Positions 1 to 64,000 of a stretch of 64,000 bases of DNA are shown one piece after another (within the stretch, counting starts at the first letter, position 1; each line of letters opens with the position of its first letter). Location: the NCBI GenBank assembly GCA_963799775.1, contig CAWCYD010000003.1, positions 256,001 to 320,000 of the forward strand. Direction: 5' to 3'. The position numbers and the translations under genes are program-made. This stretch comes from an uncultured archaeon. Lineage in GTDB: Archaea; Thermoproteota; Nitrososphaeria; Nitrososphaerales; Gagatemarchaeaceae. Below the pieces are notes generated by a model, which saw only the letters and a list, made by a program, of their open reading frames with translations, made no database searches and was not told the DNA's origin.

Positions 1-1
1 G

Positions 2-178
2 GAGGTCATAGCGAAGGGCCGAAGCGGCCTCATCGTCCTGCACCCTCTCCCACGCTCCACGGAGCTGCCCTACGAGATCGACTCTGCCAAGTCTGCGGCC
101 TACATGACCCAGGCGCATCTGGGGTGCCCCTCCAGGATGGCCCTCCTCCTGAAGATACTCGGCGGAGGAAGAAACTGA
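2..178 (+). CDS. pyrB: aspartate carbamoyltransferase catalytic subunit, C-terminal part (truncated by window edge)
   Basis: Frame 2 reads EVIAKGRSGLIVLHPLPRSTELPYEID...RMALLLKILG*, with the HPLPR motif; its TGA overlaps the pyrI ATG. Confidence 0.9.
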   Translation, partial: EVIAKGRSGLIVLHPLPRSTELPYEIDSAKSAAYMTQAHLGCPSRMALLLKILGGGRN

Positions 179-693
179 TGGGCGTAGAGGCTGTATCGCG
201 GAAGGGCGGACAGTCCCGGTCCGACGACCATACCACTATGCTGGTGAGGAAGATACCAGATGGCAGCGTGATCGACCACATCGCCGCGGGGAAGGCGCTG
301 TCGGTCCTGCGGCTTCTCGGCGACCCTCAGGAGAACGGGATAACGATAGCGCTCGTCATGAACGTCAGCAGCTCGAAGATGGGCAAGAAGGACATCGTCA
401 AGGTGGAGGGGATGGAGATCTCGCCCGAGCAGATCCAACGCCTCGCGCTCATCGCTCCTCGGGCCAGCGTGAACATTGTGCGCGCCTATCGGGTGGTCGC
501 GAAGCGGAACGCCGTCCCCCCTCGAACGCTGCGGGGCATCCTGAGCTGCACGGCTCCGACCTGCGTCTCAGTGCGTGAGAAGGAGTCCGCACCCTCGATT
601 TTCTTCCTCTCGGGGCGGTCCCCGCTGAGGTATCGCTGCAAGTATTGCGGCAGGGAGCTCACGGAGAAGGAGATCTCCGCCCAACTGGGATAG
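178..693 (+). CDS. pyrI: aspartate carbamoyltransferase regulatory subunit
   Basis: GSVIDHI, MNVSSSKMGKKDIVKVEG and C-terminal Zn cysteines (C..PTC, CKYC). Confidence 0.95.
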   Translation: MGVEAVSRKGGQSRSDDHTTMLVRKIPDGSVIDHIAAGKALSVLRLLGDPQENGITIALVMNVSSSKMGKKDIVKVEGMEISPEQIQRLALIAPRASVNIVRAYRVVAKRNAVPPRTLRGILSCTAPTCVSVREKESAPSIFFLSGRSPLRYRCKYCGRELTEKEISAQLG

Positions 694-700
694 CTAACGG

Positions 701-1147
701 ATGAAGACCAGGGTTTTCACGACAGGGGTCGTGCTCGACCGGGGCAAGCTCCTGATATTGAAGCGAAAGGACGACGACGACACCTACCCGGGGGTGTGGG
801 ATTGCGTGGGCGGCCACTTTGAAAAGGGCGAGTCCGCCGAGGAGTGCATGCTGCGCGAAGCTCGGGAGGAGAGCGGCCAGCACATGAAGATAGTCAAGGT
901 TGGGCCGCTCATCGAGTACCTAGACCACTATGGAAGGGTCGTCGCCGTGCCCTTCGTCTTGCGCCCTGACCCGAAGGAGGCAATCAGACTGACGGAGCAC
1001 TCCGAGTACAGATGGATAGGCCTGAGCGAGACGCCCAACTTCGAGATCGTGCCGGACCTCCTAAAGGCCCTCTCAGCCTTCGGACTCGTCCCTGGCGCAG
1101 GTCGTCGGAAGCGACTCAAGGCAGGAGCTGCTCGTCAAAACTCCTGA
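701..1147 (+). CDS. NUDIX hydrolase
   Basis: Nudix box GGHFEKGESAEECMLREAREESG. Confidence 0.93.
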   Translation: MKTRVFTTGVVLDRGKLLILKRKDDDDTYPGVWDCVGGHFEKGESAEECMLREAREESGQHMKIVKVGPLIEYLDHYGRVVAVPFVLRPDPKEAIRLTEHSEYRWIGLSETPNFEIVPDLLKALSAFGLVPGAGRRKRLKAGAARQNS

Positions 1148-2378
1148 CGTGTCTCTCTCTGTAGAGTGAGACGAGGTAGTAGATGTTGAGGGCGCAGAAG
1201 ACGGAAGCGCCGAGGAAGAGAAGTGCGTTCCTCTCAAAGCTGAACTGCGCGATGAGGCTGCCCTCTATGTCCAGTGCGTGCGGATAGACGGGCGCAAGGA
1301 ACCTGAGAAGCAGTACGTCGTTTGTCATGGTCACGAGGAAGATGACCGCCAAAGAAGCCAGGAACAGTCTCTTCCTCTGCGGGCTCCACAAGCCCACGTC
1401 GATGAGCATGAGCGCGAACAGGTAGAGCGCATATTGCTCGTTCACCTGGCCCCTGAACAGCAGGAAGGCCAGAGTGATCAGGAGCATCGAACGGACAACG
1501 CCGCGCTCGGTGTCGAACCCGAACCACTTGTATCCGAGGACGGTCGCGACCACGACGGCGACCACCCAGGCGTAGCCGACCGAGGACAGAATGCCGACCG
1601 TCGCGCTGTTGGAGATGACGCCTACGTTGTCCAGGAAGAACAGGAACTCCCAGAGCGAGATGCTCAACCCTCCCTTTGTGATCGTGCTCTGGAGCGTGGT
1701 CCCGAAGACAGAGAACGACCATCCCTCCAGGTAGACTATAACCAGACTCAGGACGATCGGGATGCCTACGGCCAAGACCAGATTCCTGAGCATGCCCGGC
1801 CCCCTCGAGAGGGGGACAGAGTAGATCACGGGTATCGACTTTGCAAACGTCGCCAGCCCGGCCCAAGCCCCTCTCAGCGCGCCTGGCCGAGCGCCGAGGC
1901 TGAGCACGACGAACAGCATCGCGATGGAGTCGAACATCCCCCATATCCCGGAGAGCAGGATGTTGAACGGGGAGAAGAGCCAGACCTTCAGGACGAAGCC
2001 TGCCTTGTCAGAGCCTCGTCGCTCAAGGAACCTGAACAGGCAGTAGGCGAGGAGGACATCGCAGACTATGATCGGCTGCTTGAGGAGGAAGTAATACAAG
2101 AACTGGCTCGGGGAGCCTACGATGGCGTAGACCCCGTACAGCCCTGCGAGGAGGAGGGGCCACATCGGGAGGTACGCTACCGTCGGGTTGCCGCCTGCGG
2201 AGATGTTGTTGACGAAGCTCAATCCGGGTGCTGGAGGGACCAAGCCATACGGATTGACTCCCCGGGCTACCCAATAGCCCGTCCTCACCCAGAGCTCAAA
2301 GTCGTAAGGGTGGCCGGTCCAGAAGCTGAACGCCTCTCTGAGAGCCAGACCCAGCACGAGAAGATATCGGAGCCTCAA
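1116..2378 (-). CDS. multi-pass membrane GT-C fold glycosyltransferase (GT87/PIG-M-like)
   Basis: N-terminal HPYD loop, YLP motif, WLFSPF...WGMFDS, NEQY, about 10 TM helices. Confidence 0.7.
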   Translation of the reverse strand: MRLRYLLVLGLALREAFSFWTGHPYDFELWVRTGYWVARGVNPYGLVPPAPGLSFVNNISAGGNPTVAYLPMWPLLLAGLYGVYAIVGSPSQFLYYFLLKQPIIVCDVLLAYCLFRFLERRGSDKAGFVLKVWLFSPFNILLSGIWGMFDSIAMLFVVLSLGARPGALRGAWAGLATFAKSIPVIYSVPLSRGPGMLRNLVLAVGIPIVLSLVIVYLEGWSFSVFGTTLQSTITKGGLSISLWEFLFFLDNVGVISNSATVGILSSVGYAWVVAVVVATVLGYKWFGFDTERGVVRSMLLITLAFLLFRGQVNEQYALYLFALMLIDVGLWSPQRKRLFLASLAVIFLVTMTNDVLLLRFLAPVYPHALDIEGSLIAQFSFERNALLFLGASVFCALNIYYLVSLYRERHVRSFDEQLLP

Positions 2379-2396
2379 GACATCGCCTCTGGGAAC

Positions 2397-3248
2397 CTAG
2401 ACGCTCGCCCTGTTCCGGGCCTCGACCAGGTCGACGATCCGGCCGTAGCGCCTCTCACACCCTGTGCAAGCGTTCCCCACGATCTCGCCTCCGCAGACGC
2501 AGATCACGTGAGGCTCGTTTCTGGACGTCGTGCGTCCGGCGCCCTTGGAGATCTTGAACTTGATGAAGAGGTTCATCTTGACGGGCCAAAGTCGTGAAGT
2601 CCCGACATCGAACAGCGACAGAGGAGCGAGCCGTTGGAACTTCGCCGAGATCCTGTTGTCAAACAGCCCGACCCCCCTGATCTCCTCACGCACGAGAGAG
2701 CGGTTTCCATATCGCGACAACCGCGACGGATAGATGAGGTGGCCATTTGAGCTCTTGACGACTCGGCCTCGCTCCCTCCTGAGGGCCTTGGTGATCGAGT
2801 TAGCCTCGCTCATGACGAAGGCTCCTCCATCCCGCCCGACCCGCACGACCTCGGAGAGAAGCGCTGCATGATCCGAGACGTGATGGATCACTCTGACGAG
2901 CGAGACCAAGTCGAACGCGTCGTCGTGGAACGGCAGCGAACCAAGGTCGCTCCGCACAAGCGTGGTCTTCTGGCTCAGCTTGGACGATGCGGCCAGGAGG
3001 TTCCTCCTGGAGTAGTCCAACATGAACATCCTATGGAAATGAGGTTCCAGGACCTTGGTTACTCGGCCGAACCCGCCCCCGAGGTCAAGGCAGGCATCCC
3101 CGCCTGGGAGCGCCCATCCCTCCACGAGGCGCCTCTCTGCGGCGTCCGCCAGCCCTCTCCCTCGCCAGACGCTCGAGAAGTCGTAGGTCTCATAGTCCGG
3201 GATCTCGTCAGGAGCCCGGCCGTCGGGAGCGGCCCCTCCGTCCGTCAC
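2397..3248 (-). CDS. class I SAM-dependent methyltransferase with C-terminal Cys ribbon
   Basis: LDLGGGFGR, LPFHDDAFD, VIHH; C-terminal CVC...CTGC; GTG start overlaps the upstream TGA (GTGA at 3248-3245). Confidence 0.85.
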   Translation of the reverse strand: MTDGGAAPDGRAPDEIPDYETYDFSSVWRGRGLADAAERRLVEGWALPGGDACLDLGGGFGRVTKVLEPHFHRMFMLDYSRRNLLAASSKLSQKTTLVRSDLGSLPFHDDAFDLVSLVRVIHHVSDHAALLSEVVRVGRDGGAFVMSEANSITKALRRERGRVVKSSNGHLIYPSRLSRYGNRSLVREEIRGVGLFDNRISAKFQRLAPLSLFDVGTSRLWPVKMNLFIKFKISKGAGRTTSRNEPHVICVCGGEIVGNACTGCERRYGRIVDLVEARNRASV

Positions 3249-4525
3249 GGCGCAGCCCTGGGGTTGTCCCTTCTCTCGAAGACGAAGAGCGTCTGGTCTC
3301 CGAATCTGTTGAACGGGAACTTGTCCGCGAGGGCGGCATCCGCCTTCTCGACCAGGAGCAGCCTCGACCTCAATCTCACGTAGAAGTCGTTCAGGCTCGG
3401 CGGAGGGATGACCGCCGGGAGCGCGGCCATCTTGGTCGTCGAGAAATAGGGCTCGAAGAAGCGTGCGAACTCGCGGGGGGAGTAGTAGTATGCAGGGATG
3501 TCCATCCCCCCGACGGAGACCATTATCGGCTGCCTCTTTCTCGGGGCGAGCGTCCCAAACCTGAACTGGACGGCCCGCGAGAGCGACTCCTCGAGGCAGA
3601 GCCTGTTCCTCACAGAGCAGATGAACAGCCCGCCTGGCTCGAGCAGATTCCAGAGCTCCCGTGCCACGCGGCCCACATCGACCTCGCAGTTCAGGGCGCC
3701 GTTGAGAGAGTAGGCCAGCCTCGCCTTCCCTCCCGGCAGCGCCCCGCTGGCTCGCGCGATCTCGGTCGCCCTCAACTGGATGGCCTCTATCCTTGTGGTC
3801 AGGCCTCTCGCGTCCACCTTTCGTCTCAGGAGCGAGATCATCCCCAGAGAGATATCGGTCGCCACGACCTTCCTGACATGCCTCGAGATGCGGATCGCCT
3901 CCGTCCCTGTGCCGCACCCGATCTCGAGAAGCGTGTCGTCCATGCCCGCCCGGCGGATCACTTCCGCAATCGACCTGTCTCTGGTCCAGACATTGATGAA
4001 ATTCCCCTTTATCGTGAAATCGTATTCCTCAGAGGCCGAGTCGAAAGCGGTGGCTACCGAGTCGAGGTAGTCCGCGCTCTTGGACGTCCATGCCCGAAAG
4101 TCAAGCTTCACGTCGTCCTCTCCCCTGATGGCGCCGCGGAGGGTCGCGGGGCATGTCGGAACCAGGCGCATCGCGCGCGTCGTGGCGCTGGAGTACCAGT
4201 CCTTGACTGTCCTAGCACCGTATTTCTTCGTGTAGAGCCCTCGCATCATCTCACCCTCTGGGGACTCCTCGCAGGAGACCGGCTGCACGTGGTCGCCCAG
4301 CCGGACCTTGGCGACTCGGGAGGCGAGCGCGTTGAGGAACCAATCGGTGTTCGGTGTCCCTGCGAACACGTAGTACGCCCCCTGCGAAATGACGAAGCGC
4401 ATCATAGCGACGTGCGGGATGCCGCTCCTCCTCCCGGTGGTGATCAGCTTCAGCGTCGTCGCGTTCGTTCCCGGAGGGAACTCGCGACCCTGTTCTTGGA
4501 TCGACTCGGCGGCCATCTCAGCCAT
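3245..4525 (-). CDS. fusion of a deazaflavin(F420)-dependent nitroreductase-like domain and a class I SAM methyltransferase
   Basis: N-terminal LITTGRRSG...DWFLN (DDN-type split barrel); C-terminal LEIGCGTG, ATDIS, GALNC, PGG. Confidence 0.8.
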   Translation of the reverse strand: MAEMAAESIQEQGREFPPGTNATTLKLITTGRRSGIPHVAMMRFVISQGAYYVFAGTPNTDWFLNALASRVAKVRLGDHVQPVSCEESPEGEMMRGLYTKKYGARTVKDWYSSATTRAMRLVPTCPATLRGAIRGEDDVKLDFRAWTSKSADYLDSVATAFDSASEEYDFTIKGNFINVWTRDRSIAEVIRRAGMDDTLLEIGCGTGTEAIRISRHVRKVVATDISLGMISLLRRKVDARGLTTRIEAIQLRATEIARASGALPGGKARLAYSLNGALNCEVDVGRVARELWNLLEPGGLFICSVRNRLCLEESLSRAVQFRFGTLAPRKRQPIMVSVGGMDIPAYYYSPREFARFFEPYFSTTKMAALPAVIPPPSLNDFYVRLRSRLLLVEKADAALADKFPFNRFGDQTLFVFERRDNPRAAP

Positions 4526-4526
4526 G

Positions 4527-5493
4527 TCACCGCGAAGAGGATGCGATGTCCAGGTACATCCTTCCTAGGCGCCTATACTTGTTCGACTCGTAGATGCAGT
4601 GGTCTGGCCCTATCCTTGTCTCGAACTCTGACCACCGTCTTCCAAACTTCGCAAACTTTCTGTTCAGCGCCCAGGACTTCATCCTGAGGAAGGAACCCAC
4701 AGTGTGGTAGAGGAGCTGGTTGAGCACTGCGGGACGAGCACCCGCACGCGCGGAGGAGGCGCCCCTCCCCTCCGAGTCCGTCTCCAGCACCCTGATGTCG
4801 TAGAGGGCCGGAAAGTGGACTTTCATCCACTTCGCCTCTTCCAGCAACCCGTGGTATGTCTTCCTGCCTTCGATGAGCTTCACGGTGAGGGCGTCCCTCG
4901 CGAAGATGGGGGTCCTGAGGGGTCCTGAAAGTCCGCTCAGCCCACGCCTCATCCATCTCGAAGCTGAAGCAGAGTTCGGGCACTCCTCTCCTTGACGCCC
5001 TGTATATCCTAGCGAGGAGCAGGCCCTTTAGCATGAACGGCCAGAGGCGGCCTGGCTTGGTCACGCAGAAGTAGTCGATGTCCTCGTCCTCGCTGGCCGT
5101 GAGGTAGGAGTTCGCACCTCCGACCGAGACCAAGAGGGTGCCCTTTGCGAGAAACTTGCCAAAGTCCCTCGCGATCGCTAGGTTTGCTCGGGCCCTCTGC
5201 TTGCTCTTCTCCTCCTCGACGACTATCCTCTTGAGGTCTTTGTCGAGATCCCGCGTCCTCTCAACGACGTAGCCCGACTGCACGACGAACTTGGAGGCCA
5301 GCGAGGGATCCCTCCGGAACGCCTCGTCCAGTTCCTGCTCCCTCGCGTCTATCGGGACCAGTGCGATGAGTTCGCGTAGGGAGATGAGCGCGCCGTTCTC
5401 TCTTGCTATCTGGCAGAACATCCCCACCTCTCGCGCCTGCTTGTCGGTCAGCGTGAGGCTGGTCTCACTGGTCATATCTCTTCCAGATCGCAA
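4527..5493 (-). CDS. nucleotidyltransferase-like protein (frameshift near 4915, probably a sequencing error)
   Basis: GGANSY...DEDIDYFCVTKPGRLW (Pol-beta-type hG-S..DxD); two ORFs join at a GGACC site. Confidence 0.65.
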
Positions 5494-6431
5494 GGTTCTT
5501 GGAAGTCATGGTGTCCCACAGCGCACCGGAGACGGCGATAAGTTCCCCTATCCCCGCCGCTGGCAGCGCCAACACGAGTCTGGGCTTGCCCGCAAGCTCC
5601 CTGATCACTATCTTCAGGCTCGAGGACGGGCTGAAGAACATCATCGTCTCCACCGTGCGGGGGGCCTTGCCCACGAGCCTCTTGACCTGGATGTGCCCGA
5701 AGAGTATCCTCCTCCTCTGGGCAATCAGGTCGACCATCCTCCGGGGGACGTCGATCTGCACTAGCGCGTCCCGTTGGAACCCAACTCTGAAGCCTCTTTC
5801 GCGGATCCTTCCGGCGATGTAGGCCCCGTCGTTGACCACCCCCGGCGGAAGCTGGGGGAGCAGCTTCTTCCTGATTACCATTAACTCGTCGGTCCCGTGG
5901 TTGACCTGGTTCGCGTGCCTCGGGTCGGACGAGAGGAGGTTGAACGATGTCCACATGAGCTCGAGGACGTCTGCGATCAGGCCCTTCGGTTTTTCGAAGA
6001 TCGGCCTCCCCGAGATGAAGCCGAACTTCTCGCCTTGGTCGATGCTCTGGAGGAGGACGGGGATCGACATCGGGTTTATCATCGCGTCGGCGTTGACGTA
6101 GACCAGGTAGTCTCCCTCTGTCTCCCTGAATACCTCGTTTATCGCGTCCGCCTTGCCGGTCCTCGTCTTGTGCTCTATGAGCTTCAATCTCTTGTCCTTG
6201 GCTGCCACCGCCTTCGCGACGCCGAGTGTCTCTTCGGAGCAGTCGCTGGCGACAAGGACGATCTTCGCGAGGATGAAGTTCGGCATCTCGCTGGACAGGA
6301 CTGTGTCTAGCAGGGTCGCCTAGCGCCGGCGGAGTTCCGGTGGCGCAGATCCCGACGGTGTAGGTGCAGGGCCTGTGCTTGCTCGCCTGACCGCTCGCGG
6401 GTGTCGAACTGACCTCCTCGGATTTCTGCAT
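5465..6431 (-). CDS. glycosyltransferase family 2 (frameshift near 6317)
   Basis: TVGICA, GKADAIN, VNAD, VVNDG, QRRR motifs. Confidence 0.85.
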
Positions 6432-6622
6432 TTTTGAGCACCTCTATTCAGATTGCGGCAAACGGGAAGTCTGCCTGCTCTTGAGAATGTCGCTCTTCCG
6501 TCTCATAAGGGTTTGCTCGATGATTTGGGACGAATTTTGAAGAAGCGTTAATACTCGCCTCGACCCGCAACGTTGACTAGTCTCTAGGGAAGCTGCATGT
6601 CCACGGATTCGAAGGGATTGAC

Positions 6623-8220
6623 TTGAGGCAAGGGCTCCGGAGGTTCCTCATCGGTGTCGGCGCGGGCGCGGTGGCGTTGTCAATCTCATTCGTCATCAGG
6701 CTCTACTTCGGGGGTCTCTTCCTCCCCGAGGTCGCGGTGGGGGCGCTTGTGACGAACACGCCCGGCTCGGTGGAGTCCGTCCTCGTCAGCAACCTGCAGT
6801 ATCTGGCAAAGTACTCGGCCCTGACGGGAGCGATAGCGGTCAATCTGGCCCTATACGGGTCCTTGCCTGGTCTCTATCCGGTGTGAGCGGAAGAAGGGGT
6901 TATGGGGATCGTCTTTCGATCTACATGTTCGCGGCATACGGGATCCTCTTCATCATCACTCTCGTCACTCTCACTTTCACGCAGATCCTCAGCTCACCGC
7001 AGCCTATCTCGACGGTCATGTTGACCCTCATCCCGCCCCAGTTCGCCTTCGGCTTGGTCCTGGTGACTGCGGAGAAGTACGCCCCGGTCCAGACGGGCGT
7101 GATCTGCGAGCCACTCAAACCGAAGTCGAGCTCACGCTCGGGGAGGGGCAACAAGCAGAAGTTCGACAGGAGGAGGCGGCTGGTCGATCAGGGCTGGCGC
7201 CGCGACCGCTGTCGCCGGGGTCCTGCTCTACTACGGGGTGAGCCTGCTCTTCCCGAAGGCGAGGCGTGAGAGGACCGAGGCTGTCAGCACGCTCTACGCG
7301 CAGGAGGTCACGCCGAACGAGCCAGTTCTACCGGGTCGACGTCAACATATTCCCTCCGAGCGTCGACTCTAGCACCTGGTCCCTGAGCGTCTCGGGCCTC
7401 GTCGCGAACCCGACGACCCTGACCTACGAGCAGCTCCATGGCCATGCAACCGGTGGAGCAGTACAACACGCTCGAGTGCGTCAGCAACGACGTCGGGGGC
7501 GACCTGATCAGCACGGCGAAGTGGACGGGCGTGAAGCTCGAGGACATCCTGCAGCCAGGCGCAGGGTCAGCCGCAGGCCACCTACGTGGTCTTCAAGGCC
7601 ACCGACGGCTACAGCGTCGGGATACCGATGGAGAAGGCCATGGACTCGACGGGACGATCCTGGCCTACGAGATGAACGGCGAGCCGCTCCCCGCAGGAGC
7701 ACGGGTACCCCGCCCGGCGATAGTCCCCGGATACTACGGGATGATGAACGCAAGTGGATGACGGGCATAGAAGCTGGTCGACGAGACCTACCAGGGATAC
7801 TGGCAGGTCCGCGGATGGGAGAAACGAGGCGCAGTACGAGACGAGCTCCTCCATAGTCGTCACCCCGGGACCGCCCAGGTCGCCGACAGGTTCGGGATCG
7901 CACCGCGCCGTCAGGTCCCGCTGGGTCTGAACGCCCATCGCTGGCGTGGCGTTCGCCGGAGACAGAGGGATAGAGAAGGTCGAGGTCAGCACAGACGGCG
8001 GAAAGACGTGGACGCCAGCCAGCGTGAAAGACCCTCTCTCGGAGTACACCTGGGTGCTCTGGACCGCCGAGTGGAACCCCCCGCCGACGGGGAAGTACTC
8101 GATCGCCGTGCGGGCGACCGACGGGACCGGGCAGGTCCAGACGGCGATCGATGGCCTCGCCCGTTCCCGGGCGGGGCGACGGGCTACAACATCGTCGACG
8201 TCGGCGTCACCTCTGGCTAG
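6623..8220 (+). CDS. membrane-anchored sulfite oxidase-family molybdopterin oxidoreductase (multiple frameshifts)
   Basis: Fragments FYRVD, TLECVSN..GGDLISTAKWTGV, LAYEMNGEPLP, PGYYG, GYWQ, AFAGDRGIEKVEVSTDGG, VRATDGTG. Confidence 0.85.
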
Positions 8221-8224
8221 AGGC

Positions 8225-8506
8225 TCACAGCGTTATCTTCAGCAGGACGGCCAAGCCCACGAACTCGAGCACCGATATCATCGACAGGTAGGGGAGCGCA
8301 GCCTCTCCAAAGAATGGCGCCATAGTCGCGTAGGAGTAGGCAGTAAGCACGCTGTTCGCCAGGAGCAGGATCGCAAAGAACATCAGCCCTACCGAGTGCG
8401 CGGCGTGGCTCCTGGTCGCGATCCCCGCGAAGACCACCAACAGGACGACGAGGAGCGCCGCGTTGAGGACCGAGAAGACAATGGCGACGTCCATCATTGG
8501 GTGCAT
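8225..8506 (-). CDS. small 3-TM membrane protein
   Basis: Hydrophobic 93-aa ORF, divergent from an HTH regulator. Confidence 0.7.
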   Translation of the reverse strand: MHPMMDVAIVFSVLNAALLVVLLVVFAGIATRSHAAHSVGLMFFAILLLANSVLTAYSYATMAPFFGEAALPYLSMISVLEFVGLAVLLKITL

Positions 8507-8604
8507 TATTCAGAAAGCCACCCGTTTTCGGGCCTGCAAAGTATTAAGGATATTTCATATTCTCGGCGCTATGGGTAAATAGCGAGCCAGGAAGTTCAGC
8601 CCTC

Positions 8605-8910
8605 GTGCAGGACAACCAGGACCTGCGCCGTCTTTTGTGGTATCTCCTCGGAGCGACGCGAGGTGGCGAAATGAGAGCCCGGCTCATCCACTCTCTGAAG
8701 GTCCAGCCGGGGAACATGAACCAGCTTGCGAAGCGACTGGGCGTCGAATACAGGACGATCCAGCACCACATAGAGGTCTTGAAGAAGAACTCGCTCGTAA
8801 ACTCCACAGGAGACCACTACGGGCTCACCTACTTCCTGACTCCTTGGTTGGAGGCACACATCGACGTCTTCTACGAGCTGTGCGACAAGCTCAAGTTCAA
8901 ACTTGAATGA
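8605..8910 (+). CDS. ArsR-like winged-helix regulator
   Basis: LLWYLLGATRGG...NQLAKRLGVEYRTIQHHIEVL. Confidence 0.88.
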   Translation: MQDNQDLRRLLWYLLGATRGGEMRARLIHSLKVQPGNMNQLAKRLGVEYRTIQHHIEVLKKNSLVNSTGDHYGLTYFLTPWLEAHIDVFYELCDKLKFKLE

Positions 8911-8978
8911 ATCTCTAGCGAATCTGCAACTGAGTTTGAAATATCGATAAATAGAAAATCCGGCTCAGCGGTTTTCAT

Positions 8979-9527
8979 ATGCAGATCCAAGGCTCCGGCC
9001 GAACCGCGATATCTAACACCGTCTTCGCCGTGACCGTCGTCGTCCTCTTGGTGGTGGCAGCCAGCGGCTTCTTGCTCTATGCGAACAGGTCCCCGATGGA
9101 GGAGACGATGACCGTCACCTCCACGGCCTCGGCGGCGTCGTCGACCCAGACCTCCACAATGTCCAACGAGGCCGTCGCCTTCGCCGCCGTACACGGGCAG
9201 ATGTTCGGGAGCGGCTGGCTGGTCGTCGCGCCTTTGGGCAACGGCGATTACGCCGTGACTGTGCAGGCGACAGGCCTGGAGCCATCGGCCATGGGCAACT
9301 ATATCGTCGAGGCCGCCCAGAAGACAGGGCAGATGGCAAACGTGCCCATCGCGGGCACGAACGACACCCAGAGCGAGTTCGACGCTGATGTCCACGGGAC
9401 CGGGGTCTACTTCACGACCCTCATGGAGAACCCGGCGTCGACCTACGAGAGCGTGTCGCTCGTGTACCTCCCAGGGATGGAGATGCAGAACGCGACCGTC
9501 GTGGCCACCGCGCCTCTCACGATGTAG
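8979..9527 (+). CDS. secreted or membrane-anchored hypothetical protein
   Basis: N-terminal hydrophobic helix after RTAIS, followed by a Ser/Thr linker. Confidence 0.7.
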   Translation: MQIQGSGRTAISNTVFAVTVVVLLVVAASGFLLYANRSPMEETMTVTSTASAASSTQTSTMSNEAVAFAAVHGQMFGSGWLVVAPLGNGDYAVTVQATGLEPSAMGNYIVEAAQKTGQMANVPIAGTNDTQSEFDADVHGTGVYFTTLMENPASTYESVSLVYLPGMEMQNATVVATAPLTM

Positions 9528-9592
9528 AAGCGGGCCGCCCCTTCGAACTTTTAGCCCCACCCGGTCACCCCGAGGCCGTGGAGGCCAGCAAC

Positions 9593-11425
9593 ATGAGCGC
9601 TGACGAGGTCGCCCACAGCCTCAGGCGATACCTCTCGATGAAGTCAGCTTACGCCCCTGACTTCCTGCCGGGCGACAAGAGCGTAGCATACCTCACCGAC
9701 CTCACAGGGGTTCCGCAAATCTGGATGACAGACACCTCGGAGGATCGTGTCCCCCAACAGATCACACTCGAGGACGAGAGGGTCGCCCACTTCAGCGTCG
9801 GGCCGAAGAGCGGCAACATCGTCTTCGGGATGGACAAGGGCGGCAACGAGAGGTTCCAGATCTACATGCTCGAGGACTTGGGCGACTCGGTCGTCAAGCT
9901 GACAGACGACCCCAAAGTGATCCACAACTGGGGGGACTGGTCTCCCGACGAGAAGAGGATATCCTTCTCCTCGAACGCTAGGAGCCAGGAGTTCTTCGAC
10001 ATCTACGTCGAGGACATCGACGACCGTTCCACGGCGCTGGTATACAGATACGACGGGAACGCATACCCCGTGAGTTGGAGTCCCGACGGGTCGAAGATCC
10101 TTCTCGAGGTGACCCACACCCCCTTTGACCATGACCTCTTCCTTCTTGACCCCGACGACAAGAACGCGGAGCTGCTGACGCCTCACACCGGCGATGCGGC
10201 GTTCTACTCCCCCACCTTCGACTGGTCAGGGAAGTTCGTCTACTGCGCCACAGACAAGGACCGGGAGTTCGTGGCTCTCGCAAGAATAGACGTGGGTTCG
10301 CACGAGCTGGAGTATGTCTACGCGGAGGACTGGGACATAGAGGGACTGGTCGCCACGAGAGACAAGAGGACGGTCGCCTTCACCGTGAACGACGGCGGGG
10401 CCTCGAGGCTGATGCTCTGGGGACCTCGGCGGCGGAGTACCGCAGGAATTGAATGCCCCCAGAGGGCTCGTCGGCGGACTGGACTGGTCAAACGACGGGC
10501 GAAGGCTTGCCTTCTCCCTCTCAGCCTCCTCGGCGAACACCGACGTATGGACGTACGATTTCGGACCGAACATGGGATCGACGCGGGGTCAGCTGACCAG
10601 GCTGACCAGGTCCTCCACGTGCGGGATACCGGCGACAAGTTTCGTCGAGCCGCAGCTTGTAGAGACCCGCTCGTTCGACGAGCTGCAGGCCCCTCGTATC
10701 TCTACTTGCCGAAGACAGGTGCCTCGTTGCCCCTCGTCGTCCTCCTCCACGGCGGGCCCGAGTCGCAATTCAGGCCCGGCTTCAGCCCTCTCATCCAGTT
10801 CTTCGTGAGGATGGGTTTCGGCGTGCTCGCACCGAACTTCAGAGGAAGCACGGGATACGGCAGGAGGTACACGCACTTGGACGACGTCAGGGGGAGGATG
10901 GACACCGTCAAAGACGCCGAGTTCGCGGTCCGCCATGTCTTGGAGAGGTATCCCATAGACAGGAACAAGGTGGTGGCCTGGGGCGGCAGCTACGGGGGTT
11001 TCATGGTCTTGGCTTGCCTCTATTCGAGCCCGAAGATGTGGGCGGCAGGAGTGGACATCGTCGGCATATCGAACATCGTCACATTCCTGAAGAACACGGG
11101 ACCTTGGAGGAGGAAGCTCAGGATCGCCGAGTATGGAGACCCAGAGAAGGACAAGGACTTCCTAGAGAGCATCTCCCCGAACAACAACGCACACTTGATC
11201 ACAGCGCCGCTCTTCATTATCCACGGCGCGAACGACCCCAGGGTGCCCGTCGGCGAGGCCGAGCAGATCGCCGAGACTCTCAAGAAGCTGGGAAGAGAGG
11301 CCCACATGATGAGGTTCGACGACGAAGGTCATGGACTCGCGAAACTGAAGAACAGAATCGCTGGGTATTCAGCAGCCGTCGAGTTCCTGATGAGTCACGT
11401 CTCCAGCCAGGGCGAGAAAGCCTAG
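9593..11425 (+). CDS. S9 family peptidase (acylaminoacyl-peptidase-like); compensating frameshifts at about 10420 and 10690
   Basis: Beta-propeller WSPD repeats, HGGPE, GGSYGG, DPRVP, DEGH. Confidence 0.92.
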   Translation: MSADEVAHSLRRYLSMKSAYAPDFLPGDKSVAYLTDLTGVPQIWMTDTSEDRVPQQITLEDERVAHFSVGPKSGNIVFGMDKGGNERFQIYMLEDLGDSVVKLTDDPKVIHNWGDWSPDEKRISFSSNARSQEFFDIYVEDIDDRSTALVYRYDGNAYPVSWSPDGSKILLEVTHTPFDHDLFLLDPDDKNAELLTPHTGDAAFYSPTFDWSGKFVYCATDKDREFVALARIDVGSHELEYVYAEDWDIEGLVATRDKRTVAFTVNDGGASRLMLWGPRRRSTAGIECPQRARRRTGLVKRRAKACLLPLSLLGEHRRMDVRFRTEHGIDAGSADQADQVLHVRDTGDKFRRAAACRDPLVRRAAGPSYLYLPKTGASLPLVVLLHGGPESQFRPGFSPLIQFFVRMGFGVLAPNFRGSTGYGRRYTHLDDVRGRMDTVKDAEFAVRHVLERYPIDRNKVVAWGGSYGGFMVLACLYSSPKMWAAGVDIVGISNIVTFLKNTGPWRRKLRIAEYGDPEKDKDFLESISPNNNAHLITAPLFIIHGANDPRVPVGEAEQIAETLKKLGREAHMMRFDDEGHGLAKLKNRIAGYSAAVEFLMSHVSSQGEKA

Positions 11426-11850
11426 TCCTTCGATATCTTCTCTAGTCGCTGCGACAGGCTCAGAAGGGCTTCTTGGTGTTCCTTCATCTTCGATGGGTCG
11501 GACTTGGCCAAGTCCTCCATGTAAGAGACGAAGCCGCTAACCTCCTCGACCATCTCGTCCAGAGAGCGCTGCTTTCTCCCGAAAGCAGGCCCGAATGACC
11601 ACTCCAACTCGCTGCTTGCCTTGTCCGTAAGCTCGTATCTGCCATCGTCTTTCTTCTTTACCATCCCATCCTTGACGAGCTGCTCGAGCACGGGATAGAC
11701 CGACCCCGGCGAAGGCCTCCACCATCCTTGCGTCATACTCTCGATCTCATCCATCAGCTCCACGCCGTTCTTCGGCGAGGACGCCAGCATGGTGACGATC
11801 GCCATGCGAAGGCCCCGCTTCCTATGCATCATCCATCTGAAAGGCCACAA
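11422..11850 (-). CDS. PadR family transcriptional regulator
   Basis: WRPSPGSVYPVL...YELTDK. Confidence 0.9.
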   Translation of the reverse strand: MWPFRWMMHRKRGLRMAIVTMLASSPKNGVELMDEIESMTQGWWRPSPGSVYPVLEQLVKDGMVKKKDDGRYELTDKASSELEWSFGPAFGRKQRSLDEMVEEVSGFVSYMEDLAKSDPSKMKEHQEALLSLSQRLEKISKD

Positions 11851-11885
11851 ATCGGCATGAAGCCAGAAGGCGAGCTAATAAGGGA

Positions 11886-11913
11886 ATCGGTTTTCCGATA
11901 TCGGTTTTCCGAT
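11886..11913. promoter_or_regulatory. tandem palindromic operator (ATCGG-TTTT-CCGAT)x2, putative PadR site
   Basis: Two abutting identical 14-bp palindromes in the divergent promoter between padR and the SHOCT gene. Confidence 0.6.
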
Positions 11914-11959
11914 ATCTTAAAGAACCCCTGCTTCCATCCAGGTGATTGCGAAACACGGC

Positions 11960-12382
11960 ATGAGCGACGACAACCACAACAACTACGCGACGCCGTCACA
12001 CAGCTTCGGGCAGACTCGTCACAGGCGAGTGGTCATAGGCTGGGTCATCGGCGGGCTGGTCATCCTACTCCTCGCGGGGCTTCTCCTCTCTCCCTTCCTC
12101 TACAACTTCGGTTCACGACCCTTCGGATACTACCCTTTCCCGTTCGTCTTCTTCCCGTTCGGGTTCCTTATCTTCTTCTTTTTCATCTTCTTCGTGATCC
12201 GAGGGGTGTTCTGGGGTTGGGGATGGGGCTGGCGAGGCGGCTATGGTCGTGGCTACTGGCGGGGCCAGGGCTATAACTATGGCGACGCCACTGAGATTCT
12301 CAGGCAACGATACGCGAAGGGCGAGATAAGCAAGGATCAGTTTGACCAGATGATGAGGGACCTGCAGGCATCCAAAGCCTAG
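11960..12382 (+). CDS. SHOCT-domain membrane protein
   Basis: C-terminal ATEILRQRYAKGEISKDQFDQM; two TM segments. Confidence 0.88.
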   Translation: MSDDNHNNYATPSHSFGQTRHRRVVIGWVIGGLVILLLAGLLLSPFLYNFGSRPFGYYPFPFVFFPFGFLIFFFFIFFVIRGVFWGWGWGWRGGYGRGYWRGQGYNYGDATEILRQRYAKGEISKDQFDQMMRDLQASKA

Positions 12383-12464
12383 AGGCCCTCCTCTCCTCTC
12401 TTTTTCTCGAGAGACCATCCGGACAGGCTCGTCTCCCAAGGCACTCAATGTCAATCAGGAGATG

Positions 12465-12493
12465 TGGTGCGGGGGGTGGGATTCTAACCCCAC
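12465..12493 (-). repeat. degenerate intron-less copy of the tRNA-Leu 3' end (att-like scar 1)
   Basis: tggtgcggggggtgggattctaaccccac versus spliced tRNA tggtgcggggggtgggattcgaacccac. Confidence 0.75.
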
Positions 12494-12510
12494 AACCGCT
12501 GAAGGAGGTT

Positions 12511-12612
12511 CTACCTGAACAACCAGCCGAGGACTATGAGTACGACAATTACGATGACAATCGTGCCAAGTAGCCCGTATGCCGGCCTTTTGTTCCGAAA
12601 CGTGAGTGACAT
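12511..12612 (-). CDS. 33-aa single-TM microprotein
   Basis: MSLTFRNKRPAYGLLGTIVIVIVVLIVLGWLFR*; AT-rich TATA-like element about 30-38 nt upstream. Confidence 0.6.
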   Translation of the reverse strand: MSLTFRNKRPAYGLLGTIVIVIVVLIVLGWLFR

Positions 12613-12854
12613 GGTATACGAAGTTCGTGGGGGCCTAAGTGCATTTATCTAGCTTCAAACATAACTTGGATACCTAGCCGAGCTCCATAACCTTCTCCGG
12701 GTGACATCCGAGCGGGAAGCCGGCACGCGGTGGTGGCCCTAGCCGCCAAGACTTCGCCCTTGGGGGTCAACGGAGGACGACTGCTCTCCTGGCGAGCGAG
12801 AATAGGTGGGGTGGGCGGGACTTGCACCCGCTTCGTACTCCAGCTCCACCCTAA

Positions 12855-12893
12855 TGCGGGGGGCGGGATTCGAACTCACGAACCCCTTTAGGG
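12855..12893 (-). repeat. intron-less copy of the tRNA-Leu 3' part (att-like scar 2)
   Basis: tgcggggggcgggattcgaactcacgaacccct has 2 mismatches in 33 nt to the spliced tRNA. Confidence 0.8.
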
Positions 12894-12908
12894 GGTGCTT
12901 GTGTTGAA

Positions 12909-13466
12909 TTATCCCATTTGAGGCATCAATGGTTTGGATGGCTTTGCCAGCCTAAACAAGCCAAATCCCAGCATGCAAGCTCCGCCTAGAAGTCCTGCGG
13001 CTTCGATAATGGTGGCAAGTCCGGAGAAACTCTTGGGGTAAGTGGCGAGCAAGCTGTATGAAATCAAGAGAAGCGCATCCACTGAGAGAACGGCAGAGAA
13101 GGTGCGTCGATCTGGCAGGGCTCTTAGGTCGATTAGACCCAGAATCGCTGTGACAAAAATCACCAAAAGTATCTCGCCCTCTAGGACGTCGATGTGAGAG
13201 TCTTCGACAAGCGCGGCGGCAGATAGGAACATCATCGATAAGATAGAGCCCGAAATATTTTGGCGGTGATGGCCACGCAGTTCCAGGACTCCCAGCGCCC
13301 CCCAGAACCCCCCGAACCCAACGAAGGGAAAAAGCAACAGCAACAATGGGAGGAAGTTGGTGGGTGGTGGTTGCATGGCAAGCTGATAGCTCAAGATGGT
13401 TTCGTAGAATATGTATCCAGCGTACACGAAATACAATCCGGCTAGGCCCACCTGAATGGGCTTCAA
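12909..13466 (-). CDS. hypothetical multi-TM membrane protein (cargo between the tRNA and an att scar)
   Basis: 185-aa hydrophobic ORF, AT-richer than its flanks. Confidence 0.65.
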   Translation of the reverse strand: MKPIQVGLAGLYFVYAGYIFYETILSYQLAMQPPPTNFLPLLLLLFPFVGFGGFWGALGVLELRGHHRQNISGSILSMMFLSAAALVEDSHIDVLEGEILLVIFVTAILGLIDLRALPDRRTFSAVLSVDALLLISYSLLATYPKSFSGLATIIEAAGLLGGACMLGFGLFRLAKPSKPLMPQMG

Positions 13467-13548
13467 GGCCTCGTCTTCAGACCTGTTCGGCTATATTGCT
13501 GTGCCGGCCGGTTTGCGCCTGAAGCTCGAAGCATCCGCTAGGACTGAT

Positions 13549-13689
13549 TGGTGCGGGGGGTGGGATATTCGCCGACCTTGCCCGAGGGTGCTCGCGAGCA
13601 CCCCCTAAGCAGGTTCGGATTCGAACCCACGAACCCCTAAGGGATGGGGCCTAAGCCCCACGCCGTTGACCAGGCTTGGCGACCCCCGC
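13549..13689 (-). tRNA. tRNA-Leu(TAG) with a 54-nt intron at position 59/60 (13566-13619), CCA encoded
   Basis: GCGGGGG/CCCCCGC-type acceptor, anticodon loop CTTAGGC, long variable arm; perfect BHB GGG-TTCG-AAT-CCGA...TCGG-CGAA-TAT-CCC. Confidence 0.95.
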
Positions 13690-13836
13690 TCTTTCATCAC
13701 CCCGGCCGTTTTCTTGGCTTAACAGTTTTCCTAGCCTCTGCGCATCCCGCAGATGGCATCAAGGCCCTCGGAAACGGTTCCCTGCTGGGACTATTCCCGA
13801 AGGGGATAATAACGCCGGAGGACCGACTGATTCAGA

Positions 13837-14811
13837 GTGAGCCTGGCTCAGAACATATTGGACGTGATTGGTAACACCCCAATCGTCAGACTCCAACGGA
13901 TTGCCGAGAAGCCTAGTCCGCGCATCTTCGCCAAGCTCGAGTTCATGAACCCAGGGGGATCTGTCAAGGACCGGATAGCCGCTTTCATCGTCGCGGACGC
14001 AGAGCGACGAGGCGTCCTCAAGAAGGGGGGGACACTTATCGAGCCTACATCTGGGAACACCGGGGTGGGGCTTGCCATCCTTGCGGCCGTCCGTGGCTAC
14101 AAGGCCATCTTCACCATGCCTGACAAGGTAAGCGAGGAAAAGCGCGCCCTGCTGAGAGCTTTCGGGGCCAAGGTCGTCGTCGCACCCACAGATCTGCCGC
14201 CAAGTTCGCCAGACCACTACATCAACGTGGCCAAGAGGCTCAACAAGCAGAATCCGGGTTCGTTCATGCCGAACCAGTACCAGAACAAGGGGAACCCCGA
14301 GGCCCACCGAGCCACGACCGGCCCTGAGATCTGGCGCCAGACCAAAGGCAAGATCGATGCCTTCGTCGCTGGTGTCGGGACAGGTGGGACCATATCGGGC
14401 GCGGGCGGATACCTAAAGTCGAAGAAAAGCTCGTTGCTCGTCGCCGGAGTCGAGCCTCAAGGCTCCATCTACGCGAACCTCAAGTACGGAAAGAAGGAAC
14501 CGCTGCACCCATACCTGGTCGAGGGCGTCGGGGAGGATTTCGTGCCCGAAACCTACGACGAGAGCGTAGTCGATGAGATCATCACGGTCAGCGACGAGGA
14601 GAGCATCTCGATGTCCCACAAACTGGCTAGGGAAGAGGGGATCTTCGCGGGGGGCTCATCCGGCATGGCGGTGGCAGGGGCGTTGGAGCTGGCGCGCCGA
14701 AGGCCCTCCCTGAAGCTCATCGTCGTGATCCTCCCCGACTCTGGGAGGAGCTACCTCAGCAAGATCTACAACCCGCAGTGGCTCAAGGCTCACGGGTTCT
14801 CGCAAGATTAA
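13837..14811 (+). CDS. cystathionine beta-synthase / cysteine synthase family PLP enzyme
   Basis: NPGGSVKDR, EPTSGNTG, GTGGT, GGSSG, LPDSG. Confidence 0.93.
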   Translation: MSLAQNILDVIGNTPIVRLQRIAEKPSPRIFAKLEFMNPGGSVKDRIAAFIVADAERRGVLKKGGTLIEPTSGNTGVGLAILAAVRGYKAIFTMPDKVSEEKRALLRAFGAKVVVAPTDLPPSSPDHYINVAKRLNKQNPGSFMPNQYQNKGNPEAHRATTGPEIWRQTKGKIDAFVAGVGTGGTISGAGGYLKSKKSSLLVAGVEPQGSIYANLKYGKKEPLHPYLVEGVGEDFVPETYDESVVDEIITVSDEESISMSHKLAREEGIFAGGSSGMAVAGALELARRRPSLKLIVVILPDSGRSYLSKIYNPQWLKAHGFSQD

Positions 14812-14837
14812 AGTCACGCTCCAACGCGCCGCCCCTC

Positions 14838-15998
14838 ATGCGGTTCGACACCCGGGCGGTCCACGTTGGGAACGAGCCAGACGAGCTGACCGGAGCGGTG
14901 ACCCCTCCGATTTACACCTCGTCGACCTTCGCCCAGGCGAAGATAGGGCTCACAAAGGGCTACGAGTACTCTAGGTCCGGCAACCCGACCAGGGCGAGGC
15001 TGGAACGGGCCGTGGCCGACCTCGAGGGCGGCAAGTTCGGGCTGGCGTTCGCGTCTGGCCTCGCCGCCGAGACCGCCGTCGCGAGCCTGCTCAACAACGG
15101 CGATCATGTGATAATCTGCAACGACGTCTATGGCGGCACCTTCAGGCTCTTCAACCAGGTCTTCAGGAACTTCGGCGTCTCCTTCGACAGGGTCGACGCG
15201 AGAGACCTAAGCAAACTCGAGCGCGCGGTCAGACCTAACACCAGGATGATCTGGATGGAGTCTCCCACCAACCCATTGATGCTGGTCCTCGACATCGCTG
15301 GCGTAGCAAAGGTGGCGAAGGCACACGGGCTGACCCTTGCGGTGGACAACACCTTTGCCTCTCCCTGTCTCCAGAACCCGCTCAAGCTGGGTGCGACAAT
15401 CGTCGTCCACAGCACGACCAAATACATCGGCGGCCACAGCGACCTCGTGGGCGGCGCTCTTGTCACCTCAGACAAGGCGCTCTTCGAGAGGTTGAAGTTC
15501 CTCCAGAACGCGACCGGGAGCGTCCCTGGCCCGTTCGATTGCTATCTTGCACTCAGGGGCCTCAGGACGATCCACCTCCGGGTAGCCAGGCACTCGAAGA
15601 ACGCAGGGGCTGTCGCAAAGGCCCTAGCGAGCGACCGAGCGAGGGTGAAGGAAGTCTACTATCCGTTCCTCAAGGGATCTCCCTCGTACAAGCTGGCGAG
15701 GAAGCAGATGTCCGCCGGAGGAGGGATGATCGCCTTCAGGATCGTGGGAGGTTATCGAGCGGCGTCGAAGTTCCTAGAGTCCCTGAAGGTCTTCACGCTC
15801 GGTGAGAGTCTGGGAGGGGTAGAGTCACTGGCCGAGCATCCGTCCAAGATGACCCATGCCTCGCTACCGGCCGCCGAACGCAAGAAGATAGGCATCACGG
15901 ACGACCTGATACGCCTATCTGTCGGCATCGAGGACTCTGGCGACCTGGTCGAGGACGTCAGAACCGCTCTGAGAGCCGCGGTCCACACGCAAAGCTGA
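14838..15998 (+). CDS. cystathionine gamma-lyase/synthase
   Basis: YSRSGNPT, ESPTNP, DNTF, HSTTKYIGGHSD, ESLGGVESL. Confidence 0.95.
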   Translation: MRFDTRAVHVGNEPDELTGAVTPPIYTSSTFAQAKIGLTKGYEYSRSGNPTRARLERAVADLEGGKFGLAFASGLAAETAVASLLNNGDHVIICNDVYGGTFRLFNQVFRNFGVSFDRVDARDLSKLERAVRPNTRMIWMESPTNPLMLVLDIAGVAKVAKAHGLTLAVDNTFASPCLQNPLKLGATIVVHSTTKYIGGHSDLVGGALVTSDKALFERLKFLQNATGSVPGPFDCYLALRGLRTIHLRVARHSKNAGAVAKALASDRARVKEVYYPFLKGSPSYKLARKQMSAGGGMIAFRIVGGYRAASKFLESLKVFTLGESLGGVESLAEHPSKMTHASLPAAERKKIGITDDLIRLSVGIEDSGDLVEDVRTALRAAVHTQS

Positions 15999-16182
15999 GT
16001 TTTCCCCTTCTCGGACCCCAGGATTCGAGGGATTTTACAGCAGGAGACGATGGGCAGTTCGGCAACTTAAGACAATCGTCGATTTGCCGCATGGAACGCA
16101 CCCGTATAATGCGTACGGGATGTTCAAGCACTCACAGAACAATGCAACTGGATAACTGCAAGATTTTGAATCTATCGCTCGT

Positions 16183-17017
16183 GGATTCTGTTACGTCTTT
16201 TCTCATGACGCCGCTGGCGCACGACGCGACGGGCTGGCCCTGCTCCACTCCATCGGCTCGGAGGACTTCCTGCGCGGGAACTTGTGAAACCGGCTTTCCG
16301 GTTTGGCGATTTTGGAAGTCCGGAAGGAGGGCCCTCTCTCTGGTGGCCTTCTCGATTAGCTCGCTCCATCCGTTTGTGACCGGGATTCCGGCCTTCTGTG
16401 CCGGTCTCATTCCGTTTATTTGGCGTTCGCGCACGTAGTTGTAATTCACCACGTAGCCGTCTAGGATGTTCTTTGCCGTCTCGTTGTGCTTGAGGCTCCG
16501 CATCGGGCGCGTCCTCTCCTTTAATGTCTCGTGGAGCCTTTCAACGATGTTACTTGTTTGCCTTGCTCTGATTCCGACTCTTTGCACAAATTCGACCTTA
16601 TCGACTTTGTATCGGGAGTAGAACACGCGGTTGAAGGCACTCTGATAGACGTGGCTCCCATCGACGAATACTGCCTTTGGCCTCGTCTTGCTCATGTCCA
16701 GCCCTTTTTGGAAGATTGCGACGGCGTCCTCGAATGTCCTTGACCCTGACAGGTGTGACGCCATCAAGAACTTCGTGTGCTCATCAATCATCTCCCAGAA
16801 CCATTGATCGCGGCCTTCGCACTCGATGACCGTCTCATACTCATGCCATTTCCCTTGGGTTAGGAAGTTTCGCCTTCTGAACTTCCTAAACTGCTAAATC
16901 CGGAACACGGTTTCACAAGTTCCCGCGCAGGAAGTCCTCCGAGCCGATGGAGTGGAGCAGGGCCAGCCCGTCGCGTCGTGCGCCAGCGGCGTCATGAGAA
17001 AAGACGTAACAGAATCC
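16183..17017. mobile_element. 835-bp non-autonomous element with 110-bp perfect TIRs and 6-bp TSD GCTCGT
   Basis: 16183-16292 is the exact reverse complement of 16908-17017; GCTCGT at 16177-16182 and 17018-17023. Confidence 0.85.
16330..16860 (-). pseudogene. IS6-family (archaeal type) DDE transposase fragment
   Basis: GKWHEYET (first D replaced by Y)...WFWEMID...VFVDG...NIVERLHETLKER...YNYVR; N-terminus missing. Confidence 0.8.
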
Positions 17018-17065
17018 GCTCGTAAGAGCCTCAGTCATCCAAAAGATTCACACAATCGTCAGGGG

Positions 17066-17455
17066 CTAGACGGTTTCCGACTGGAGTTTCCTTTCGAGCT
17101 CCTTCTCGGCTGCTCTCGCGCCCTTCACTATTCTTCCCTGTCTCGTAGCGAATCGGTAGTCTAAGGCGGCAACGAGAACTAGCGCCGCCGTTACAAAGAG
17201 CAATGCTAACTCTAGAACGAGAAGACTCGGATCCGTCAGGTTGACTGTTATCACTCCCTCTCCGCTCGCGAACGGGTAGACAATTTGGAAAGCATACGAC
17301 AAGCTCAGGAAGGCTCCGAGGATAACCGTCAAAATCGAGAGCGACCGCATCCTCCTGTGGGTCGTCTCGATATGCTTCGCAAATTCTTCGTGTGCTTCCA
17401 CCAGCGTCGCCCCGGGCGATCTCTCTGCGTCGCTGCCTGTTGACAAGCTCTTCAC
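17066..17455 (-). CDS. hypothetical 2-TM membrane protein
   Basis: 129-aa ORF with two hydrophobic helices. Confidence 0.6.
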   Translation of the reverse strand: MKSLSTGSDAERSPGATLVEAHEEFAKHIETTHRRMRSLSILTVILGAFLSLSYAFQIVYPFASGEGVITVNLTDPSLLVLELALLFVTAALVLVAALDYRFATRQGRIVKGARAAEKELERKLQSETV

Positions 17456-17494
17456 TCGCTCAAAATGGAACCTTAAAGGCTTCCTGACCGGAGG

Positions 17495-17760
17495 TCAGTT
17501 TCACGCCGCTCTCCCACTGGTTCCACAAACTCATGTAATGAGTATAGGCATTGAGCCCTTCCTCCGTGATTCTGTGGATTTCGTGGTCGGCCTCGATGCG
17601 CTTAGCTACCCAACCGTTCGCGTGCATCGGCTCCAGGTCCCCGGCCTAGCCGGCCGTAATTGATGTTGCAGCGCTGAGCAAGCCGCGAGGAATTCATTGG
17701 CCCTTCCTTCAACGCGGCCAATATTTTCATCGCGTTAGCCAACGAGTCCCCGTGGGCCAT
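17495..17760 (-). CDS. archaeal winged-helix regulator (frameshifted or decayed)
   Basis: MKILAALKEGPMNSSRLAQRCNINY, then RITEKG in another frame. Confidence 0.6.
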
Positions 17761-17928
17761 AGTGACCGCTTCGAAAAGGCGGGTTCCCGTCGATAAAAGC
17801 ATGCCAACCAGTGTTTCTACTGACCGAACGTCCGGACCAGGTGTCAGAAATCGTCTATAAGCTGGGGGCGACCTCTCCTCTCATGACTTCGACTTTCGTG
17901 AAGTCGGCGTGGTTGTGAGACTCGCTGC

Positions 17929-18969
17929 TTGACGGATGTTCCTGCGCTAGTTCTCAAAAGTCGCCTTGCAGAATTGATTTCGCGGAGCTCCGCTCTCAGA
18001 CTTGCAGCTGATCCGACGGACCATCGAGCCTGTTGCATTGCTCGGTTCGGCGGAACCCACGCACAAACTCGCGATTGCCCGGCGCGCCTCTTTTGCGAAG
18101 ATGGGGGAATCGTGATACCCACCGGCCTGAGCGATGGCCCTTTTCGAAGACCGCGATCACCTAACTTTCGAATCCCCAGACTCATCCCGCTGGTGAACCC
18201 GCTCGACGAGAGGACATTCGCCCATAGACATCTCGAAGGCGTCTTTCCGATGCTGGCTGTCCAATTATGGAAGATAGTGAGGAGCGGTCCCGCGTACCGT
18301 ACGGCCGTCTCGAAGGGACTGAACCGGATGCTGAGGTTCGATGGGAAGATCTTGATCTCCAGCGTACTGCCGGACGCAGATATCATAGAGAGGGGTGTGG
18401 ACTGGTTCATCGACGCGATTAGGGAGCTGAAACCTGATGCTGTGACGACTTGGGATGTCCCGACCTATTCCGACCATCCTAGGATGGCCTCGCTCAACTG
18501 GATGATGACCGGGCTTGATGCAGCGAGACGGATGTCACTCGAGCTTGACACGCCTCTTATTGGGCTCGCGGCAGGAGCTGACATCCGCCAAGTGGGGTTG
18601 TCATCGTCCTGCTTACGGGCGATGGGTTTCGAGCACCAGGCACTCGCATGCCACGAGTTGCTGGTCGAGAGACGACACCGATACCTGAGATCGTGCGCGG
18701 AATTGGTAAAAAGCAACTGTTCTCACATGACGTTGCTGTCCTGTTCTCATCCAAACCTGTTTGAGAAGTTCAAGATGGCGGACCATTTTGTCGGGATGTC
18801 CTGGTTCAACCAGGCCATCAGGGGACGGCGACCGCGGAGCAGGTCAAACAAGGTTGGTCACGGAAGCAAGGAGACCATCGACTTGACGAGGGAGAATCTG
18901 GTTGAAACCCTCCGCGCTTTACGCGAGTCATTCCCAACTGACCACGAGGAGGCGAACGACACTGGGTAG
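17929..18969 (+). CDS. DUF4417-like / transglycosylase(TGT)-like TIM-barrel protein
   Basis: PDADIIER...DAVTTWDVPTYSDHPRMASLNW...PLIGLAAG resembles the DUF4417 core (D..fE...avlsPDFSlY.DmP...wN); Cys-rich N-terminus; recognised by eye only. Confidence 0.5.
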   Translation: MTDVPALVLKSRLAELISRSSALRLAADPTDHRACCIARFGGTHAQTRDCPARLFCEDGGIVIPTGLSDGPFRRPRSPNFRIPRLIPLVNPLDERTFAHRHLEGVFPMLAVQLWKIVRSGPAYRTAVSKGLNRMLRFDGKILISSVLPDADIIERGVDWFIDAIRELKPDAVTTWDVPTYSDHPRMASLNWMMTGLDAARRMSLELDTPLIGLAAGADIRQVGLSSSCLRAMGFEHQALACHELLVERRHRYLRSCAELVKSNCSHMTLLSCSHPNLFEKFKMADHFVGMSWFNQAIRGRRPRSRSNKVGHGSKETIDLTRENLVETLRALRESFPTDHEEANDTG

Positions 18970-19507
18970 GGGCAATTACTCGTCGCACTTTCCAGGGGCG
19001 AGTCAGACTGCGAACAGTTCGTCTCTTTCCGGTAAGGCAAGTGCCTCGGGTCAAACGATCTTGCCGATTGAAGGGCTCACCAACGACCAGTCTACCTGGA
19101 CAAATCCCGTTCTTGCCACTAAAGACGACGAAATCGTTCTCTATAGGGAGTACGTGCCCGCCATGTGTACTGCATTCGTCTATCAGAGAGAAGGTGGCAG
19201 GATGGAGGTCTACTTTTCTGATATCAAAGGATATCACTCTTTTGTTGCGGATAATGTATTGCCCGACGGACGGCTCGTTGAGAACAAATCGGGACTCGTT
19301 CCTATCGAGGCAAGACGTCAATTTTGGAACTACGTGATGCATATTCAGGAAACCGGAGGCTCGCTCGACCTCAATTTCTTCCGCAGTCCACTCACTGGCA
19401 AGGTGGGACCGACCGCGCCGTTCGCTTCAATCTTAAACGAGGCATCAAGAAGATACAAGATAGACATTCACTTCTTTGACTACGATTGGTGGGAGGAGCT
19501 TCTGTAA
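18962..19507 (+). CDS. hypothetical protein with (M)GRGNYSS leader, Ser-rich linker and globular C-terminal domain
   Basis: SD-like GGAGGCGA at 18948-18955, CTG start at 18962 overlapping the upstream stop. Confidence 0.6.
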   Translation: MGRGNYSSHFPGASQTANSSSLSGKASASGQTILPIEGLTNDQSTWTNPVLATKDDEIVLYREYVPAMCTAFVYQREGGRMEVYFSDIKGYHSFVADNVLPDGRLVENKSGLVPIEARRQFWNYVMHIQETGGSLDLNFFRSPLTGKVGPTAPFASILNEASRRYKIDIHFFDYDWWEELL

Positions 19508-19508
19508 C

Positions 19509-19859
19509 ATGTCAGAATACAAGGCCATGGAAGCATTGTCTTGGCTCGCGAAGAACAAGAATCCGCATGCGTTTGCGGGGAATCGCTTCCAAACAACCGC
19601 TGACACGATTGGAGCCGTCAAGCGACTCTACTCGGCCGGCGCTACGCGCGTCTCCATTGGACCTCCGTTGGAAGAGCCCGAAAGACTTCGAGAGGACGGC
19701 GGGCCTTATGCGGACGTCTTGGAAATTGCGTTTCCAAAAGACAAGATCAGCCAAATAATGTCCGTAGTCAGGACTCTGGCTCCCGATGAGGGAGGAGAAT
19801 TGAAAGACGTTCTCAAGATTGACTACATGCACCGCAGAATGATATTATGGTGGGATTGA
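19509..19859 (+). CDS. hypothetical protein (possible immunity/partner protein)
   Basis: ATG 1 nt after the upstream stop; EALSWL...FAGNRF...LYSAGA...YADVL. Confidence 0.7.
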   Translation: MSEYKAMEALSWLAKNKNPHAFAGNRFQTTADTIGAVKRLYSAGATRVSIGPPLEEPERLREDGGPYADVLEIAFPKDKISQIMSVVRTLAPDEGGELKDVLKIDYMHRRMILWWD

Positions 19860-19910
19860 GAGTTCGCGGTCCGCCAAGGCCGTAAATAATGCCGAAGCAA
19901 GAGGCACTCC

Positions 19911-20132
19911 GTGAGAAGAGCTACCTTAGGTTTAGTCACAGTCGCTTGTATCGGCGCCTTCTACGTGTTCTTCCTCTTCGTTCCGATTTTCCAGGGAATC
20001 GCGGGTGACTGTATCTTTACGCCCGGTGAGCAGCAATCCCAATCCCTTTCATTTCCTCTGATTGGGATAGGAATGACGATTGCCGGAGGACACCTTTCTT
20101 GGCGATCCAGTCCAATGCCTTCCTGCTGGTGA
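19911..20132 (+). CDS. small membrane or secreted protein
   Basis: Hydrophobic N-terminus; TATA-like TAAATAA upstream. Confidence 0.5.
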   Translation: MRRATLGLVTVACIGAFYVFFLFVPIFQGIAGDCIFTPGEQQSQSLSFPLIGIGMTIAGGHLSWRSSPMPSCW

Positions 20133-20258
20133 CCCTCGCGACACGTCAATCGTCGTTGGAAATGCTCAGAAATCACCCGTAGATTGGACAGAGCCCTTGG
20201 TCGAGGTGCAATCCTTATAAGACAATCGTCGAAGGCCTGCCGAATCGCGTGAAATAGG

Positions 20259-20570
20259 TTGGCAAGATTTCTGGCCTTCGTGGACATCTTTGTGGACTCC
20301 CCCTTAATGGACGACGTAGTGCAGGCGCTGATCAAGCTCGAGAACCTCGAAGAGCTATACGAGGTCACCGGCGAGTTCGACGTCGTCACGCTCCTGTCCG
20401 CGAAAGACATCGAAGAATTCCGAGACGTCCTGAAGAACAAGATCATGAAGATCAAGGGAGTCAAGAGCACGGTGAGCTCGGTGGTGCTAAAGGCCTACAA
20501 GGGCCCCAGGTGCATTGCTGAACCGCCTACCGCCAACGAGCCACTGAAGGCAAAACCCGTTCGTCAATAG
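20259..20570 (+). CDS. stand-alone Lrp/AsnC ligand-binding (RAM) domain protein
   Basis: YEVTGEFDVV...IMKIKGVKSTVSSVVLK; no HTH. Confidence 0.88.
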   Translation: MARFLAFVDIFVDSPLMDDVVQALIKLENLEELYEVTGEFDVVTLLSAKDIEEFRDVLKNKIMKIKGVKSTVSSVVLKAYKGPRCIAEPPTANEPLKAKPVRQ

Positions 20571-20617
20571 GCGAGGCTGCAGCAGTCTCGCCAGCAGAGG
20601 AGGAAAGTGCAAAGTGA

Positions 20618-22275
20618 ATGATAGACATATCTCAACTAATCTCAGTAATCCTGATTCTCGGGGGCACGATGGCCGTAGCGTGGCTCATCGCCTCCTACAT
20701 CACAAGGATCTACACGAGGGCACCTAGTCGCCTCGACAGGTTCCTCGCGCCTATCGAGAACTCGATCTACAAGCTCCTGGGTGTCGATCCCTCGCACGGG
20801 ATGTCTTGGAAGGAATACTTCCTAGCAGGACTGATCGTCAACATCGCCCAGATGGCGATAGCGTTCGGCATCCTCATGCTGCAGGGGAGCCTTCCGCTGA
20901 ACCCGATGGGGTTCAAGGGGATCAACTGGGACCTCGCCGTCAACACCGTGATTTCTTTCGCGACCAACACCAACCTGCAGCACTACAACGGTGAGACGAC
21001 GCTCTCGTACTTCAGCCAGATGGGCGCAATCCAGTTCCTCCAGTTCACATCGGCCGCCACTGGCATCTGCATGGGGGTGGCAATGGTCCGAGGGTTGATC
21101 GTCGGGTCGAAGGACATGGGTAACTTCTACGTAGATTTCACCAGGTCGCTCACGAGACTGCTCCTTCCGTTCTGTTTCATCGCCGCCCTGATCCTAGTCT
21201 GGATGGGCGTGCCTCAGACCATCGGAGGCTACCTCCCCATAACGACGGTGCAAGGTGCCACGGGCTCGGTCCTCGTGGGTCGCCTGTGGCCTCGCTCGTC
21301 TCGATCATGCAGCTGGGCACAAACGGCGGCGGATACTACGGAGCAAACTCCGCTCATCCGTTCATGAATCCGAGTCCTTCCTCCGACGTGCTCGAGATCT
21401 GCCTCATGCTCTTGTTGCCGACAGCCCTTGTCTTCGTCTTTGGCGAGCTTCTGGGCAAGAAGAGGGAGTCAAGACCTGTGCTCATCGGCGCCTATGCGCT
21501 CTTCGTCATAGATCTGGCGATCGCGTTCATCCCGACCATCCCGCAGGTAGCGGCTGGGATAGAGACGAGGATCGGGGGATTCTTCTCCGCCTTTTGGACC
21601 GTCGTGACCACTGCTGTGACGACGGGGTCCGTAAACACGTCGCTGTCGGCGATGCACCCTCTCGTGATACTTGGGGGCTTCATGGGGATGCTGATCCAAG
21701 CCACGCCCGGAGGGAAGGGTGTCGGATTGGCATACATGGTCATGTACATCGTGATAACCGTCTTCATCGTGGGACTCATGTCCGGGAGGACTCCTGAGTA
21801 TCTCGGGATCAAGATCAACTCACGCGACGTGAAGATAGTCCTGGTGGCCTTCCTGATTCATCCCATAGTCATCCTTGTCCCGACCATACTCGCATACGCC
21901 ACCGGAGCCGCTCAGGCAATTGGGGTATCTGGCAATTCGCTTGGATTCACCCAGATTCTCTGGGAGTACACTTCAGCCGCAGCAAACAACGGGTCTGATT
22001 TCCTAGGAGCGTCTGCGAATACCGTCTTCTTCAACATCACCACCGGGGCTGTGATCTTCATAGGACGATACGCTCCAATAGGATTGATGCTGGCCCTCGC
22101 TGGTTCGGTAATCGGAAGGAAGAGGAGCTCTGACGCCGGCGGCCTCAGGACTGACAGCTTCACCTTCTCGGCCGTGCTAATCGGGAGCATACTGATCCTC
22201 GTGGTGCTGACCTTCCTCCCGTTCCTGGCGCTCGGGCCTATTCTTTCCTACTTCCAGGGGAATGGGTATGCATAG
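20618..22275 (+). CDS. kdpA: K+-transporting ATPase subunit A (frameshift near 21280)
   Basis: SFATNTNLQHY, LGTNGGGYYGANSAHPF, GRTPEYLG, SAAANNGS. Confidence 0.95.
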
Positions 22276-24424
22276 CGAGGGCGACGCTTCTCAAGACGGC
22301 AGGATGCACGAGGCGATGCTACGCGGCAGAAAGATGTCAGTGATCTCTGGCAGAGTCCTCGCCGACTCCATTGTTCGCCTGAACCCGACAAAGCTGGTAT
22401 CCAACCCGGTCATGCTGATCGTGGAGCTGACGTTCTTCATCGTGGCCGCGATGGCGGTCTATCCGCAGGGCTTTGCTCCGGTTGCAAGTGTGAGCGAGAG
22501 GACATTCTATGTTGAGATCGCCGCGATTCTGCTGATCACGGTCTGGTTCAGCACGTTGTCGGATTCCTTGGCAGAGCAGCAGGCCAAGAACACTGCGAGC
22601 AGCCTGCGCAAGCTCGAGAGCGAGGTCCCGAGCAAGAAGATAATGACCCAGGGCTGGACAAGGACAATCGTCCAGGCATCCTCGAAAGAGCTGCGGAAGG
22701 GAGACTTGGTGCTCCTCGAGAAAGGCGACGTCGTCCCGCTCGACTCCGACGTGTTGGAGGGAATCGCCATGGTCGATGAGTCGCTGATGACCGGAGAATC
22801 TGCGCCTGTAAAGAAGGCCCCCGGCGACGTCCTCATCGGAGGCTCCAGGGTCGTGAGCGACACCCTCACCGTGAGGATCAACGCAAACCCGGGAGAGACC
22901 TACGTTGACCAGATGATACAGATGGTGGAGTCGTCGAAGAGGCCCAAGACTCCCAACGAGCAAGCCGTGACGATGGTCCTCATCGGCCTGACCGCGATCT
23001 TCACGATAATCATCGGCTCGCTGCTCGGGCTGTCGATAACGCTCAACCTCGGCGCGGACCTCTCCGTACTGATAGCCCTCTACGTCTGTCTCCTCCCAAC
23101 GACGATAGGGGCGCTGCTGCCGGCGATCGGACTGTCAGGGATATCCAGGCTCTACGCGAGGAAGATAGTGGCGAAGTCTGGGAAGGCGATCGAGACGGCC
23201 GGCGACGCCGACGTCATCCTTTTGGACAAGACCGGGACCATCACAGTGGGGAACAGGCGCGCGATAGAGTTCACCCCCCTCAACGGCCACACGGAGAAGG
23301 AGGTCGGGGAGGCCGCGTTCCTGTCGTCCTGGTCCGACGACACCCCCGAAGGGAGGAGCATTATCAACCTGGCCTACGACAAGGGTTTCGTCCCTCGCGA
23401 ACTCAATTCCTTGGCGCTCTCCGAGGTCCGCGAGTTCTCCGCTAGCACGCGGACGAGCGGAGTGAAGATAATGAGAGGCCTCGGGTTCGTCCCTGCCAAG
23501 GCCGACAAGTCAGGAGAGGCGCGAATGAGGTTCAGCAGGAAGTACGCCGAAGAGAACGGGTCTTCGGAGATCGAGATAACGAAGGGCGCTCCGGACTCGA
23601 TAAAGGAGATTCTAGGCTCGGTCTCGCCCGAATATGAGACGATCGTAACCCGGATCTCTTCAGCCGGAGAGACCCCGATGGCGGTCATGAGGAACGGGGA
23701 GCCGTTGGGGATAATCCGGCTGAAGGACGTCATGAAGGAGGGGATTAAGGAGAAGATTCAGGGAATTAGGACGCTCGGCATCCGTCCCGTCATGATCACG
23801 GGTGACCAGCCCCTCACCGCGAAGTCGATCGCGGAGGAGGTCGGCATAACGGAGTACGTGCCAAGGACTAAGCCCGAAGACAAGTTCGGGATAGTCAAGA
23901 AGGAGCAAGCCCAGGGGAGGATAGTCGCGATGATAGGCGACGGGACCAACGACGCCCCAGCCCTCGCGATGGCCGACGTCGGCCTGGCCATGAACGCTGG
24001 GACCGAGGCCGCGAAGGAGGCTGCGAACATGGTGGACCTTGAGTCGAACCCCGCCAAGATCATCGACGTCGTGCTCCTAGGGAAACAGCTCCTGATGACG
24101 AGAGGCGCTGTCACAGCATTCAGCATCGCGAACGACGTCGCAAAGTATTTCGCGATAATGCCGGTGCTCTTCGCCGCGACCATCCCGCAGCTCGAGGCGC
24201 TCAACATCCTGGGGCTGGGCCTCCACACGGCCGTGCTCTCCGCGTTGATCTTCAACGCAATCATCATCCCGCTGCTCATCCCGCTCGCCATGCGAGGGGT
24301 CTCGTTCAAGCCCGCCGACACGATGACGATATTCCTGAGGAACGTCCTGATCTACGGAATCGGCGGCGTAATCGTCCCCTTCGTCGGGATTAAGCTGATC
24401 GACGTCCTGATATCGGCCTTGTAG
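22262..24424 (+). CDS. kdpB: K+-transporting ATPase subunit B
   Basis: TGES, CLLPTTIG, DKTGT, GDGTNDAPALA, TAFSIANDVAKYF. Confidence 0.97.
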   Translation: MGMHSEGDASQDGRMHEAMLRGRKMSVISGRVLADSIVRLNPTKLVSNPVMLIVELTFFIVAAMAVYPQGFAPVASVSERTFYVEIAAILLITVWFSTLSDSLAEQQAKNTASSLRKLESEVPSKKIMTQGWTRTIVQASSKELRKGDLVLLEKGDVVPLDSDVLEGIAMVDESLMTGESAPVKKAPGDVLIGGSRVVSDTLTVRINANPGETYVDQMIQMVESSKRPKTPNEQAVTMVLIGLTAIFTIIIGSLLGLSITLNLGADLSVLIALYVCLLPTTIGALLPAIGLSGISRLYARKIVAKSGKAIETAGDADVILLDKTGTITVGNRRAIEFTPLNGHTEKEVGEAAFLSSWSDDTPEGRSIINLAYDKGFVPRELNSLALSEVREFSASTRTSGVKIMRGLGFVPAKADKSGEARMRFSRKYAEENGSSEIEITKGAPDSIKEILGSVSPEYETIVTRISSAGETPMAVMRNGEPLGIIRLKDVMKEGIKEKIQGIRTLGIRPVMITGDQPLTAKSIAEEVGITEYVPRTKPEDKFGIVKKEQAQGRIVAMIGDGTNDAPALAMADVGLAMNAGTEAAKEAANMVDLESNPAKIIDVVLLGKQLLMTRGAVTAFSIANDVAKYFAIMPVLFAATIPQLEALNILGLGLHTAVLSALIFNAIIIPLLIPLAMRGVSFKPADTMTIFLRNVLIYGIGGVIVPFVGIKLIDVLISAL

Positions 24425-24432
24425 GCGAGAGC

Positions 24433-24903
24433 ATGGAAGAGCCAAACAAGACCAAGAAGAGCTCCAATCACGCAAGGCCGATCATAGGGATCGCGATAGT
24501 CTCCCTGCTGATCTGCGGATTGTTCTTTCCGCTCCTCATCACCGCGGTCGCGCAACTGGCGTTCCCGTACCAGGCGAACGGGGAGATCGCGTATCTCCAC
24601 GGGCAGCCGGTAGGATCGGTGGTCGCGGTGAACTCGACGGACTACTCTGCGCCCGTCTTCTTCCACCTCAGGAACGACTCGGCATCGGGATTCGATCCTG
24701 ACATCACGATACAGGATGCCCAGGCACAGATCCCAGGCATAAGTAGCGCCACAGGGATCCCAACGTCATCTATCCAGACGATAGTGAGCCAGAACACGGA
24801 AGGCGTCTGGTGGATCTTCGGGAGCCCATACGCCAACGTGCAGAAGATGAACCTGGCCTTGATAGCGCAGTTCCCGTCTGTCTACGCGAACTACACGGCC
24901 TAG
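24433..24903 (+). CDS. kdpC: K+-transporting ATPase subunit C
   Basis: FPYQANG, SASGFDPDIT, NLAL. Confidence 0.93.
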   Translation: MEEPNKTKKSSNHARPIIGIAIVSLLICGLFFPLLITAVAQLAFPYQANGEIAYLHGQPVGSVVAVNSTDYSAPVFFHLRNDSASGFDPDITIQDAQAQIPGISSATGIPTSSIQTIVSQNTEGVWWIFGSPYANVQKMNLALIAQFPSVYANYTA

Positions 24904-25211
24904 TGTTGGACCTTACGCTTCTTTCTCTTCTCTTCTTCGGCCTTTAGCTTCTTGGCCTTCATCTCGGCCTTCTTCTTATCGAAGGCGCCGAGGGGCGCGT
25001 CGCTCTCGACCCACCCGTGCGCTATCGTTATGATGTTTTTCACGAGCCTCTTCGTCTCAGGGTCGTTCTTCGAGAGGACCACCTTCAGGTTCCTCCTGTC
25101 GAGGACGGCGAACTCGGGGGGCTTTTCCATCTTCTTGATCTCGTCCACAGCGCGTTCCAGAGCATACTCGTTGCCGAAGAGCCCCCGTACCTCCCAATCC
25201 CCGCCAGCCAT
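24900..25211 (-). CDS. hypothetical protein with Lys-rich tail
   Basis: ORF from MAGGDWEV with host-like codon usage. Confidence 0.65.
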   Translation of the reverse strand: MAGGDWEVRGLFGNEYALERAVDEIKKMEKPPEFAVLDRRNLKVVLSKNDPETKRLVKNIITIAHGWVESDAPLGAFDKKKAEMKAKKLKAEEEKRKKRKVQH

Positions 25212-25327
25212 GTCCGACCTCCGGCTAGTGGAGTGGATAAAAGTGTTAGAGGGAGAGGCGCGAACCAGCTCGGTCCCTAAACTCCGACTCACGCGTTAAA
25301 TACTCCCGGTCAGGCTCGGGATTTTTG

Positions 25328-28051
25328 ATGCCGAACGCGGAGAGGTCGTTCGATTTCGCACTCGACAGGATCGAGACCCGTAAAGGGAAGGCGGACTTCT
25401 GCAACCTTCGGAAGGTCTCCGAGCGCGGACACGAGATAAGCCGTCTCCCGTACTCGATCAAGATACTTCTCGAGAACGCGATCCGCCACTCAAAATCCGT
25501 CGAGGGGGCGTCGGAGGCGGCGAACAGGCTCCTCGAATGGCCGCGGAGCGTCGGCTCTGAGTTCCCTTTCATGCCCTACCGGGTCCCTCTTGCAGGACTA
25601 CACGGGCGTGCCTCTCATAGTCGACCTGGCCGCGATGCGGGACGCGATGGCGAGCAGAGGAAATGGACCCGACCAAGATCAACTCGATAGCCCCGATCGA
25701 CCTTGTGATCGACCACTCCGTCCAGGTCGACAGCTGGGGAAACTCTATCTCCTTCGAGTACAACATCGAGAAGGAGTACGAGAGGAACTCGGAGAGGTAC
25801 GCCTTGCTAAGGTGGGCGCAAGACTCCTTCAAGAACATGAGAGTCTTCCCTCCCGGTAAAGGTATCTGTCATCAGGTCAACCTCGAGTTTCTCTCGACGG
25901 TGGTCGCGGTCGGCGAGAGGGAGGGGAGGCGCTTCGTCTGCCCCGACAGCGTCGTCGGGACCGACTCCCACACGCCGATGGTCAATGGCGTTGGGGTTCT
26001 CGGATGGGGGGTCGGCGGGTTGGAGGCTGAGGCTGCCATGCTCGGCGAACCATGCCACATACCAATCCCTAGGGTCGTCGGAGTCAAGCTCAAGGGCGAG
26101 CTGCAAGAAGGGGCGACGACGACCGACCTCGTGCTCTTCATCACGGAGCTCTTGAGACGCAAGAACGTCGTCGACGCCTTCGTCGAGTACTTCGGCGAGG
26201 GGTACCTCAAGCTGTCTGTCCCAGACCGGGCCACGCTGGGTAACATGTCGCCCGAGTATGGCGCCACGGTTGGGTTCTCCCCTGTCGACGATGCTACGCT
26301 CAGGTATCTCAACGACACCGGAAGGGACGAAGCTCAGATCAGGCTGGTCGAGGAATACTGTCGGCTCCAAGGCCTCTTTCTCACTCCTGAATCACCCGAT
26401 CCGCACTACTCGGAGGTGCTCGAGGTCGACATGTCCAAGATCGTCCCATCAGTCGCTGGCCCGAGGAACCCGGAGGAATGGCACTCGCTCAAGGACATGC
26501 CCAAGGTCGGTCGCTCCTTGATCGGCGAGCAGTCGCGGTCTAGGACGACGGTAGCGCAAGCCGGCTCGGTCCAGAGCGGGACCGTGCAGCTGGAGGAGAC
26601 TATGGCTCTCCCAAAGCAGGGCCCTGGCCAGAGCGCCGAAGGGCTGGACGACGGCTCGGTGATAATCGCCGCCATAACTAGCTGCACGAACACATCGAAC
26701 CCGACCGTGATGATAGGCGCGGGCCTCCTCGCCAGGAACGCGGTAGCGAAGGGTCTGGCGCCAAAGCCATACGTGAAATGCAGCCTCGCCCCCGGTTCCA
26801 CCGTCGTCAAGGACTACCTGGACGGGTCGGGCCTCCTGAGACCCCTGGACGAGCTAGGATTCTATCTCGTCGGCTACGGGTGCACGACGTGCATAGGCAA
26901 CAGCGGCCCTCTCTCCCCTGCGGTGGAGGAGGCGATAACAAAGAATGAACCTCTACACGGTGGCGGTCCTGAGCGGGAACAGGAACTTCGACGGCAGGAT
27001 CAACAGGCTCGCAAGAGGCGCCTTTCTGATGTCCCCGATGCTGGTGGTCGCCTACGCCATCGCGGGGAACGTGCAGTTCGACTTTGACAGGCCTCTCGGC
27101 GTCTCGAAGGTAGATGGCACGCCAGTTTACTTGCGAGACATCTGGCCGAGAATGAAGGAGATCAAGCAGGTCGCCGAAAGGTCGCTGAACCGCGGTCTCT
27201 ACGAGAAGCGATACGCAGAGGCACTCGTCGGCGACGATAGCTGGAACCAACTCGTCTCAAAGCCCAGCGAGACGTTCCCCTGGGACGAAACGTCAACCTA
27301 TGTCAGGAGCCCTCCTTGGTTCAAGGAAGGAAGCACCTCCGCCCCTCGAGACATCAAGGGCGCACGCGCTCTCGCGCTCTTCGAGGACAAGATAACCACC
27401 GACCACATCTCGCCTGCGGGGGCGATCCCGGCTGACAGCCCCGCGGGCAAGTTCCTGATGGAGCACGGCGTCGAGATGATCAACTTCAGCACATACGGGA
27501 GCAGGAGAGGAGACCACGAGGTGATGGTCAGGGGGACGTTCAGCAACACTCGCCTCGAGAATCTTCTTGCCGAAGGCAAGGTCGGCGGGTTCACGAAACA
27601 CTTCCCCACAGGGGAGATCATCCCCATCTTCGAAGCGTCCGAGAGATACGCTCAGCAGGGCGCGCCTCTTCTGGTGATCGCTGGCAAGCAGTACGGGGGC
27701 GGCAGCTCCCGTGATTGGGCAGCCAAAGGCCCGAAGCTCCTAGGAGTGAAGGCCGTCATCGCAGAAAGCTTCGAGAGGATCCACCGGAGCAACCTGGTCG
27801 CCATGGGGGTGCTCCCGCTGGAGTTCCTTCCGGGCGACGGGGCCAAGAAGCTCGGCCTGAACGGCGACGAGACCTACACTATACGAGGGATAGAAGGGCT
27901 CAAGCCCGGGGCATTGCTGGAGGTCATGGCCGCTTCGAAGGAGAAGGAAACGAGGTTCAAGGTGAAGGCCAGGATCGACAACCCGACCGAGCTAGGATAT
28001 TTTGAGGTGGGAGGGGTCTTGCAGTACACACTCAATCGGCTCTCCCGCTAG
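25328..28051 (+). CDS. acnA: aconitate hydratase A (frameshifts near 25585, 25663 and 26946)
   Basis: QDYTGVP, DHSVQVD, GTDSHT, TSCTNTSNP, GCTTCIGNSG, TTDHISP, SSRDWAAKG. Confidence 0.95.
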
Positions 28052-28071
28052 AGGCGCCGTCTTCCTGGGCT

Positions 28072-28296
28072 TCACTTGGTCCTCGTCCCGCGGGCCAGCC
28101 ACAGCAGGCCGAACGCGGCGAGACCGAGCATCCCGATTATGCCCGTGACCGCGATCATCCCAGTCGAAACCACGAACGTCCCGGACGGCGTCGCTAGCGC
28201 CTGGAGCGCCGTCATCCCGATCGCCGCGACCGAGAAAACAAGTGCGACCCCAGCAGCGAGTATCATCGCCTTCTCGATGCCATTCATTCTGGCCAT
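28072..28296 (-). CDS. small 2-TM membrane protein
   Basis: Hydrophobic 74-aa ORF. Confidence 0.55.
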   Translation of the reverse strand: MARMNGIEKAMILAAGVALVFSVAAIGMTALQALATPSGTFVVSTGMIAVTGIIGMLGLAAFGLLWLARGTRTK

Positions 28297-28499
28297 TCCC
28301 TAGGGTTCCGGGTCTTTTCAAGGGCCGGATAAGAATTCTGGCCTCGACCCTCGTTATGGACCTGAAAGATGTCGATTTCCTCCCCAGATTTGACCCTGAA
28401 ATTCTTAAATAACTCCCGCAAGCGGTCTTTTTTTGGGTCCTTTAGAGTGTATTCTAGACCTATGCTAGGGTCAATTATGAATGGAGGAAGAGCCGTATA

Positions 28500-28784
28500 A
28501 TGCCGACTAAGGCAAAGACGACAAGAGCGAAGAAGACAGAGGAGGAACTGCCTTTCAAGATCACCGACCATCTGCTCGTGCCAAAGCACGAGCTCATGCC
28601 CCCTGAGGAGGTCTCAGGGATTCTGAAGAGGTTCAACGCGTCTCCGCACGAGTTCCCGTTCGTCCTCTCGACGGATCCTGCAGCGAAATCGATCGGAGCG
28701 AAGCCAGGGGATTTCGTCAAGGTCACGAGAGCATCAGAGACCGCAGGCGAGACGGTCTACTACAGGTACGTGGTGGAGACATAG
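28500..28784 (+). CDS. rpoH: RNA polymerase subunit H (Rpo5)
   Basis: HLLVPKHEL...DPAAKSIGAKPGD...YYRYV. Confidence 0.97.
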   Translation: MPTKAKTTRAKKTEEELPFKITDHLLVPKHELMPPEEVSGILKRFNASPHEFPFVLSTDPAAKSIGAKPGDFVKVTRASETAGETVYYRYVVET

Positions 28785-28790
28785 AGAGCA

Positions 28791-31700
28791 ATGGCGACCA
28801 CTACGAAGCAGCTTGACTCATGGGCGGTCCTTAGAGACATCCTCCAGAGGGAAGGAGTCGCAAGACAGCACCTCAACAGCTACAACGAGTTCATCGCGAA
28901 GGGACTGCAGTCGATCATAGACGAGATAGGAGAGACAGAGATCGAGACTGTCAGCACCCCATACAAGGTGAAGTTCGGCCGAGTCGAGCTCGGCAGGCCC
29001 AGAATCGTCGAGATCGACGGGTCCGTGAGCAACATCTTCCCGATGGAGGCGCGCCTGAGGAACCTGTCATACTCGTCACCGATCTACCTCGACATGACGA
29101 TCGAGGAGGAGGGGATGTCGCGCGAAGCGACCCGCCAGCACATAGGCGACCTCCCGGTCATGGTCAAGTCCGACCTCTGCCAGCTCTCGAAGATGACAAA
29201 GGAGCAGCTCGTGATGTCGGGCGATGGACCCGAACGACGCAGGCGGCTATTTCATCATCAACGGCTCCGAGAGGGTAATCGTCGGCCTGGATGAACCTCT
29301 CCCCGAACAAGATCCTCGTCGACCTCGAGAAGGTCGGCGCGGTCTCCACCTACAAGGCCCGTGTCTACTCTTCCGTGGTGGGCTACAGGTCCAAGCTAGA
29401 GGCCACCCTGAAGCAGGACGGCTCGATCAACGTCAAGGTGCCGAGCTGCCCGATAGACATCCCGTTCGTGATAATCATGCGCGCCCTCAGCTTCAAGTCC
29501 GACAAGGACATCGCCAACGCGGTCTCACCAAAGCCCGAGATACAGGACCTGCTCGAGGTCTCCTTCGACAAGGCCAACGAAGCGCCCACCGAGAAGGACG
29601 CCCTCGTCTACATCGGCAACCGGGTCGCCCACGGCATGCTCGAAGAATACAGGATCAAGAGGGCGCTTTCAATGCTCGACTGGGGGTTCCTTCCCCACCT
29701 CGGCAAGGCCGAGGACAGGAGGTACGACAAGGCGATGTTCCTGGGAGAGGCGGTCTGCAAGCTCCTCGAGCTGAGGCTGGGCTGGATCGAGGCTGACGAC
29801 AAGGACCACTATGGGAACAAGGTAATCAAGTTCGCAGGCCAGATGCTGGCCGACCTGTTCCGGACGTCGTTCAGGAACTTGGTCCGCGACATGAAGTACC
29901 AGCTCGAGAGAGCGGGGCAGAAGAGAGGAGGGAACGTCGTAGGGGCCGCGATAAGGACCGGCATCATCACTGACAAGCTCAACAACGCCATCGCGACTGG
30001 CAACTGGGGCAGAGGGAAGGTCGGAGTCACGCAGCTCCTGGACAGGACCAACTACCTCAGCACCCTGTCGCACTTGAGAAGGATACAGTCTCCGCTCAGC
30101 AGATCCCAGCCCAACTTCGAGGCGAGGGACCTTCACGCGACCCACTTTGGGAGGGTCTGCCCGTCAGAGACACCTGAGGGGGTCAACTGCGGTCTGGTCA
30201 AGAACCTGGCGCTCTCTGCGACGATCTCCGTCAGCGTCCCGCCGGCCGAGGTGGAGGAACGTCTGTGGGAGCTCGGAGCCAAGTCGATCCGCGACATCCC
30301 AGAGAAGCTGGCGCTCGATGGCTGCAAGATATTCATGGACGGGAGGTTCATCGGCTACGTCGACGACGGCGAGCGGCTCGCAAAGGCGTTCCGAAAGCTG
30401 CGCAGGGAAGGGCAGATCCACCCCAGCGCGAGCGTGATGCATTACGAGGCGGCCAACAAGAAAGGCTACTCCCGTCTCTACATCAGCCTGAGCGCCGGAA
30501 GGGTCATCCGTCCGCTCATCGTGGTCGAGAACGGGAAGCCTCTCCTCACGCAGGAGTTGGTCTCCAAGATCGCTGCCAACGAGCTGACTTGGAGAGACAT
30601 CGTCGAGAGAGGGATAATCGAGATGCTCGATGCGAACGAGGAGGAGAACTGCCTGGTAGCGATGTCTCCCGAGGAGGCGACTTCCAAGCACACGCACCTC
30701 GAGCTCTATCCGGGGGCAATGTTCGGAATCGCGGCCTCTATCATCCCGTATCCAGAGCACAACCAGTCCCCGAGGAACACGTACGAGTCGGCGATGGCAA
30801 AGCAGAGCCTCGGCTTCTCGACGCCCACCTTCCCGCTCTCTACGTTCGTGCGGCAGCACCTGCTGGTGAACCCCCAATCGCCGATGGTCCACACCAAGAG
30901 CACAGAGCTTCTGAACATCGACGAAAGGCCCTTCGGGACGAACGCCGTGGTGGCGGTCCTCTCCTTCGAGGGCTACAACATCGAGGACGCGATCATCATG
31001 AACAAGTCCAGCATCGAGCGCGGGTTCGCTCGCTCCTTCTTCTACAGGCTGTACGAGGCGGAGTCGAAGCAGTACCTTGGCGGGATGCGGGACACCTTCG
31101 AGGTACCCTCTGCAGAGTCCAACATCAGGGGATACCGGGGCGAGAAGTTCTACCGCCTCCTCGAGGCCGACGGAGTCATCATGCACGAGGCGACGGTGAC
31201 AGGCGGAGACGCGGTCATCGGCCGCACGAGCCCTCCTCGCTTCATGGAGGAGTACAAGGAGTTCGAGATCAAGGGGCCCTACAGGCGCGACACGTCCGTG
31301 GCCGTGAGGCCGACCGAGACCGGCGTCGTGGACTCTGTCTTCATGACAGAGAACGTCGAGGGGGGCAAGATGTACAAGGTCAGGGTGAGGGACATGAGCA
31401 CCCCGAGATCGGCGACAAGTTCGCGTCCAGACACGGACAGAAGGGAGTCATCGGGCTGGTCGTCCCGCAGGAGGACATGCCCTACACCGCCGACGGCGTC
31501 GTACCTGACGTGATAATCAACCCGCACGCGTTCCCATCAAGAATGACCGTGGGGCAGTTCATCGAGTCCATCTCCGGCAAGGCGGCCTCGCTCAGGGGCA
31601 ATTCCGCCGACGGGACCGCCTTCGCAGGCGAGACTCCGGAGGAGATGAGCAAGATCCTGCAAGAAAAGGGGTTCGAGCCCACAGGCAGGGAGGTGCTCTA

Positions 31701-32148
31701 CGACGGCAAGACGGGAAGGAAGTTCGCAGTCGACGTCTTCATCGGGGTCGTCTACTACCAGAAGCTCCACCACATGGTCGCCGACAAGATCCACGCCAGG
31801 GCGAGAGGCCAGGTCCAGATGCTGACAAAGCAGCCGACAGAAGGTCGTGCGCGCGGCGGAGGCCTCAGGTTCGGAGAGATGGAGAGAGATTGCCTCATCG
31901 CGTACGGCGCATCGATGGTCCTCAAGGACAGGCTCCTCGACGAAGCCGACAAGACAGAGGTGAACGTCTGCGAAAAGTGCGGCCTGATCGCCTACTACGA
32001 CGCAAAGCAGCGCAAGTACGCCTGCAAGATAGACGGAGACCAGGCGAAGATCTCCACCGTCGTCGTGGCCTACGCGTTCAAGCTCCTCCTGCAGGAGATG
32101 ATGAGCCTGAACATCGCTCCCCGACTGAGGCTCAAGGACGCGGTCTAG
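28791..32148 (+). CDS. rpoB: RNA polymerase subunit B (Rpo2), unsplit; frameshifts near 29225, 29292 and 31398
   Basis: [43 protein letters not shown]. Confidence 0.97.
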
Positions 32149-32172
32149 CAAGGAGCATAGTGGTGAAAAAAG

Positions 32173-35100
32173 ATGGCAATGCAAGAAGCTCTTAGGACGA
32201 TACGCTCAATCGACTTCGCGCTCCTCTCGCCCACCGAGATACGCAAGTACTCCGTGGCCGAGATCACACAACCAGAGACCTACGACGAAGACGGGATGCC
32301 CGTCCAGGGCGGCCTCATGGATTCCCGTCTGGGGACGCTCGAACCAGGACAAAAGTGCGGGACATGCGGCAACACGGCCTCCCGATGCCCCGGACACTTT
32401 GGGCACATCGAGCTCGCAGAGTCAGTCCTCCACATGGCGTTCGTCAGCGACATCAACAAGATGATCCAAGCGACATGCATGAACCTGCGGAAGGATCCTC
32501 CTCTCCCAGGAGGAGCTCGACGCGTACCGCCTGCGCCTGCAGAACATCACCGAGTTCACCCCGACGATGAAGGATGAGATCGCAAAGGAGATCCTGACAA
32601 GGGCGAAGAAGGTGAAGCTCTGCCCTCACTGTGGCAAGCAGCAGTACCAGATAGAGCTCACAAAACCGACGATATTCCACGAGATCACCGAGGAAGGAGG
32701 CGCGACCAGGCTCCTCCCAGGAGCGATCAGGGAAAGACTGGAAAGGATAACCAACGAGGACATCGAACTCCTGGGCTACAACCCGAGGGTCGCTCGACCC
32801 GAATGGTTCGTCCTTCAGGTCCTCCCCGTCCCTCCGCTCACGGTTAGGCCCTCGATCACGCTCGAGTCGGGCATCAGGTCCGAGGACGACCTCACCCACA
32901 AGATAGTGGACATCCTCCGTGTCAACCAGAGGGTGAGAGAGGCCAAGGAGTCAGGGACCCCGCACCTCATCGTGCATGGACCTCGTAGACCTCCTCCACT
33001 ATCACGTCACCACCTACTTCGACAACGAGGTCTCGGGCATCCCCCAGGCGCACCACCGCTCTGGAAGGCCGCTCAAGACCCTCAGCCAGAGGCTAAAGGG
33101 CAAGGAAGGGCGCTTCAGAGGCTCGCTCTCAGGCAAGAGGGTCGACTTCTCCTCACGAACCGTCATCAGCCCGGACCCCAGCCTAGACATCAGCGAGGTA
33201 GGCATCCCGTTCGAGGTGGCGAAGAAGCTCACCATTCCGGAGAAAGTCTCCGGCTGGAACATGGAGTCCCTCAAGAAGCTGGTCATCACAGGGCCCTTCG
33301 AGCACCCGGGGGCGAACTACGTAATCCGTCCAGACGGCGTCAAGATCAGGCTAGACTTTGCGAGCGACAGGAAGGCCCTCGCGGATTCGCTCGCGGCAGG
33401 CTACATCGTAGAGAGACACCTCATGGACGGCGACATCGTCCTCTTCAACAGGCAGCCGTCTCTCCACAGGATGTCGGTGATGGCGCACACCGTGCGCGTC
33501 CTCCCTTACAGGACCTTCAGGCTCCATCCGTCGGTCTGCCCCCCATACAACGCAGACTTTGACGGCGACGAGATGAACCTCCACGTCCCCCAGAGCGAGG
33601 AATCGAGGTCCGAGGCGCTGATGCTCATGCGCGTCCAGGATCAGATACTCTCGCCGAGATATGGCGGGCCAATCATTGGCGCCATCAGGGACTTCCTCAC
33701 CGGTGCTTACTTGCTCACTCGCGAAGAGACCATGCTCACACCCGAACAGTTCTCCAACCTCGCGCTCCAGGGTGGATACACGGGCGACCTCCCCGAACCG
33801 AAGACCAAGGGAGCCAACCCGCTCTACACGGGGAAGCAGCTCTTCTCTCTCTTCCTCCCGAAAGACATGAACCTGGTGCTCACCTCAAAGTGGGGCAAGG
33901 CCAAGACCGGGCAGTCCAACGACGTGGTCATCAAGGACGGAGAGCTGATCTCCGGAACGATCGACAAGGCAGCTATCGGGGCGGAGGAGCCCGACAGCCT
34001 TCTCCACAGGGTGGCGAAAGACTACGGCAACGACGAGGCAAGGCGCTTCCTCAACTCAATCCTCTCGGTGCTGAAAGAGTACATCACGCGGCGTGGCTTC
34101 AGCTACGGATACGACGAGCTCAAGCTCTCCGAGGATGCGATGGCAAAGATTGCCGAGACGCTGAAGGAGGCCTACGACAACTGCTCCGACCTCATCAAGA
34201 AGTACAAGAACGGGACGCTACCTCTCACTAGGGGCCTCTCCCCCGAGGGTTCGCTCGAGTTCTACATCGTCAACGAGCTCTCAAAGGCGAGAGACAGGGC
34301 AGGCAGGATCGCAGACCGCTCCTTCTCGACGGAGAACTCAGGAGTGATCATGGCACGCACCGGAGCAAGAGGCTCGAGTCTCAACCTCGGGCAGATGACC
34401 GCGGCCCTCGGGCAGCAGTCGGTCAGAGGGAAGAGGATCGAGAAGGGCCTGCGCGGAAGGTCGCTCAGCCACTTCCCGGTCGGCGACCTCGCGCCTGAGG
34501 CCAAGGGCTTTGTGAAGAGAAACTACAGGGACGGACTGACCCCAACCGAGTTCTTCTTCCACGCTATGGGAGGCCGTGAGGGACTCGTAGACACGGCCGT
34601 CAGGACACAGCAGAGCGGTTACATGCAGAGAAGGCTCGTCAACGCGATGGAGCACCTCCGCGTGGAGTACGACTTCACGGTCAGGGACCCGACCGGGAAC
34701 ATCATCCAGTTCCTGTACGGAGAAGACGGCATCGACCCCGCAAAGTCCGACCACGGGAGGCCGGTCAACCTCGACAGAGTATTGGGTTCAGCCGAGCTCA
34801 CGGACCACTCTCGGGCCAAGTTCGGTCAGAAGGAGGCCGTGTCGATCCTGGAAAAGTACGAGGGCAAGCTGAACAAGAGGCTGTTCAAGGAGCTCACGGA
34901 GAGGCTAGCGGAGGCCAACATCACAGAGGACGGAGTGAAGAACGTCCTCGACAGAGTGATGGAGTCGATAGACTACGCCACAGTCGAGCCGGGAGAGGCG
35001 TCAGGCATCGTCGCGGCCCAGTCAATAGGGGAGCCTGGAACACAGATGACGCTCAGGACGTTCCACTTCGCAGGCGTGAAGGAGAGAGACGTCACCCTGG

Positions 35101-35957
35101 GTCTTCCCAGATTGATGGAGCTCGTCGACGCCAGGAAGATCCCCGCTAAGCCTTCGATGGACGTGTATCTCGACGAGGGGTACAAGACGTCCAAGGAGAA
35201 GGCGGTGAAGGTGGCCAACGAGATCCTCTTCACAAGGATAGGCAACGTCGTGGACTACAGCGAGGTCGACCCGACCGAGGGCATCAAGCTGCACCTGAAC
35301 GAGGCCATGCTCGCCGAGAGGGACGTGAAAGCCGAAGACGTCGGCGAGGCTATGGAGACAGGCAAGAGGAACGTCCAGATCGAGCGCGGAGGCAAGGTCA
35401 TCCGTGTGAACATGGAGAACGCGGACCTCTCGAGCCTCTTCACCCTGAGAAACAAGCTCATGAACATGAAGCTAAAGGGCATCCCCGGCATCACCCGCGT
35501 GACCGTGGTGCAAGAGAACGACGAGTGGGTCATACAGACCGCCGGCTCCAACCTCGCAAAGGTCATCGCAGTCCCGGGAGTGGACACAAAGAGGATCACC
35601 ACCAACAACATCCACGAGGTCGCCCAGGTCCTAGGCATCGAGGCGGCACGCGCCACGCTGATCCGAGAGGTCATGAGCACGCTGGACGAGCAGGGCCTTG
35701 AGGTCGACGTCAGGCACATCTTCCTGGTCGCGGACCTGATGACGTCGAAGGGCTACCTGCAGCAGATCGGAAGGCACGGCATCGCGGGCACCAAGACGTC
35801 CGTCCTAGCAAGGGCCGCCTTCGAGATCACAGTCCCGACGCTCGCCGAGGCAGCGATCTACGGCGAGTCAGAGGAGTTGAAAGGCGTGACCGAGAACGTG
35901 ATTGTAGGCCTCCCCATCCCGGTCGGGACGGGGATAGTCGACCTCTACATGGGCTAG
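32173..35957 (+). CDS. rpoA: RNA polymerase subunit A (Rpo1), fused A'+A''; frameshifts near 32479 and 32977
   Basis: CPGHFGHIEL, NADFDGDEMN, then continuous into AAQSIGEPGTQMTLRTFH and ENVIVG. Confidence 0.97.
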
Positions 35958-35975
35958 AAGGGTTGGATTGAGAAG

Positions 35976-36348
35976 ATGGTCACAAAATCGAAATCGACCG
36001 TGGCAGCCGCGACAGATCAGCAGGCTCCTCACACGGATCTTGAAAGAGGCGGTGAAGACCGGCAAGTACACGATAGGGACGAAGGAGACGACGTCCGAGA
36101 TGAAGAGCGCCAAGCTCGTGATCGCGGCCAAGACGATCTCCGACAAGGAGCCAGCGAAGACGAGCCTCTTCAAAGAGGCCGAGAAGAACAAGGTTCCCGT
36201 CGTGAAGACGGACAAGTCTTCGGCCCAGCTCGGAAGGATGATCGGCAGGCCATTCCGAGTCTCGTTCATCGCCTTGCGCGTGGTCCCAGAAGGAGACTTT
36301 AGGCAGCTTGTGGGCGCTCCTTCCCAGTCTGGCAAGGCTTCAGCGTGA
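35976..36348 (+). CDS. rpl30e: 50S ribosomal protein L30e (frameshift near 36024)
   Basis: AVKTGKYTIG...SAQLGRMIGRPFRVS; conserved operon position. Confidence 0.9.
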
Positions 36349-36352
36349 AAGC

Positions 36353-36796
36353 TTGCCCGAGATCAAGCTCTCAGCAGATCAACTGGGTCTAATCTCGATC
36401 TTCCAGAACATGAGCGGCGCGACGGTCAGGGACTGCATCGTCGACGAGAAGGGAGCACGTCTCATCTTCATAATCAACAACGGCCAGATGGGCCTGGCGA
36501 TAGGAAAGAAGGGCGCGACCATCCAGAACATCGAAAGGGTGATCAAGAAGCCAGTCGAGGTGGTCGAGTGGTCCGACGACCCCGCTGAGATGATTCGCAA
36601 CGCCCTCGACCCGCGAGCCATCCAGGAAGTGAGGCTGGTCGACAGGCTCGACGGGTCCAAGAGCATGTCGGTCGTCGTTGACCCGAGGAGGAAGGGCGCG
36701 GTCCTCGGTAGAGGCGGGAAGAACGCGGAGAAGGTGAGGCTGATCGCGAAAAAGTACTTCAACATCAGCAACGTCCAGATCGTCACCGCTTTCTGA
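36353..36796 (+). CDS. nusA: archaeal NusA-like KH-domain transcription factor
   Basis: GLAIGKKG, VEVVEWSDD, LGRGGKN. Confidence 0.95.
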   Translation: MPEIKLSADQLGLISIFQNMSGATVRDCIVDEKGARLIFIINNGQMGLAIGKKGATIQNIERVIKKPVEVVEWSDDPAEMIRNALDPRAIQEVRLVDRLDGSKSMSVVVDPRRKGAVLGRGGKNAEKVRLIAKKYFNISNVQIVTAF

Positions 36797-36839
36797 GTCC
36801 CAACCCTTTTATACGCAACTCCGAGCACGACGCTGAAAC

Positions 36840-37268
36840 ATGCCCAGCGGAGAATTCGCGGCAAGGCAGATTGGGCTTCACAGGCAGAAGCTTCGCTGGA
36901 GCAACAAGTACTACAAGAGGAAAGTCCTCGGGCTAGACATCAAGGCAGACCCCTTTGAAGGTTCTCCGCAGGCAAGAGGCATCGTACTCGAGAAGGTAGG
37001 CATCGAATCGAAGCAGCCCAACTCGGCCATCCGGAAATGCGTAAGAGTCCAGATAGTGAAGAACGGTAAACAGGTCACAGCATTCCTCCCCGGAGACGGC
37101 GCGCTGAACTTCGTCGACGAGCACGACGAGGTCACGCTCGAAGGGATAGGCGGCTCCATGGGCAGAGCCATGGGCGACATCCCAGGAGTCCGATGGCAGG
37201 TGTCCAAGGTGAACGGTGTCTCGCTGAACGAGATGGTCTACGGACGGAAGGAGAAGCCAAGGAGATAG
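36840..37268 (+). CDS. rps12: 30S ribosomal protein S12
   Basis: [23 protein letters not shown]. Confidence 0.98.
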
Positions 37269-37277
37269 AGAGATGCA

Positions 37278-37886
37278 ATGAGCACCAAGCTGGAATACCC
37301 CAACCTCCTCCTCTGGAACAAGTGGGACATGAGTCACGTCAAGGTCGAGGACCAGGGCCTCGCCAGCGTGATAGACCTCAGGCCGATGCTCCTCCCCCAC
37401 TCGGGCGGAAGGCACGAGCACCAAAAGTTCTCGAAGACCAAGGTAAACGTGGTGGAGAGGCTCGTGAACCAGCTTATGCACTTCGGCAAGAAGCACGCCA
37501 AGAACACCGGAAGGATGGGCGGCAAGAAGCAAAAGTCGATGAGCATCGTCCGGACTGCGTTCGAGATAATCCAGATCAAGACCGGGGGCAACCCCGTCCA
37601 ATACCTCGTAAAGGCGATAGAGAACTCGTCCCCCAACGAGGACACCACGAGGATGAGCTACGGCGGAGTAGTGTACCACATATCGGTCGACATCTCGCCG
37701 ACAAGAAGGATCGACCTCGCGCTACGGTCGATATCTGAGGGCGTGAGAGAGGCCACTTTCAAGGCCAACCGGTCTGTCGAGGAAGTCCTCGCGGACGAGA
37801 TAATCGCAGCGGCGAGCGGCGACTCGAACAGCTTCGCGGTCAAGCGGAAGAACGAGCAAGAAAGAATCGCGATGGCCTCGAGATAG
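37278..37886 (+). CDS. rps7: 30S ribosomal protein S7
   Basis: PHSGGRH, NPVQYLVKAIEN, ERIAMASR. Confidence 0.98.
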   Translation: MSTKLEYPNLLLWNKWDMSHVKVEDQGLASVIDLRPMLLPHSGGRHEHQKFSKTKVNVVERLVNQLMHFGKKHAKNTGRMGGKKQKSMSIVRTAFEIIQIKTGGNPVQYLVKAIENSSPNEDTTRMSYGGVVYHISVDISPTRRIDLALRSISEGVREATFKANRSVEEVLADEIIAAASGDSNSFAVKRKNEQERIAMASR

Positions 37887-37913
37887 GCCTAACAGAAATA
37901 CCGGTATCCTTTC

Positions 37914-38640
37914 CTACGCCTTCTTATCTTTCTTCAATGCGAGTCCCCGAAGCTCGTTCTCCATCTCTGGAGGTTCCGACGTCGAAGCCTGCGGGGATGC
38001 GAGGAAGGCGCGGCACAACCTGAGGAGCCTCGTCTCTCCTCGAGACAAGGAGCGTGTGCGCGAACGTAAAGTCGTGCTTCGGGTCCTTCGCGACGGGCGG
38101 AAGGACCTCAAGGCGGGAAGTCCGCAGTGCGTCACGGAGCAGGTATCCTCCCTTGAGTTGGGTCACGAGGTCGTCCTCTGCCCATATCACGAGGCTCGGC
38201 TTGCCCACGCGCGAAAGCTGGGGGAGCTGGCTCTTGTCGTAGGTGCTCGCTACGAGGATGAGGTTCTCGACCCTCTCGGGCCAATCGATCGCGACCTCGA
38301 GCGCCACTTGTCCTCCCCAAGAGTATCCGAGCAACGTGGCGGTCGGGATCTTCATGACGTCCACCAGCTCGTGGATGACCCTCGCCTGGCCCTTGTAGTC
38401 CGGCGTCTCTGCGGGCCTGGAGGACTTGCCGTAGCCGACAAGGTCGGGGACGACCAACCGGTGGCTGTCCGCCAAAGCGAAGAGCCCCTCCATGTCCTTC
38501 CAACTCGGCCTCTTCTCCTCGCCATGGAGCATGACGATCGCAGGCCCGTTCCCCGTCGATGCGACGTTGATCTTGAACTCGCCGACATCCACCATCTGCT
38601 CGACCACCTTACCCGTTACCCGACTTCCGGCGCTCATCAA
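37914..38640 (-). CDS. alpha/beta hydrolase (frameshift near 38027)
   Basis: MLHG, PDLVGYGKS, GYSWGG, WAEDD. Confidence 0.88.
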
Positions 38641-38668
38641 TCCAAGTCCAGTTCTGGAGGGGTTTTAT

Positions 38669-40009
38669 CAATTCCTACCGAGAAAACCCACTGGCTTTAG
38701 CCGCGGGATGAAATCGAGCATGGGCGCTTTAATACATGAGGGCACCTAATCTGCTGATGAGGAGCGCCCTTCGGTTCCGCCTCTACCCGTCGCACGAACA
38801 AGAAGCGAGGATGGTCTGCACTCTCGATTCGTCTCGTCGGCTCTGGAACGACGCCCTCAGGCACAGGAGAGACAGGTGGCAGGAAGAGAGAAGATCTACT
38901 TCATACAGCCTGCAGGCGTCAATCCTTACGGTCGAGCGCAGAGAGGACGCTAAGCTCAGCGGGCTCTATGCCCAGGTTGCCCAGGACGTCCTCAAGAGGC
39001 TAGACAAGGCATTTCAGGCGTTCTTCAAGCACAAATCGAGGTATCCGAGGTTCAAGAAGCATTCAGAGACGGGTTCGTTCACGTACCCCCAGGCCTACAA
39101 CGGCTCCGCCAAACCCGACGCGACAAGGCGAAGGCTCTTCCTCTCAAAGATCGGAAATGTCAGGACGGTCTTCCATAGGCCGCTGCCGAAGGACGCCCTC
39201 CTGAAGACGTGCACGGTCAACAGGGAGCCCGACGGCAAATGGTTCGCGTCGCTCGTCTTCGAGGGCATCGTCCCGCTGCAAGACATCGGCGTCAGGATCA
39301 AGTTCGGATCACCTGTCGGCGTCGACCTCGGCCTAAAGTCTCTGATAGTCACGAGCGACGGCACCGATATCCCGCATCCCCGATTTCTCAGAAAGAGCGA
39401 GAAGAAGCTCAAACACCTCCAGCAGGTGCTCTCTCGCAAGAAGAAGGGCTCGAAGAACAGGCTCAAGGCACGTCAGAGGGTGGCGTCGCAGCACGCCAAG
39501 GTCAGGAGGCAGCGTACGGACTTGAACCACAAGCTCTCGACGGCGCTCGTGAGACGGCACGACCTCCTCGCCTTCGAGGACCTTCGCATCAGGAACCTGG
39601 TGCGGAACCACAAGCTGGCGAAGTCGATTCACGATGCTGGATGGGGTCAGCTCGCGAGGCTCGCGGAGTACAAGGCGCTCTCAAAGGGGAAGCGCGTAGT
39701 CAGAGTCGATTCCGCGTACTCGACCCAGGAGTGCTTCCATTGCGGCGCGCTCAACAAGATCGATCTCGACGTACGAGAGTTCGACTGCATCGGTTGTCGT
39801 CGCCATCTCAGACGCGACCACAACGCGTCGTGCATCGTGCTGAAGCGAGGACTCGCAATGGTAGGGCAGGGCATGCCCGAACTCAAGCCTGTGGAGATGG
39901 AACCTCTACTCGTCCAGACAACTAGGCGAGCAAGCTCTATCTGTGAAGCAGGAACTACACGCCCGCAAGGGCTGGAATCCCACGGCCAAATGCCGTGGGA
40001 GGATGTCAC
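38669..40009 (+). mobile_element. IS200/IS605-family element, tnpB only (IS1341-like)
   Basis: TTTAT target 5' of the left end; LE hairpin about 38687-38708; RE hairpin TCCCACGGC-CAAAT-GCCGTGGGA preceded by GAAT and ending GGATGTCAC. Confidence 0.85.
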
Positions 40010-40037
40010 CCGCTTCGCAAGGCACTACGTCGCCTGA
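38736..40037 (+). CDS. tnpB: RNA-guided endonuclease TnpB
   Basis: FRLYP HTH, RuvC GVDLG / AFEDL / RDHNA, Zn finger CFHC...CIGC. Confidence 0.95.
   Translation: MRAPNLLMRSALRFRLYPSHEQEARMVCTLDSSRRLWNDALRHRRDRWQEERRSTSYSLQASILTVERREDAKLSGLYAQVAQDVLKRLDKAFQAFFKHKSRYPRFKKHSETGSFTYPQAYNGSAKPDATRRRLFLSKIGNVRTVFHRPLPKDALLKTCTVNREPDGKWFASLVFEGIVPLQDIGVRIKFGSPVGVDLGLKSLIVTSDGTDIPHPRFLRKSEKKLKHLQQVLSRKKKGSKNRLKARQRVASQHAKVRRQRTDLNHKLSTALVRRHDLLAFEDLRIRNLVRNHKLAKSIHDAGWGQLARLAEYKALSKGKRVVRVDSAYSTQECFHCGALNKIDLDVREFDCIGCRRHLRRDHNASCIVLKRGLAMVGQGMPELKPVEMEPLLVQTTRRASSICEAGTTRPQGLESHGQMPWEDVTRFARHYVA
39860..40029 (+). ncRNA. putative TnpB omega/reRNA with 3' guide CCGCTTCGCAAGGCACTACG (5' boundary approximate)
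   Basis: Typical right-end sequence overlapping the tnpB 3' end; guide is the flank after TCAC. Confidence 0.65.
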
Positions 40038-40106
40038 AACCGGTGAAAACTTGAATTTCACACTGCTAATATAGCACCGAGCGTCCATTGCCCTAGCAAG
40101 AGAGAC

Positions 40107-40274
40107 ATGCCCCAAGAACCGATGAGCTTCTTCGGCTGGCTGATGGCCTGCTGCGTCAGCGACGAGGACGGCTCTCGAACTCGCGAGACTCTGTCGACGG
40201 CTCTCGTCTTCGCCTCGGGGATGGTAGCCAGCGGGATTACTCTCTACCTCGCGGGAATGCTGCACCTGCTCTAG
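40107..40274 (+). CDS. 55-aa membrane microprotein
   Basis: MPQEPMSFFGWLMACCVSDEDG...LYLAGMLHLL*; TATA-like TAATATA upstream. Confidence 0.45.
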   Translation: MPQEPMSFFGWLMACCVSDEDGSRTRETLSTALVFASGMVASGITLYLAGMLHLL

Positions 40275-40386
40275 CCGGCATCGTCGCTCCGCGGTTTCGT
40301 CTACGGAAATCGACCTAGATGTCGAGAAATACTACTCTCGCCCCATTTACGAGTGCCCGGAGGTATCATGTTTCAGGTAATCCAAA

Positions 40387-40593
40387 ATGGGAAGAAAAAT
40401 CGTACTGTTCGGATTCTGGTTGCTCGGCTACAGCTTGGGCTTCGTCGCCTGGCTGGTCAGGACACCAATCATCAACTCCATCATGAACCTCGGCATCAGC
40501 TCTGACGTCGCAGGAGCGATGATCACGGGCTTGGCGAGTTCAATCATGATGCTCGTCGGTGTCTTGCTCTGGAGCTTCCTGTCTAGACAATAA
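40387..40593 (+). CDS. small 2-TM membrane protein
   Basis: 68-aa hydrophobic ORF with host-like codons. Confidence 0.7.
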   Translation: MGRKIVLFGFWLLGYSLGFVAWLVRTPIINSIMNLGISSDVAGAMITGLASSIMMLVGVLLWSFLSRQ

Positions 40594-40643
40594 GTCCATC
40601 CATCGTAACTTTGGGTCGGGTCCCTCCCCCGACCCTTAGTTCT

Positions 40644-41480
40644 TCACCCCATCTCCGGCGCTGCGGGGATAGGGCTCCCGCATGCTGTGCAGAACCGTGA
40701 ACCCCCCTCGACACTCTTTCCACAAGTTGGACAGAATAACGTCTCGCCATGTCCACCGACAACCGGTGGGTTCTCAGGTTTCATCATCTCCATCTGATCC
40801 CTCTCCTCTAGTGCTGGCGCTTCTCTCCTGGCCCTCCGCCAGAACTTTACGACCCCTATGAAGACCACGATGAAAGGGAGCCATGTGAGCAGTGCAAGTA
40901 GCGGCATAGAGCTAGACTCGAGCTGAATCTCGGTCACCTCGAAAGTGGCGGCGACCGCAAGCACCCCGGCGATCAGAAGGACGTTCACGACGAGAAAGCG
41001 GAACTCCCTCGCGAAGTTCGCCCACCCCGACTTGAAGCCAAGGTAGACCGAATAGACCAGGTAGATGCTCTCTGCCGCGGCTATCGCGTAGGCGGGCAGC
41101 TCCAGCCACGTGCTCGGAAGGATGAAGAGGTTGGCTAGCGCCGCGGCAATGGGGTATCCCTTGACGATGCCGATGACCTCAACGATCCTCGCGGTCTCGT
41201 AGAGAGAGAGGGCGAGAATCAGTAGTCCGAAAGCTGGGATTATCTCGACGACGGCGACCCTGAAGTTGTTCGAGAAGATACCTGCGACCTGACCCAGAGC
41301 GGATTGATTGAGGACTGCCGCCGTGCTGTTGTACTGCTTCTCGTAGGTCGGGAGCTCTGAGGGAAAGAAGGCTGAGTTCGATACCACCACGACGACGGCA
41401 ATCTCCAGCAAGAAGATGCCCAGGATCAGGGGCCATCGCCTTCCAACTATGATCTTGAGAAACTCTATGGTCGATGTCAA
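40644..41480 (-). CDS. SpoIIM/DUF95-like membrane protein with C-terminal zinc ribbon
   Basis: IFSNN, LPSTWLELPAY, AATFE; CPTCG...FCTACG. Confidence 0.8.
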   Translation of the reverse strand: MTSTIEFLKIIVGRRWPLILGIFLLEIAVVVVVSNSAFFPSELPTYEKQYNSTAAVLNQSALGQVAGIFSNNFRVAVVEIIPAFGLLILALSLYETARIVEVIGIVKGYPIAAALANLFILPSTWLELPAYAIAAAESIYLVYSVYLGFKSGWANFAREFRFLVVNVLLIAGVLAVAATFEVTEIQLESSSMPLLALLTWLPFIVVFIGVVKFWRRARREAPALEERDQMEMMKPENPPVVGGHGETLFCPTCGKSVEGGSRFCTACGSPIPAAPEMG

Positions 41481-41835
41481 CTAGGCCACCCATCCCGACG
41501 CAGCAATCGTGAAGCAGAGTCGGGGGATCTGGTGCCGCCTCACGAGGCTCGAGTTCATGGAGGGGTATAAGGTTGTGCAAGAATTCTCCGTCCTCCAAGG
41601 CGGGACGTCGCCTCAGTCCGGCTCGCAAACAAAGGGGTGGCGCGCAAGCTTGGTTGTTTCTCTAAAGAATCGCGGCGGATATCAGGCGAAAGACTGCAAA
41701 CGGAGACGTTCCTGCCTCATATCGACCCTGCAGAGGCAGTTCTTCCCTTTCTGCCCCTTTCAAACACTGTTTCCGACGGCCAAACCTTAAATAATATCTC
41801 GAAGGGGTCTTTTCGTATACCGGAGTTAATGCATA

Positions 41836-43161
41836 ATGGCAGACAAACCACACCTAAACCTGATTGTTACTGGTCACGTAGACCACGGCAAGAGCACCAG
41901 CATGGGTCACTTCCTGTTCGACCTTGGTGCAGTAGACGATAGGACCATCCAAGAGTATGCGAAGGAGTCCGAGAAGACCGGAGCGGGTGACTCGTTCAAG
42001 TACGCCTGGGTCCTCGACCAGCTCAAGGACGAGAGGGAGAGAGGAGTAACCATCGACCTCGCGTTCCAAAAGTTCGAGACGCAGAAGTACTTCTACACGC
42101 TCATCGACGCGCCAGGGCACCGCGACTTCATCAAGAACATGATCACTGGCGCCTCCGAGGCGGACGCCGCAGTGCTCGTCGTCTCTGCCAAGACGGGCGA
42201 AAGGGAGACGGCGCTAGGGCCCGGCGGACAGGCCAGAGAGCACGCCTTCCTGCTAAAGACCCTCGGCGTCAACCAGCTAGTGGTCTGCATCAACAAGATG
42301 GACGACCAGACCGTGAAGTATTCCGAGAAGATGTACAACGACGCGAAGCAAGACGTCGAGAACCTGCTAAAGGCCTCCGGATACAACATCTCCAAGATCC
42401 GGTTCATCCCCACGTCGGGGTGGACGGGCGAGAACCTTGCCAAGCCAAGCACCAACATGCCCTGGTACAAGGGGCCAATCCTGCTCCAGGCGCTCGACGA
42501 GTTCACCGAGCCTCCAAAGCCCATCGAAAAGCCGCTCCGCGTCCCGATCCAGGATGTCTACACCATCACGGGCGTAGGCACGGTCCCGGTGGGGAGGGTT
42601 GAGACAGGCCACATGAAGGTCGGCGACTCGGTCATAATCATGCCAGAGGGGCTCACGGCTGAGATCAAGTCCATCGAGACCCACCACACGGCCATGCAAG
42701 AGGCGTTCGCAGGTGACAACATCGGGTTCAACCTCAGAGGCGTCTCGAAGACCGACTTCCACAGGGGCTCGGTCCTAGGGCCTCTGTCCAACCCACCCAC
42801 GATCGCAAAGGAGTTCCTCGCGCAGATCATCGTCGTCTTCCACCCCACGGCGATAGCTGCCGGCTACACACCGGTGCTGCACGCGCACACGGCGCAGGTT
42901 GCCGCCACGATAACGGAGCTAGTCGCGAAGATTGACCCCAGGACCGGTCAGCCAACCGAGGAAAAGCCAAAGACCATAAAGACGGGCGACTCGGCAATCG
43001 TCAAGATTACCCCGCTCAGGCCTCTGGTCCTTGAGACGTTCAAGGAGTTCCCTGAGCTCGGAAGGTTCGCCCTCCGTGATATGGGATCGACAGTTGCCGC
43101 AGGAATAGTTCGTGAAATAACGATCAAGGGCCAAGTAGAGAAGGCAGTCGCAAAGCAGTAG
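41836..43161 (+). CDS. tuf: translation elongation factor EF-1alpha
   Basis: GHVDHGKST, ERERGVTID, DAPGHRDF, NKMD; eocyte-type insertion GERETALGPGG. Confidence 0.98.
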   Translation: MADKPHLNLIVTGHVDHGKSTSMGHFLFDLGAVDDRTIQEYAKESEKTGAGDSFKYAWVLDQLKDERERGVTIDLAFQKFETQKYFYTLIDAPGHRDFIKNMITGASEADAAVLVVSAKTGERETALGPGGQAREHAFLLKTLGVNQLVVCINKMDDQTVKYSEKMYNDAKQDVENLLKASGYNISKIRFIPTSGWTGENLAKPSTNMPWYKGPILLQALDEFTEPPKPIEKPLRVPIQDVYTITGVGTVPVGRVETGHMKVGDSVIIMPEGLTAEIKSIETHHTAMQEAFAGDNIGFNLRGVSKTDFHRGSVLGPLSNPPTIAKEFLAQIIVVFHPTAIAAGYTPVLHAHTAQVAATITELVAKIDPRTGQPTEEKPKTIKTGDSAIVKITPLRPLVLETFKEFPELGRFALRDMGSTVAAGIVREITIKGQVEKAVAKQ

Positions 43162-43222
43162 ACTGCCGTTCCTCCTCGTTTTTTCGTCTTCTCTCTGTTT
43201 TTCCTAGTCTCGTGAAGTGGTG

Positions 43223-43693
43223 CTAGACCACTCCCAGGACAACTATGACCCCGAAGAGCAGTTGCGTCGCGATGAAGAGCGAGTCCTTCGCGAGTCGCTC
43301 CTTGACATGATTTCTTTCATAGCTGATGTCCACAACCGAGTAGATCAAGGTCATCAGCCAAGAAACAGCGAAGAAGAGGAGGCTGACTCCGAGACCCACC
43401 ACGTCGCTCAGGAGTATCCCGATGACGTTCAGGATCAGAGCATAGGCGACGATGAACGAGACCCATCCAAGCGTGTCCCATCTCTCCGTCTGCGCCCTGT
43501 ACCCCACCTTCGAGTAAGAGAGTATCGAGGTCAGCAGCAGGGGGATGGGAAAGACCAGCTGGATGGCCACGAGTTGGGGCACGATGAGCTGTGACCTCAG
43601 ACTTACCACGAGGAAGAAGATTCCGACGGCTACCGAGAGGAGGGCAGTGTTGAGAGAAATCCTCGACGCCGCTTTGGACTCTAGGCCTGGCAC
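43223..43693 (-). CDS. hypothetical 5-TM membrane protein
   Basis: Hydrophobic 156-aa ORF. Confidence 0.7.
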   Translation of the reverse strand: MPGLESKAASRISLNTALLSVAVGIFFLVVSLRSQLIVPQLVAIQLVFPIPLLLTSILSYSKVGYRAQTERWDTLGWVSFIVAYALILNVIGILLSDVVGLGVSLLFFAVSWLMTLIYSVVDISYERNHVKERLAKDSLFIATQLLFGVIVVLGVV

Positions 43694-43841
43694 CCTCGGC
43701 TTCCGCCCTAGAGCCCATGTCCGGGTTAATATCCAATCTCAACCCCGTCGCAGGCGCGCCATGCTTGGTGACCTTCATCGCATCCAGAAAAATTCACACA
43801 AAAGACGTATTACTTGGCGCCCATGCTCAGGACGAAGCTTA

Positions 43842-44135
43842 ATGTCGAACTCGCCTCTCGTCTATGACGGTCTAGAGTTCAAAGAGAAAGAGATCCTCGC
43901 CCGCTACCGATCTCTGAAGCGAAGGCTGGGCATCTCGAGCGTGATCAGCATAATGACCATCATCCCAGCGATGGGGCTCCTCGTCCTTTACTACGTCTCC
44001 CCTTCCAGCACCTCCCCGTATCTTTACCTCGTCTTCCTCGGGGTCTCGATCCCCTTCACGATCCTCAGTTTCCTCTCCAACTCGAAGATCACAGAGATCA
44101 TCAATTCCAACGAAGTCAGGCACGTAGGGTTCTAA
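43842..44135 (+). CDS. small 2-TM membrane protein
   Basis: ATG at 43842, two hydrophobic helices. Confidence 0.65.
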   Translation: MSNSPLVYDGLEFKEKEILARYRSLKRRLGISSVISIMTIIPAMGLLVLYYVSPSSTSPYLYLVFLGVSIPFTILSFLSNSKITEIINSNEVRHVGF

Positions 44136-44136
44136 G

Positions 44137-45617
44137 CTAAGGAATCAGTCTCGGACGGTCCTTCTGTCTCGTCGCCCACCCCAGCAAGAGGGCCGCGGCG
44201 AAGACTGGAACCGACAGGGCGAAGAACGTGGTCGGAAACTCCGGCGCGGTCGTGACGGTGCTCGACGTGGTCGTGCTCGAGGCGCTCGTCTCGGTCGTGC
44301 TCGTGGTCGAAGAGACGGTCGGCCCTCTAGCCAGAAGGTAGTATTCGAATCCCGTGGGCGTCAACGTCAGCGACCTCATGTTCTGCGCCCATTCTTGATT
44401 GATTTGGCCATCCAGCGTGAAGTATCCCTCGGTGTCCAGCTGAGGCGTGTAGTTCAGGTAGGCAAAGAAGTACTGCTCAGAGAACGCGTTGTACACCTCC
44501 ACATGGTATATCGAGCAGAACCTGTCCATTATCTGGAGGAACGGGACGTCTATGTTCGAGCTGAAGCCCCAGACCTCCTGATGGTCGGCGAACTCCCCAC
44601 CGACCCCAGTTCCCGGAGGAGGAGAGGGGACGGTGACCTCTTCGCTCCAGGACTCGCTTATCACGAGACGCTTTCCATCCTGCTGGGCCAGCTGCGCCAT
44701 TTCCGCAAGCACCTGCAGGTTGTTGCCGTAGATCGGGTAGATGTGGGTCGTCAGGAAGTCCAGCCTCGGATCGCTCGCAAACCCCTGCATGAACTGCACC
44801 CCGAGCCACGTCCCAGCCCCCGCGCAGATCTTCGTCGGGCTCCCGGTCTTGTTGAGCGACGCGAGCTGCTGCTCGATGAAGGCAGTCCATCCCGACGGCG
44901 TGTCTAGCTGGTGATATCCAGACAGGGCAGCCTCCGTGTCCGCCTCCGTCCCGATGTCGATGTAGTCTGGCTTGATCTGGTTGATTATCAGCTGGTTCTG
45001 CGCGATGCTGTCGCTCACGAACTGAGCGTACGGCAGGCTGTTGAAGCTGTAGTTGATGTTGGAATACCCGGTCCCCACGAACGCCACGTGCGATTCCACC
45101 AGCGCTTTCATGCCCCTCGAATGCACGTTCTGGACGAGTTGAGTGTAGTAGCTCAGGTATTGGGAGCTGTTCGGGAACGAGGGCTGCAAGAGCGGGAACG
45201 GGATCGAGATCTCCACCTCGTTGACGCCGAGGCTCTGGTAGGCGTCAAGGTTGGCGTTTACGGTATTCTGGTTGCTGGCCTGAAGGAGGGTGGTCCCCTT
45301 GTTTCCGTCAGCTGGGACGAGCGAAGCCGAGAAGGTGAAGACGTTCCTCACTGAGGGATAGGGCCCAAGCTCGAGTTGAACGCGTTCAAAGTGGACTCGA
45401 GCGACGTGTAGTTTGCTTCGTAGGCGGCTGCAACCGTGGTGTTGTATTGTTGCACTGTGGCCTGAGAGAGCGGCCCGCCAACAAGGACAGGAGTCGCATG
45501 GCCTCCTGTCGAGAGGCGTGTCCCACCGGATGCCGCCTGGGAGACGTGGACGACCTGCACGAGCAACAACGAAACAACGATCAGAGCGGACATGGAGAGC
45601 CACCGACGTCGCGCCAA
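44137..45617 (-). CDS. secreted glycoside-hydrolase-like TIM barrel with Ser/Thr linker and PEF-CTERM-like anchor (frameshift near 45365)
   Basis: Signal peptide in ORF 45348-45617; IGTEAD and ISESW Glu motifs; TTAPEFP-TM-RQKDR tail. Confidence 0.7.
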
Positions 45618-45656
45618 TCCGCGTTTCTGCCCCTCGTGGGATAATAAGCGAAGGCT

Positions 45657-45836
45657 TTAGGGCCCTTCGAAACCGCAGTTCACGCACTTGTATCTTCTGG
45701 AGAACTTCCTGCAAAGCTCGTCGCGCCAGATGAGCACCTGATGGCAGCTCGGGCAGTTGAACCTGACCGCCTTGGTGCCCGGAAGGATGGGTCTGTTGCA
45801 TGATGTGCAGTGCGAAAGAGAGAAGCCCTCTGGCAT
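45657..45836 (-). CDS. conserved archaeal small zinc-finger protein (HVO_2753/DUF1610 family)
   Basis: MPEGFSLSHCTSCNRPILPGTKAVRFNCPSCHQVLIWRDELCRKFSRRYKCVNCGFEGP*; missed by the ORF track (59 aa). Confidence 0.9.
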   Translation of the reverse strand: MPEGFSLSHCTSCNRPILPGTKAVRFNCPSCHQVLIWRDELCRKFSRRYKCVNCGFEGP

Positions 45837-45927
45837 TTCCTGTTGTCGGTTAGGAGCCTCTTTGATGATTTATTAAACTAGAGCCCTGCGAATGTCCGAT
45901 TTAGACGCTTGCACCATAACCCCTTAA

Positions 45928-47118
45928 CAGTATCTCCGAACGAGCGCGGATTTTAGCCTTCGCTCAACGAGTTGTGATTTTGGGTCGTAGGGAGTCCTCA
46001 CCTCGAAGCCTCAGGTTATGATTACCACATCCAACCTGTCAGCCAGAGGATTCGATACCGTTCTGAGGCGATACGTGCCCAAGCTGTTGTGCTTCGAGGT
46101 GAAGCCCAGCTACTCGTACAAGAAGAGCGACTATATGCGTCTCCTTGTCAACTCGTCTGTACTCAATGCCTACGCGGAAGGTATGAGCAATGTCTCCAAC
46201 AAGATGGGGTCCGGAGTGCCGAACTCTGACACCGCGCTGATGCGCTTCAAGAGCATCGACAGGTACGAGCTGCAGAGCGTCGTCTCCATCGTCCTCGAGG
46301 AGCAGGTCGACGAGCTGAGGAGGAAGGGCCCTTCTTAGCAGGCCCGTCCCGATCGCTTTCGACTGGCACGACCAGATGTTTTACGGCGAGAAGGAGACGG
46401 AGATGGTCAACGGGACCAGGCCCAAGGACGGCTCCTGTTACGCCTACCAGTACCTCACGGCGTCCATCCTCGTCGACGGGAAGAGGCTGACCATAGTCCT
46501 CACTCCAATCAAGAGCATGAAGCACCTCCTGGATTATGTGAAGGACGCGCTGAACCAGATACGGAACATTGGCGTCATGGTGAGATACCTCCTCTTCGAC
46601 GGAGGCTTCTCGTGCCTCGAGCTTCCTGCCTACCTCGAGGAGAAGGGGTACACGTACACAATCCATTTCACCCCTAACGCTGTGACGAAGAGGATTGGCC
46701 TCCAGGACGGTCGATCTGCCCTCTATCCGTCCGAAAGGCCGTTCAAGCTCGTCAGGGTCGACGACGCAGAGACGAAGATCACCTACCTCTTCGCGACGAA
46801 CATGTCGTGCAGGCCGAAGAGGCTGCTGAAGCGCTACAAGACCCGCTGGGGCGTGGAGACGACCTACCGGGAGCACAACCTCTTCCTCCCGAGGACGAAA
46901 TCGAAGAACTTCACGGTGAGGCTGCTCTACTACGCGGTGGCAGTCTGCATGTACAACGCGTGGTGCATCCTCAACGCGTCAGAAGACGACCCGGATGCCA
47001 AGGAAGACGAGGGTGCCGACCACGTGACAGCGTTGGAAGCGAAGGTCTTCATCCTCCTCGCATTCCTAATCCAAGCACCGGCGTGTGGAGCGTGAACCAT
47101 GCTCATTCGGAGATACTG
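45928..47118 (+). mobile_element. ISH3-family-like insertion sequence, TTAA duplication
   Basis: TIR CAGTATCTCCGAA(C/T)GAGC at both ends; TTAA at 45924-45927 and 47119-47122. Confidence 0.85.
46018..47095 (+). CDS. ISH3-like DDE transposase (frameshift near 46330)
   Basis: IAFDWHD, LLFDGGF, YKTRWGVETTYR. Confidence 0.85.
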
Positions 47119-47288
47119 TTAAGAGTCGGCGCCTCGAATCGATCCTGAACGGACATCGATCATTTGGTAGATTCAATCCTCTGTCTTGTTTCTCTGTTCG
47201 CGGGCAACCGCCGACTAACGCTTCACAAACCTTTAATTGTCCGAATGGGCCTTCGGGGTTTCTAGTTTTGCGGTTTATCGGCAATAAG

Positions 47289-50200
47289 ATGCCAGCGTTT
47301 CCCATCGTGATATTCCTAGCAATCCTCCTCCTCATGCCATCCTTCCTCGTGCTCTCGGTCGGGAGGGTCTCAGGAGCGCCCACACCGCAAGCCGCCCCCT
47401 CCTCGTCTAGCCCGATCCCGAGCGTGAAGATCAACCCTCTTTCCAGCTACAGGAGCCTCGGCGCCGCGGACCCGAACATGCCCATCCTGATATCGGTGGC
47501 CATCCCGCTGAGAAACCTTCCGCTACTCTCCTCTATGGTCAAGCAGTCCTCCGACCCTACATCAGCCAACTACAGGCACTTCATCAACCTCTCAGAGGCC
47601 AGCAGTCTCTTCCTCCCTACCCAGAGCCAGTACCAGAGCGTCCTGAATTACCTCAGCGCGAGCGGGTTCACAGTCGAGCTCTCCGAGTTGAACTCCATGC
47701 TCGTCGTGAGGGGGACCGTAGCCCAGGTTCACCAGTACATGGGGCAGGGGGTCCAACTCTACACGAACGGGACGTATTCCTATTACGCGACCACGGGGGC
47801 CAGCTCGCTCGTCGGGGCGTATTCCTTCGGGTCCAACTCGAGCGCGCTCTTCATGCGCCCCGACATCATGAGGGCGGGAGCCACCGGTTCGGGTGCGATC
47901 CCCAGCCAGAACGTGACCTTCACAGAGGGAGGACAGGCTACAACCCTCCTGCGGAACGTCTACAACACGACAGGCCTGATCTCAAAGGGCTTCGACGGCA
48001 GGGGGTACACAATCGGGTTGCTCGACTTCTACGGCAATCCTCTTGTTGGAAGCGATCTAGCCGCATATGACAACCTCTTTGGGCTGCAGGCCCCTCCAAG
48101 CTTCTCGGTCGCCCCAATCGGACCTTACAACCCCAACCTAGGCGACGCGTTCGGCTGGGACGGTGAGATCGACCTGGACGTCCAAGTCTCTCACGCGATG
48201 GCTCCGGGAGCAAACATCATTCTCTATGCCGGCAACGGTGAGCTACCTCTGTCGACGGCGATTGCGGCTATCGTCCAGGACGGCAGGGCGAACGTCGTCT
48301 CTCAGAGCTTCGGGATACCAGAGTGGGAATACTATGAGATAGGGCCCATGTCTTATCTGTTCAACCTCGTCTTCGCCGACGACTACTACATGCTCGGCTC
48401 GGCGTTGGGAATGACCTTCACCACCTCTACGGGAGACGCCGGCGGCAGCGGATACAGCGCCGGCCCCGAGGGCGACGTCGAGTACCCCAGCGCGTCTCCG
48501 TATGTCACCGCGCTAGGGGGCACGGCGACTTACATCTCCACTTCAGCCAGCGGAGCGACGATCTTCAATCAGACCGCCTGGTCCAGCATCGGGTACTCTC
48601 CCTACCTCGTCAACGAGGGAGGCGGCGGTGGGGGAGTCAGCATCCTCGAACCTACGCCGTGGTATCAGTCGTCCCTCTCGATACCCACCTCCTTCCCCCA
48701 CGGGCGGATGGTGCCGGACCTGTCGCTGGATTCCAGCGGTCAACCAGGCACCTACGTCGTCTTCCAAGGCGCTCCGATCGCGATCGGAGGGACGAGCGAG
48801 GCCAGCCCCCTCTTCGCAGGGCTGCTCACGCTCATCATGGGATCGCAGAGAGGGACGCTGGGGCTCGTGAACCCGTGGCTGTATAGTCTCGCCTCCAACC
48901 CCAAGACATACCTCAGCGCCTATCACCCGGTCACCTTCGGTTACATCATCCCGTGGGTCTCCAAGTTCGGCTACAATCTGGCAACCGGCTGGGGCGCCCC
49001 GAACATCGGAGAGATGGCAAGCCTCCTCCCTTCGGCCGGGACAGGTTCCCAGTCGCTGAACATTGACGTCGCATTCTCCAATCCGGGCAAGAGTAACTTC
49101 ACTGACTTCTCACTGGACCAGAAAATCAACGTGGTCGCAACCATCACGTCCTCCTCGGGCCTGGCAGTCACGACAGGGTCGTTCAACGCCAGTCTCCAGA
49201 CCCTGGCTGGGAAGTCTGCCGCGGTCCCGATGACTTACGCCGCGTCGCAGAGGAACTGGGAAGGGACGATAGTCATGGGCAACCAGTCCGGCATCGCGTA
49301 CATCAACGTGGCCGGCACCAGCGGCTCCGGCCAGAGCGGCACAGGTTTCGCCTCGACCTTCACAGGTTTCCTGGCGACCTACAACCAGCCGCTAGCCCCG
49401 TATCCATGGACCTTCCTCAAAGGACTCGAGGTCTCGATATCGATAACCGACCTCTTCGGCAACATCCCCGTCCTCGGGGCTGAGCCGATCTCCTTCAACA
49501 CGTACTCTATCCAGACCAACCAATACTATCAGGAGGCGTTCTCGAACGTCAACTTCTCCGACATCAGCGGCTACTACATAGGGAACATCCAGGCCAACCT
49601 GGTCGACGGCATAAGCACTCTCACGACCGGCGGGCCCGTGGTGGGATACCTACCATTTGTGAGCGGGATAAGCCTCCTCGGGTCCGACATCTACCCACAG
49701 GTGGTCGCCGAGCCTGGGGCGGTGGCGCCGGGACAGTCGCTCACCATCGTCGCCACGGTCACCGCGCCGGAGAACATCTACCTCATGCAGTCGCTAGCCA
49801 CAGGCCTGTCCATCGGCGCGAGCGTCGCCGAAGGCGCCAACGTGACCGCGACCCTCGTCAGCCCGTCTGGGGTGAAGATGACGACTTCCAGCATGGCCGA
49901 GACGCCGTGCGCTCAGGCGCTGCGTGCCTGCGGCGCATCCTTGACTCTCATCAACGGCTATCTCACCGTACCAATGAACGCGGCGCCCGGGCTCTACACC
50001 GTGATGCTCAACGCCGCTTACAACGACGAGACCACGGGCCTAAACCTCGGAGGGAGTTACTTCGGCCAGATTTACGTGGCAAAGGCGGCCTCGGTTCCTG
50101 GTATCTCCGTGAGCCCCACGACGGTCTTCGAGGGGCAGAATGCGACGATCGCTGCGAGCATCACCGAAGCTAACGGGAGTGAGGTGACGAACGGTCTTTA

Positions 50201-51368
50201 CACGGCGTTGATCTACCCTCAGAACTCGCAGGACCAGTACTCGACCATCATGCACTCCACGTACGAGGGGTTCGGGCTCATCCCGCTGTCCTACGACGCC
50301 AACCTCAACCTTTGGACGGCCAACGTGACCATGCCGTCCCCATACGATTCGGCCCTGGTAGCCTCGACGAACGGAAATGCCGAGTACTACGGAGGTCCGT
50401 ATGACGTCTACGTCTCCGGACTGTCGGCGAGCGGTGTGCCGACGGCATCGAACCTCGATGCCCAGCAGAGCTTCTTCATCCAGCCCTACGTGTTCACGGC
50501 GAACACGGTCCTGACCAACCCCGGGCAGACGTCTCGCCTGGCGCTCTCGAACGTCACTATCGATGGCGGGTCGTCGGCCCTGAACCTGCAGTATGATTAC
50601 TTCATCGGGTCCAACACAGTCAAAGGCGCCGATGTCACCATAACGTCATCCACGGTCTCGGGGCACCTCAACATCGAGAACGGGCAGACGACGCTCACAG
50701 ACGTCAACGGCGGGGACATCGTCGCGACCGACGCCAACGTGGTGTTGCAACACTCGTCTGTCTCGTCGCTGAACCTCGGAAACGGGGCGACCGCCTCTTT
50801 GGACTCGTCTTCCTCATCCAACATCTTTAGCCCGCCGCTGCCCGTGCTCACCATCTCGTCGCCCACCGGCAACGTAACATACAAGGGGACGCTCAACGTC
50901 AAGGTCGGCGTACAGGGGACCGGGGTGAGGGTCGTCTCGTTCTACCTGGACGGCAGACAGCTCCCGACTTCCCAAACCGTCTCTGCTGGAAACGTCACCT
51001 CTCTCTCCATCGACACCTCGACGATCCCTGACGGCATCCACATCTTCACCGTCCAGGCGACCCAGTCGGATCTCCTGACATCCAGCGCGTCGGTCTCCTT
51101 CGTCACCGACAACCAGCTCTCAGCGGTGAGCAGCAACCTGTCCAAAGCCCAGAGCGACCTTTCGACAGCCAACTCGACGATAGTATCCCTGGGAGGCAGC
51201 CTTGACCAGGCGAACTCTAACCTGTCGACCGTCCAGAGCAACCTGAAATCCGCCAACAACACGATCAACGAGCTCACGTATGTCGCCGTGGCAGCGCTCG
51301 CCGTGGGAGTCATCGGGCTCGGGCTCGCCGTCTATGCGGTGAAGGGCAAGGCTCCCTGGAAGTACTAG
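47289..51368 (+). CDS. large surface-anchored sedolisin (S53) protease
   Basis: Signal peptide, prodomain, EIDLD, GDAG, GGTSEASP, GWGAP; C-terminal coiled coil and TM. Confidence 0.92.
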   Translation: MPAFPIVIFLAILLLMPSFLVLSVGRVSGAPTPQAAPSSSSPIPSVKINPLSSYRSLGAADPNMPILISVAIPLRNLPLLSSMVKQSSDPTSANYRHFINLSEASSLFLPTQSQYQSVLNYLSASGFTVELSELNSMLVVRGTVAQVHQYMGQGVQLYTNGTYSYYATTGASSLVGAYSFGSNSSALFMRPDIMRAGATGSGAIPSQNVTFTEGGQATTLLRNVYNTTGLISKGFDGRGYTIGLLDFYGNPLVGSDLAAYDNLFGLQAPPSFSVAPIGPYNPNLGDAFGWDGEIDLDVQVSHAMAPGANIILYAGNGELPLSTAIAAIVQDGRANVVSQSFGIPEWEYYEIGPMSYLFNLVFADDYYMLGSALGMTFTTSTGDAGGSGYSAGPEGDVEYPSASPYVTALGGTATYISTSASGATIFNQTAWSSIGYSPYLVNEGGGGGGVSILEPTPWYQSSLSIPTSFPHGRMVPDLSLDSSGQPGTYVVFQGAPIAIGGTSEASPLFAGLLTLIMGSQRGTLGLVNPWLYSLASNPKTYLSAYHPVTFGYIIPWVSKFGYNLATGWGAPNIGEMASLLPSAGTGSQSLNIDVAFSNPGKSNFTDFSLDQKINVVATITSSSGLAVTTGSFNASLQTLAGKSAAVPMTYAASQRNWEGTIVMGNQSGIAYINVAGTSGSGQSGTGFASTFTGFLATYNQPLAPYPWTFLKGLEVSISITDLFGNIPVLGAEPISFNTYSIQTNQYYQEAFSNVNFSDISGYYIGNIQANLVDGISTLTTGGPVVGYLPFVSGISLLGSDIYPQVVAEPGAVAPGQSLTIVATVTAPENIYLMQSLATGLSIGASVAEGANVTATLVSPSGVKMTTSSMAETPCAQALRACGASLTLINGYLTVPMNAAPGLYTVMLNAAYNDETTGLNLGGSYFGQIYVAKAASVPGISVSPTTVFEGQNATIAASITEANGSEVTNGLYTALIYPQNSQDQYSTIMHSTYEGFGLIPLSYDANLNLWTANVTMPSPYDSALVASTNGNAEYYGGPYDVYVSGLSASGVPTASNLDAQQSFFIQPYVFTANTVLTNPGQTSRLALSNVTIDGGSSALNLQYDYFIGSNTVKGADVTITSSTVSGHLNIENGQTTLTDVNGGDIVATDANVVLQHSSVSSLNLGNGATASLDSSSSSNIFSPPLPVLTISSPTGNVTYKGTLNVKVGVQGTGVRVVSFYLDGRQLPTSQTVSAGNVTSLSIDTSTIPDGIHIFTVQATQSDLLTSSASVSFVTDNQLSAVSSNLSKAQSDLSTANSTIVSLGGSLDQANSNLSTVQSNLKSANNTINELTYVAVAALAVGVIGLGLAVYAVKGKAPWKY

Positions 51369-51392
51369 GCAGCGATCCTTCGGGCCAGAGCA

Positions 51393-52105
51393 TCAGCCAG
51401 TGACTGTGACTTCGGCCTTCATCACTGGGTGTATCGTGCAGTAGTAGTCGAAAGTCCCATCATTTGCGAACGTGTAGCTCACCGTCTGGAAGGTCGATAT
51501 CAAGGGTGACGTGTAGTTCGCCCCAGTCAGGAAGCTGACGTCGTGCTCGCCCGGGTCGCAACAGGTGATGTATCCGTTCAGGTTGATCCACGTCACCCGG
51601 GTCCCTTTGCCACTGTGACGTTCCGGGGATAGAAGGAGGGGTACTTCATCAGGACCAGCATCGGAACGACCTCGACTCGGAGCGATTGGTTCGATGGGGC
51701 GATCCCTTGCCCGCTGACCTCTATGACGACCGAGTAGTTGCCGACCGTGATTCCAGACTTGGCCGTAATCACGACCGGTATCCTCTGCGGGCTCGCCGAG
51801 ACAGTCACCGAGCTCTGGTTCATGACGAAGGTCACCCCGCCGGGTGAGAATGCCTTCAAGGTCACCACGGCTCCGACCTGCTGACCAACTGCCGCGACCT
51901 CGATCAAGGAGTAGTTCTGCACCTGGCCCGGGGAGATCAGGGGAGAGGGCGGGATTGCCGACACGGTCACGCTCTCCTGCTTCGCGCCGCCTCCTAGCGA
52001 CCCGGCGAACTCAACGTAGGCCGCCATGCTAGCGACGATGACGACGGCGACGAGGACGACAACGATGGCCGCTCTGGACGCCGCCGGCCTACCCGGTGCT
52101 TCCAA
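51393..52105 (-). CDS. membrane-anchored cupredoxin (plastocyanin-like; frameshift near 51600)
   Basis: VTWIN...EHDV...YYCTIHPVM type-1 Cu ligands. Confidence 0.85.
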
Positions 52106-52108
52106 GGC

Positions 52109-52987
52109 TTAGGCCGCCTGCGGGGCTTGCTCTCCCGAAGGCGTTTCATCCAGTTTCATCGTGGCGATCGCGCTGGAGATCGCCTGTGCCGCAATCTCCC
52201 TTTCCTTTGTCAACTGCGACCTTTCCCGCCGCGCGGTCTGCGTCTCAGCCAGCTTGTTCCTAGCTGACTCGAGCCTTTGCTCTATCTCCAGCAACCCATC
52301 CTCCCCTCCGGCAGACCTCCCTTTCTTCCGCGACCGCTCTATCTCTGCCTCCACCCCGGCAAGCTTGGTCTCTAGCTCCGCGACTCGCTCTTTAGCGGCC
52401 TCGGTGGATGGGCCCGTTCTCAGCACCCTCGTGAAGAACGTCCTAGACTGCCTTGAATTCTCCATCTCCTTCAGCCTCTCCTTCTCCTCCCTCAATTGCT
52501 TGGCGCGCCTGTCTCTGTCCTCTCGTAGCGAGGCCAGCCTCTCGGCTGCCTTTCTTTGCGCTTCTTCGAGCGCGCTCTGGGCGTCCGCCTCGTCTCGGAC
52601 AAGCCCCTCGATTTCCTCATCTAGGTCCGAGCCAGGAGAAGATACCTTGAGCAGGCTAGAGGCCTCTTGGCGCCTCGCTCGAAAGTCCTCAGTGACCCTC
52701 TCGGCCCCGACCTTGTCTTGAAAGTCATCCAGGAGCGAGTCGAAGTTCCGCACCCAGTCCTCCAGGTCGTAACCACCGGGCTCCGTCGAGAGGGCCTGAT
52801 GTCCTAGGCGGTCGAGTGCCAGCATTGTCCGAGAGCGGACCTGCTCGAGGTCCACGCTGCCTTGGTCCTGGAGATAGGCTCTCCTGTGCGTATGGAACTC
52901 CTGCTTCTTGCGCTTCTGTTTCTTCTCTCTTGAGGAGAACCCCTTCGTCCCGGACCGGGTCCTCCCAGTCTCGCTGCCGAAGCTCAA
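52109..52987 (-). CDS. coiled-coil hypothetical protein
   Basis: E/R/K-rich heptad pattern over about 150 aa. Confidence 0.75.
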   Translation of the reverse strand: MSFGSETGRTRSGTKGFSSREKKQKRKKQEFHTHRRAYLQDQGSVDLEQVRSRTMLALDRLGHQALSTEPGGYDLEDWVRNFDSLLDDFQDKVGAERVTEDFRARRQEASSLLKVSSPGSDLDEEIEGLVRDEADAQSALEEAQRKAAERLASLREDRDRRAKQLREEKERLKEMENSRQSRTFFTRVLRTGPSTEAAKERVAELETKLAGVEAEIERSRKKGRSAGGEDGLLEIEQRLESARNKLAETQTARRERSQLTKEREIAAQAISSAIATMKLDETPSGEQAPQAA

Positions 52988-53109
52988 AGAATCTGCACCC
53001 TGCCACAGGTCTCCGACGTTTAAAGGTGAAGGACGGCTCGAAAGCCTGCCCTCCGACTAGCGGATCGAGCAAGACAAAAATAGTGCTCGGCGAACTCCGG
53101 AGCGTCGTG

Positions 53110-53283
53110 ATGGCGGAGCAAAAGCTGGCGCCCGTGCTCAAGCCCCTTTACAGAATCTTCAAGGTCGCTAACCTTGAGAACCTCATCAAGAGGCTGCTGA
53201 AGCTCGTCTTCACGGTGGTCCTCCTGATCCCGCTGGTCATTCTCCCCCTCTACTTCTTCTTCTTCACGCTGCTCCATGTCTGA
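53110..53283 (+). CDS. small membrane protein
   Basis: MAEQKL...C-terminal TM. Confidence 0.55.
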   Translation: MAEQKLAPVLKPLYRIFKVANLENLIKRLLKLVFTVVLLIPLVILPLYFFFFTLLHV

Positions 53284-53347
53284 TGCGCGAACAGTTCCCT
53301 AAGTCTTCTCAAGCGCCCCCACGCACCCTGGTGATCGTGACTGGGCC

Positions 53348-53809
53348 TCAGGAGAGCCTCGCTATCGCAGCTTTGATGGCTCCCGCCACGTCAGACATCT
53401 CTTTCTCGCTCAGCTTCATCCTCGTGAACCTTCCCTTGTCCTGAAGCTTGCTCGGGATCACGTGGACATGTACGTGCGCGACGGCCTGGTTCGCGGCCTC
53501 ACCGTTGTTCTGCATGATCCTGAACCCGTCCGCGTTCATGGCCTCCACCACTCCCATGGAGACCTTGGAGGCGGCCTTGAAGACGGCCGAGATCTCGTGC
53601 TCGTCCATGTCCCAAAGGATCTCCCCGTGCTTCTTCGGGCATACCAAGGTGTGGCCTGGCGAGAAGGGGTTGATGTCCAGGAAGGCCACGTGACCCTCAT
53701 CCTCGTAGACCATGTAGGATGGGAGCTTCCTCGCGACGATCTTGCAGAAGACGCAGTCTTCCTGAGGGACGCTGGCCGAGTTGTAAATCCGCTTCGTGGA
53801 CGTCTTCAA
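53348..53809 (-). CDS. HIT family hydrolase
   Basis: CVFCKI, GHTLV, HVHVHVIP. Confidence 0.95.
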   Translation of the reverse strand: MKTSTKRIYNSASVPQEDCVFCKIVARKLPSYMVYEDEGHVAFLDINPFSPGHTLVCPKKHGEILWDMDEHEISAVFKAASKVSMGVVEAMNADGFRIMQNNGEAANQAVAHVHVHVIPSKLQDKGRFTRMKLSEKEMSDVAGAIKAAIARLS

Positions 53810-53955
53810 GGGGGGCTTTCACCTCCTCTCGATTTTTGTTCTAAACCTTTCCCTGCGCGCTGGGAAACGATATAACGGAAGGACTGTCGGGATGGAAAGA
53901 AGCGATCTACGTGCGGTCATCCAAAGGGACTTCAGGCACCGGGGGCGTCAGGACG

Positions 53956-54120
53956 ATGCTCGCCCTCTTCGCCGTCTTGGCGATCGCAGGGGTGCTGACA
54001 CTTGCCATCTCAGTCGTCCTCGGGCTGGTCCTCCTCATAGTAGCCGAGGTGTTCTTCGCCATGGCCTACCGCAGGTTCTCCAAGAGCCCGAAGACGGGAA
54101 GTCAGGCTCCGGCGGGCTGA
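53956..54120 (+). CDS. small 2-TM membrane protein
   Basis: Hydrophobic short ORF. Confidence 0.5.
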   Translation: MLALFAVLAIAGVLTLAISVVLGLVLLIVAEVFFAMAYRRFSKSPKTGSQAPAG

Positions 54121-54602
54121 TCTCTCGCCTTTGGCTTGTTGGTCCACCTTCCCGCTGCCGGATGGCCTGAACTGACCGCGACGAACGTGCCCCGGAGCTT
54201 TGCCGTCACGTCGTCGCCCGCCCTGAGGATGGACTCGGTCACCACCTTCCTGCCGACCGTATCTCTCACCCTCGCCTCTAGCAGCAGTGGGCCGATGGGG
54301 GTGGGCTTCAGGAACTCCACGTAGAGAGACGAGGTCACGGTCGACGGCGGCACCTCGGCGCCCGTCTTCAACATCAGGGAATACGCGCTCGCCCAGTTGC
54401 CGTGGCAATCGAGAATCGTGGAGATTATCCCGCCGTTGAGGAATCCGCCGAACGCGTGATGGAAGGGCTTCGGTGTCCATCTTGCCACCACGCTATCTCC
54501 CTCGACGATGCTTCGGATCTTCAGGCCGTGGATGTTCGCGGGACCACAACCGAAGCAGACGCTATCGGGCGCATACGTTTCCTGCAGGCTGAGCTTCTTC
54601 AT
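54102..54602 (-). CDS. PaaI-family hotdog thioesterase
   Basis: CFGCGPAN, NGGIISTILDC, FLKPTP. Confidence 0.9.
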   Translation of the reverse strand: MKKLSLQETYAPDSVCFGCGPANIHGLKIRSIVEGDSVVARWTPKPFHHAFGGFLNGGIISTILDCHGNWASAYSLMLKTGAEVPPSTVTSSLYVEFLKPTPIGPLLLEARVRDTVGRKVVTESILRAGDDVTAKLRGTFVAVSSGHPAAGRWTNKPKARDQPAGA

Positions 54603-54650
54603 CTCCGAGCTCCTGCGACTTTGGCCGTATTATTCTGTCCGGCACCTCCA

Positions 54651-55948
54651 GGCTTTGGGACGTAATTAACCGCACCCTTGTTGGATAGCTGTCAAGGCTT
54701 TGAATTATGGGTCTGGGACCAGACTCCGTCACCGCGTTGAGAATCTGTTGCTACACCGCTGATTAAAAGGAGGCCTTTGCGTTCCATGGGGCGTTGGGCG
54801 AGCAGGAGGACAAGGACCATCATCGGCGCACCGTAGACGAGCTGAGGGGTCTCGTCAAATCCGTCAGGTCGGGAGAGTTCGAGTACGACGAGAGGCCGAG
54901 GAGATCGCTCGACTGGTCCTCCGACACGGAGGCGCAGGCATACGAGCTCGCGGACATGCTCTACAACATCACGAAACTGGTCGACGAGGCGGTCAACCGG
55001 ATACCCGTCGAAGACCTGGAGAGGAAAGGGCGCGTTGGGAGGCCTCCCACCTACTCCCCTGGAGACGTCGCGAAGGTCCTCCTGATGCAGTCTTACTTCG
55101 GCGTCTCGAACCGGGTGGCCGCAGGGCTCGCGCTAGTCTTCAAGGAGAAGCTCCGCCTCGCCGATACGTTCTCCTACAAGACGATAGAGAGGGCGTACGA
55201 CCCGGGCCCCGTCACCAAGATACTCCAGGAGGTCTTCAGGCTCACCAACGAGTACGGGAACGCGAACGAGGACACCTTCTCCTTCGACGGGACTGGCGAG
55301 CCCACGTCGACGAAGGTCAACTACGAGACGGTCCGTTCGGAGCAGAAGAGGAAGGAGGACGGTGATGACGACCCGACGGGTTCCTGGCCGTCGCCGTCGT
55401 CGTCGAGGAGGCAGCACGTGTTCCAGTACTCGGAGTCGTCGGTGGGCGTCCACACGAAGATCTTCGGAGGCTCCGTCTCGACAGATGGCTACTCGGTGGG
55501 CGAGCTCCTGATGTTCCCGTCGGTCCTCTCGCAGACGCGGATCAACTGCCCTGACATCAAGGAAGTGCTCGGTGATGGGCTCTACTCGACGAGGCCAGCA
55601 TGCTCGATGGTCGCAGCAGCAGGTGCGAGGCCATACTTCTTCCCCAAGGTCAACTCGATCTACCTGAGCCACGGAGTCCCGTCCTGGAAGGAGATGATGC
55701 ACTCGTTTGTCGAAGACACTCAACAGTGGCTAAGGCAGTACCACATGCGCTCGATATCGGAGACGGCCAACTCGATGGACAAGAGGAGGTTCCCGTGGAA
55801 GCTGAAGAAGAGGCTCGCTTGGAGGAAGGACGTGGAGTCGTTCCTGAGGAGGGACGTCCACAACATCAGGCAGTACTCGTACCTGTGTTACCTGGAGCCA
55901 GACCTCATCAAGAAGATGAGGTTCTGAAAATAATTACGTCCCAAAGCC
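54651..55948 (+). mobile_element. insertion sequence (IS5/ISNCY-like), 18-bp perfect TIR, 9-bp TSD
   Basis: GGCTTTGGGACGTAATTA at 54651 and its reverse complement at 55931-55948; GCACCTCCA at 54642-54650 and 55949-55957. Confidence 0.92.
54794..55927 (+). CDS. DDE transposase, intact
   Basis: FDGTG, GDGLYS, YHMRSISETAN. Confidence 0.9.
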   Translation: MGEQEDKDHHRRTVDELRGLVKSVRSGEFEYDERPRRSLDWSSDTEAQAYELADMLYNITKLVDEAVNRIPVEDLERKGRVGRPPTYSPGDVAKVLLMQSYFGVSNRVAAGLALVFKEKLRLADTFSYKTIERAYDPGPVTKILQEVFRLTNEYGNANEDTFSFDGTGEPTSTKVNYETVRSEQKRKEDGDDDPTGSWPSPSSSRRQHVFQYSESSVGVHTKIFGGSVSTDGYSVGELLMFPSVLSQTRINCPDIKEVLGDGLYSTRPACSMVAAAGARPYFFPKVNSIYLSHGVPSWKEMMHSFVEDTQQWLRQYHMRSISETANSMDKRRFPWKLKKRLAWRKDVESFLRRDVHNIRQYSYLCYLEPDLIKKMRF

Positions 55949-55968
55949 GCACCTCCATGGCCGCTTAA

Positions 55969-56208
55969 ATGCGAGGCGAAGATTCTCCATCGGCGATACT
56001 GGTGAGGCGGGGCCTTTGCTTCAGGTGCAGAAAGGAAATCGGCGGACTCTTCAGACCTACCTCATGGAGATGCGCCGTCTGCGAACACCTCTATTGCGAG
56101 AGGTGCGCGAGAGACAGGGTGGGCCTGATATTCAAGAAACCGGTCTGCCCAGAATGCAGGGTCGAGCTCACAGAGGGCTCGAAGCAACCGGCTTTCTCTA
56201 GGGGCTGA
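55969..56208 (+). CDS. small 8-Cys zinc-finger protein (FYVE/RING-like spacing)
   Basis: CFRC-x14-CAVC-x4-CERC-x13-CPEC. Confidence 0.75.
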   Translation: MRGEDSPSAILVRRGLCFRCRKEIGGLFRPTSWRCAVCEHLYCERCARDRVGLIFKKPVCPECRVELTEGSKQPAFSRG

Positions 56209-56668
56209 ACTCGACAGACCCGACCCATGTGACCGTCTGGGAGAGGCTGTCGGTCACCTTGATGGTATACGTGCAGACCGAACCGACCTGTTGAGCAGCC
56301 GGGGAAAGCGGGACGCTCCCTGAGCCCTTGGACGAATCGAACGTGAACGGGATGTAGGTGTACGTGGTCGCCTCTCCCTGCGTGGAGTTCGGCATCGTGC
56401 AGAGGCGCGAACCAGCGACGGAAGAGATCTGCGTGGAGAAAGCGACCGTGAAATATGCCGTCACGAGCGACTGGTTTTGCGTGACCTTTGTGAGGGCGCC
56501 CTGGCGCAGAGCGTTTCCCTGAGACGCGGTCCCCCAGTAAACAGATGAGATGACGGGCGTCGACTGGGCGCTCTGCCCGGGTGAGAAGCTCGAGAGCACG
56601 AGGACGACCGCCACCAGGGCGACGAGCTGGATGGTCACGATCGCTACCTCGCCACGCTCTAGCTTCAT
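56198..56668 (-). CDS. membrane-anchored beta-rich hypothetical protein
   Basis: N-terminal TM, Ig-like C-terminus (YTIKVTDS). Confidence 0.65.
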   Translation of the reverse strand: MKLERGEVAIVTIQLVALVAVVLVLSSFSPGQSAQSTPVISSVYWGTASQGNALRQGALTKVTQNQSLVTAYFTVAFSTQISSVAGSRLCTMPNSTQGEATTYTYIPFTFDSSKGSGSVPLSPAAQQVGSVCTYTIKVTDSLSQTVTWVGSVEFSP

Positions 56669-56731
56669 AGGGCTCTACTCCCCCCGCTGCGCCTCGTGCG
56701 AATATACGTTGGCCCGGCTCTCCAGGGTGCC

Positions 56732-57827
56732 TCAGGCCGGGCCCTTGCGTAGCGCTTCAAGGAACCTGTCGTCGATGTCCTCGGTCGCGATGGTGAGCCG
56801 CAAGCAATCAGCTATGCCGGAGCCCTTGCCATAGCTCCGGAGCACCAGCCCCTTTTTCATCAGAGAGGCCTGCAATCGGCCCGCCCGTGCCGGTCCCCCT
56901 CGCACGCGGAACAGGATGAAGTTCGTCTCGCTCGGGAAAGGCTGGACGAGGCCTTCCCTCTCCAGTGCATCAAAGACCCTCCTCCTCTCACGGACGATCT
57001 TCCTGACGTTCGACCGCATCTCTCCGAGGTTCCTGAGCGCTGCCTCGGCCAGCATTATCGAGATCACGCTGAGGCTGTTGGGGGGCCTGACAAGGTTGAG
57101 CTGGTCGGCGGTCTCGCGCTTCGCGACGAGATACCCTACCCTGACTCCCGCCATTGAGAAGGCCTTCGAGAAGTGGCCTGCAGACGACGAGGTTCCCATA
57201 TTTCTCCGTCAGGTCGATAGCAGACTTGCCCCAGAACTCGAAGTATGCCTCATCGATCGCGACGGTCGAAGACGTCCCCTTCACTATCCTCTCGACCTCA
57301 GAGAGGGGCATAGGGTTGCCTGTCGGGCTGTTTGGGTTGCAGAGGAAGATCAGCGTCGTCTTTGGCGTCACGGCTCCAAGGATCTGGTCCGAGGTGATCG
57401 AAAAATCGTCGGCGTCCCTTCGGACGTATCTCACGCGCGCTCCCATGAGTTCCACGACGACCCTGAACATCGAGTAAGTGGGGGCGGGGACCACCGCCTC
57501 GTCGCCGTTGTCAAGGACCGCCTTGCCTATCAGGTCGAGCCCTTCGTCGGCTCCGTTCGTGACGACGAAACGGTCCAGGTCGGCTCCGCAGTAGGCGGAC
57601 AGGCCCTCCCTTATCCCCAGGTAGGTGGTATCCGGATACTGGTTGACAGGAAGCTTGGGGGCAAGCTTTGCGAGACTTCTCAGCTCCGGGACAGGCGCGT
57701 ACGGCGAGGTGTTCGTGTCGAGCCTTGCTATCTGATCAGTCCGGAGGCCGACCTTCTTGGCGATTTCGTGGCTTGGCGTCTCCCAGCCGTATGCCTCGAA
57801 GCCGTCAAAGATCTTGCGGATCCTCAT
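56732..57827 (-). CDS. hisC: histidinol-phosphate aminotransferase (frameshift near 57177)
   Basis: LDTNTSP, NQYPD, GADE, CNPNSPTG, DEAY, FSKAFSMAGVRVGY. Confidence 0.9.
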
Positions 57828-57883
57828 CGTCCCTCGTTCTTCCGCGTTCCCGCGTTGGCGAATTAAAGTTGTCCAGTAGCGCT

Positions 57884-58408
57884 TCAGGCGCTGTTCTGGA
57901 ACCTTGCCATGAGGTTCCTGTTCCAGAGACGAGCCGCGATTAGCCCTCCGATGCCTCCGCTCACGACACCAAAGATGAGCACCGTCAAGTCGAGGAAGAA
58001 GTCATTCGGGACCAGCTTCAGGACGCTGACGGCGGTGACGTAGTAGGCGACGAACCCCACGATGCCGGTGCTAATCGTCATGGCCAAGGTGAGCCTCCAG
58101 GCCCTGGCGCGAGACCCGTCCTTCACCCTCATGGCGAGGCAGAGGGCGTCTACCATCACGCCAAACATCAGCGAGAAGACGAGGTCATAGGGAAAGAATG
58201 ACAGCTTCACGGCCGTTATCAACAGCCCGCTGACCAATCCCACATAGGTCGCCCCTCCCATCCCCACTATGAGGTAGCTCAGGGCGAGGAGGATGGCCTG
58301 GAAGATGATGAGGTAGTCCGAGCTGGGCGCCGGGATGAACCCGTTGATGGCAAGGATGAGTACCCCGAAAAGACTCGCGAGGGCGATCCTCCTCGTGCTT
58401 GACGCCAA
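57884..58408 (-). CDS. 5-6 TM membrane protein, ECF S-component-like
   Basis: STRRIALASLFG N-terminus and size typical of S components. Confidence 0.55.
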   Translation of the reverse strand: MASSTRRIALASLFGVLILAINGFIPAPSSDYLIIFQAILLALSYLIVGMGGATYVGLVSGLLITAVKLSFFPYDLVFSLMFGVMVDALCLAMRVKDGSRARAWRLTLAMTISTGIVGFVAYYVTAVSVLKLVPNDFFLDLTVLIFGVVSGGIGGLIAARLWNRNLMARFQNSA

Positions 58409-58445
58409 CCATCTGGCCAGTTTTGGTAGGGGATTTAAGGCTTAA

Positions 58446-58499
58446 CTAACGTTCGTTAGGTTTTGCGTCCTCCCTCTCGACGGATGTCAACATCCGTCG
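58446..58499. promoter_or_regulatory. two palindromes, putative TetR operators
   Basis: CTAACG-TT-CGTTAG (58446-58459) and CGACGGATGT-CA-ACATCCGTCG (58478-58499) in a divergent promoter. Confidence 0.5.
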
Positions 58500-58554
58500 T
58501 CGGTCGCACGCTGCACAAGCGTTAATAGAACAAGGCGAACTCGTGCTAGCGGCA

Positions 58555-59142
58555 ATGCAGGTCCAGAAGAGCAAGCCAGGCCCGAACGAGATCCTCGCCG
58601 TGGCAGCTCGTCTCTTCGCCCAGAAGGGGTACTCGAACGTCTCGATCCGCGACGTCTGCAAGGAGGCGAAGACCACGGCCCCGATGATCTACTACTACTT
58701 CAAGGACAAGAAGAGCCTCTTTCGCGCCGCGGTCTCGGACAAGCTCAGCCTCCGCCGCTTCATCATCCCGCTTCGGCAGACCCTCGAGTTGAGCGACGTC
58801 CCCAAGGCGGTCGCCTCCTTCGTGAAGATCTATCTCACTTCGTTCCCGGAAGCCGCCTTCGACCCCGGCCTCTACATGAGGGAGACGGCGAAGCTGGACA
58901 ACCGCAGCGCCGAGCTGGTGAGCAGACAGCTCGACGAGGTCCAGACCATCGCCACCTCGCTCGTCCAGAAGGGCGTGAGGACGGGCGCCTTCAGGACCGG
59001 CAGGCCCGACGAGGCAGCGGATTGCCTTATCGGGATGTTGAACCACGTTCTGTTCCAGAGGATACACTTCTCAAAGTCGTTGGACATCGAGCGCAAGGGG
59101 GAGGCGATAACCTCGTTCTTCCTGAGCGCGATGAGGCCCTAG
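58555..59142 (+). CDS. TetR/AcrR family regulator
   Basis: AARLFAQKGYSNVSIRDVC...IYYYFKDK. Confidence 0.93.
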   Translation: MQVQKSKPGPNEILAVAARLFAQKGYSNVSIRDVCKEAKTTAPMIYYYFKDKKSLFRAAVSDKLSLRRFIIPLRQTLELSDVPKAVASFVKIYLTSFPEAAFDPGLYMRETAKLDNRSAELVSRQLDEVQTIATSLVQKGVRTGAFRTGRPDEAADCLIGMLNHVLFQRIHFSKSLDIERKGEAITSFFLSAMRP

Positions 59143-59145
59143 TCT

Positions 59146-62000
59146 TCACCAGAACGGGCGCGTCTCGATGAACTTTAGCTTCGCATCGAGAAGCTCCTTG
59201 TAGAAGGTCTCCTCGTCTTCGTGCATCTTGGCGAGTATCCTCGCTGCCGTCTGAGGCCCCACCCCGTAGACAGCCTGGGCGACGATGGCCCTTCGCCCGT
59301 ATGACAAGACGAGGTCTGCGGCTCTCCTGGCCTTCGCGAGCTCGGCCCGCTCGTCGTCGTTCGGAGGCGAGGCCGCGGCCATCCTCTTCCTGAGGAGGCC
59401 CAACACGGTGCCCGAACTCCAGAAGCACGGCGTCAGCAACCCTGACGAGCAGCTCTTGCAACGCGGCTCTTCGGCCACCTCGCCGATCGTTGCAATTCCC
59501 TGAGGTTCGCCGCACTTCATGCACACGAGCTCGACCGAGGTGGTGTAGATGCTCAGCCTCATCTTCTCGATCGTCGTCTTGGCGAGGGAGTCGGGCGCTA
59601 TCAGCTCCGGCGCCTCTAGGTATCTGTAGAGGATGCTGTACGCTATCGGAGATGGTCGCTCCTTCGAGAGGTGCGTCTCGACCGTGACCTCCCCTGCGGC
59701 GACCTTGACAAGGAACTGCTTCGCGCGGGGCATGTCTATCATGTCCCGACCCGTCTCTTGCAGGGCCTCCTCGAAGATCGGGGTGTTCTCGAACCGGGTC
59801 GGGAGCGAGCAGAGGTTCGGATGGGCGATGAACTGACCCCGCCTGAGCGCGCCGAACCTTTCGGCTATCTGCTTCACCCTCGCGGGAAACGGGAAGTTCC
59901 TCTGCGCCGCGACCGCGTAGGTCTTCTCGAACTCCTCTGGACTCATCCCGATGAGCTCCTTGGAAAGGCTCTTCAGGTCGATGTCCTCTGTGTCGGTCGT
60001 CAGTTCGATCAGTATCCTGTAGCCGTCCATGTACCATAACCTGATGAGTCCTTTGCGGGAGACTGAACCTCTTCGAAGGTGTAGGCCAGCAGCCGGTTCA
60101 CTTTCTCGCCGAAGCAAGAGTGGATTATCAGGTACTTTTGCCATCCTTCGAAGAGCACGAGCTTGTCCGAGGGCAGAGGTATCCCGAGGCCTATGTGCTC
60201 AGAGATCTCGTCCGCGACCAGCTTCGAGCCGGCTGCGTTCACCGGAAACTCTGTGCTGAATGCGCCTGAAGCCTCCTCCTCGCTCGGCACCTCGTGAATC
60301 AGGTCTGCCACCCTCTTCCTGAGCTCTCCGCTCTTCTGGGCGAGTCCGAACGGCACGGGGAGCATCTCGCCGTCCCATCCAGGCACGGCGGCGAGAGGGT
60401 CCTCGATGGAGGTCACGTAGATCTTCCTGTCGTTGGCGATCTTCTCTATCTGCCAGATCTTTCCCTTTAGGATGAAGTGGAGGCCCACCTTCGCCTGGAG
60501 CAGAACGAACTCCTCTCCGAGTATCCCCACAGCTTGGTTCGTTGCCACGTCGACCACGAAGTATCTCGTCTCGTCCGGGATCGTCGAGAGGTTCTCGTAG
60601 TAATACTCCCTCGTAGCCCGCGTCCTAGAGAGCCTCTCTCCGTCCAACCTTATCTTGCGGATCTCACTCAGATAGCTGATGACCCTTCCCAGGGTCTCGT
60701 CGTCGAGGTCGCGGTAGGGGTAGCAGGCCCTGAGCTCTGAGAGGAGCGTCTTGCGCTCGACGCTGTCGTAGTCCATGAGGTATCCGGCGACCTGGTGGGA
60801 GAGCACGTCGAGGCTCTTCTCATACGGCGCGGTCTCCTCCATCCTTCCGTTCGTCGCCTCGACTATGGCAGCCGTCGACTCTAGGACGTCGTCTGCGCTC
60901 ACGGCCAGTAGAACCCCCTTCGAGTGGCGCTGGAGGCTGTGACCCGACCTCCCCACCCTTTGGATCAGCGACGTGACCTGTCTCGGAGACATGTATTGGA
61001 TCACGAGGTCGACCGAGCCTATGTCTATCCCCAGCTCCAGCGTGGAGGTGCAGACGAGTGCGCGAACCTGGCCGGTCCTGAAAGCGTTCTCCACCCGTTC
61101 TCTCTCCTCGCGCGGAAGGGAGCCGTGGTGCACCCCGACGTCCCCGCGCATCCTGTTCAGCTTCTCGCCGAGCATCTCGGCGGTGGTCCTGCTGTTGACG
61201 AAGATCAAGGTCGACCTGTTCGCCTCGATCAGCTCGCTCATCTTCGAGAGCCTCGAGGCCATGTCTATGCCGGCGAAGGCGTCTCTCGAGACAGCGGCGT
61301 CCTCGGGCCTCGGCGTCGTGTACTCCACGAGGTAGCCTACTTTCTTCGGAGCGTAAGCCTGGACTATGTGGTGCTCTCCCCCAGGGCCGAAGATGAAATC
61401 CGCCGCCACCCGGGGGCTGCCGACCGTGGCCGAGAGCGCGACCACCTGATATCTTCCCGCGACCTTCCTCAGGCGCTGCAGGCCGACCGTCAGCTGCACC
61501 CCCCTCTTGCTCTCGACGAGGTTGTGAAGCTCGTCCACGACCACCGCCTTCACGTCCGCCAGGCTCACGCGCATCCGCCGACCGGGTAGCATCGCCTGGA
61601 GCGTCTCTGGCGTGGTGACTAGGACGTCCGGCGGATTCCTCGACTGTTTCTCCCTCTGGGATTGTGGCGTGTCTCCGTGCCTCACGTCAAGGGTGAGGGA
61701 GAGCTTCGTGCACCAGAACTGCAACCTACGCAACATATCCCTGTTAAGGGCTCTGAGCGGTGTGATGTAGAGGAGTGAGATGCCATGCCGGGGACCGCTC
61801 CTGACCAGGTTGCTCAGGAGAGGCAGTATGGCCGCTTCCGTCTTGCCCGACCCCGTCGGAGCTACGACCAGGACGTCCTTGCCTTGCAAGATTAGGGGGA
61901 TGGCCTCGACCTGGGGAGGTGTCGGGTCGCCGATTCCGCCCTCCGTCAGGAGCGCCCTGACCGGCTCGGCGAGAGACTCGAAGACCCCTGCGTTTGCCAT
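59146..62000 (-). CDS. lhr: Lhr-family DEAD/DEAH helicase (frameshift near 60063)
   Basis: APTGSGKT, DELH, SAT, HHGSL, STLELGIDIG, QRVGRSGH, C-terminal Zn cysteines. Confidence 0.92.
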
Positions 62001-62437
62001 CAGCCCACGCTTCCTCTGCCGATCACGGAGGCTTGCTTTGCGCAATCCTCGCACTCGCAGATCTCAAGGAGGTAGTCGTAGGGGTAGATCCCGCTGCTGT
62101 GCCTGTCCGACCAGACGAAGGAGATGGCGTAACGCCCAATCATCGAGTACCTTACCGCCAGCACGCCCTCGGGCGCCGAGAGTGTGAGAGGGATCACCAA
62201 GGAGGTCCCTATAGCCGGTGGCTCGCCTTTGCAGATCGCACAAGGGCACGCCTCACGTAGAGACTTGTTCTGGTGAATGGACTTGTGCCCATCGCTCCAC
62301 TCGATCACGACCTGGGTGGGGCTGAGCGCGACTTTTCTTGGGATAGGCAAATCGAAGAGGGCCTCGTTGCTTTGTTCCTCTTCGACCTGCTCGTCCTTGA
62401 TAAGTCTTGGGAGGCGAATCGCACAATCTTGAGGCAA
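62000..62437 (-). CDS. DUF971 / GBBH-N-like domain protein (start uncertain)
   Basis: IEWSDGH...LREACPCAIC...GRYA...WSDRHSSGIY. Confidence 0.88.
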   Translation of the reverse strand: MPQDCAIRLPRLIKDEQVEEEQSNEALFDLPIPRKVALSPTQVVIEWSDGHKSIHQNKSLREACPCAICKGEPPAIGTSLVIPLTLSAPEGVLAVRYSMIGRYAISFVWSDRHSSGIYPYDYLLEICECEDCAKQASVIGRGSVG

Positions 62438-62478
62438 GGTTTATCGGGCTCTCTCCGTCGGCGAGCTTCGTATCTCAC

Positions 62479-62871
62479 ATGGCAAAACTTGACGACAAGG
62501 CAAGGACGCTCTTGGAGGGGAAGAATTTCGTTTTTGTTGCGACCGTCAACAAGGATGGGACCCCGCATCTTACTCCTACATGGGTAGACACCGACGGCGA
62601 GAACGTCCTGGTGAACACGGCTCTCGGCAGAAAGAAGGTCGCCAACATCAAGAAGGACGCACGGGCCGTGGTCGGCGTCTTTGACATGTCAAACCCATAT
62701 GAGCACCTGACCATCCAAGGAAAGGTCGTCAAGCAGATAACGGGCAAAGAGGCAGAGGCCCACATCGACAAGATGGCGAAGAAGTATCTTGGCAAGGACG
62801 TCTATCCCTATAGAAGGCCAGGCGAGAAGAGGGTGATCTTCGTGATAAAGCCCCTCAAGACCTACGCCTGA
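62479..62871 (+). CDS. PPOX-class F420-dependent oxidoreductase
   Basis: ATVNKDGTPHLTPTWVD...NTALGRKKVAN...MAKKYLG..YP...EKRV. Confidence 0.9.
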   Translation: MAKLDDKARTLLEGKNFVFVATVNKDGTPHLTPTWVDTDGENVLVNTALGRKKVANIKKDARAVVGVFDMSNPYEHLTIQGKVVKQITGKEAEAHIDKMAKKYLGKDVYPYRRPGEKRVIFVIKPLKTYA

Positions 62872-63013
62872 CGGGTGCTCGCGCCATCCCAACCTGCATC
62901 TGCAACGTCTGTAAGCACCTCAACTCCGCCTCTTGTTCGCGGTGTACCTGCTGCTCCTACAAGAAGGTGGCCTGCGTCCAGAACGAGAACGGCAGCACCT
63001 AGCGCTAGTCGGC

Positions 63014-64000
63014 CTAGAACCCCGCTGGCTCACCGTCTCCGCGGATATCGCTCACAGCGACTTTCCCACCGGGGGTAAGCTCAATGCCCTGGGCGACGCC
63101 TTGGCGCGAGGGATAGTCGACGAGGCGCATCCCCGGGACGTCTCCTCCTAACCGGTATCCCCTCTCCACCAAGGTCTCCTCGCCGTCCCAGACGAAGCGC
63201 GGGTATCTCAAGCACTTCTCGATGTCCATCGAGTAGTCGATGACGTTGGAGGCGAAGAGCGCATGCAGCTGAGGCCGGCGTTCTCCGCCGCTCGTCCCAA
63301 TCGCGAGATACGGCGCCTCTCCCTCTCCCTTCGCGAGGAGGAGGGCCGAAAGCGTGTGGACCGGCCTCTTCCTCGGCGCCAGGGCGTTCGGCCCTGAGAG
63401 CTTGAATGCCGAGGCCCTGTTGTTCATGAAGAACCCTGATCTCGGCAGATACACCCTAGAGCCGAACGGATGAAAGAGACTCTGGATGCACGAGAGCAGG
63501 TTCCCTTCGCTATCTGAGACAGCGAAGTACGTGGTGTCTCCCTCTGCGACACGCGAGGTTGCTGGCGTGGGGCCAGAGTCAAGGAAGGTCGAGAGGTCGA
63601 AGGGGACGAACCTCGGGTCTCCAAGGCGCTCGTCCTTGGCACTCATCGCCGCCTTCGTCGCCTCGGTGACCAACCTCACCCTCTCGAGCGAGTCCGGCGG
63701 TGGAGGGTGCTCCCGTTCTATCCTCTTGAGGATGAGGAGGGTCGCCGCGCCCATGCTGTTCGGAGGGACCTCGAAGACCTCTCGTCCCCGATATCCGACC
63801 TTGAGCGGTTCCACCCACTCCGGCTTGAGCTCAAGGTCTTGGCGACTGACGTCCACTCCTCCGGCGCCGAGCACCTCCGAAATCTCATCGGCCGCATCTC
63901 CTCGATAGAACTCCTCGGCGCCGCCGTCTGCGACCTCCCTCAGTCGCTCCGCCAGGGCACTCTGTTTGAACAAAGCTCCGGCCTGCGGCCCGAGGCCTTC
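63014..64000 (-). CDS. ggt: gamma-glutamyltransferase family protein (5' part outside the window)
   Basis: FYRG, PPNSMG, GDTTYF, IQSLFHPFGS, NNR, KRPVHTL, GTSGG. Confidence 0.92.
   Translation of the reverse strand, partial: EGLGPQAGALFKQSALAERLREVADGGAEEFYRGDAADEISEVLGAGGVDVSRQDLELKPEWVEPLKVGYRGREVFEVPPNSMGAATLLILKRIEREHPPPPDSLERVRLVTEATKAAMSAKDERLGDPRFVPFDLSTFLDSGPTPATSRVAEGDTTYFAVSDSEGNLLSCIQSLFHPFGSRVYLPRSGFFMNNRASAFKLSGPNALAPRKRPVHTLSALLLAKGEGEAPYLAIGTSGGERRPQLHALFASNVIDYSMDIEKCLRYPRFVWDGEETLVERGYRLGGDVPGMRLVDYPSRQGVAQGIELTPGGKVAVSDIRGDGEPAGF

Follow-up and report, generated by a model that had tools for sequence, protein, structure and literature searches.

A lineage-specific intron in the tRNA-Leu(UAG) gene of an integration hotspot, and its relation to an adjacent integration scar

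In the stretch of DNA analysed here (the window, 64,000 nucleotides of the genome of an uncultured archaeon of the family Gagatemarchaeaceae), a tRNA-Leu(UAG) gene with an intron in its T-loop is followed by two intron-less copies of its own 3' end. This raises the question of whether the intron or the integrations came first, and whether the two are related. To our knowledge, there is direct evidence neither for the idea that archaeal tRNA introns protect against integrating elements nor for the idea that these elements give rise to them. This one locus combines a lineage-specific intron, adjacent scars and a sequence tie between them, and the same genome has an intact element whose att core is interrupted by the intron; both ideas therefore become testable, by in vitro reactions and in strain-level metagenomes.

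Reading the minus strand from 13689, a class II tRNA gene with the anticodon TAG is seen, which is built up as follows.

13620..13689, minus strand: tRNA-Leu(UAG) exon 1, positions 1-59, 70 nt, as read from the sequence
13566..13619, minus strand: intron at position 59/60, 54 nt, having a strict hBHBh' motif by folding
13549..13565, minus strand: exon 2, positions 60-73, and the encoded CCA, 17 nt

The tRNA-Leu and its intron at 59/60 are present, as the preliminary description had it. The identity of exon 1 to the orthologues is 90-99%, and excising the intron in silico gives a T-arm and an acceptor stem that do not differ from those of 24 orthologues, with an anticodon loop of 6 nt. In the minimum-energy fold, the T-stem (GUGGG/CCCAC) is followed by a 3-nt bulge, the 4-bp central helix (UUCG/CGAA), a second 3-nt bulge and an intron helix of 20 bp (17 Watson-Crick and 3 G-U pairs), the bulges being AAU and UAU. 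The hBHBh' (3-4-3) motif is present in both the minimum-energy and the centroid folds, and the quality of the fold is matched by none of 200 shuffles (z = -3.9). DNA contigs from three sequencing runs, which may be those of the source sample, match the assembly without differences at 13490-13640 (the intron and both junctions), at 12613-12948 (copy 1 and its flanks) and at 13224-13549. Two matches to the splicing endonuclease family PF01974 are found above the cut-off (C3:491964 and C3:1241691), and the intron is presumably removed by this two-paralog enzyme.

Strict BHB introns at position 59/60 are found in three genes when scanning the genome, that of tRNA-Leu(UAG) included. The intron is absent from all 24 tRNA-Leu(UAG) genes examined in other genomes (18 of the same genus, two of the same family, two of the same order and two of unknown kinship), and it is therefore a lineage-specific gain. 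Related 59/60 introns occur patchily across the genus in tRNA-Ser(UGA) and tRNA-Ser(GCU), and their similarity to the interior of the tRNA-Leu(UAG) intron is not significant, since the score is reached by 131 to 485 of 1000 shuffles; known intron transposition thus does not explain this intron. When the intron is compared with its own genome by BLAST, only short palindromic matches within coding regions are obtained, and no intron paralogs.

The gene is followed on the same strand by the two copies and by the segments that they close.

13548-12855, minus strand: cassette A, holding a 185-aa membrane protein
13467..13548, minus strand: leader of cassette A, with an AT-rich box, CAGCAATATAGCC, in common with a homologous cassette on the metagenome contig L102
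12909..13466, minus strand: ORF A, a 185-aa hydrophobic protein of no known family
12855..12893, minus strand: copy 1, intron-less, with V-arm, T-arm and 3' acceptor strand, the T-stem being spoiled (GTGAG/CCCGC)
12854-12465, minus strand: cassette B, holding a 33-aa microprotein
12806..12851, minus strand: a minihelix resembling an acceptor stem plus T-arm, directly after copy 1
12511..12612, minus strand: gene of a single-pass membrane microprotein, 33 aa, the region upstream being conserved to about 12680
12465..12505, minus strand: copy 2, from the V-arm to the CCA, its last 20 nt being identical to the gene
12452..12464, minus strand: trailer after copy 2, resembling the trailer directly 3' of the intact tRNA in the genome G006

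When searching with the 3'-end motif of the gene, it is found again at 12465-12487 (one mismatch) and at 12852-12874 (three mismatches), with a chance expectation of 0.00. The insert at position 59/60 is absent from both copies. Copy 1 is identical to the spliced gene in 35 of 39 columns, and copy 2 with its trailer in 44 of 52. The other tRNA-Leu genes found in the genome are UAA and CAG, to which copy 1 is identical in 32/35 and 34/39 columns and copy 2 in 34/40 and 36/42, respectively, so that both copies are slightly closer to the adjacent spliced UAG gene. By pattern search no gene for tRNA-Leu(GAG) or tRNA-Leu(CAA) is found in the genome; these may be disrupted or unassembled. The similarity of the trailer after copy 2 to that of the G006 tRNA makes it likely that this is the ancestral 3' flank. 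For the minihelix no matching tRNA is found in the genome.

The two intron-less 3' copies in the orientation of the gene, each closing a short cargo segment, are borne out by these comparisons, with copy 2 extending from 12505 to 12465 and one ORF (185 and 33 aa) in each segment. The preliminary description had also named an opposite outcome, in which the copies would match another tRNA-Leu better and the cargo would be conserved core synteny. This outcome is not seen: by the identities given above, no other tRNA-Leu gene is closer to the copies, and ORF A has no homologue in 22 same-genus genomes, nor in the GTDB representative genomes. The DNA enclosed by the scars is accessory. A Pfam search with ORF A gives no family, and in the ESM Atlas no named cluster is obtained (best score 0.86). 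Nine homologues are found in metagenomes, with identities of 54-84%. On contig L102, tRNA-Leu(UAA) is followed by a homologue of ORF A with 61% identity, and this in turn by an att copy of the tRNA 3' end; the T-loop of this tRNA has no intron, and the cassette is joined to the gene's 3' end. The AT-rich box shared with this cassette would be a promoter. The microprotein gene has a nucleotide identity of 69-78% to four copies in the genomes G001 and G002, which are neither linked to a tRNA nor at the tRNA-Leu(UAG) site.

Also in related genomes this site is occupied. In five genomes the spacer that separates the tRNA from the PadR/SHOCT genes measures about 1.0, 1.2, 3.0, 6.4 and 7.6 kb, and arrays bounded by copies of the tRNA 3' end are seen in G022, G017, G011, G021 and G014, with att cores of about 9-16 nt that comprise the 3' acceptor strand only. 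The variable spacer and the bounded arrays identify the locus as an integration hotspot, and both copies in the window are attR-type scars at this hotspot. An empty site is not found among the relatives examined, which all have downstream inserts, the shortest spacer (about 1.0 kb) being that of G013. Even in the nearest relatives the neighbouring gene is no more than 78% identical at the nucleotide level, and at this distance the events cannot be dated. A tyrosine integrase (PF00589) is found neither among the 22 ORFs at positions 1-19000 of the window, nor is an integrase found among the 28 ORFs of the relatives' arrays, and no recombinase is therefore tied to the cassettes; the five integrases of the genome are all located away from the tRNA-Leu(UAG) locus. 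The segments, which are 655 and 349 nt long and have no integrase, are thus integrase-less cassettes or remnants, and not whole elements.

The variant bases of the copies suggest which part of each scar came with the incoming DNA. Copy 1 has the variant bases A52 and G64 alongside the cassette-side flank, which are not in the gene, and the att copies of homologous cassettes also differ from the adjacent tRNA by variant bases (CCACCTCCCGCA, in L102 and in the P0009 read-through). This suggests that the T-arm parts of the copies are derived from incoming DNA and that the crossover would have been in the last bases of the gene. If so, the intron-less copies represent the arm of the incoming element and not the state of the host gene; the absence of the intron there is no record of an intron-less chromosomal allele, as which the scars had been read. 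The related proposal that the intron was gained later is retained in so far as it agrees with the absence from the other 24 UAG genes and with an intron arm derived from the cassette edge, as described below, but the copies are no proof of this timing. The crossover is placed by a few variant bases, which may also stem from later drift.

The arm that bears on the origin of the intron is found when comparing the intron with the edge of cassette A.

13597..13617, read on the plus strand: intron 5' arm, matching the copy 1 boundary in 18/21 positions and inverted relative to it
12879..12899, minus strand: boundary 21-mer, spanning the end of the cassette gene and the start of copy 1, which is V-arm-like

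The score of the alignment between the intron 5' arm and the boundary is equalled by none of 1000 shuffles. Allowing up to three mismatches, the intron arm is the sole match in the whole 2.47-Mb genome, besides the boundary itself; the same search in 150 other genomes gives five matches, and three for a reversed control pattern. The intron 3' arm is not significantly similar to copy 1 when considered alone (the score is reached by 264 of 1000 shuffles). In the cassette homologues the gene end at the boundary codes for ..S-T-P-stop, and four of the nine ORF A homologues end in ..STP at a tRNA-like word, into which P0009 reads through. From these alignments, the boundary 21-mer would be the source of the intron 5' arm. 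The inverted 18/21 copy is a new finding, and it would tie the birth of the intron to the scar.

The explanation of the whole locus that is favoured here, and which is considered fairly likely, is that the tRNA-Leu(UAG) gene is a working gene at an integration hotspot, that its scars come from incoming arms, and that the 59/60 bulge-helix-bulge intron is a recent, local gain from the cassette edge. Incoming DNA with its own tRNA-Leu-like 3'-half arm would have recombined at the last bases of the gene, each integration shifting the older 3' end and its trailer further downstream, and two integrase-less single-gene cassettes, A and B, would have remained. The intron would then have arisen locally after cassette A or, at the earliest, together with it; its 5' arm would be an inverted copy of the junction between the cassette A gene end and copy 1, possibly made (this is a guess) by template switching between nearby repeats, and the duplicated CGAA would give the splice motif its central helix of 4 bp. 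The T-loop word TTCGAA reads the same on both strands.

It could also be that the intron is older than the insertions and that the cassettes integrated anyway, by a crossover confined to the 17 nt of exon 2. Such an order of events agrees with the crossover near the 3' end indicated by the variant bases, with the att cores of the relatives, to which the 3' acceptor strand contributes just about 9-16 nt, and with the Thaumarchaeota, for which a survey lists 10 of 39 tRNA integrations in intron-bearing genes, with a median att length of 17 bp (PMC6563490). Against this stands the intron arm, which copies the gene-end/att junction of cassette A; this junction is conserved in homologous cassettes elsewhere, so that the cassette edge would be the source and the intron could not predate such a cassette. 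The 24 intron-less UAG genes are also not in agreement with an older intron, which is regarded as unlikely. Of the earlier suggestion of an intron-less attP crossing over within exon 2, the crossover near the 3' end is kept, but not an intron older than the cassettes.

Delivery of the intron with the cassette is, in our estimate, also improbable. Here the attP would be a long, imperfect palindrome with the T-loop at its centre and the crossover in the T-stem and T-loop; the element would heal the gene with 'intron plus new exon 2', and the original 3' end would have been displaced to become copy 1. Each of the two arms has 21 nt, and they are indeed inverted repeats that flank the word G-T-G-R-G-TTCGAATC, which is found at both junctions; an attP that brings the intron is the model put forward for Caldiarchaeum by Sugahara et al. 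2012 (PMC3293823). The L102 cassette, however, is located behind an intron-less T-loop and is joined to the gene's 3' end, A52 and G64 accompany the cassette-side flank in copy 1 and are not in the gene, and no intron is present in the 24 other UAG genes, two of which have integrase-bearing elements.

At tRNA-Leu(UAA) the genome has an intact element with an integrase (C3:9004-9966), which is about 30 kb long if two contigs abut. Its att core is 18 nt (CGAATCCCACCCCCCGCA), and the intron splits the same core of the UAG gene into 4 + 14. Neither copy 1 nor copy 2 contains the att arms of this element (TTTACC.GTA.ATTAATGCG and CTATTTTACTGGTAA), and close homologues of its integrase are not found in any of 22 genus genomes at E <= 1e-40. 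Elements with 92%-identical integrases in two other genomes are located at tRNA-Leu(UAG), in both cases without an intron. That the intron redirected the integrase-bearing element was considered and set aside: in one of the UAG-inserted genomes five tRNA-Leu genes have an identical 3' end, which makes the choice of target gene weak evidence, counted neither way. As a test case for the proposal that introns block integration, the locus is anecdotal. A more far-reaching and rather doubtful proposal is that tRNA introns can originate from integration scars, either by an inverted template switch or by aberrant recombination between the TTCGAA-bearing direct repeats of the tRNA 3' half. This would put a cassette-edge hairpin into the T-loop, the duplicated CGAA would complete the splice motif, and the cassettes, lacking an integrase, would be mobilised in trans from one tRNA-Leu gene to another; if this is true, the split core would close the UAG gene to the integrase-bearing element of the same genome.

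Non-canonical BHB introns occur in archaeal tRNA genes, also at position 59/60, and in the Thermoproteales they have reportedly been transposed between tRNA genes, according to Sugahara and Fujishima. Archaeal introns of this kind have been reviewed (PMC4090602). The present intron resembles the archaeal BHB tRNA introns at 59/60 in its strict hBHBh' motif in the T-loop, in being one of three in the genome and in having patchy tRNA-Ser counterparts across the genus; it is unlike these in that its interior is not significantly similar to the tRNA-Ser introns and one arm is an inverted copy of an att-scar boundary. For the tRNA-Thr of Caldiarchaeum subterraneum, intron gain via integration of a mobile element has been modelled, and the idea that an intron in attB is possibly protective against further invasion appears in the same paper (PMC3293823). 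Both loci have a tRNA fragment, inserted DNA and a new intron linked to att DNA, but the Caldiarchaeum locus has a recombinase gene and a duplication of the 5' part, and its intron is proposed to have come via attP, whereas here it is the 3' part and there is no recombinase. The L102 cassette behind an intron-less T-loop makes the intron here look secondary and local, unlike the Caldiarchaeum model.

CIMEs of streptococci are att-flanked, cis-mobilizable units without an integrase. The tRNA-anchored islands of Prochlorococcus, the tycheposons, consist of successive integrations and remnants (10.1101/2020.12.28.424599). As in these systems, newcomers displace older units from the tRNA, partial tRNA copies are at the borders and cargo-only leftovers are seen; unlike these, the host is an archaeon, and the att arms differ from those of the resident element that has an integrase. 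For the tRNA-integrated elements of Thaumarchaeota, arrays that arise when a single site is used repeatedly are described by Krupovic et al. 2019 (PMC6563490), and 3'-end targeting, short att sites, tandem site re-use and many cryptic elements are common to those elements and this locus; the units here, with 0.35-0.7 kb, one gene and no integrase, are far smaller than the elements catalogued there.

Finally, the intactness of the gene is to be considered. Its anticodon TAG is at 13653-13651, in a loop (13655-13650) that is 6 nt long in the assembly, as against 7 nt in 24/24 other UAG genes; this is probably an indel of the assembly. Indels are also seen near the locus, the S9 peptidase gene (9578-11425) shifting frame and then returning, and the same-genus genomes in few contigs are mostly of low completeness, which is consistent with indel-rich long-read assemblies. 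No sequencing-run contig of this organism covers the site of the 1-nt deletion; the run contigs over the anticodon loop carry the extra base, and as their flanks differ, they are from other organisms. The 13689 locus is the sole UAG gene found in the genome, in which CUA accounts for 6.3% of the leucine codons (19,763 in 379 long ORFs). No tRNA is called in the window by ARAGORN in default mode or by Rfam at the gathering score, because the insert is inside the T-loop. That the gene is dead, by the T-loop insertion and the loss of 1 nt in the anticodon loop, with the downstream pieces being decayed tRNA debris of no present role, would agree with the 6-nt loop and with these missed calls, but is very improbable in view of the CUA codons in use with this sole gene, of an insert that is an exact splice motif with 3 G-U pairs in its 20-bp helix, and of the nearby indels and the incomplete few-contig genomes. 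With the option -i, ARAGORN reports a 'tRNA-Leu(tag) with a 755-nt intron', an artefact in which the 5' part is joined to copy 1 at 12855; this false call is a measure of the tRNA-likeness of copy 1.

The gene at the centre of this locus is a class II tRNA-Leu gene with the anticodon TAG, which begins at 13689 on the minus strand and is followed by two partial copies of itself.

Features of the tRNA-Leu(UAG) locus; identities are to the adjacent UAG gene (spliced), the UAA gene and the CAG gene
13689-13620, minus strand: exon 1, 70 nt
13619-13566, minus strand: insert (intron), 54 nt
13565-13549, minus strand: exon 2 and encoded CCA, 17 nt
12909-13466: ORF A, 185 aa
12893-12855, minus strand: copy 1, V-arm to discriminator; UAG 35/39, UAA 32/35, CAG 34/39
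12505-12465, minus strand: copy 2, V-arm to CCA; UAG 44/52, UAA 34/40, CAG 36/42

No tRNA is reported in the window by ARAGORN (default mode) or by Rfam (gathering score), because the insert sits within the T-loop. When introns are allowed, ARAGORN returns a "755-nt intron" fusing the 5' part of the gene with copy 1, which is an artefact. Minimum-energy folding, whether of the whole pre-tRNA or of the T-arm region alone, yields a 5-bp T-stem followed by a 3-nt bulge, a 4-bp UUCG/CGAA helix, a second 3-nt bulge and a 20-bp intron helix with 17 Watson-Crick pairs; none of 200 shuffles folds equally well. This predicted fold is the strict bulge-helix-bulge (BHB) motif of archaeal splicing. Symmetric cuts in both bulges generate a normal T-loop and correspond to position 59/60, so that the anatomy of the gene and the BHB fold bear out the intron position proposed in the preliminary description. 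Contigs of public sequencing runs match 13490-13640, 12613-12948 and 13224-13549 without any difference (the runs may stem from the source sample and are not independent organisms), which rules out a quirk of the assembly as the origin of the insert.

The preliminary description had pointed to related genomes as the place to look for this intron. The tRNA-Leu(UAG) gene has now been read in 24 other genomes, of which 18 belong to the same genus, two each to the same family and the same order, and two are of unknown kinship. Thirteen of these genes neighbour the same PALP enzyme gene, nine are additional ones and two were found via an integrase. The T-loop insert occurs in 0/24; the fetched DNA of the same-genus genomes G002, G008, G016 and G019 has no UAG gene. 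The 54-nt intron is thus a lineage-specific gain. Since the relatives are distant, with at most 78% nucleotide identity in the gene adjoining the locus, this gain can be dated only to after that split.

The 3'-end motif of the tRNA occurs twice more downstream in the same orientation (0.00 chance matches expected), and both copies cross position 59/60 without the insert, as had been noted from the sequence at the outset. A better fit of the copies to another tRNA-Leu gene, which would have spoken against their derivation from this locus, is not seen, as the identities to the UAA and CAG genes are not better than those to the adjacent UAG gene. The trailer of copy 2 is similar to the trailer right after the intact tRNA in the genome G006, as is expected if the ancestral flank stays with the outermost copy. 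The tRNA and a PadR/SHOCT gene pair are separated by about 1.0 kb (G013), 1.2 kb (the genome under study, G000), 3.0 kb (G018), 6.4 kb (G022) and 7.6 kb (G006). In G022, G017, G011, G021 and G014 the DNA downstream of the tRNA is divided by extra copies of its last 9-16 nt, and the 3'-end copies in these arrays often bear conserved arms on both sides. The segments (roughly 0.1-1.7 kb in G022, G017 and G011) carry assorted genes, namely hydrolases, permeases and unknowns; an integrase is absent among 28 ORFs tested from the array segments and among 22 ORFs in the window at 1-19000. By these sequence comparisons, the copies are integration scars and the locus is a hotspot. A unit of about 80 nt right after the tRNA in G017, G011 and G018 is "empty", consisting solely of two conserved att arms between two 3'-end copies (L017 3716-3800, L018 2009-2089 and L015 1886-about 1960, in tRNA-forward coordinates).

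The segment closed by copy 1 (cassette A) holds ORF A, which matches no Pfam family and has relatives in 0/22 same-genus genomes and in none of the GTDB representative genomes. Nine metagenome homologues (54-84% identity) share many invariant residues with it, so ORF A is a real but rare gene. Four of the nine end in ..S-T-P, and in the window the DNA word for this terminus continues without a gap into copy 1, which begins like a V-arm. In the homologue P0009 the reading frame continues past the stop, and the extra peptide is the translated T-arm and acceptor strand of a tRNA-Leu. In the metagenome contig L102, the one homologue context examined, a tRNA-Leu(UAA) gene with an uninterrupted T-loop is followed, after about 95 nt, by the ORF A homologue and then by a 3'-end copy. 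This context and the homologue ends indicate that "leader, gene, tRNA-like arm" travels as a unit, a cassette whose tRNA-Leu target varies between organisms. Segment B, closed by copy 2, holds a 33-aa gene that, together with its upstream region, shares 69-78% identity with four copies in G001 and G002. Those copies have no adjoining tRNA-like sequence, and the gene belongs to a small multi-copy family of the genus. In G001 (L028, C53) two copies with a conserved upstream box stand in tandem (about 3050-3230 and 3490-3660).

The att copies of the ORF A cassettes have bases unlike the adjoining tRNA: L102 and P0009 have ..CCACCTCCCGCA beside a gene having ..CCACCCCCCGCA, and copy 1 has the variant bases A52 and G64. 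Because such bases are common to cassettes across hosts, they belong to the cassette, and the incoming arm extends at least into the acceptor strand. The crossover would then lie within the last few bases of the tRNA gene, and the T-arm part of each copy would be element DNA, whose intron-less state is no record of the host gene. Of the two explanations offered initially, the reading of the copies as a record of an intron-less allele is thus set aside by the variant bases, which favour, for the copies only, elements whose own arm lacks the intron and that recombine within exon 2. The case for a late intron rests on its absence from the 24 genes and on its match in sequence to the scar.

The 21 nt of the intron that come directly after its 5' bulge repeat, in inverted orientation, the 21-nt junction at which the gene end of cassette A meets copy 1. 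In plus-strand coordinates the intron arm is 13597-13617 and the junction 12879-12899, and the two are identical at 18/21 bases. This score is equalled by 0/1000 shuffles, and seven other comparisons in the same test are unremarkable. The whole-genome scan finds no further match to the junction word with up to three mismatches, and 150 other genomes of the order have five such matches versus three for the reversed control. The word, which codes for the ..STP end, is kept by homologues of the cassette elsewhere. The intron arm was therefore copied from the cassette and not the reverse, and the intron would have arisen with such a cassette already present, or together with it. The 3' arm of the intron, which forms 20 base pairs (three of them G-U) with the 5' arm, has no significant similarity to copy 1 in a shuffle test. 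The gene and both copies contain the T-loop word TTCGAA, which reads the same on either strand. Via this word a nascent strand may have jumped onto the other strand of a neighbouring copy, or a recombinase may have paired two sites head to head; the duplicated CGAA could then supply the central helix of the splice motif. By either route the mechanism producing the inverted arm is inferred. The parts of this locus are ordinary and their combination is unusual, above all the tie between intron and scar; a literature search of limited width turned up no earlier description of an att scar as the source of an intron arm.

The genome encodes five tyrosine integrases. One of them is found where contig C3 begins, about 570 nt past tRNA-Leu(UAA), accompanied by a wHTH protein and by an ATPase with a winged helix of the MCM type.

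Element at tRNA-Leu(UAA) in G000
C3:1-10657 and C2:367511-387420 (L031, L032)

The named relatives of this integrase come from MAGs with the labels Nitrososphaerales and Bathyarchaeia. Two other genomes have an integrase of 92% identity to it behind an intron-less tRNA-Leu(UAG), with the same arm adjoining the tRNA. In one of these the far end, 18.4 kb off, has a conserved arm and CGAATCCCACCCCCCGCA, and this arm and core recur close to the end of contig C2 of G000, suggesting that the C3 start and the C2 end abut in an element of about 30 kb. The 18-nt core spans T-loop position 56 to the discriminator, so an intron at 59/60 divides it into 4 + 14; CGAA is recreated at the intron end, so that the core is left with a 2-nt insertion. 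This split core is suggestive, as it fits the old idea of introns shielding tRNA genes. In G041, a genome with such an integrase, the five tRNA-Leu isoacceptor genes on contig C1 (L077, L079, L081, L083, L085) all have the same 3' sequence over about 30 nt, from GGGGTTCG to the discriminator, and one integrase thus has five equivalent targets; the choice of UAA by the element in G000 is therefore weak evidence. Comparison of the arms shows that those of the UAA element are not those of copies 1 and 2. The far att site of the UAA element is followed by another segment, about 830 nt long and containing small ORFs (C2:366662-367528, minus strand), which is closed by a conserved att module, GATTTGAACCTAAAGT..CCCCCGCA, which also bounds segments behind tRNA-Leu(UAG) in G022, G017 and G011.

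Non-canonical BHB introns that spread between tRNA genes are known from the Thermoproteales, and a like pattern is seen in this genus for tRNA-Ser.

Introns at 59/60 of tRNA-Ser(UGA)/(GCU): G000 C2:128496-128652 (L104); L108, L114, L118, L121
50-53 nt in G000, G010, G009
21-23 nt in G001, G014

The 51-nt intron of tRNA-Ser(UGA) in G000 has significant similarity to the tRNA-Ser(GCU) introns of G010 and G009 (0/1000 shuffles), and it is missing in ten same-genus orthologues and short in two, a distribution that would be expected from intron transposition. By the similarity test, the tRNA-Leu(UAG) intron falls outside this sequence family. For Caldiarchaeum, Sugahara et al. 2012 propose that an intron entered with the attP of an element and might then protect the gene (PMC3293823). 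Short att sites, site re-use and integrations in intron-bearing genes are described for Thaumarchaeota by Krupovic et al. 2019 (PMC6563490), and remnant arrays with partial tRNAs in a preprint on Prochlorococcus islands (10.1101/2020.12.28.424599).

The tRNA-Leu(UAG) gene is probably alive. The genome (2.47 Mb, three contigs, 59% G+C) encodes two splicing-endonuclease paralogs, and a scan of it finds strict BHB introns at 59/60 in three genes, this one included. The genome search finds no second UAG gene, and CUA is in use, accounting for 6.3% of the leucine codons (19,763 in 379 long ORFs). The anticodon loop has 6 nt in the assembly versus 7 nt in 24/24 other UAG genes read. All run contigs covering this loop have the extra base, but their flanks differ and they are therefore from other organisms; the 1-nt deletion is likely an assembly error. 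Probable indels of the assembly also occur close by: the S9 prolyl-oligopeptidase gene (9578-11425) loses its frame near 10420 and regains it near 10700, about 270 nt later, the true frame being visible in the overlapping ORF 10449-10808; this is either an assembly indel pair or a pseudogene. The tRNA search of G000 finds no tRNA-Leu(GAG) or tRNA-Leu(CAA). Six Rfam tRNA matches in G000 span only model positions 8/9/10-63, which hints at more tRNA genes broken near their ends.

Right after copy 1 lies a minihelix (12806-12851, minus strand) resembling an acceptor stem and T-arm, GGGTGG..GCGGG-TGCAAGT-CCCGC-CCACCC, which matches no tRNA in the genome. A DDE transposase of the IS240/IS6 type is encoded at 16132-16791 (minus strand), 2.4 kb upstream of the tRNA.

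What the first reader, a model, noticed from the sequence alone, without database searches (positions are those of the whole stretch)
17495..19859. Candidate new system: DUF4417/TGT-like enzyme, 'GRG'-leader protein and partner, divergent from a wHTH regulator
Seen: three coupled genes. The first encodes 346 aa with a Cys-rich N-terminus and the core DAVTTWDVPTYSDHP. The second starts at an SD-preceded CTG and reads (M)GRGNYSS, then a low-complexity Ser linker, then a globular domain. The third is a 116-aa gene starting 1 nt later. From recall, not verified here: the core resembles DUF4417, a mobile-element family with a TGT-like barrel, and such genes in bacterial prophages are often followed by proteins beginning MGGRG.SS with variable C-termini. 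Inference: this is an archaeal version. The barrel may recognise the Gly-Arg-Gly N-terminus and modify it, or attach it to nucleic acid by base exchange, delivering a variable effector domain, with the third gene as immunity. A DNA base-modification (deazaguanine-like) role is the alternative.
Basis: inference. Interest (0 to 1): 0.78.

Follow-up and report, generated by a model that had tools for sequence, protein, structure and literature searches.

The report
TGT-like barrel with leader-tagged effector
An archaeal three-gene cassette pairs a remodelled tRNA-transglycosylase-type barrel protein with a probable nuclease toxin whose Gly-first leader peptide recurs on unrelated effectors in relatives, plus a likely immunity gene, so it looks like an undescribed cousin of the Cap10 arrangement of type IV CBASS.

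Summary
Genes 17929-18969, 18962-19507 and 19509-19859 are tightly coupled. ORF1 is a confident TGT-superfamily barrel (family profile vs ArcTGT 1iq8 E=1.9e-17; AF2 pLDDT 91.6; best Foldseek hit 1iq8). It is not DUF4417. It has no Asp at either ArcTGT catalytic position (0 of 32 family loci) and no Zn motif.

In 28 of 31 family loci a gene whose product begins (M)G starts at or over the ORF1 stop; the control rate is 74 of 1931. The domains behind that leader differ: REase-like here, ThsB-TIR, HD-CE, LAGLIDADG and others. ORF3 accompanies only the REase-like domain, as a cognate immunity gene would.

The closest known case is type IV CBASS. There Cap10, a Zn-less TGT-family barrel, holds the M(G/S)G(G/S)GG N-terminal tail of its CD-NTase. 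This cassette has no CD-NTase, no QueC-like Cap9 and no Asp nucleophile.

Best reading (about 0.5): a mobile defence or conflict module in which the barrel docks and controls a leader-tagged effector. Binding has only weak computed support (ipSAE 0.37, best control 0.00). My literature searches found no description of it. I rate it a new variant of a known kind.

The parts
17929..18969 (+). ORF1, 346 aa: a TGT-superfamily (beta/alpha)8 barrel of an uncharacterised archaeal family. It has no Zn motif and no Asp at the positions of ArcTGT D95 and D249. D149, D176, Y180, P184, G216, Q221 and E243 are conserved.
   Evidence: Single sequence vs 1iq8 E=0.0099. Family profile A1 vs 1iq8 E=1.9e-17. 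AF2 pLDDT 91.6, pTM 0.90. Foldseek best hit 1iq8, E=6.9e-10, TMq 0.63. Column table over 32 loci.
18946..18952 (+). GAGGAGG, a Shine-Dalgarno-like motif 9 nt upstream of the ORF2 CTG, inside the ORF1 3' end.
   Evidence: Read. GAGG/GGAGG lies 8-9 nt upstream of the CTG in L002 and L005 too, while the ORF1 C-terminal residues differ.
18962..18991 (+). ORF2 leader (M/L)GRGNYSSHF, starting at a CTG that overlaps the ORF1 stop.
   Evidence: Conserved as LGRG[NS]Y..H[FVL] in 6 of 6 alignment rows that reach the N-terminus. Silent changes in the ORF2 frame. The same Gly-first start occurs on non-homologous partners.
18992..19075 (+). ORF2 low-complexity Ser/Gly-rich linker, variable in sequence and length among homologues.
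   Evidence: Alignment A4. AF2 pLDDT below 50 for residues 1-52.
19076..19507 (+). ORF2 globular domain, about 143 aa, probably a PD-(D/E)xK (restriction-endonuclease-fold) nuclease effector. Invariant D97, E107-N-K109 and C-terminal DWWEEL.
   Evidence: Invariant columns. Protein-atlas feature search gives Tox-REase-7 as best hit, score 0.94, 174 of 256 features shared. No Pfam hit. AF2 model poor.
19509..19859 (+). ORF3, 116 aa, starting one base after the ORF2 stop. Probable cognate immunity protein or antitoxin of the ORF2 domain.
   Evidence: 10 homologous clusters, 8 of them 116 aa and 2 longer (122 and 128 aa), no Pfam domain. Present in 4 of 4 other loci that carry the REase-like domain and in none of 32 other loci compared.
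17460..17802 (-). Divergent winged-helix regulator gene (HTH_45-like), frameshifted in this copy near 17640-17646.
   Evidence: tblastn of the intact L002 and L005 proteins gives two pieces in different frames. L002 homologue: PF14947 E=1.4e-6.
17066..17455 (-). 129-aa predicted two-helix membrane protein downstream of the wHTH gene. It travels with the cassette in L002 and L005 but not in L007.
   Evidence: 48-51% identity in L002 and L005; none found in L007. No Pfam family above threshold.

Best explanation
The cassette is a small, horizontally mobile conflict (defence or addiction-type) module built on a remodelled TGT-fold protein.

ORF1, ORF2 and ORF3 are translated as a coupled unit. 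ORF2 is the effector. It has a short Gly-first leader ((M)GRGNYSSHF), a flexible Ser-rich linker and a probable PD-(D/E)xK nuclease domain. ORF3 is its cognate immunity protein.

ORF1 is not a base-exchanging transglycosylase. It keeps the barrel, the guanine-edge-binding Asp (D176) and its own invariant polar pocket, but has Ser or Thr and a small or hydrophobic residue where TGT has its two catalytic Asp. By analogy with Cap10-CdnD of type IV CBASS, I infer that the N-terminal tail of the effector inserts into the ORF1 pocket. The barrel would then tether and gate the effector until a trigger releases or activates it. The trigger could be a competing base-like ligand or a nucleic acid of an invader. 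The divergent wHTH protein would regulate transcription.

Shown: the fold, the residue replacements, the gene coupling, the conserved leader on interchangeable effector domains, the ORF3/REase-domain co-occurrence, the patchy distribution and the duplication.

Inferred: physical binding, the tail-in-pocket geometry, nuclease activity, immunity, the trigger and the defence role.
For: Fold and remodelled site:
- establish the TGT fold.
- In 32 family loci the ArcTGT D95 position is S or T in 32 of 32. The D249 position is V, I, A or S in 32 of 32. D149, D176, P184, G216 and E243 are kept in 32 of 32.
- The Zn motif CxCxxC..H is present in distant relatives but absent from the ORF1 subfamily.

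Coupling:
- The ORF2 start overlaps the ORF1 stop, and ORF3 starts 1 nt after the ORF2 stop.

Leader rule:
- 28 of 31 family loci have a coupled NTG-GGN gene, against 74 of 1931 controls.
- Gly at position 2 occurs in 7.5-8.4% of crude ORFs of the genome.

Interchangeable effectors behind the leader:
- ThsB_TIR, E=3.9e-19.
- HD-CE, E=5.3e-8.
- LAGLIDADG_3, E=1.7e-16.
- REase-like here.

ORF3 occurs only with the REase-like domain.

Defence-type surroundings in a relative: AbiGi-like and 8xMP genes beside L006.

Mobility:
- 2 of 201 genomes of the order carry a relative, and none of the 5 other same-genus genomes does.
- There is a second, partly decayed copy in the same genome.
- The same three genes sit in three different contexts.
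- An IS-like element lies alongside and GC dips over the islet.

Precedent: Cap10, a Zn-less TGT-family barrel, binds the M(G/S)G(G/S)GG tail of its partner in its active site (bioRxiv 10.1101/2025.04.06.647259).

Complex prediction of ORF1 with ORF2: weak support.
- ipSAE 0.37 as the median of 0.37, 0.39 and 0.13; best of 3 controls 0.00.
- The mark was reached by 58 of 80 solved complexes and 2 of 110 mismatched pairs. A score of 0.60 or under was seen in only 7 of those 80 and in both mismatches.
- The runs agree in at least 21% of contacts, and partner pLDDT is at least 64.
Against: - Binding is only weakly supported, and no contacts were reported.
- No experiment exists, and no RNA data set holds the region.
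- The start codon of ORF2 in the window clade is a CTG. If translation starts at TTG 18902 instead, the motif would be internal.
- The ORF2 nuclease assignment rests on a motif and a language-model lead. There is no Pfam hit and the model is poor.
- The invariant polar pocket of ORF1 (D149, D176, Q221, E243, often K215) looks like an active site, so ORF1 may be an enzyme and not merely a dock.
- No PADLOC model matches ORF1 at all, and ORF2 gives only a weak DruB hit, E=0.0042.
- The LAGLIDADG partners and the 9-19 copies per genome in one genus fit a selfish element as well as defence.
- Most family loci come from a few related genera, so the 28 of 31 overstates independence. About seven partner kinds are distinct.
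Confidence: 0.5

Rival explanations
1. True deazaguanylation-type chemistry. Gly2 of ORF2, after Met removal, would be conjugated to a nucleobase or similar group by an enzyme encoded elsewhere, for example the second QueC-family paralogue of the genome. ORF1, like Cap10, would bind and perhaps transfer the modified N-terminus.
For: - The partner starts M-G and carries a Gly/Ser-rich tail, as in type IV CBASS CD-NTases. In the distant subfamily the leader is MGGGS or MGSGS, close to M(G/S)G(G/S)GG.
- The barrel lacks the Zn site, as Cap10 does.
- 26 of 32 family members have Lys at the position of ArcTGT Q169. Cap10 uses a Lys (K154) to read the base, but the equivalence of the two positions was not tested.
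- The genome holds two QueC-family loci.
Against: - No QueC-family gene lies in or near the cassette. The genome's matches are on another contig or more than 800 kb from the window.
- In five genomes rich in the family, QueC-type matches are weak and lie on other contigs than the listed barrel genes, or more than 90 kb from them.
- ORF1 has no Asp at the nucleophile position or at the first base-reading position. Cap10 needs both of its equivalents, D248 and D73.
- The window clade has Arg or Lys at position 3, not Gly or Ser.
Confidence: 0.15
2. A Dpd-like restriction-modification pair. ORF1 would exchange a base in host DNA or RNA as a self-mark, and the ORF2 nuclease would cut unmarked invader DNA.
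For: - The TGT fold is established.
- A probable nuclease follows the barrel gene here, and LAGLIDADG or HD domains follow it in relatives.
- TGT homologues act as DNA modifiers in the Dpd system (passages read in PMC12839542).
Against: - Neither catalytic position holds an Asp in 32 of 32 loci.
- Similarity to DpdA is negligible (7ui4, E=0.38-0.55).
- No preQ0 pathway, DpdB or DpdC-type gene was seen among the cassette ORFs scanned.
- One relative pairs the barrel with a TIR domain, which is not a nuclease.
- A restriction enzyme would not need an immunity protein or a conserved N-terminal leader.
Confidence: 0.1
3. Chiefly a selfish element: a toxin-antitoxin addiction pair (ORF2 and ORF3), or a homing-type nuclease module, with ORF1 as an accessory factor for its spread or maintenance. 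It would have no host-defence role.
For: - There are two diverged copies in one genome, each with broken genes, and an adjacent IS-like element.
- The cassette sits in different contexts.
- The distant subfamily has 9-19 matches per genome in four genomes of one genus, some with stops, paired with LAGLIDADG proteins.
Against: - It does not explain why unrelated effector domains, including TIR and HD-CE, share one leader and one barrel partner.
- L006 lies among defence-type genes.
- Defence systems are themselves mobile and patchy, so the mobility evidence does not discriminate.
Confidence: 0.15
4. ORF1 and ORF2 are one protein made by +1 ribosomal frameshifting at GGG-UAG-G, so the 'leader' would be an interdomain linker.
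For: - The heptamer CTGGGTAG is kept in the window, L002, L005 and, as TTGGGTAG, in L006. ORF2 is in the +1 frame in all of these.
- A low-complexity linker follows the junction.
Against: - In L010 the ORF1 stop lies 9 nt further upstream (TGA). The GGG-TAG is replaced by GGC-AAG, while the TTG-GGC start of ORF2 is kept.
- In the distant subfamily the partner lies in any of the three frames relative to ORF1 and begins with ATG.
- No fused protein was found with ORF2 as query in the 'longer' search, which is weak evidence.
- Full-length ORF1 homologues end at the same place.
Confidence: 0.03

Closest known systems
Cap10-CdnD of type IV CBASS (Wassarman et al., bioRxiv 10.1101/2025.04.06.647259; main text read)
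   Same: - A TGT-family barrel without the Zn site is encoded next to an immune partner.
- The partner starts M-G and carries a flexible Gly/Ser-rich N-terminal extension.
- In Cap10 that tail sits in the former nucleobase pocket.
   Different: - There is no CD-NTase, no Cap9 (QueC-like) and no Cap11 here.
- The partner is itself an effector: REase-like, TIR, HD-CE or LAGLIDADG.
- ORF1 has no Asp at the positions that correspond, via ArcTGT, to Cap10 D73 and D248.
- The window-clade leader is G-[RK]-x-x-Y, not (G/S)G(G/S)GG.
- The hosts are archaeal.
- Direct comparison with Cap10 was not possible. No chain of that name appeared.
Archaeosine tRNA-guanine transglycosylase (ArcTGT/TgtA, PDB 1iq8)
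   Same: It is the best sequence and structure match, covering the whole catalytic barrel. Asp130 is kept as D176.
   Different: - About 20% identity.
- No C-terminal domains (346 aa against 582 aa).
- D95 and D249 are replaced, and the Zn motif is lost.
- The genome has its own ArcTGT-like gene elsewhere (518-aa frame).
DpdA, the DNA-guanine transglycosylase of the Dpd system (PDB 7ui4)
   Same: A TGT-fold protein used in a defence context.
   Different: The sequence match is only marginal (E=0.38-0.55). No Dpd partner genes are present, and the catalytic positions hold no Asp.
DUF4417 (PF14386)
   Same: One distant homologue (P0013) gives a sub-threshold match to the region around the conserved PD..T.D..TY motif (E=3.8e-4, 20.4 bits against a cut-off of 28.9).
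   Different: ORF1 gives no match. DUF4417 is described as a phage-enriched domain fused to ParB-CTPase folds (passages read in bioRxiv 10.1101/2025.10.10.680097). No phage relatives of ORF1 were found.
Polymorphic-toxin type REase-fold toxin plus immunity pairs (Tox-REase-7, PF15649)
   Same: A small C-terminal domain with a D...ExK signature is followed at once by a small cognate gene that co-varies with it.
   Different: There is no Pfam match and no secretion or delivery domain. The N-terminal part is a 10-residue leader plus linker tied to a TGT-like partner.

Membership tests
TGT superfamily (tRNA-guanine transglycosylase fold) | (beta/alpha)8 barrel with profile-level similarity to a solved TGT | tested here: met
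   Profile A1 vs 1iq8 E=1.9e-17 over the barrel. AF2 pLDDT 91.6. Foldseek best hits are 1iq8 (E=6.9e-10, TMq 0.63), then bacterial TGTs.
TGT superfamily (tRNA-guanine transglycosylase fold) | Pfam PF01702 match above the gathering score | tested here: not met
   ORF1 has no PF01702 hit at E<=1. 4 of 10 homologues give sub-threshold hits, the best at 19 bits against a cut-off of 26.3.
Catalytically competent transglycosylase (TGT / ArcTGT / DpdA type) | Asp nucleophile (ArcTGT D249; the role of this residue is recalled from the TGT literature and matches D279/D248) | tested here: not met
   V288 in ORF1. V, I, A or S in 32 of 32 family loci.
Catalytically competent transglycosylase (TGT / ArcTGT / DpdA type) | First active-site Asp (ArcTGT D95, in the DSG motif) | tested here: not met
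   S144 in ORF1. S or T in 32 of 32 loci. An invariant D149 lies five residues later. Its position in space was not examined.
Catalytically competent transglycosylase (TGT / ArcTGT / DpdA type) | Base-edge-binding Asp (ArcTGT D130) | tested here: met
   D176, kept in 32 of 32 loci.
Catalytically competent transglycosylase (TGT / ArcTGT / DpdA type) | Zn site CxCxxC...H | tested here: not met
   Absent from ORF1 and its four closest homologues, present in distant homologues.
DUF4417 (PF14386) | Match to the family HMM | tested here: not met
   No hit for ORF1 at E<=1. No match in the whole genome at E<=10. 1 of 10 homologues is sub-threshold.
Type IV CBASS (Cap10 with CD-NTase, Cap9, sometimes Cap11) | Partner gene encodes a CD-NTase | tested here: not met
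   ORF2 has no Pfam or NCBIfam family and only a weak PADLOC DruB match, E=0.0042. Its best lead is an REase-fold toxin.
Type IV CBASS (Cap10 with CD-NTase, Cap9, sometimes Cap11) | QueC-like Cap9 in the operon | tested here: not met
   PF06508 matches in the genome lie at C3:1838010, C3:1181415 and on contig C2. The window is C3:256001-320000.
Type IV CBASS (Cap10 with CD-NTase, Cap9, sometimes Cap11) | Partner N-terminus M(G/S)G(G/S)GG on a flexible extension | tested here: inconclusive
   A Gly-first leader plus a low-complexity linker is present, but the motif is (M)GRGNYSS. Distant subfamily partners read MGGGS or MGSGS.
Type IV CBASS (Cap10 with CD-NTase, Cap9, sometimes Cap11) | Direct sequence or structure similarity to Cap10 | not testable with these tools
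   No chain named Cap10 appeared in the PDB sequence or Foldseek results. ORF1 has no PADLOC hit, and I do not know whether that library holds a Cap10 model. The VIA-align libraries were not available.
PD-(D/E)xK nuclease / Tox-REase-7 (ORF2 domain) | D...(D/E)xK catalytic signature | tested here: met
   D97 and E107-N108-K109 are invariant in 9 of 9 aligned sequences.
PD-(D/E)xK nuclease / Tox-REase-7 (ORF2 domain) | Family HMM match or fold match | tested here: inconclusive
   0 of 9 members hit any REase Pfam family at E<=10. The AF2 model has pLDDT 47. The atlas feature search gives PF15649 at 0.94 with 174 of 256 features shared. The PDB profile search finds nothing relevant.
Toxin-immunity pair (ORF2 and ORF3) | The small adjacent gene co-varies with the toxin domain, not with the rest of the system | tested here: met
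   ORF3 homologue present in L002, L005, L007 and L008 (4 of 4 loci with the ORF2 domain) and in none of 32 other loci compared. Neutralisation was not tested.

The most novel reading that the evidence does not exclude
An archaeal family of TGT-derived barrels has turned the old nucleobase pocket into a reader of a portable, genetically encoded N-terminal leader (Gly2, then Y-x-[RK]-x-[FL]). That leader has been moved onto at least seven unrelated partner domains, among them REase-like, TIR, HD-CE and LAGLIDADG.

In the window clade the Arg or Lys at leader position 3 would stand in for the conjugated 7-deazaguanine of type IV CBASS. That would make a QueC-independent, 'hard-wired' counterpart of deazaguanylation. 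Displacement of the leader by a viral base or nucleic acid would then fire the effector.

One observation fits this. The barrel's Lys215 is present in 26 of 32 loci and is replaced by Ser or Ala exactly in the 5 loci whose partner has R or K at position 3. Those 5 loci form a single clade, so the pattern may be inherited together by descent.
Probability: 0.25. Interest if true: 0.88.

Novelty: new variant of a known kind. Interest (0 to 1): 0.72.

Why it matters
Until 2025, TGT-fold proteins were known only as nucleic-acid base exchangers. The Cap10 work then showed one that grips a modified protein N-terminus. This cassette suggests the principle is wider and older. A whole archaeal family of TGT-derived barrels lacks the transglycosylase catalytic Asp pair and any linked QueC enzyme, yet is always followed by a Gly-first, leader-tagged partner with swappable effector domains.

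If the tail-in-pocket model holds, three things follow:
- It gives a compact, testable example of how an immune effector is docked and gated by a short portable peptide.
- It identifies new candidate archaeal defence systems, which are poorly charted.
- It offers a natural comparison for working out what Cap10 does after binding its partner, which the Cap10 authors state is still unknown.

It also flags a multi-copy TGT-like/LAGLIDADG gene pair in another archaeal lineage. That pair may be a new kind of selfish or defence element.

Tried and rejected
Fold of ORF2. AF2 with 9 sequences gave pLDDT 47, so I ran no fold search on it. The PDB profile search for ORF2 found nothing relevant. A Pfam scan of all 9 members at E<=10 gave no nuclease family.

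ORF3. It has no Pfam or NCBIfam family above threshold. The atlas gave only a weak lead to YfbO-type clusters. The recognition value was 1867, below the 2300 that most known families reach. I do not use it.

Phage and virus links. tblastn of ORF1 and P0013 against 50,697 phage records found no match. Two IMG/VR scans found no relative. Foldseek against BFVD gave only generic viral TGT/DpdA-like barrels at TMq 0.45-0.52.

Fused forms. The 'longer' search with ORF2 scored none of 1563 candidates. This is weak evidence.

RNA elements. There was no Rfam match at E<=1 in 15500-21000.

Expression. No RNA holder was listed. Only two DNA runs held about 0.05 of the sampled words.

Lipidation. An N-myristoylation-like reading of the MG start was considered and dropped. 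Position 6 is Tyr, not Ser or Thr, and I know of no such transferase in archaea. This rests on recall, not on a test.

Stop-codon readthrough. In 8 distant loci the partner is in frame behind a single stop. This was rejected as a general rule because the other loci use the other two frames.

Literature. Searches for DUF4417, transglycosylase/LAGLIDADG/archaea/TGT-like, deazaguanylation, Cap10/TGT/N-terminal glycine/archaea/effector and HD-CE with transglycosylase found no description of this module. Supplementary files were not consulted, and tables of type IV CBASS or QueC neighbourhoods there could bear on this.

Papers, and how much of each I saw:
- 10.1101/2025.04.06.647259: outline and the whole main text.
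- PMC13082051, PMC12839542, 10.1101/2025.10.10.680097 and 10.64898/2025.12.03.692087: matched passages only.
- All others: search listing only.

Full report
**What is there**

The + strand carries three tightly packed genes.
- ORF1: 17929-18969, TTG start, 346 aa.
- ORF2: its frame is open from 18902, but its conserved product begins at CTG 18962. That CTG overlaps the ORF1 stop, TAG 18967-18969. The frame ends at TAA 19505-19507.
- ORF3: ATG 19509 to 19859, 116 aa, one base after the ORF2 stop.
- GAGGAGG lies at 18946-18952, 9 nt before the CTG.

On the - strand, divergent from ORF1, lie two more genes.
- A winged-helix gene at 17460-17802. It is frameshifted in this copy near 17640-17646.
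- A 129-aa membrane-protein gene at 17066-17455.

An IS-like element with 145-nt inverted arms (16183-16327 and 16873-17017) and a DDE_Tnp_IS240 transposase ORF lies next to them. GC falls to 0.50-0.56 across 16000-20500, against about 0.60 on both sides.

**ORF1 is a TGT-fold protein, but not a DUF4417 member or a standard transglycosylase**

Pfam gives nothing for ORF1 at E<=1, and NCBIfam gives only TIGR00432 at E=0.053. The TGT relationship shows up at the following levels.
- ORF1 alone matches archaeosine tRNA-guanine transglycosylase 1iq8 at E=0.0099.
- A search of 1.84 billion representatives found 98 relatives at E<=1e-3, 33 at E<=1e-10 and 6 at E<=1e-30.
- A profile of 25 of these matches 1iq8 at E=1.9e-17 over the whole barrel.
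- The AF2 model is confident (pLDDT 91.6, pTM 0.90, eight strand-helix units).
- Its best Foldseek hits are 1iq8 (E=6.9e-10, TMq 0.63) and then bacterial TGTs.

DUF4417 does not match ORF1 or anything in the genome at E<=10. One of ten homologues gives a sub-threshold hit.

Using the 1iq8 alignment, I tabulated key columns in 32 family loci.

| Position (ORF1 numbering) | ArcTGT equivalent | Residue in the family |
|---|---|---|
| 144 | D95 | S or T, 32 of 32 |
| 288 | D249 | V, I, A or S, 32 of 32 |
| 176 | D130 | D, 32 of 32 |
| 149, 184, 216, 243 | - | D, P, G, E, each 32 of 32 |
| 221 | - | Q, 31 of 32 |
| 180 | - | Y, 30 of 32 |

The roles of the ArcTGT residues are recalled from the TGT literature. 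They agree with the catalytic Asp described.

The CxCxxC..H zinc motif is present in distant relatives and lost in ORF1 and its four closest homologues. So the pocket is conserved but re-tooled. Classical base exchange is unlikely.

**The gene after the barrel always begins with Gly**

A second cassette in the same genome (L002, ORF1 71% identical) and a Nitrososphaerales MAG locus (L005, 68%) keep the junction CTG-GGT-AGR-GGN-ARY-TAC. The silent changes fall in the ORF2 frame, and a GAGG motif lies 8-9 nt upstream, although the overlapping ORF1 C-termini differ.

Two more distant loci settle what is conserved.
- In L006 (46% identical) an in-frame stop lies two codons before TTG-GGT-AGA, so the product must begin MGRWIY. 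A Gly-rich linker and a ThsB-type TIR domain follow (PF08937, E=3.9e-19).
- In L010 (41%) the ORF1 stop has moved 9 nt upstream and the GGG-TAG is gone, but TTG-GGC-AAG is kept. The product is MGKHKYSK, then a Gly-rich linker and an HD-CE domain (PF24391, E=5.3e-8).

This argues for independent initiation and against a +1 frameshift fusion.

A profile search of 401 genomes of the phylum gave most hits to the housekeeping ArcTGT of about 510 aa. About two dozen genomes had very strong matches (E below 1e-80) to a Cys-rich, Zn-motif subfamily. In that subfamily the next gene starts at or over the stop with one of the following.
- MGGGS, MGSGS or MGSGK, followed by (R/A)(I/V)(K/R)QYERRF. This partner carries a LAGLIDADG_3 domain (E=1.7e-16 in L015).
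- MGAGT on a different domain (L023).
- MGQYK or MGQLK, downstream of barrel genes fused to a metallophosphoesterase domain.

Counted mechanically, 28 of 31 family loci have a coupled NTG-GGN open frame of at least 80 codons starting within -30 to +15 nt of the barrel's stop. The control is 74 of 1931 long frames in the window's genome. The three misses are as follows.
- L024 and L029 have decayed copies.
- L035 shows no such gene.

In L004 the script's hit at -17 lies in the frame that an ATG (MGGGGF) opens 47 nt before the stop.

The loci are far from independent, since many are paralogues within one genus. About seven partner kinds are distinct. The leaders may share more than Gly2: YSRHF in the window clade (for example P0100) resembles YERRF in the LAGLIDADG group.

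**ORF2 and ORF3**

ORF2 homologues are rare: 7 clusters among 5.8 billion. All share three features.
- The leader LGRG[NS]Y..H.
- A variable low-complexity linker.
- A domain with invariant D97, E107-N-K109 and a DWWEEL end.

That signature suggests a restriction-endonuclease-fold nuclease. So does the feature-based best hit, Tox-REase-7 (0.94, 174 of 256 features shared). The alpha-beta-beta-beta-alpha-beta pattern of the low-confidence model points the same way. No HMM or fold match confirms it.

ORF3 has 10 homologous clusters. Eight are 116 aa and two are longer (122 and 128 aa); 9 of the 10 end in LWWD. It is found in 4 of 4 other loci that carry the ORF2 domain and in none of 32 other loci compared, including the TIR and HD-CE loci. 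That is the behaviour of a cognate immunity protein or antitoxin.

**Mobility and state of the copies**

- ORF1 relatives occur in 2 of 201 genomes of the order. None of the 5 other same-genus genomes has one.
- The three genes sit in three different surroundings: the window, L002/L005, and L007.
- The wHTH plus membrane pair accompanies them in the window, L002 and L005 but not in L007. L006 and L010 have a different wHTH family (HTH_34) in the same divergent position.
- In the window the wHTH gene is frameshifted. In L002 the wHTH is intact, but ORF1 has TGA in place of a Gly codon and ORF3 is frameshifted. These may be real decay or assembly errors. I could not check reads.

**Comparison with what is known**

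The literature search turned up the direct precedent. In type IV CBASS, Cap10 is a TGT-family barrel without the Zn site. It binds, in its nucleobase pocket, the N-terminal tail of its CD-NTase partner.
- That tail starts M(G/S)G(G/S)GG.
- After Met removal, Gly2 carries 7-amido-7-deazaguanine installed by the QueC-like Cap9.
- Cap10 D73, S74, D122 and K154 read the base, and D248/H226 are needed for defence.

The cassette shares the barrel, the loss of Zn, the adjacent partner and the Gly-first flexible tail. It lacks the following.
- The CD-NTase.
- Any linked QueC-family gene. The genome's PF06508 matches lie far away, and one sits beside a QueD-like gene, as in the ordinary pathway. Five genomes rich in the family show no QueC-type match near the listed barrel genes.
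- An Asp at both positions that correspond to D73 and D248.

I could not compare ORF1 with Cap10 directly (the VIA-align libraries were unavailable).

**Mechanism**

The best-supported reading is a two-part sensor/regulator plus effector module with an immunity gene. The barrel docks the effector's leader and controls it.

Physical association has only weak computed support. The ipSAE runs were 0.37, 0.39 and 0.13, median 0.37, and the best of three controls was 0.00. The mark was reached by 58 of 80 solved complexes and 2 of 110 mismatches. A score of 0.60 or under was seen in only 7 of those 80 and in both mismatches. Contact agreement was at least 21% and partner pLDDT at least 64.

One observation fits a tail-in-pocket model. 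The family's Lys215 aligns with ArcTGT Q169. It is present in 26 of 32 loci. It is replaced by Ser or Ala exactly in the five loci whose partner has Arg or Lys at position 3, and by Leu in L004. This is one clade, so it may be shared ancestry.

The rivals are a trans-acting conjugation as in CBASS IV, a Dpd-like R-M pair, a purely selfish TA or homing element, and a frameshift fusion. They are weighed in their own sections.

**Verdict**

The DUF4417 label, the prophage recollection and the base-exchange chemistry are not.

Noticed in passing
window 16132-17017: An IS-like element with 145-nt inverted arms (16183-16327 and 16873-17017, 92% complementary) and a DDE_Tnp_IS240 transposase ORF (16132-16791, - strand). 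It lies directly beside the cassette. The genome holds only one distant relative, at 67% identity.
   Followed up: partly
window 17460-17802; L002 1477-2559 and 3087-3441: The two cassette copies of the genome carry complementary defects. In the window the wHTH gene is frameshifted. In L002 ORF1 has TGA in place of a Gly codon and ORF3 is frameshifted. These could be decay or assembly errors.
   Followed up: partly
window 20618-22275: The KdpA-like gene upstream of the KdpB-like gene (22262-24424) appears split into two overlapping frames (20618-21367 and 21286-22275). This suggests another frameshift or sequencing error in this assembly. The Kdp names come from reading the translations and were not tested.
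   Followed up: no
L011-L029 (genomes G205-G373), e.g. L015 1498-3540: A Cys-rich, Zn-motif subfamily of the barrel is paired with an MGGGS-leader LAGLIDADG_3 protein. A third conserved gene (VWGWGD...NCEKYVSKRW) is often present. Four genomes of one genus have 9-19 matches each, several with internal stops. It may be a selfish element or an expanded defence family.
   Followed up: partly
L031, L034, L036, L037; proteins P0016, P0018, P0019, P0025, P0030: Forms of 530-620 aa fuse the barrel to a C-terminal calcineurin-like metallophosphoesterase domain. They are followed by genes beginning MGQYK or MGQLK, and one of those has a weak Cro/C1 HTH match.
   Followed up: partly
P0012, P0013, P0015 and L012-L023, N-terminal 60 residues: The distant subfamily starts with CxxxCxxC followed by CxxC and further Cys. 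The spacing resembles an Fe-S or Zn cluster site. ORF1 keeps only C35, C36, C50 and C56.
   Followed up: no
L006 1145-6106: The TIR-type cassette sits between an AbiGi-like gene (PF10899, E=4.9e-5) and an octameric membrane protein family gene (8xMP, PF24838, E=2.8e-34). This is a defence-island-like setting.
   Followed up: no
L010 2418-3728: The HD-CE-type cassette is followed by a 436-aa protein with weak squalene-hopene-cyclase-like repeats and then a membrane protein. Neither resembles ORF3.
   Followed up: no
L041 1411-2214 (G000 contig C3, about 1.838 Mb): A second QueC-family paralogue (267 aa) lies apart from the QueC/QueD-like pair on contig C2, and that QueC itself looks split. Its role is unknown. 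It is the only candidate for a trans-acting Cap9-like enzyme.
   Followed up: partly
L005 2913-3761: In the MAG relative, a 282-aa Ser/Thr-rich protein gene is inserted between the wHTH gene and ORF1. It is absent from the window and from L002.
   Followed up: no
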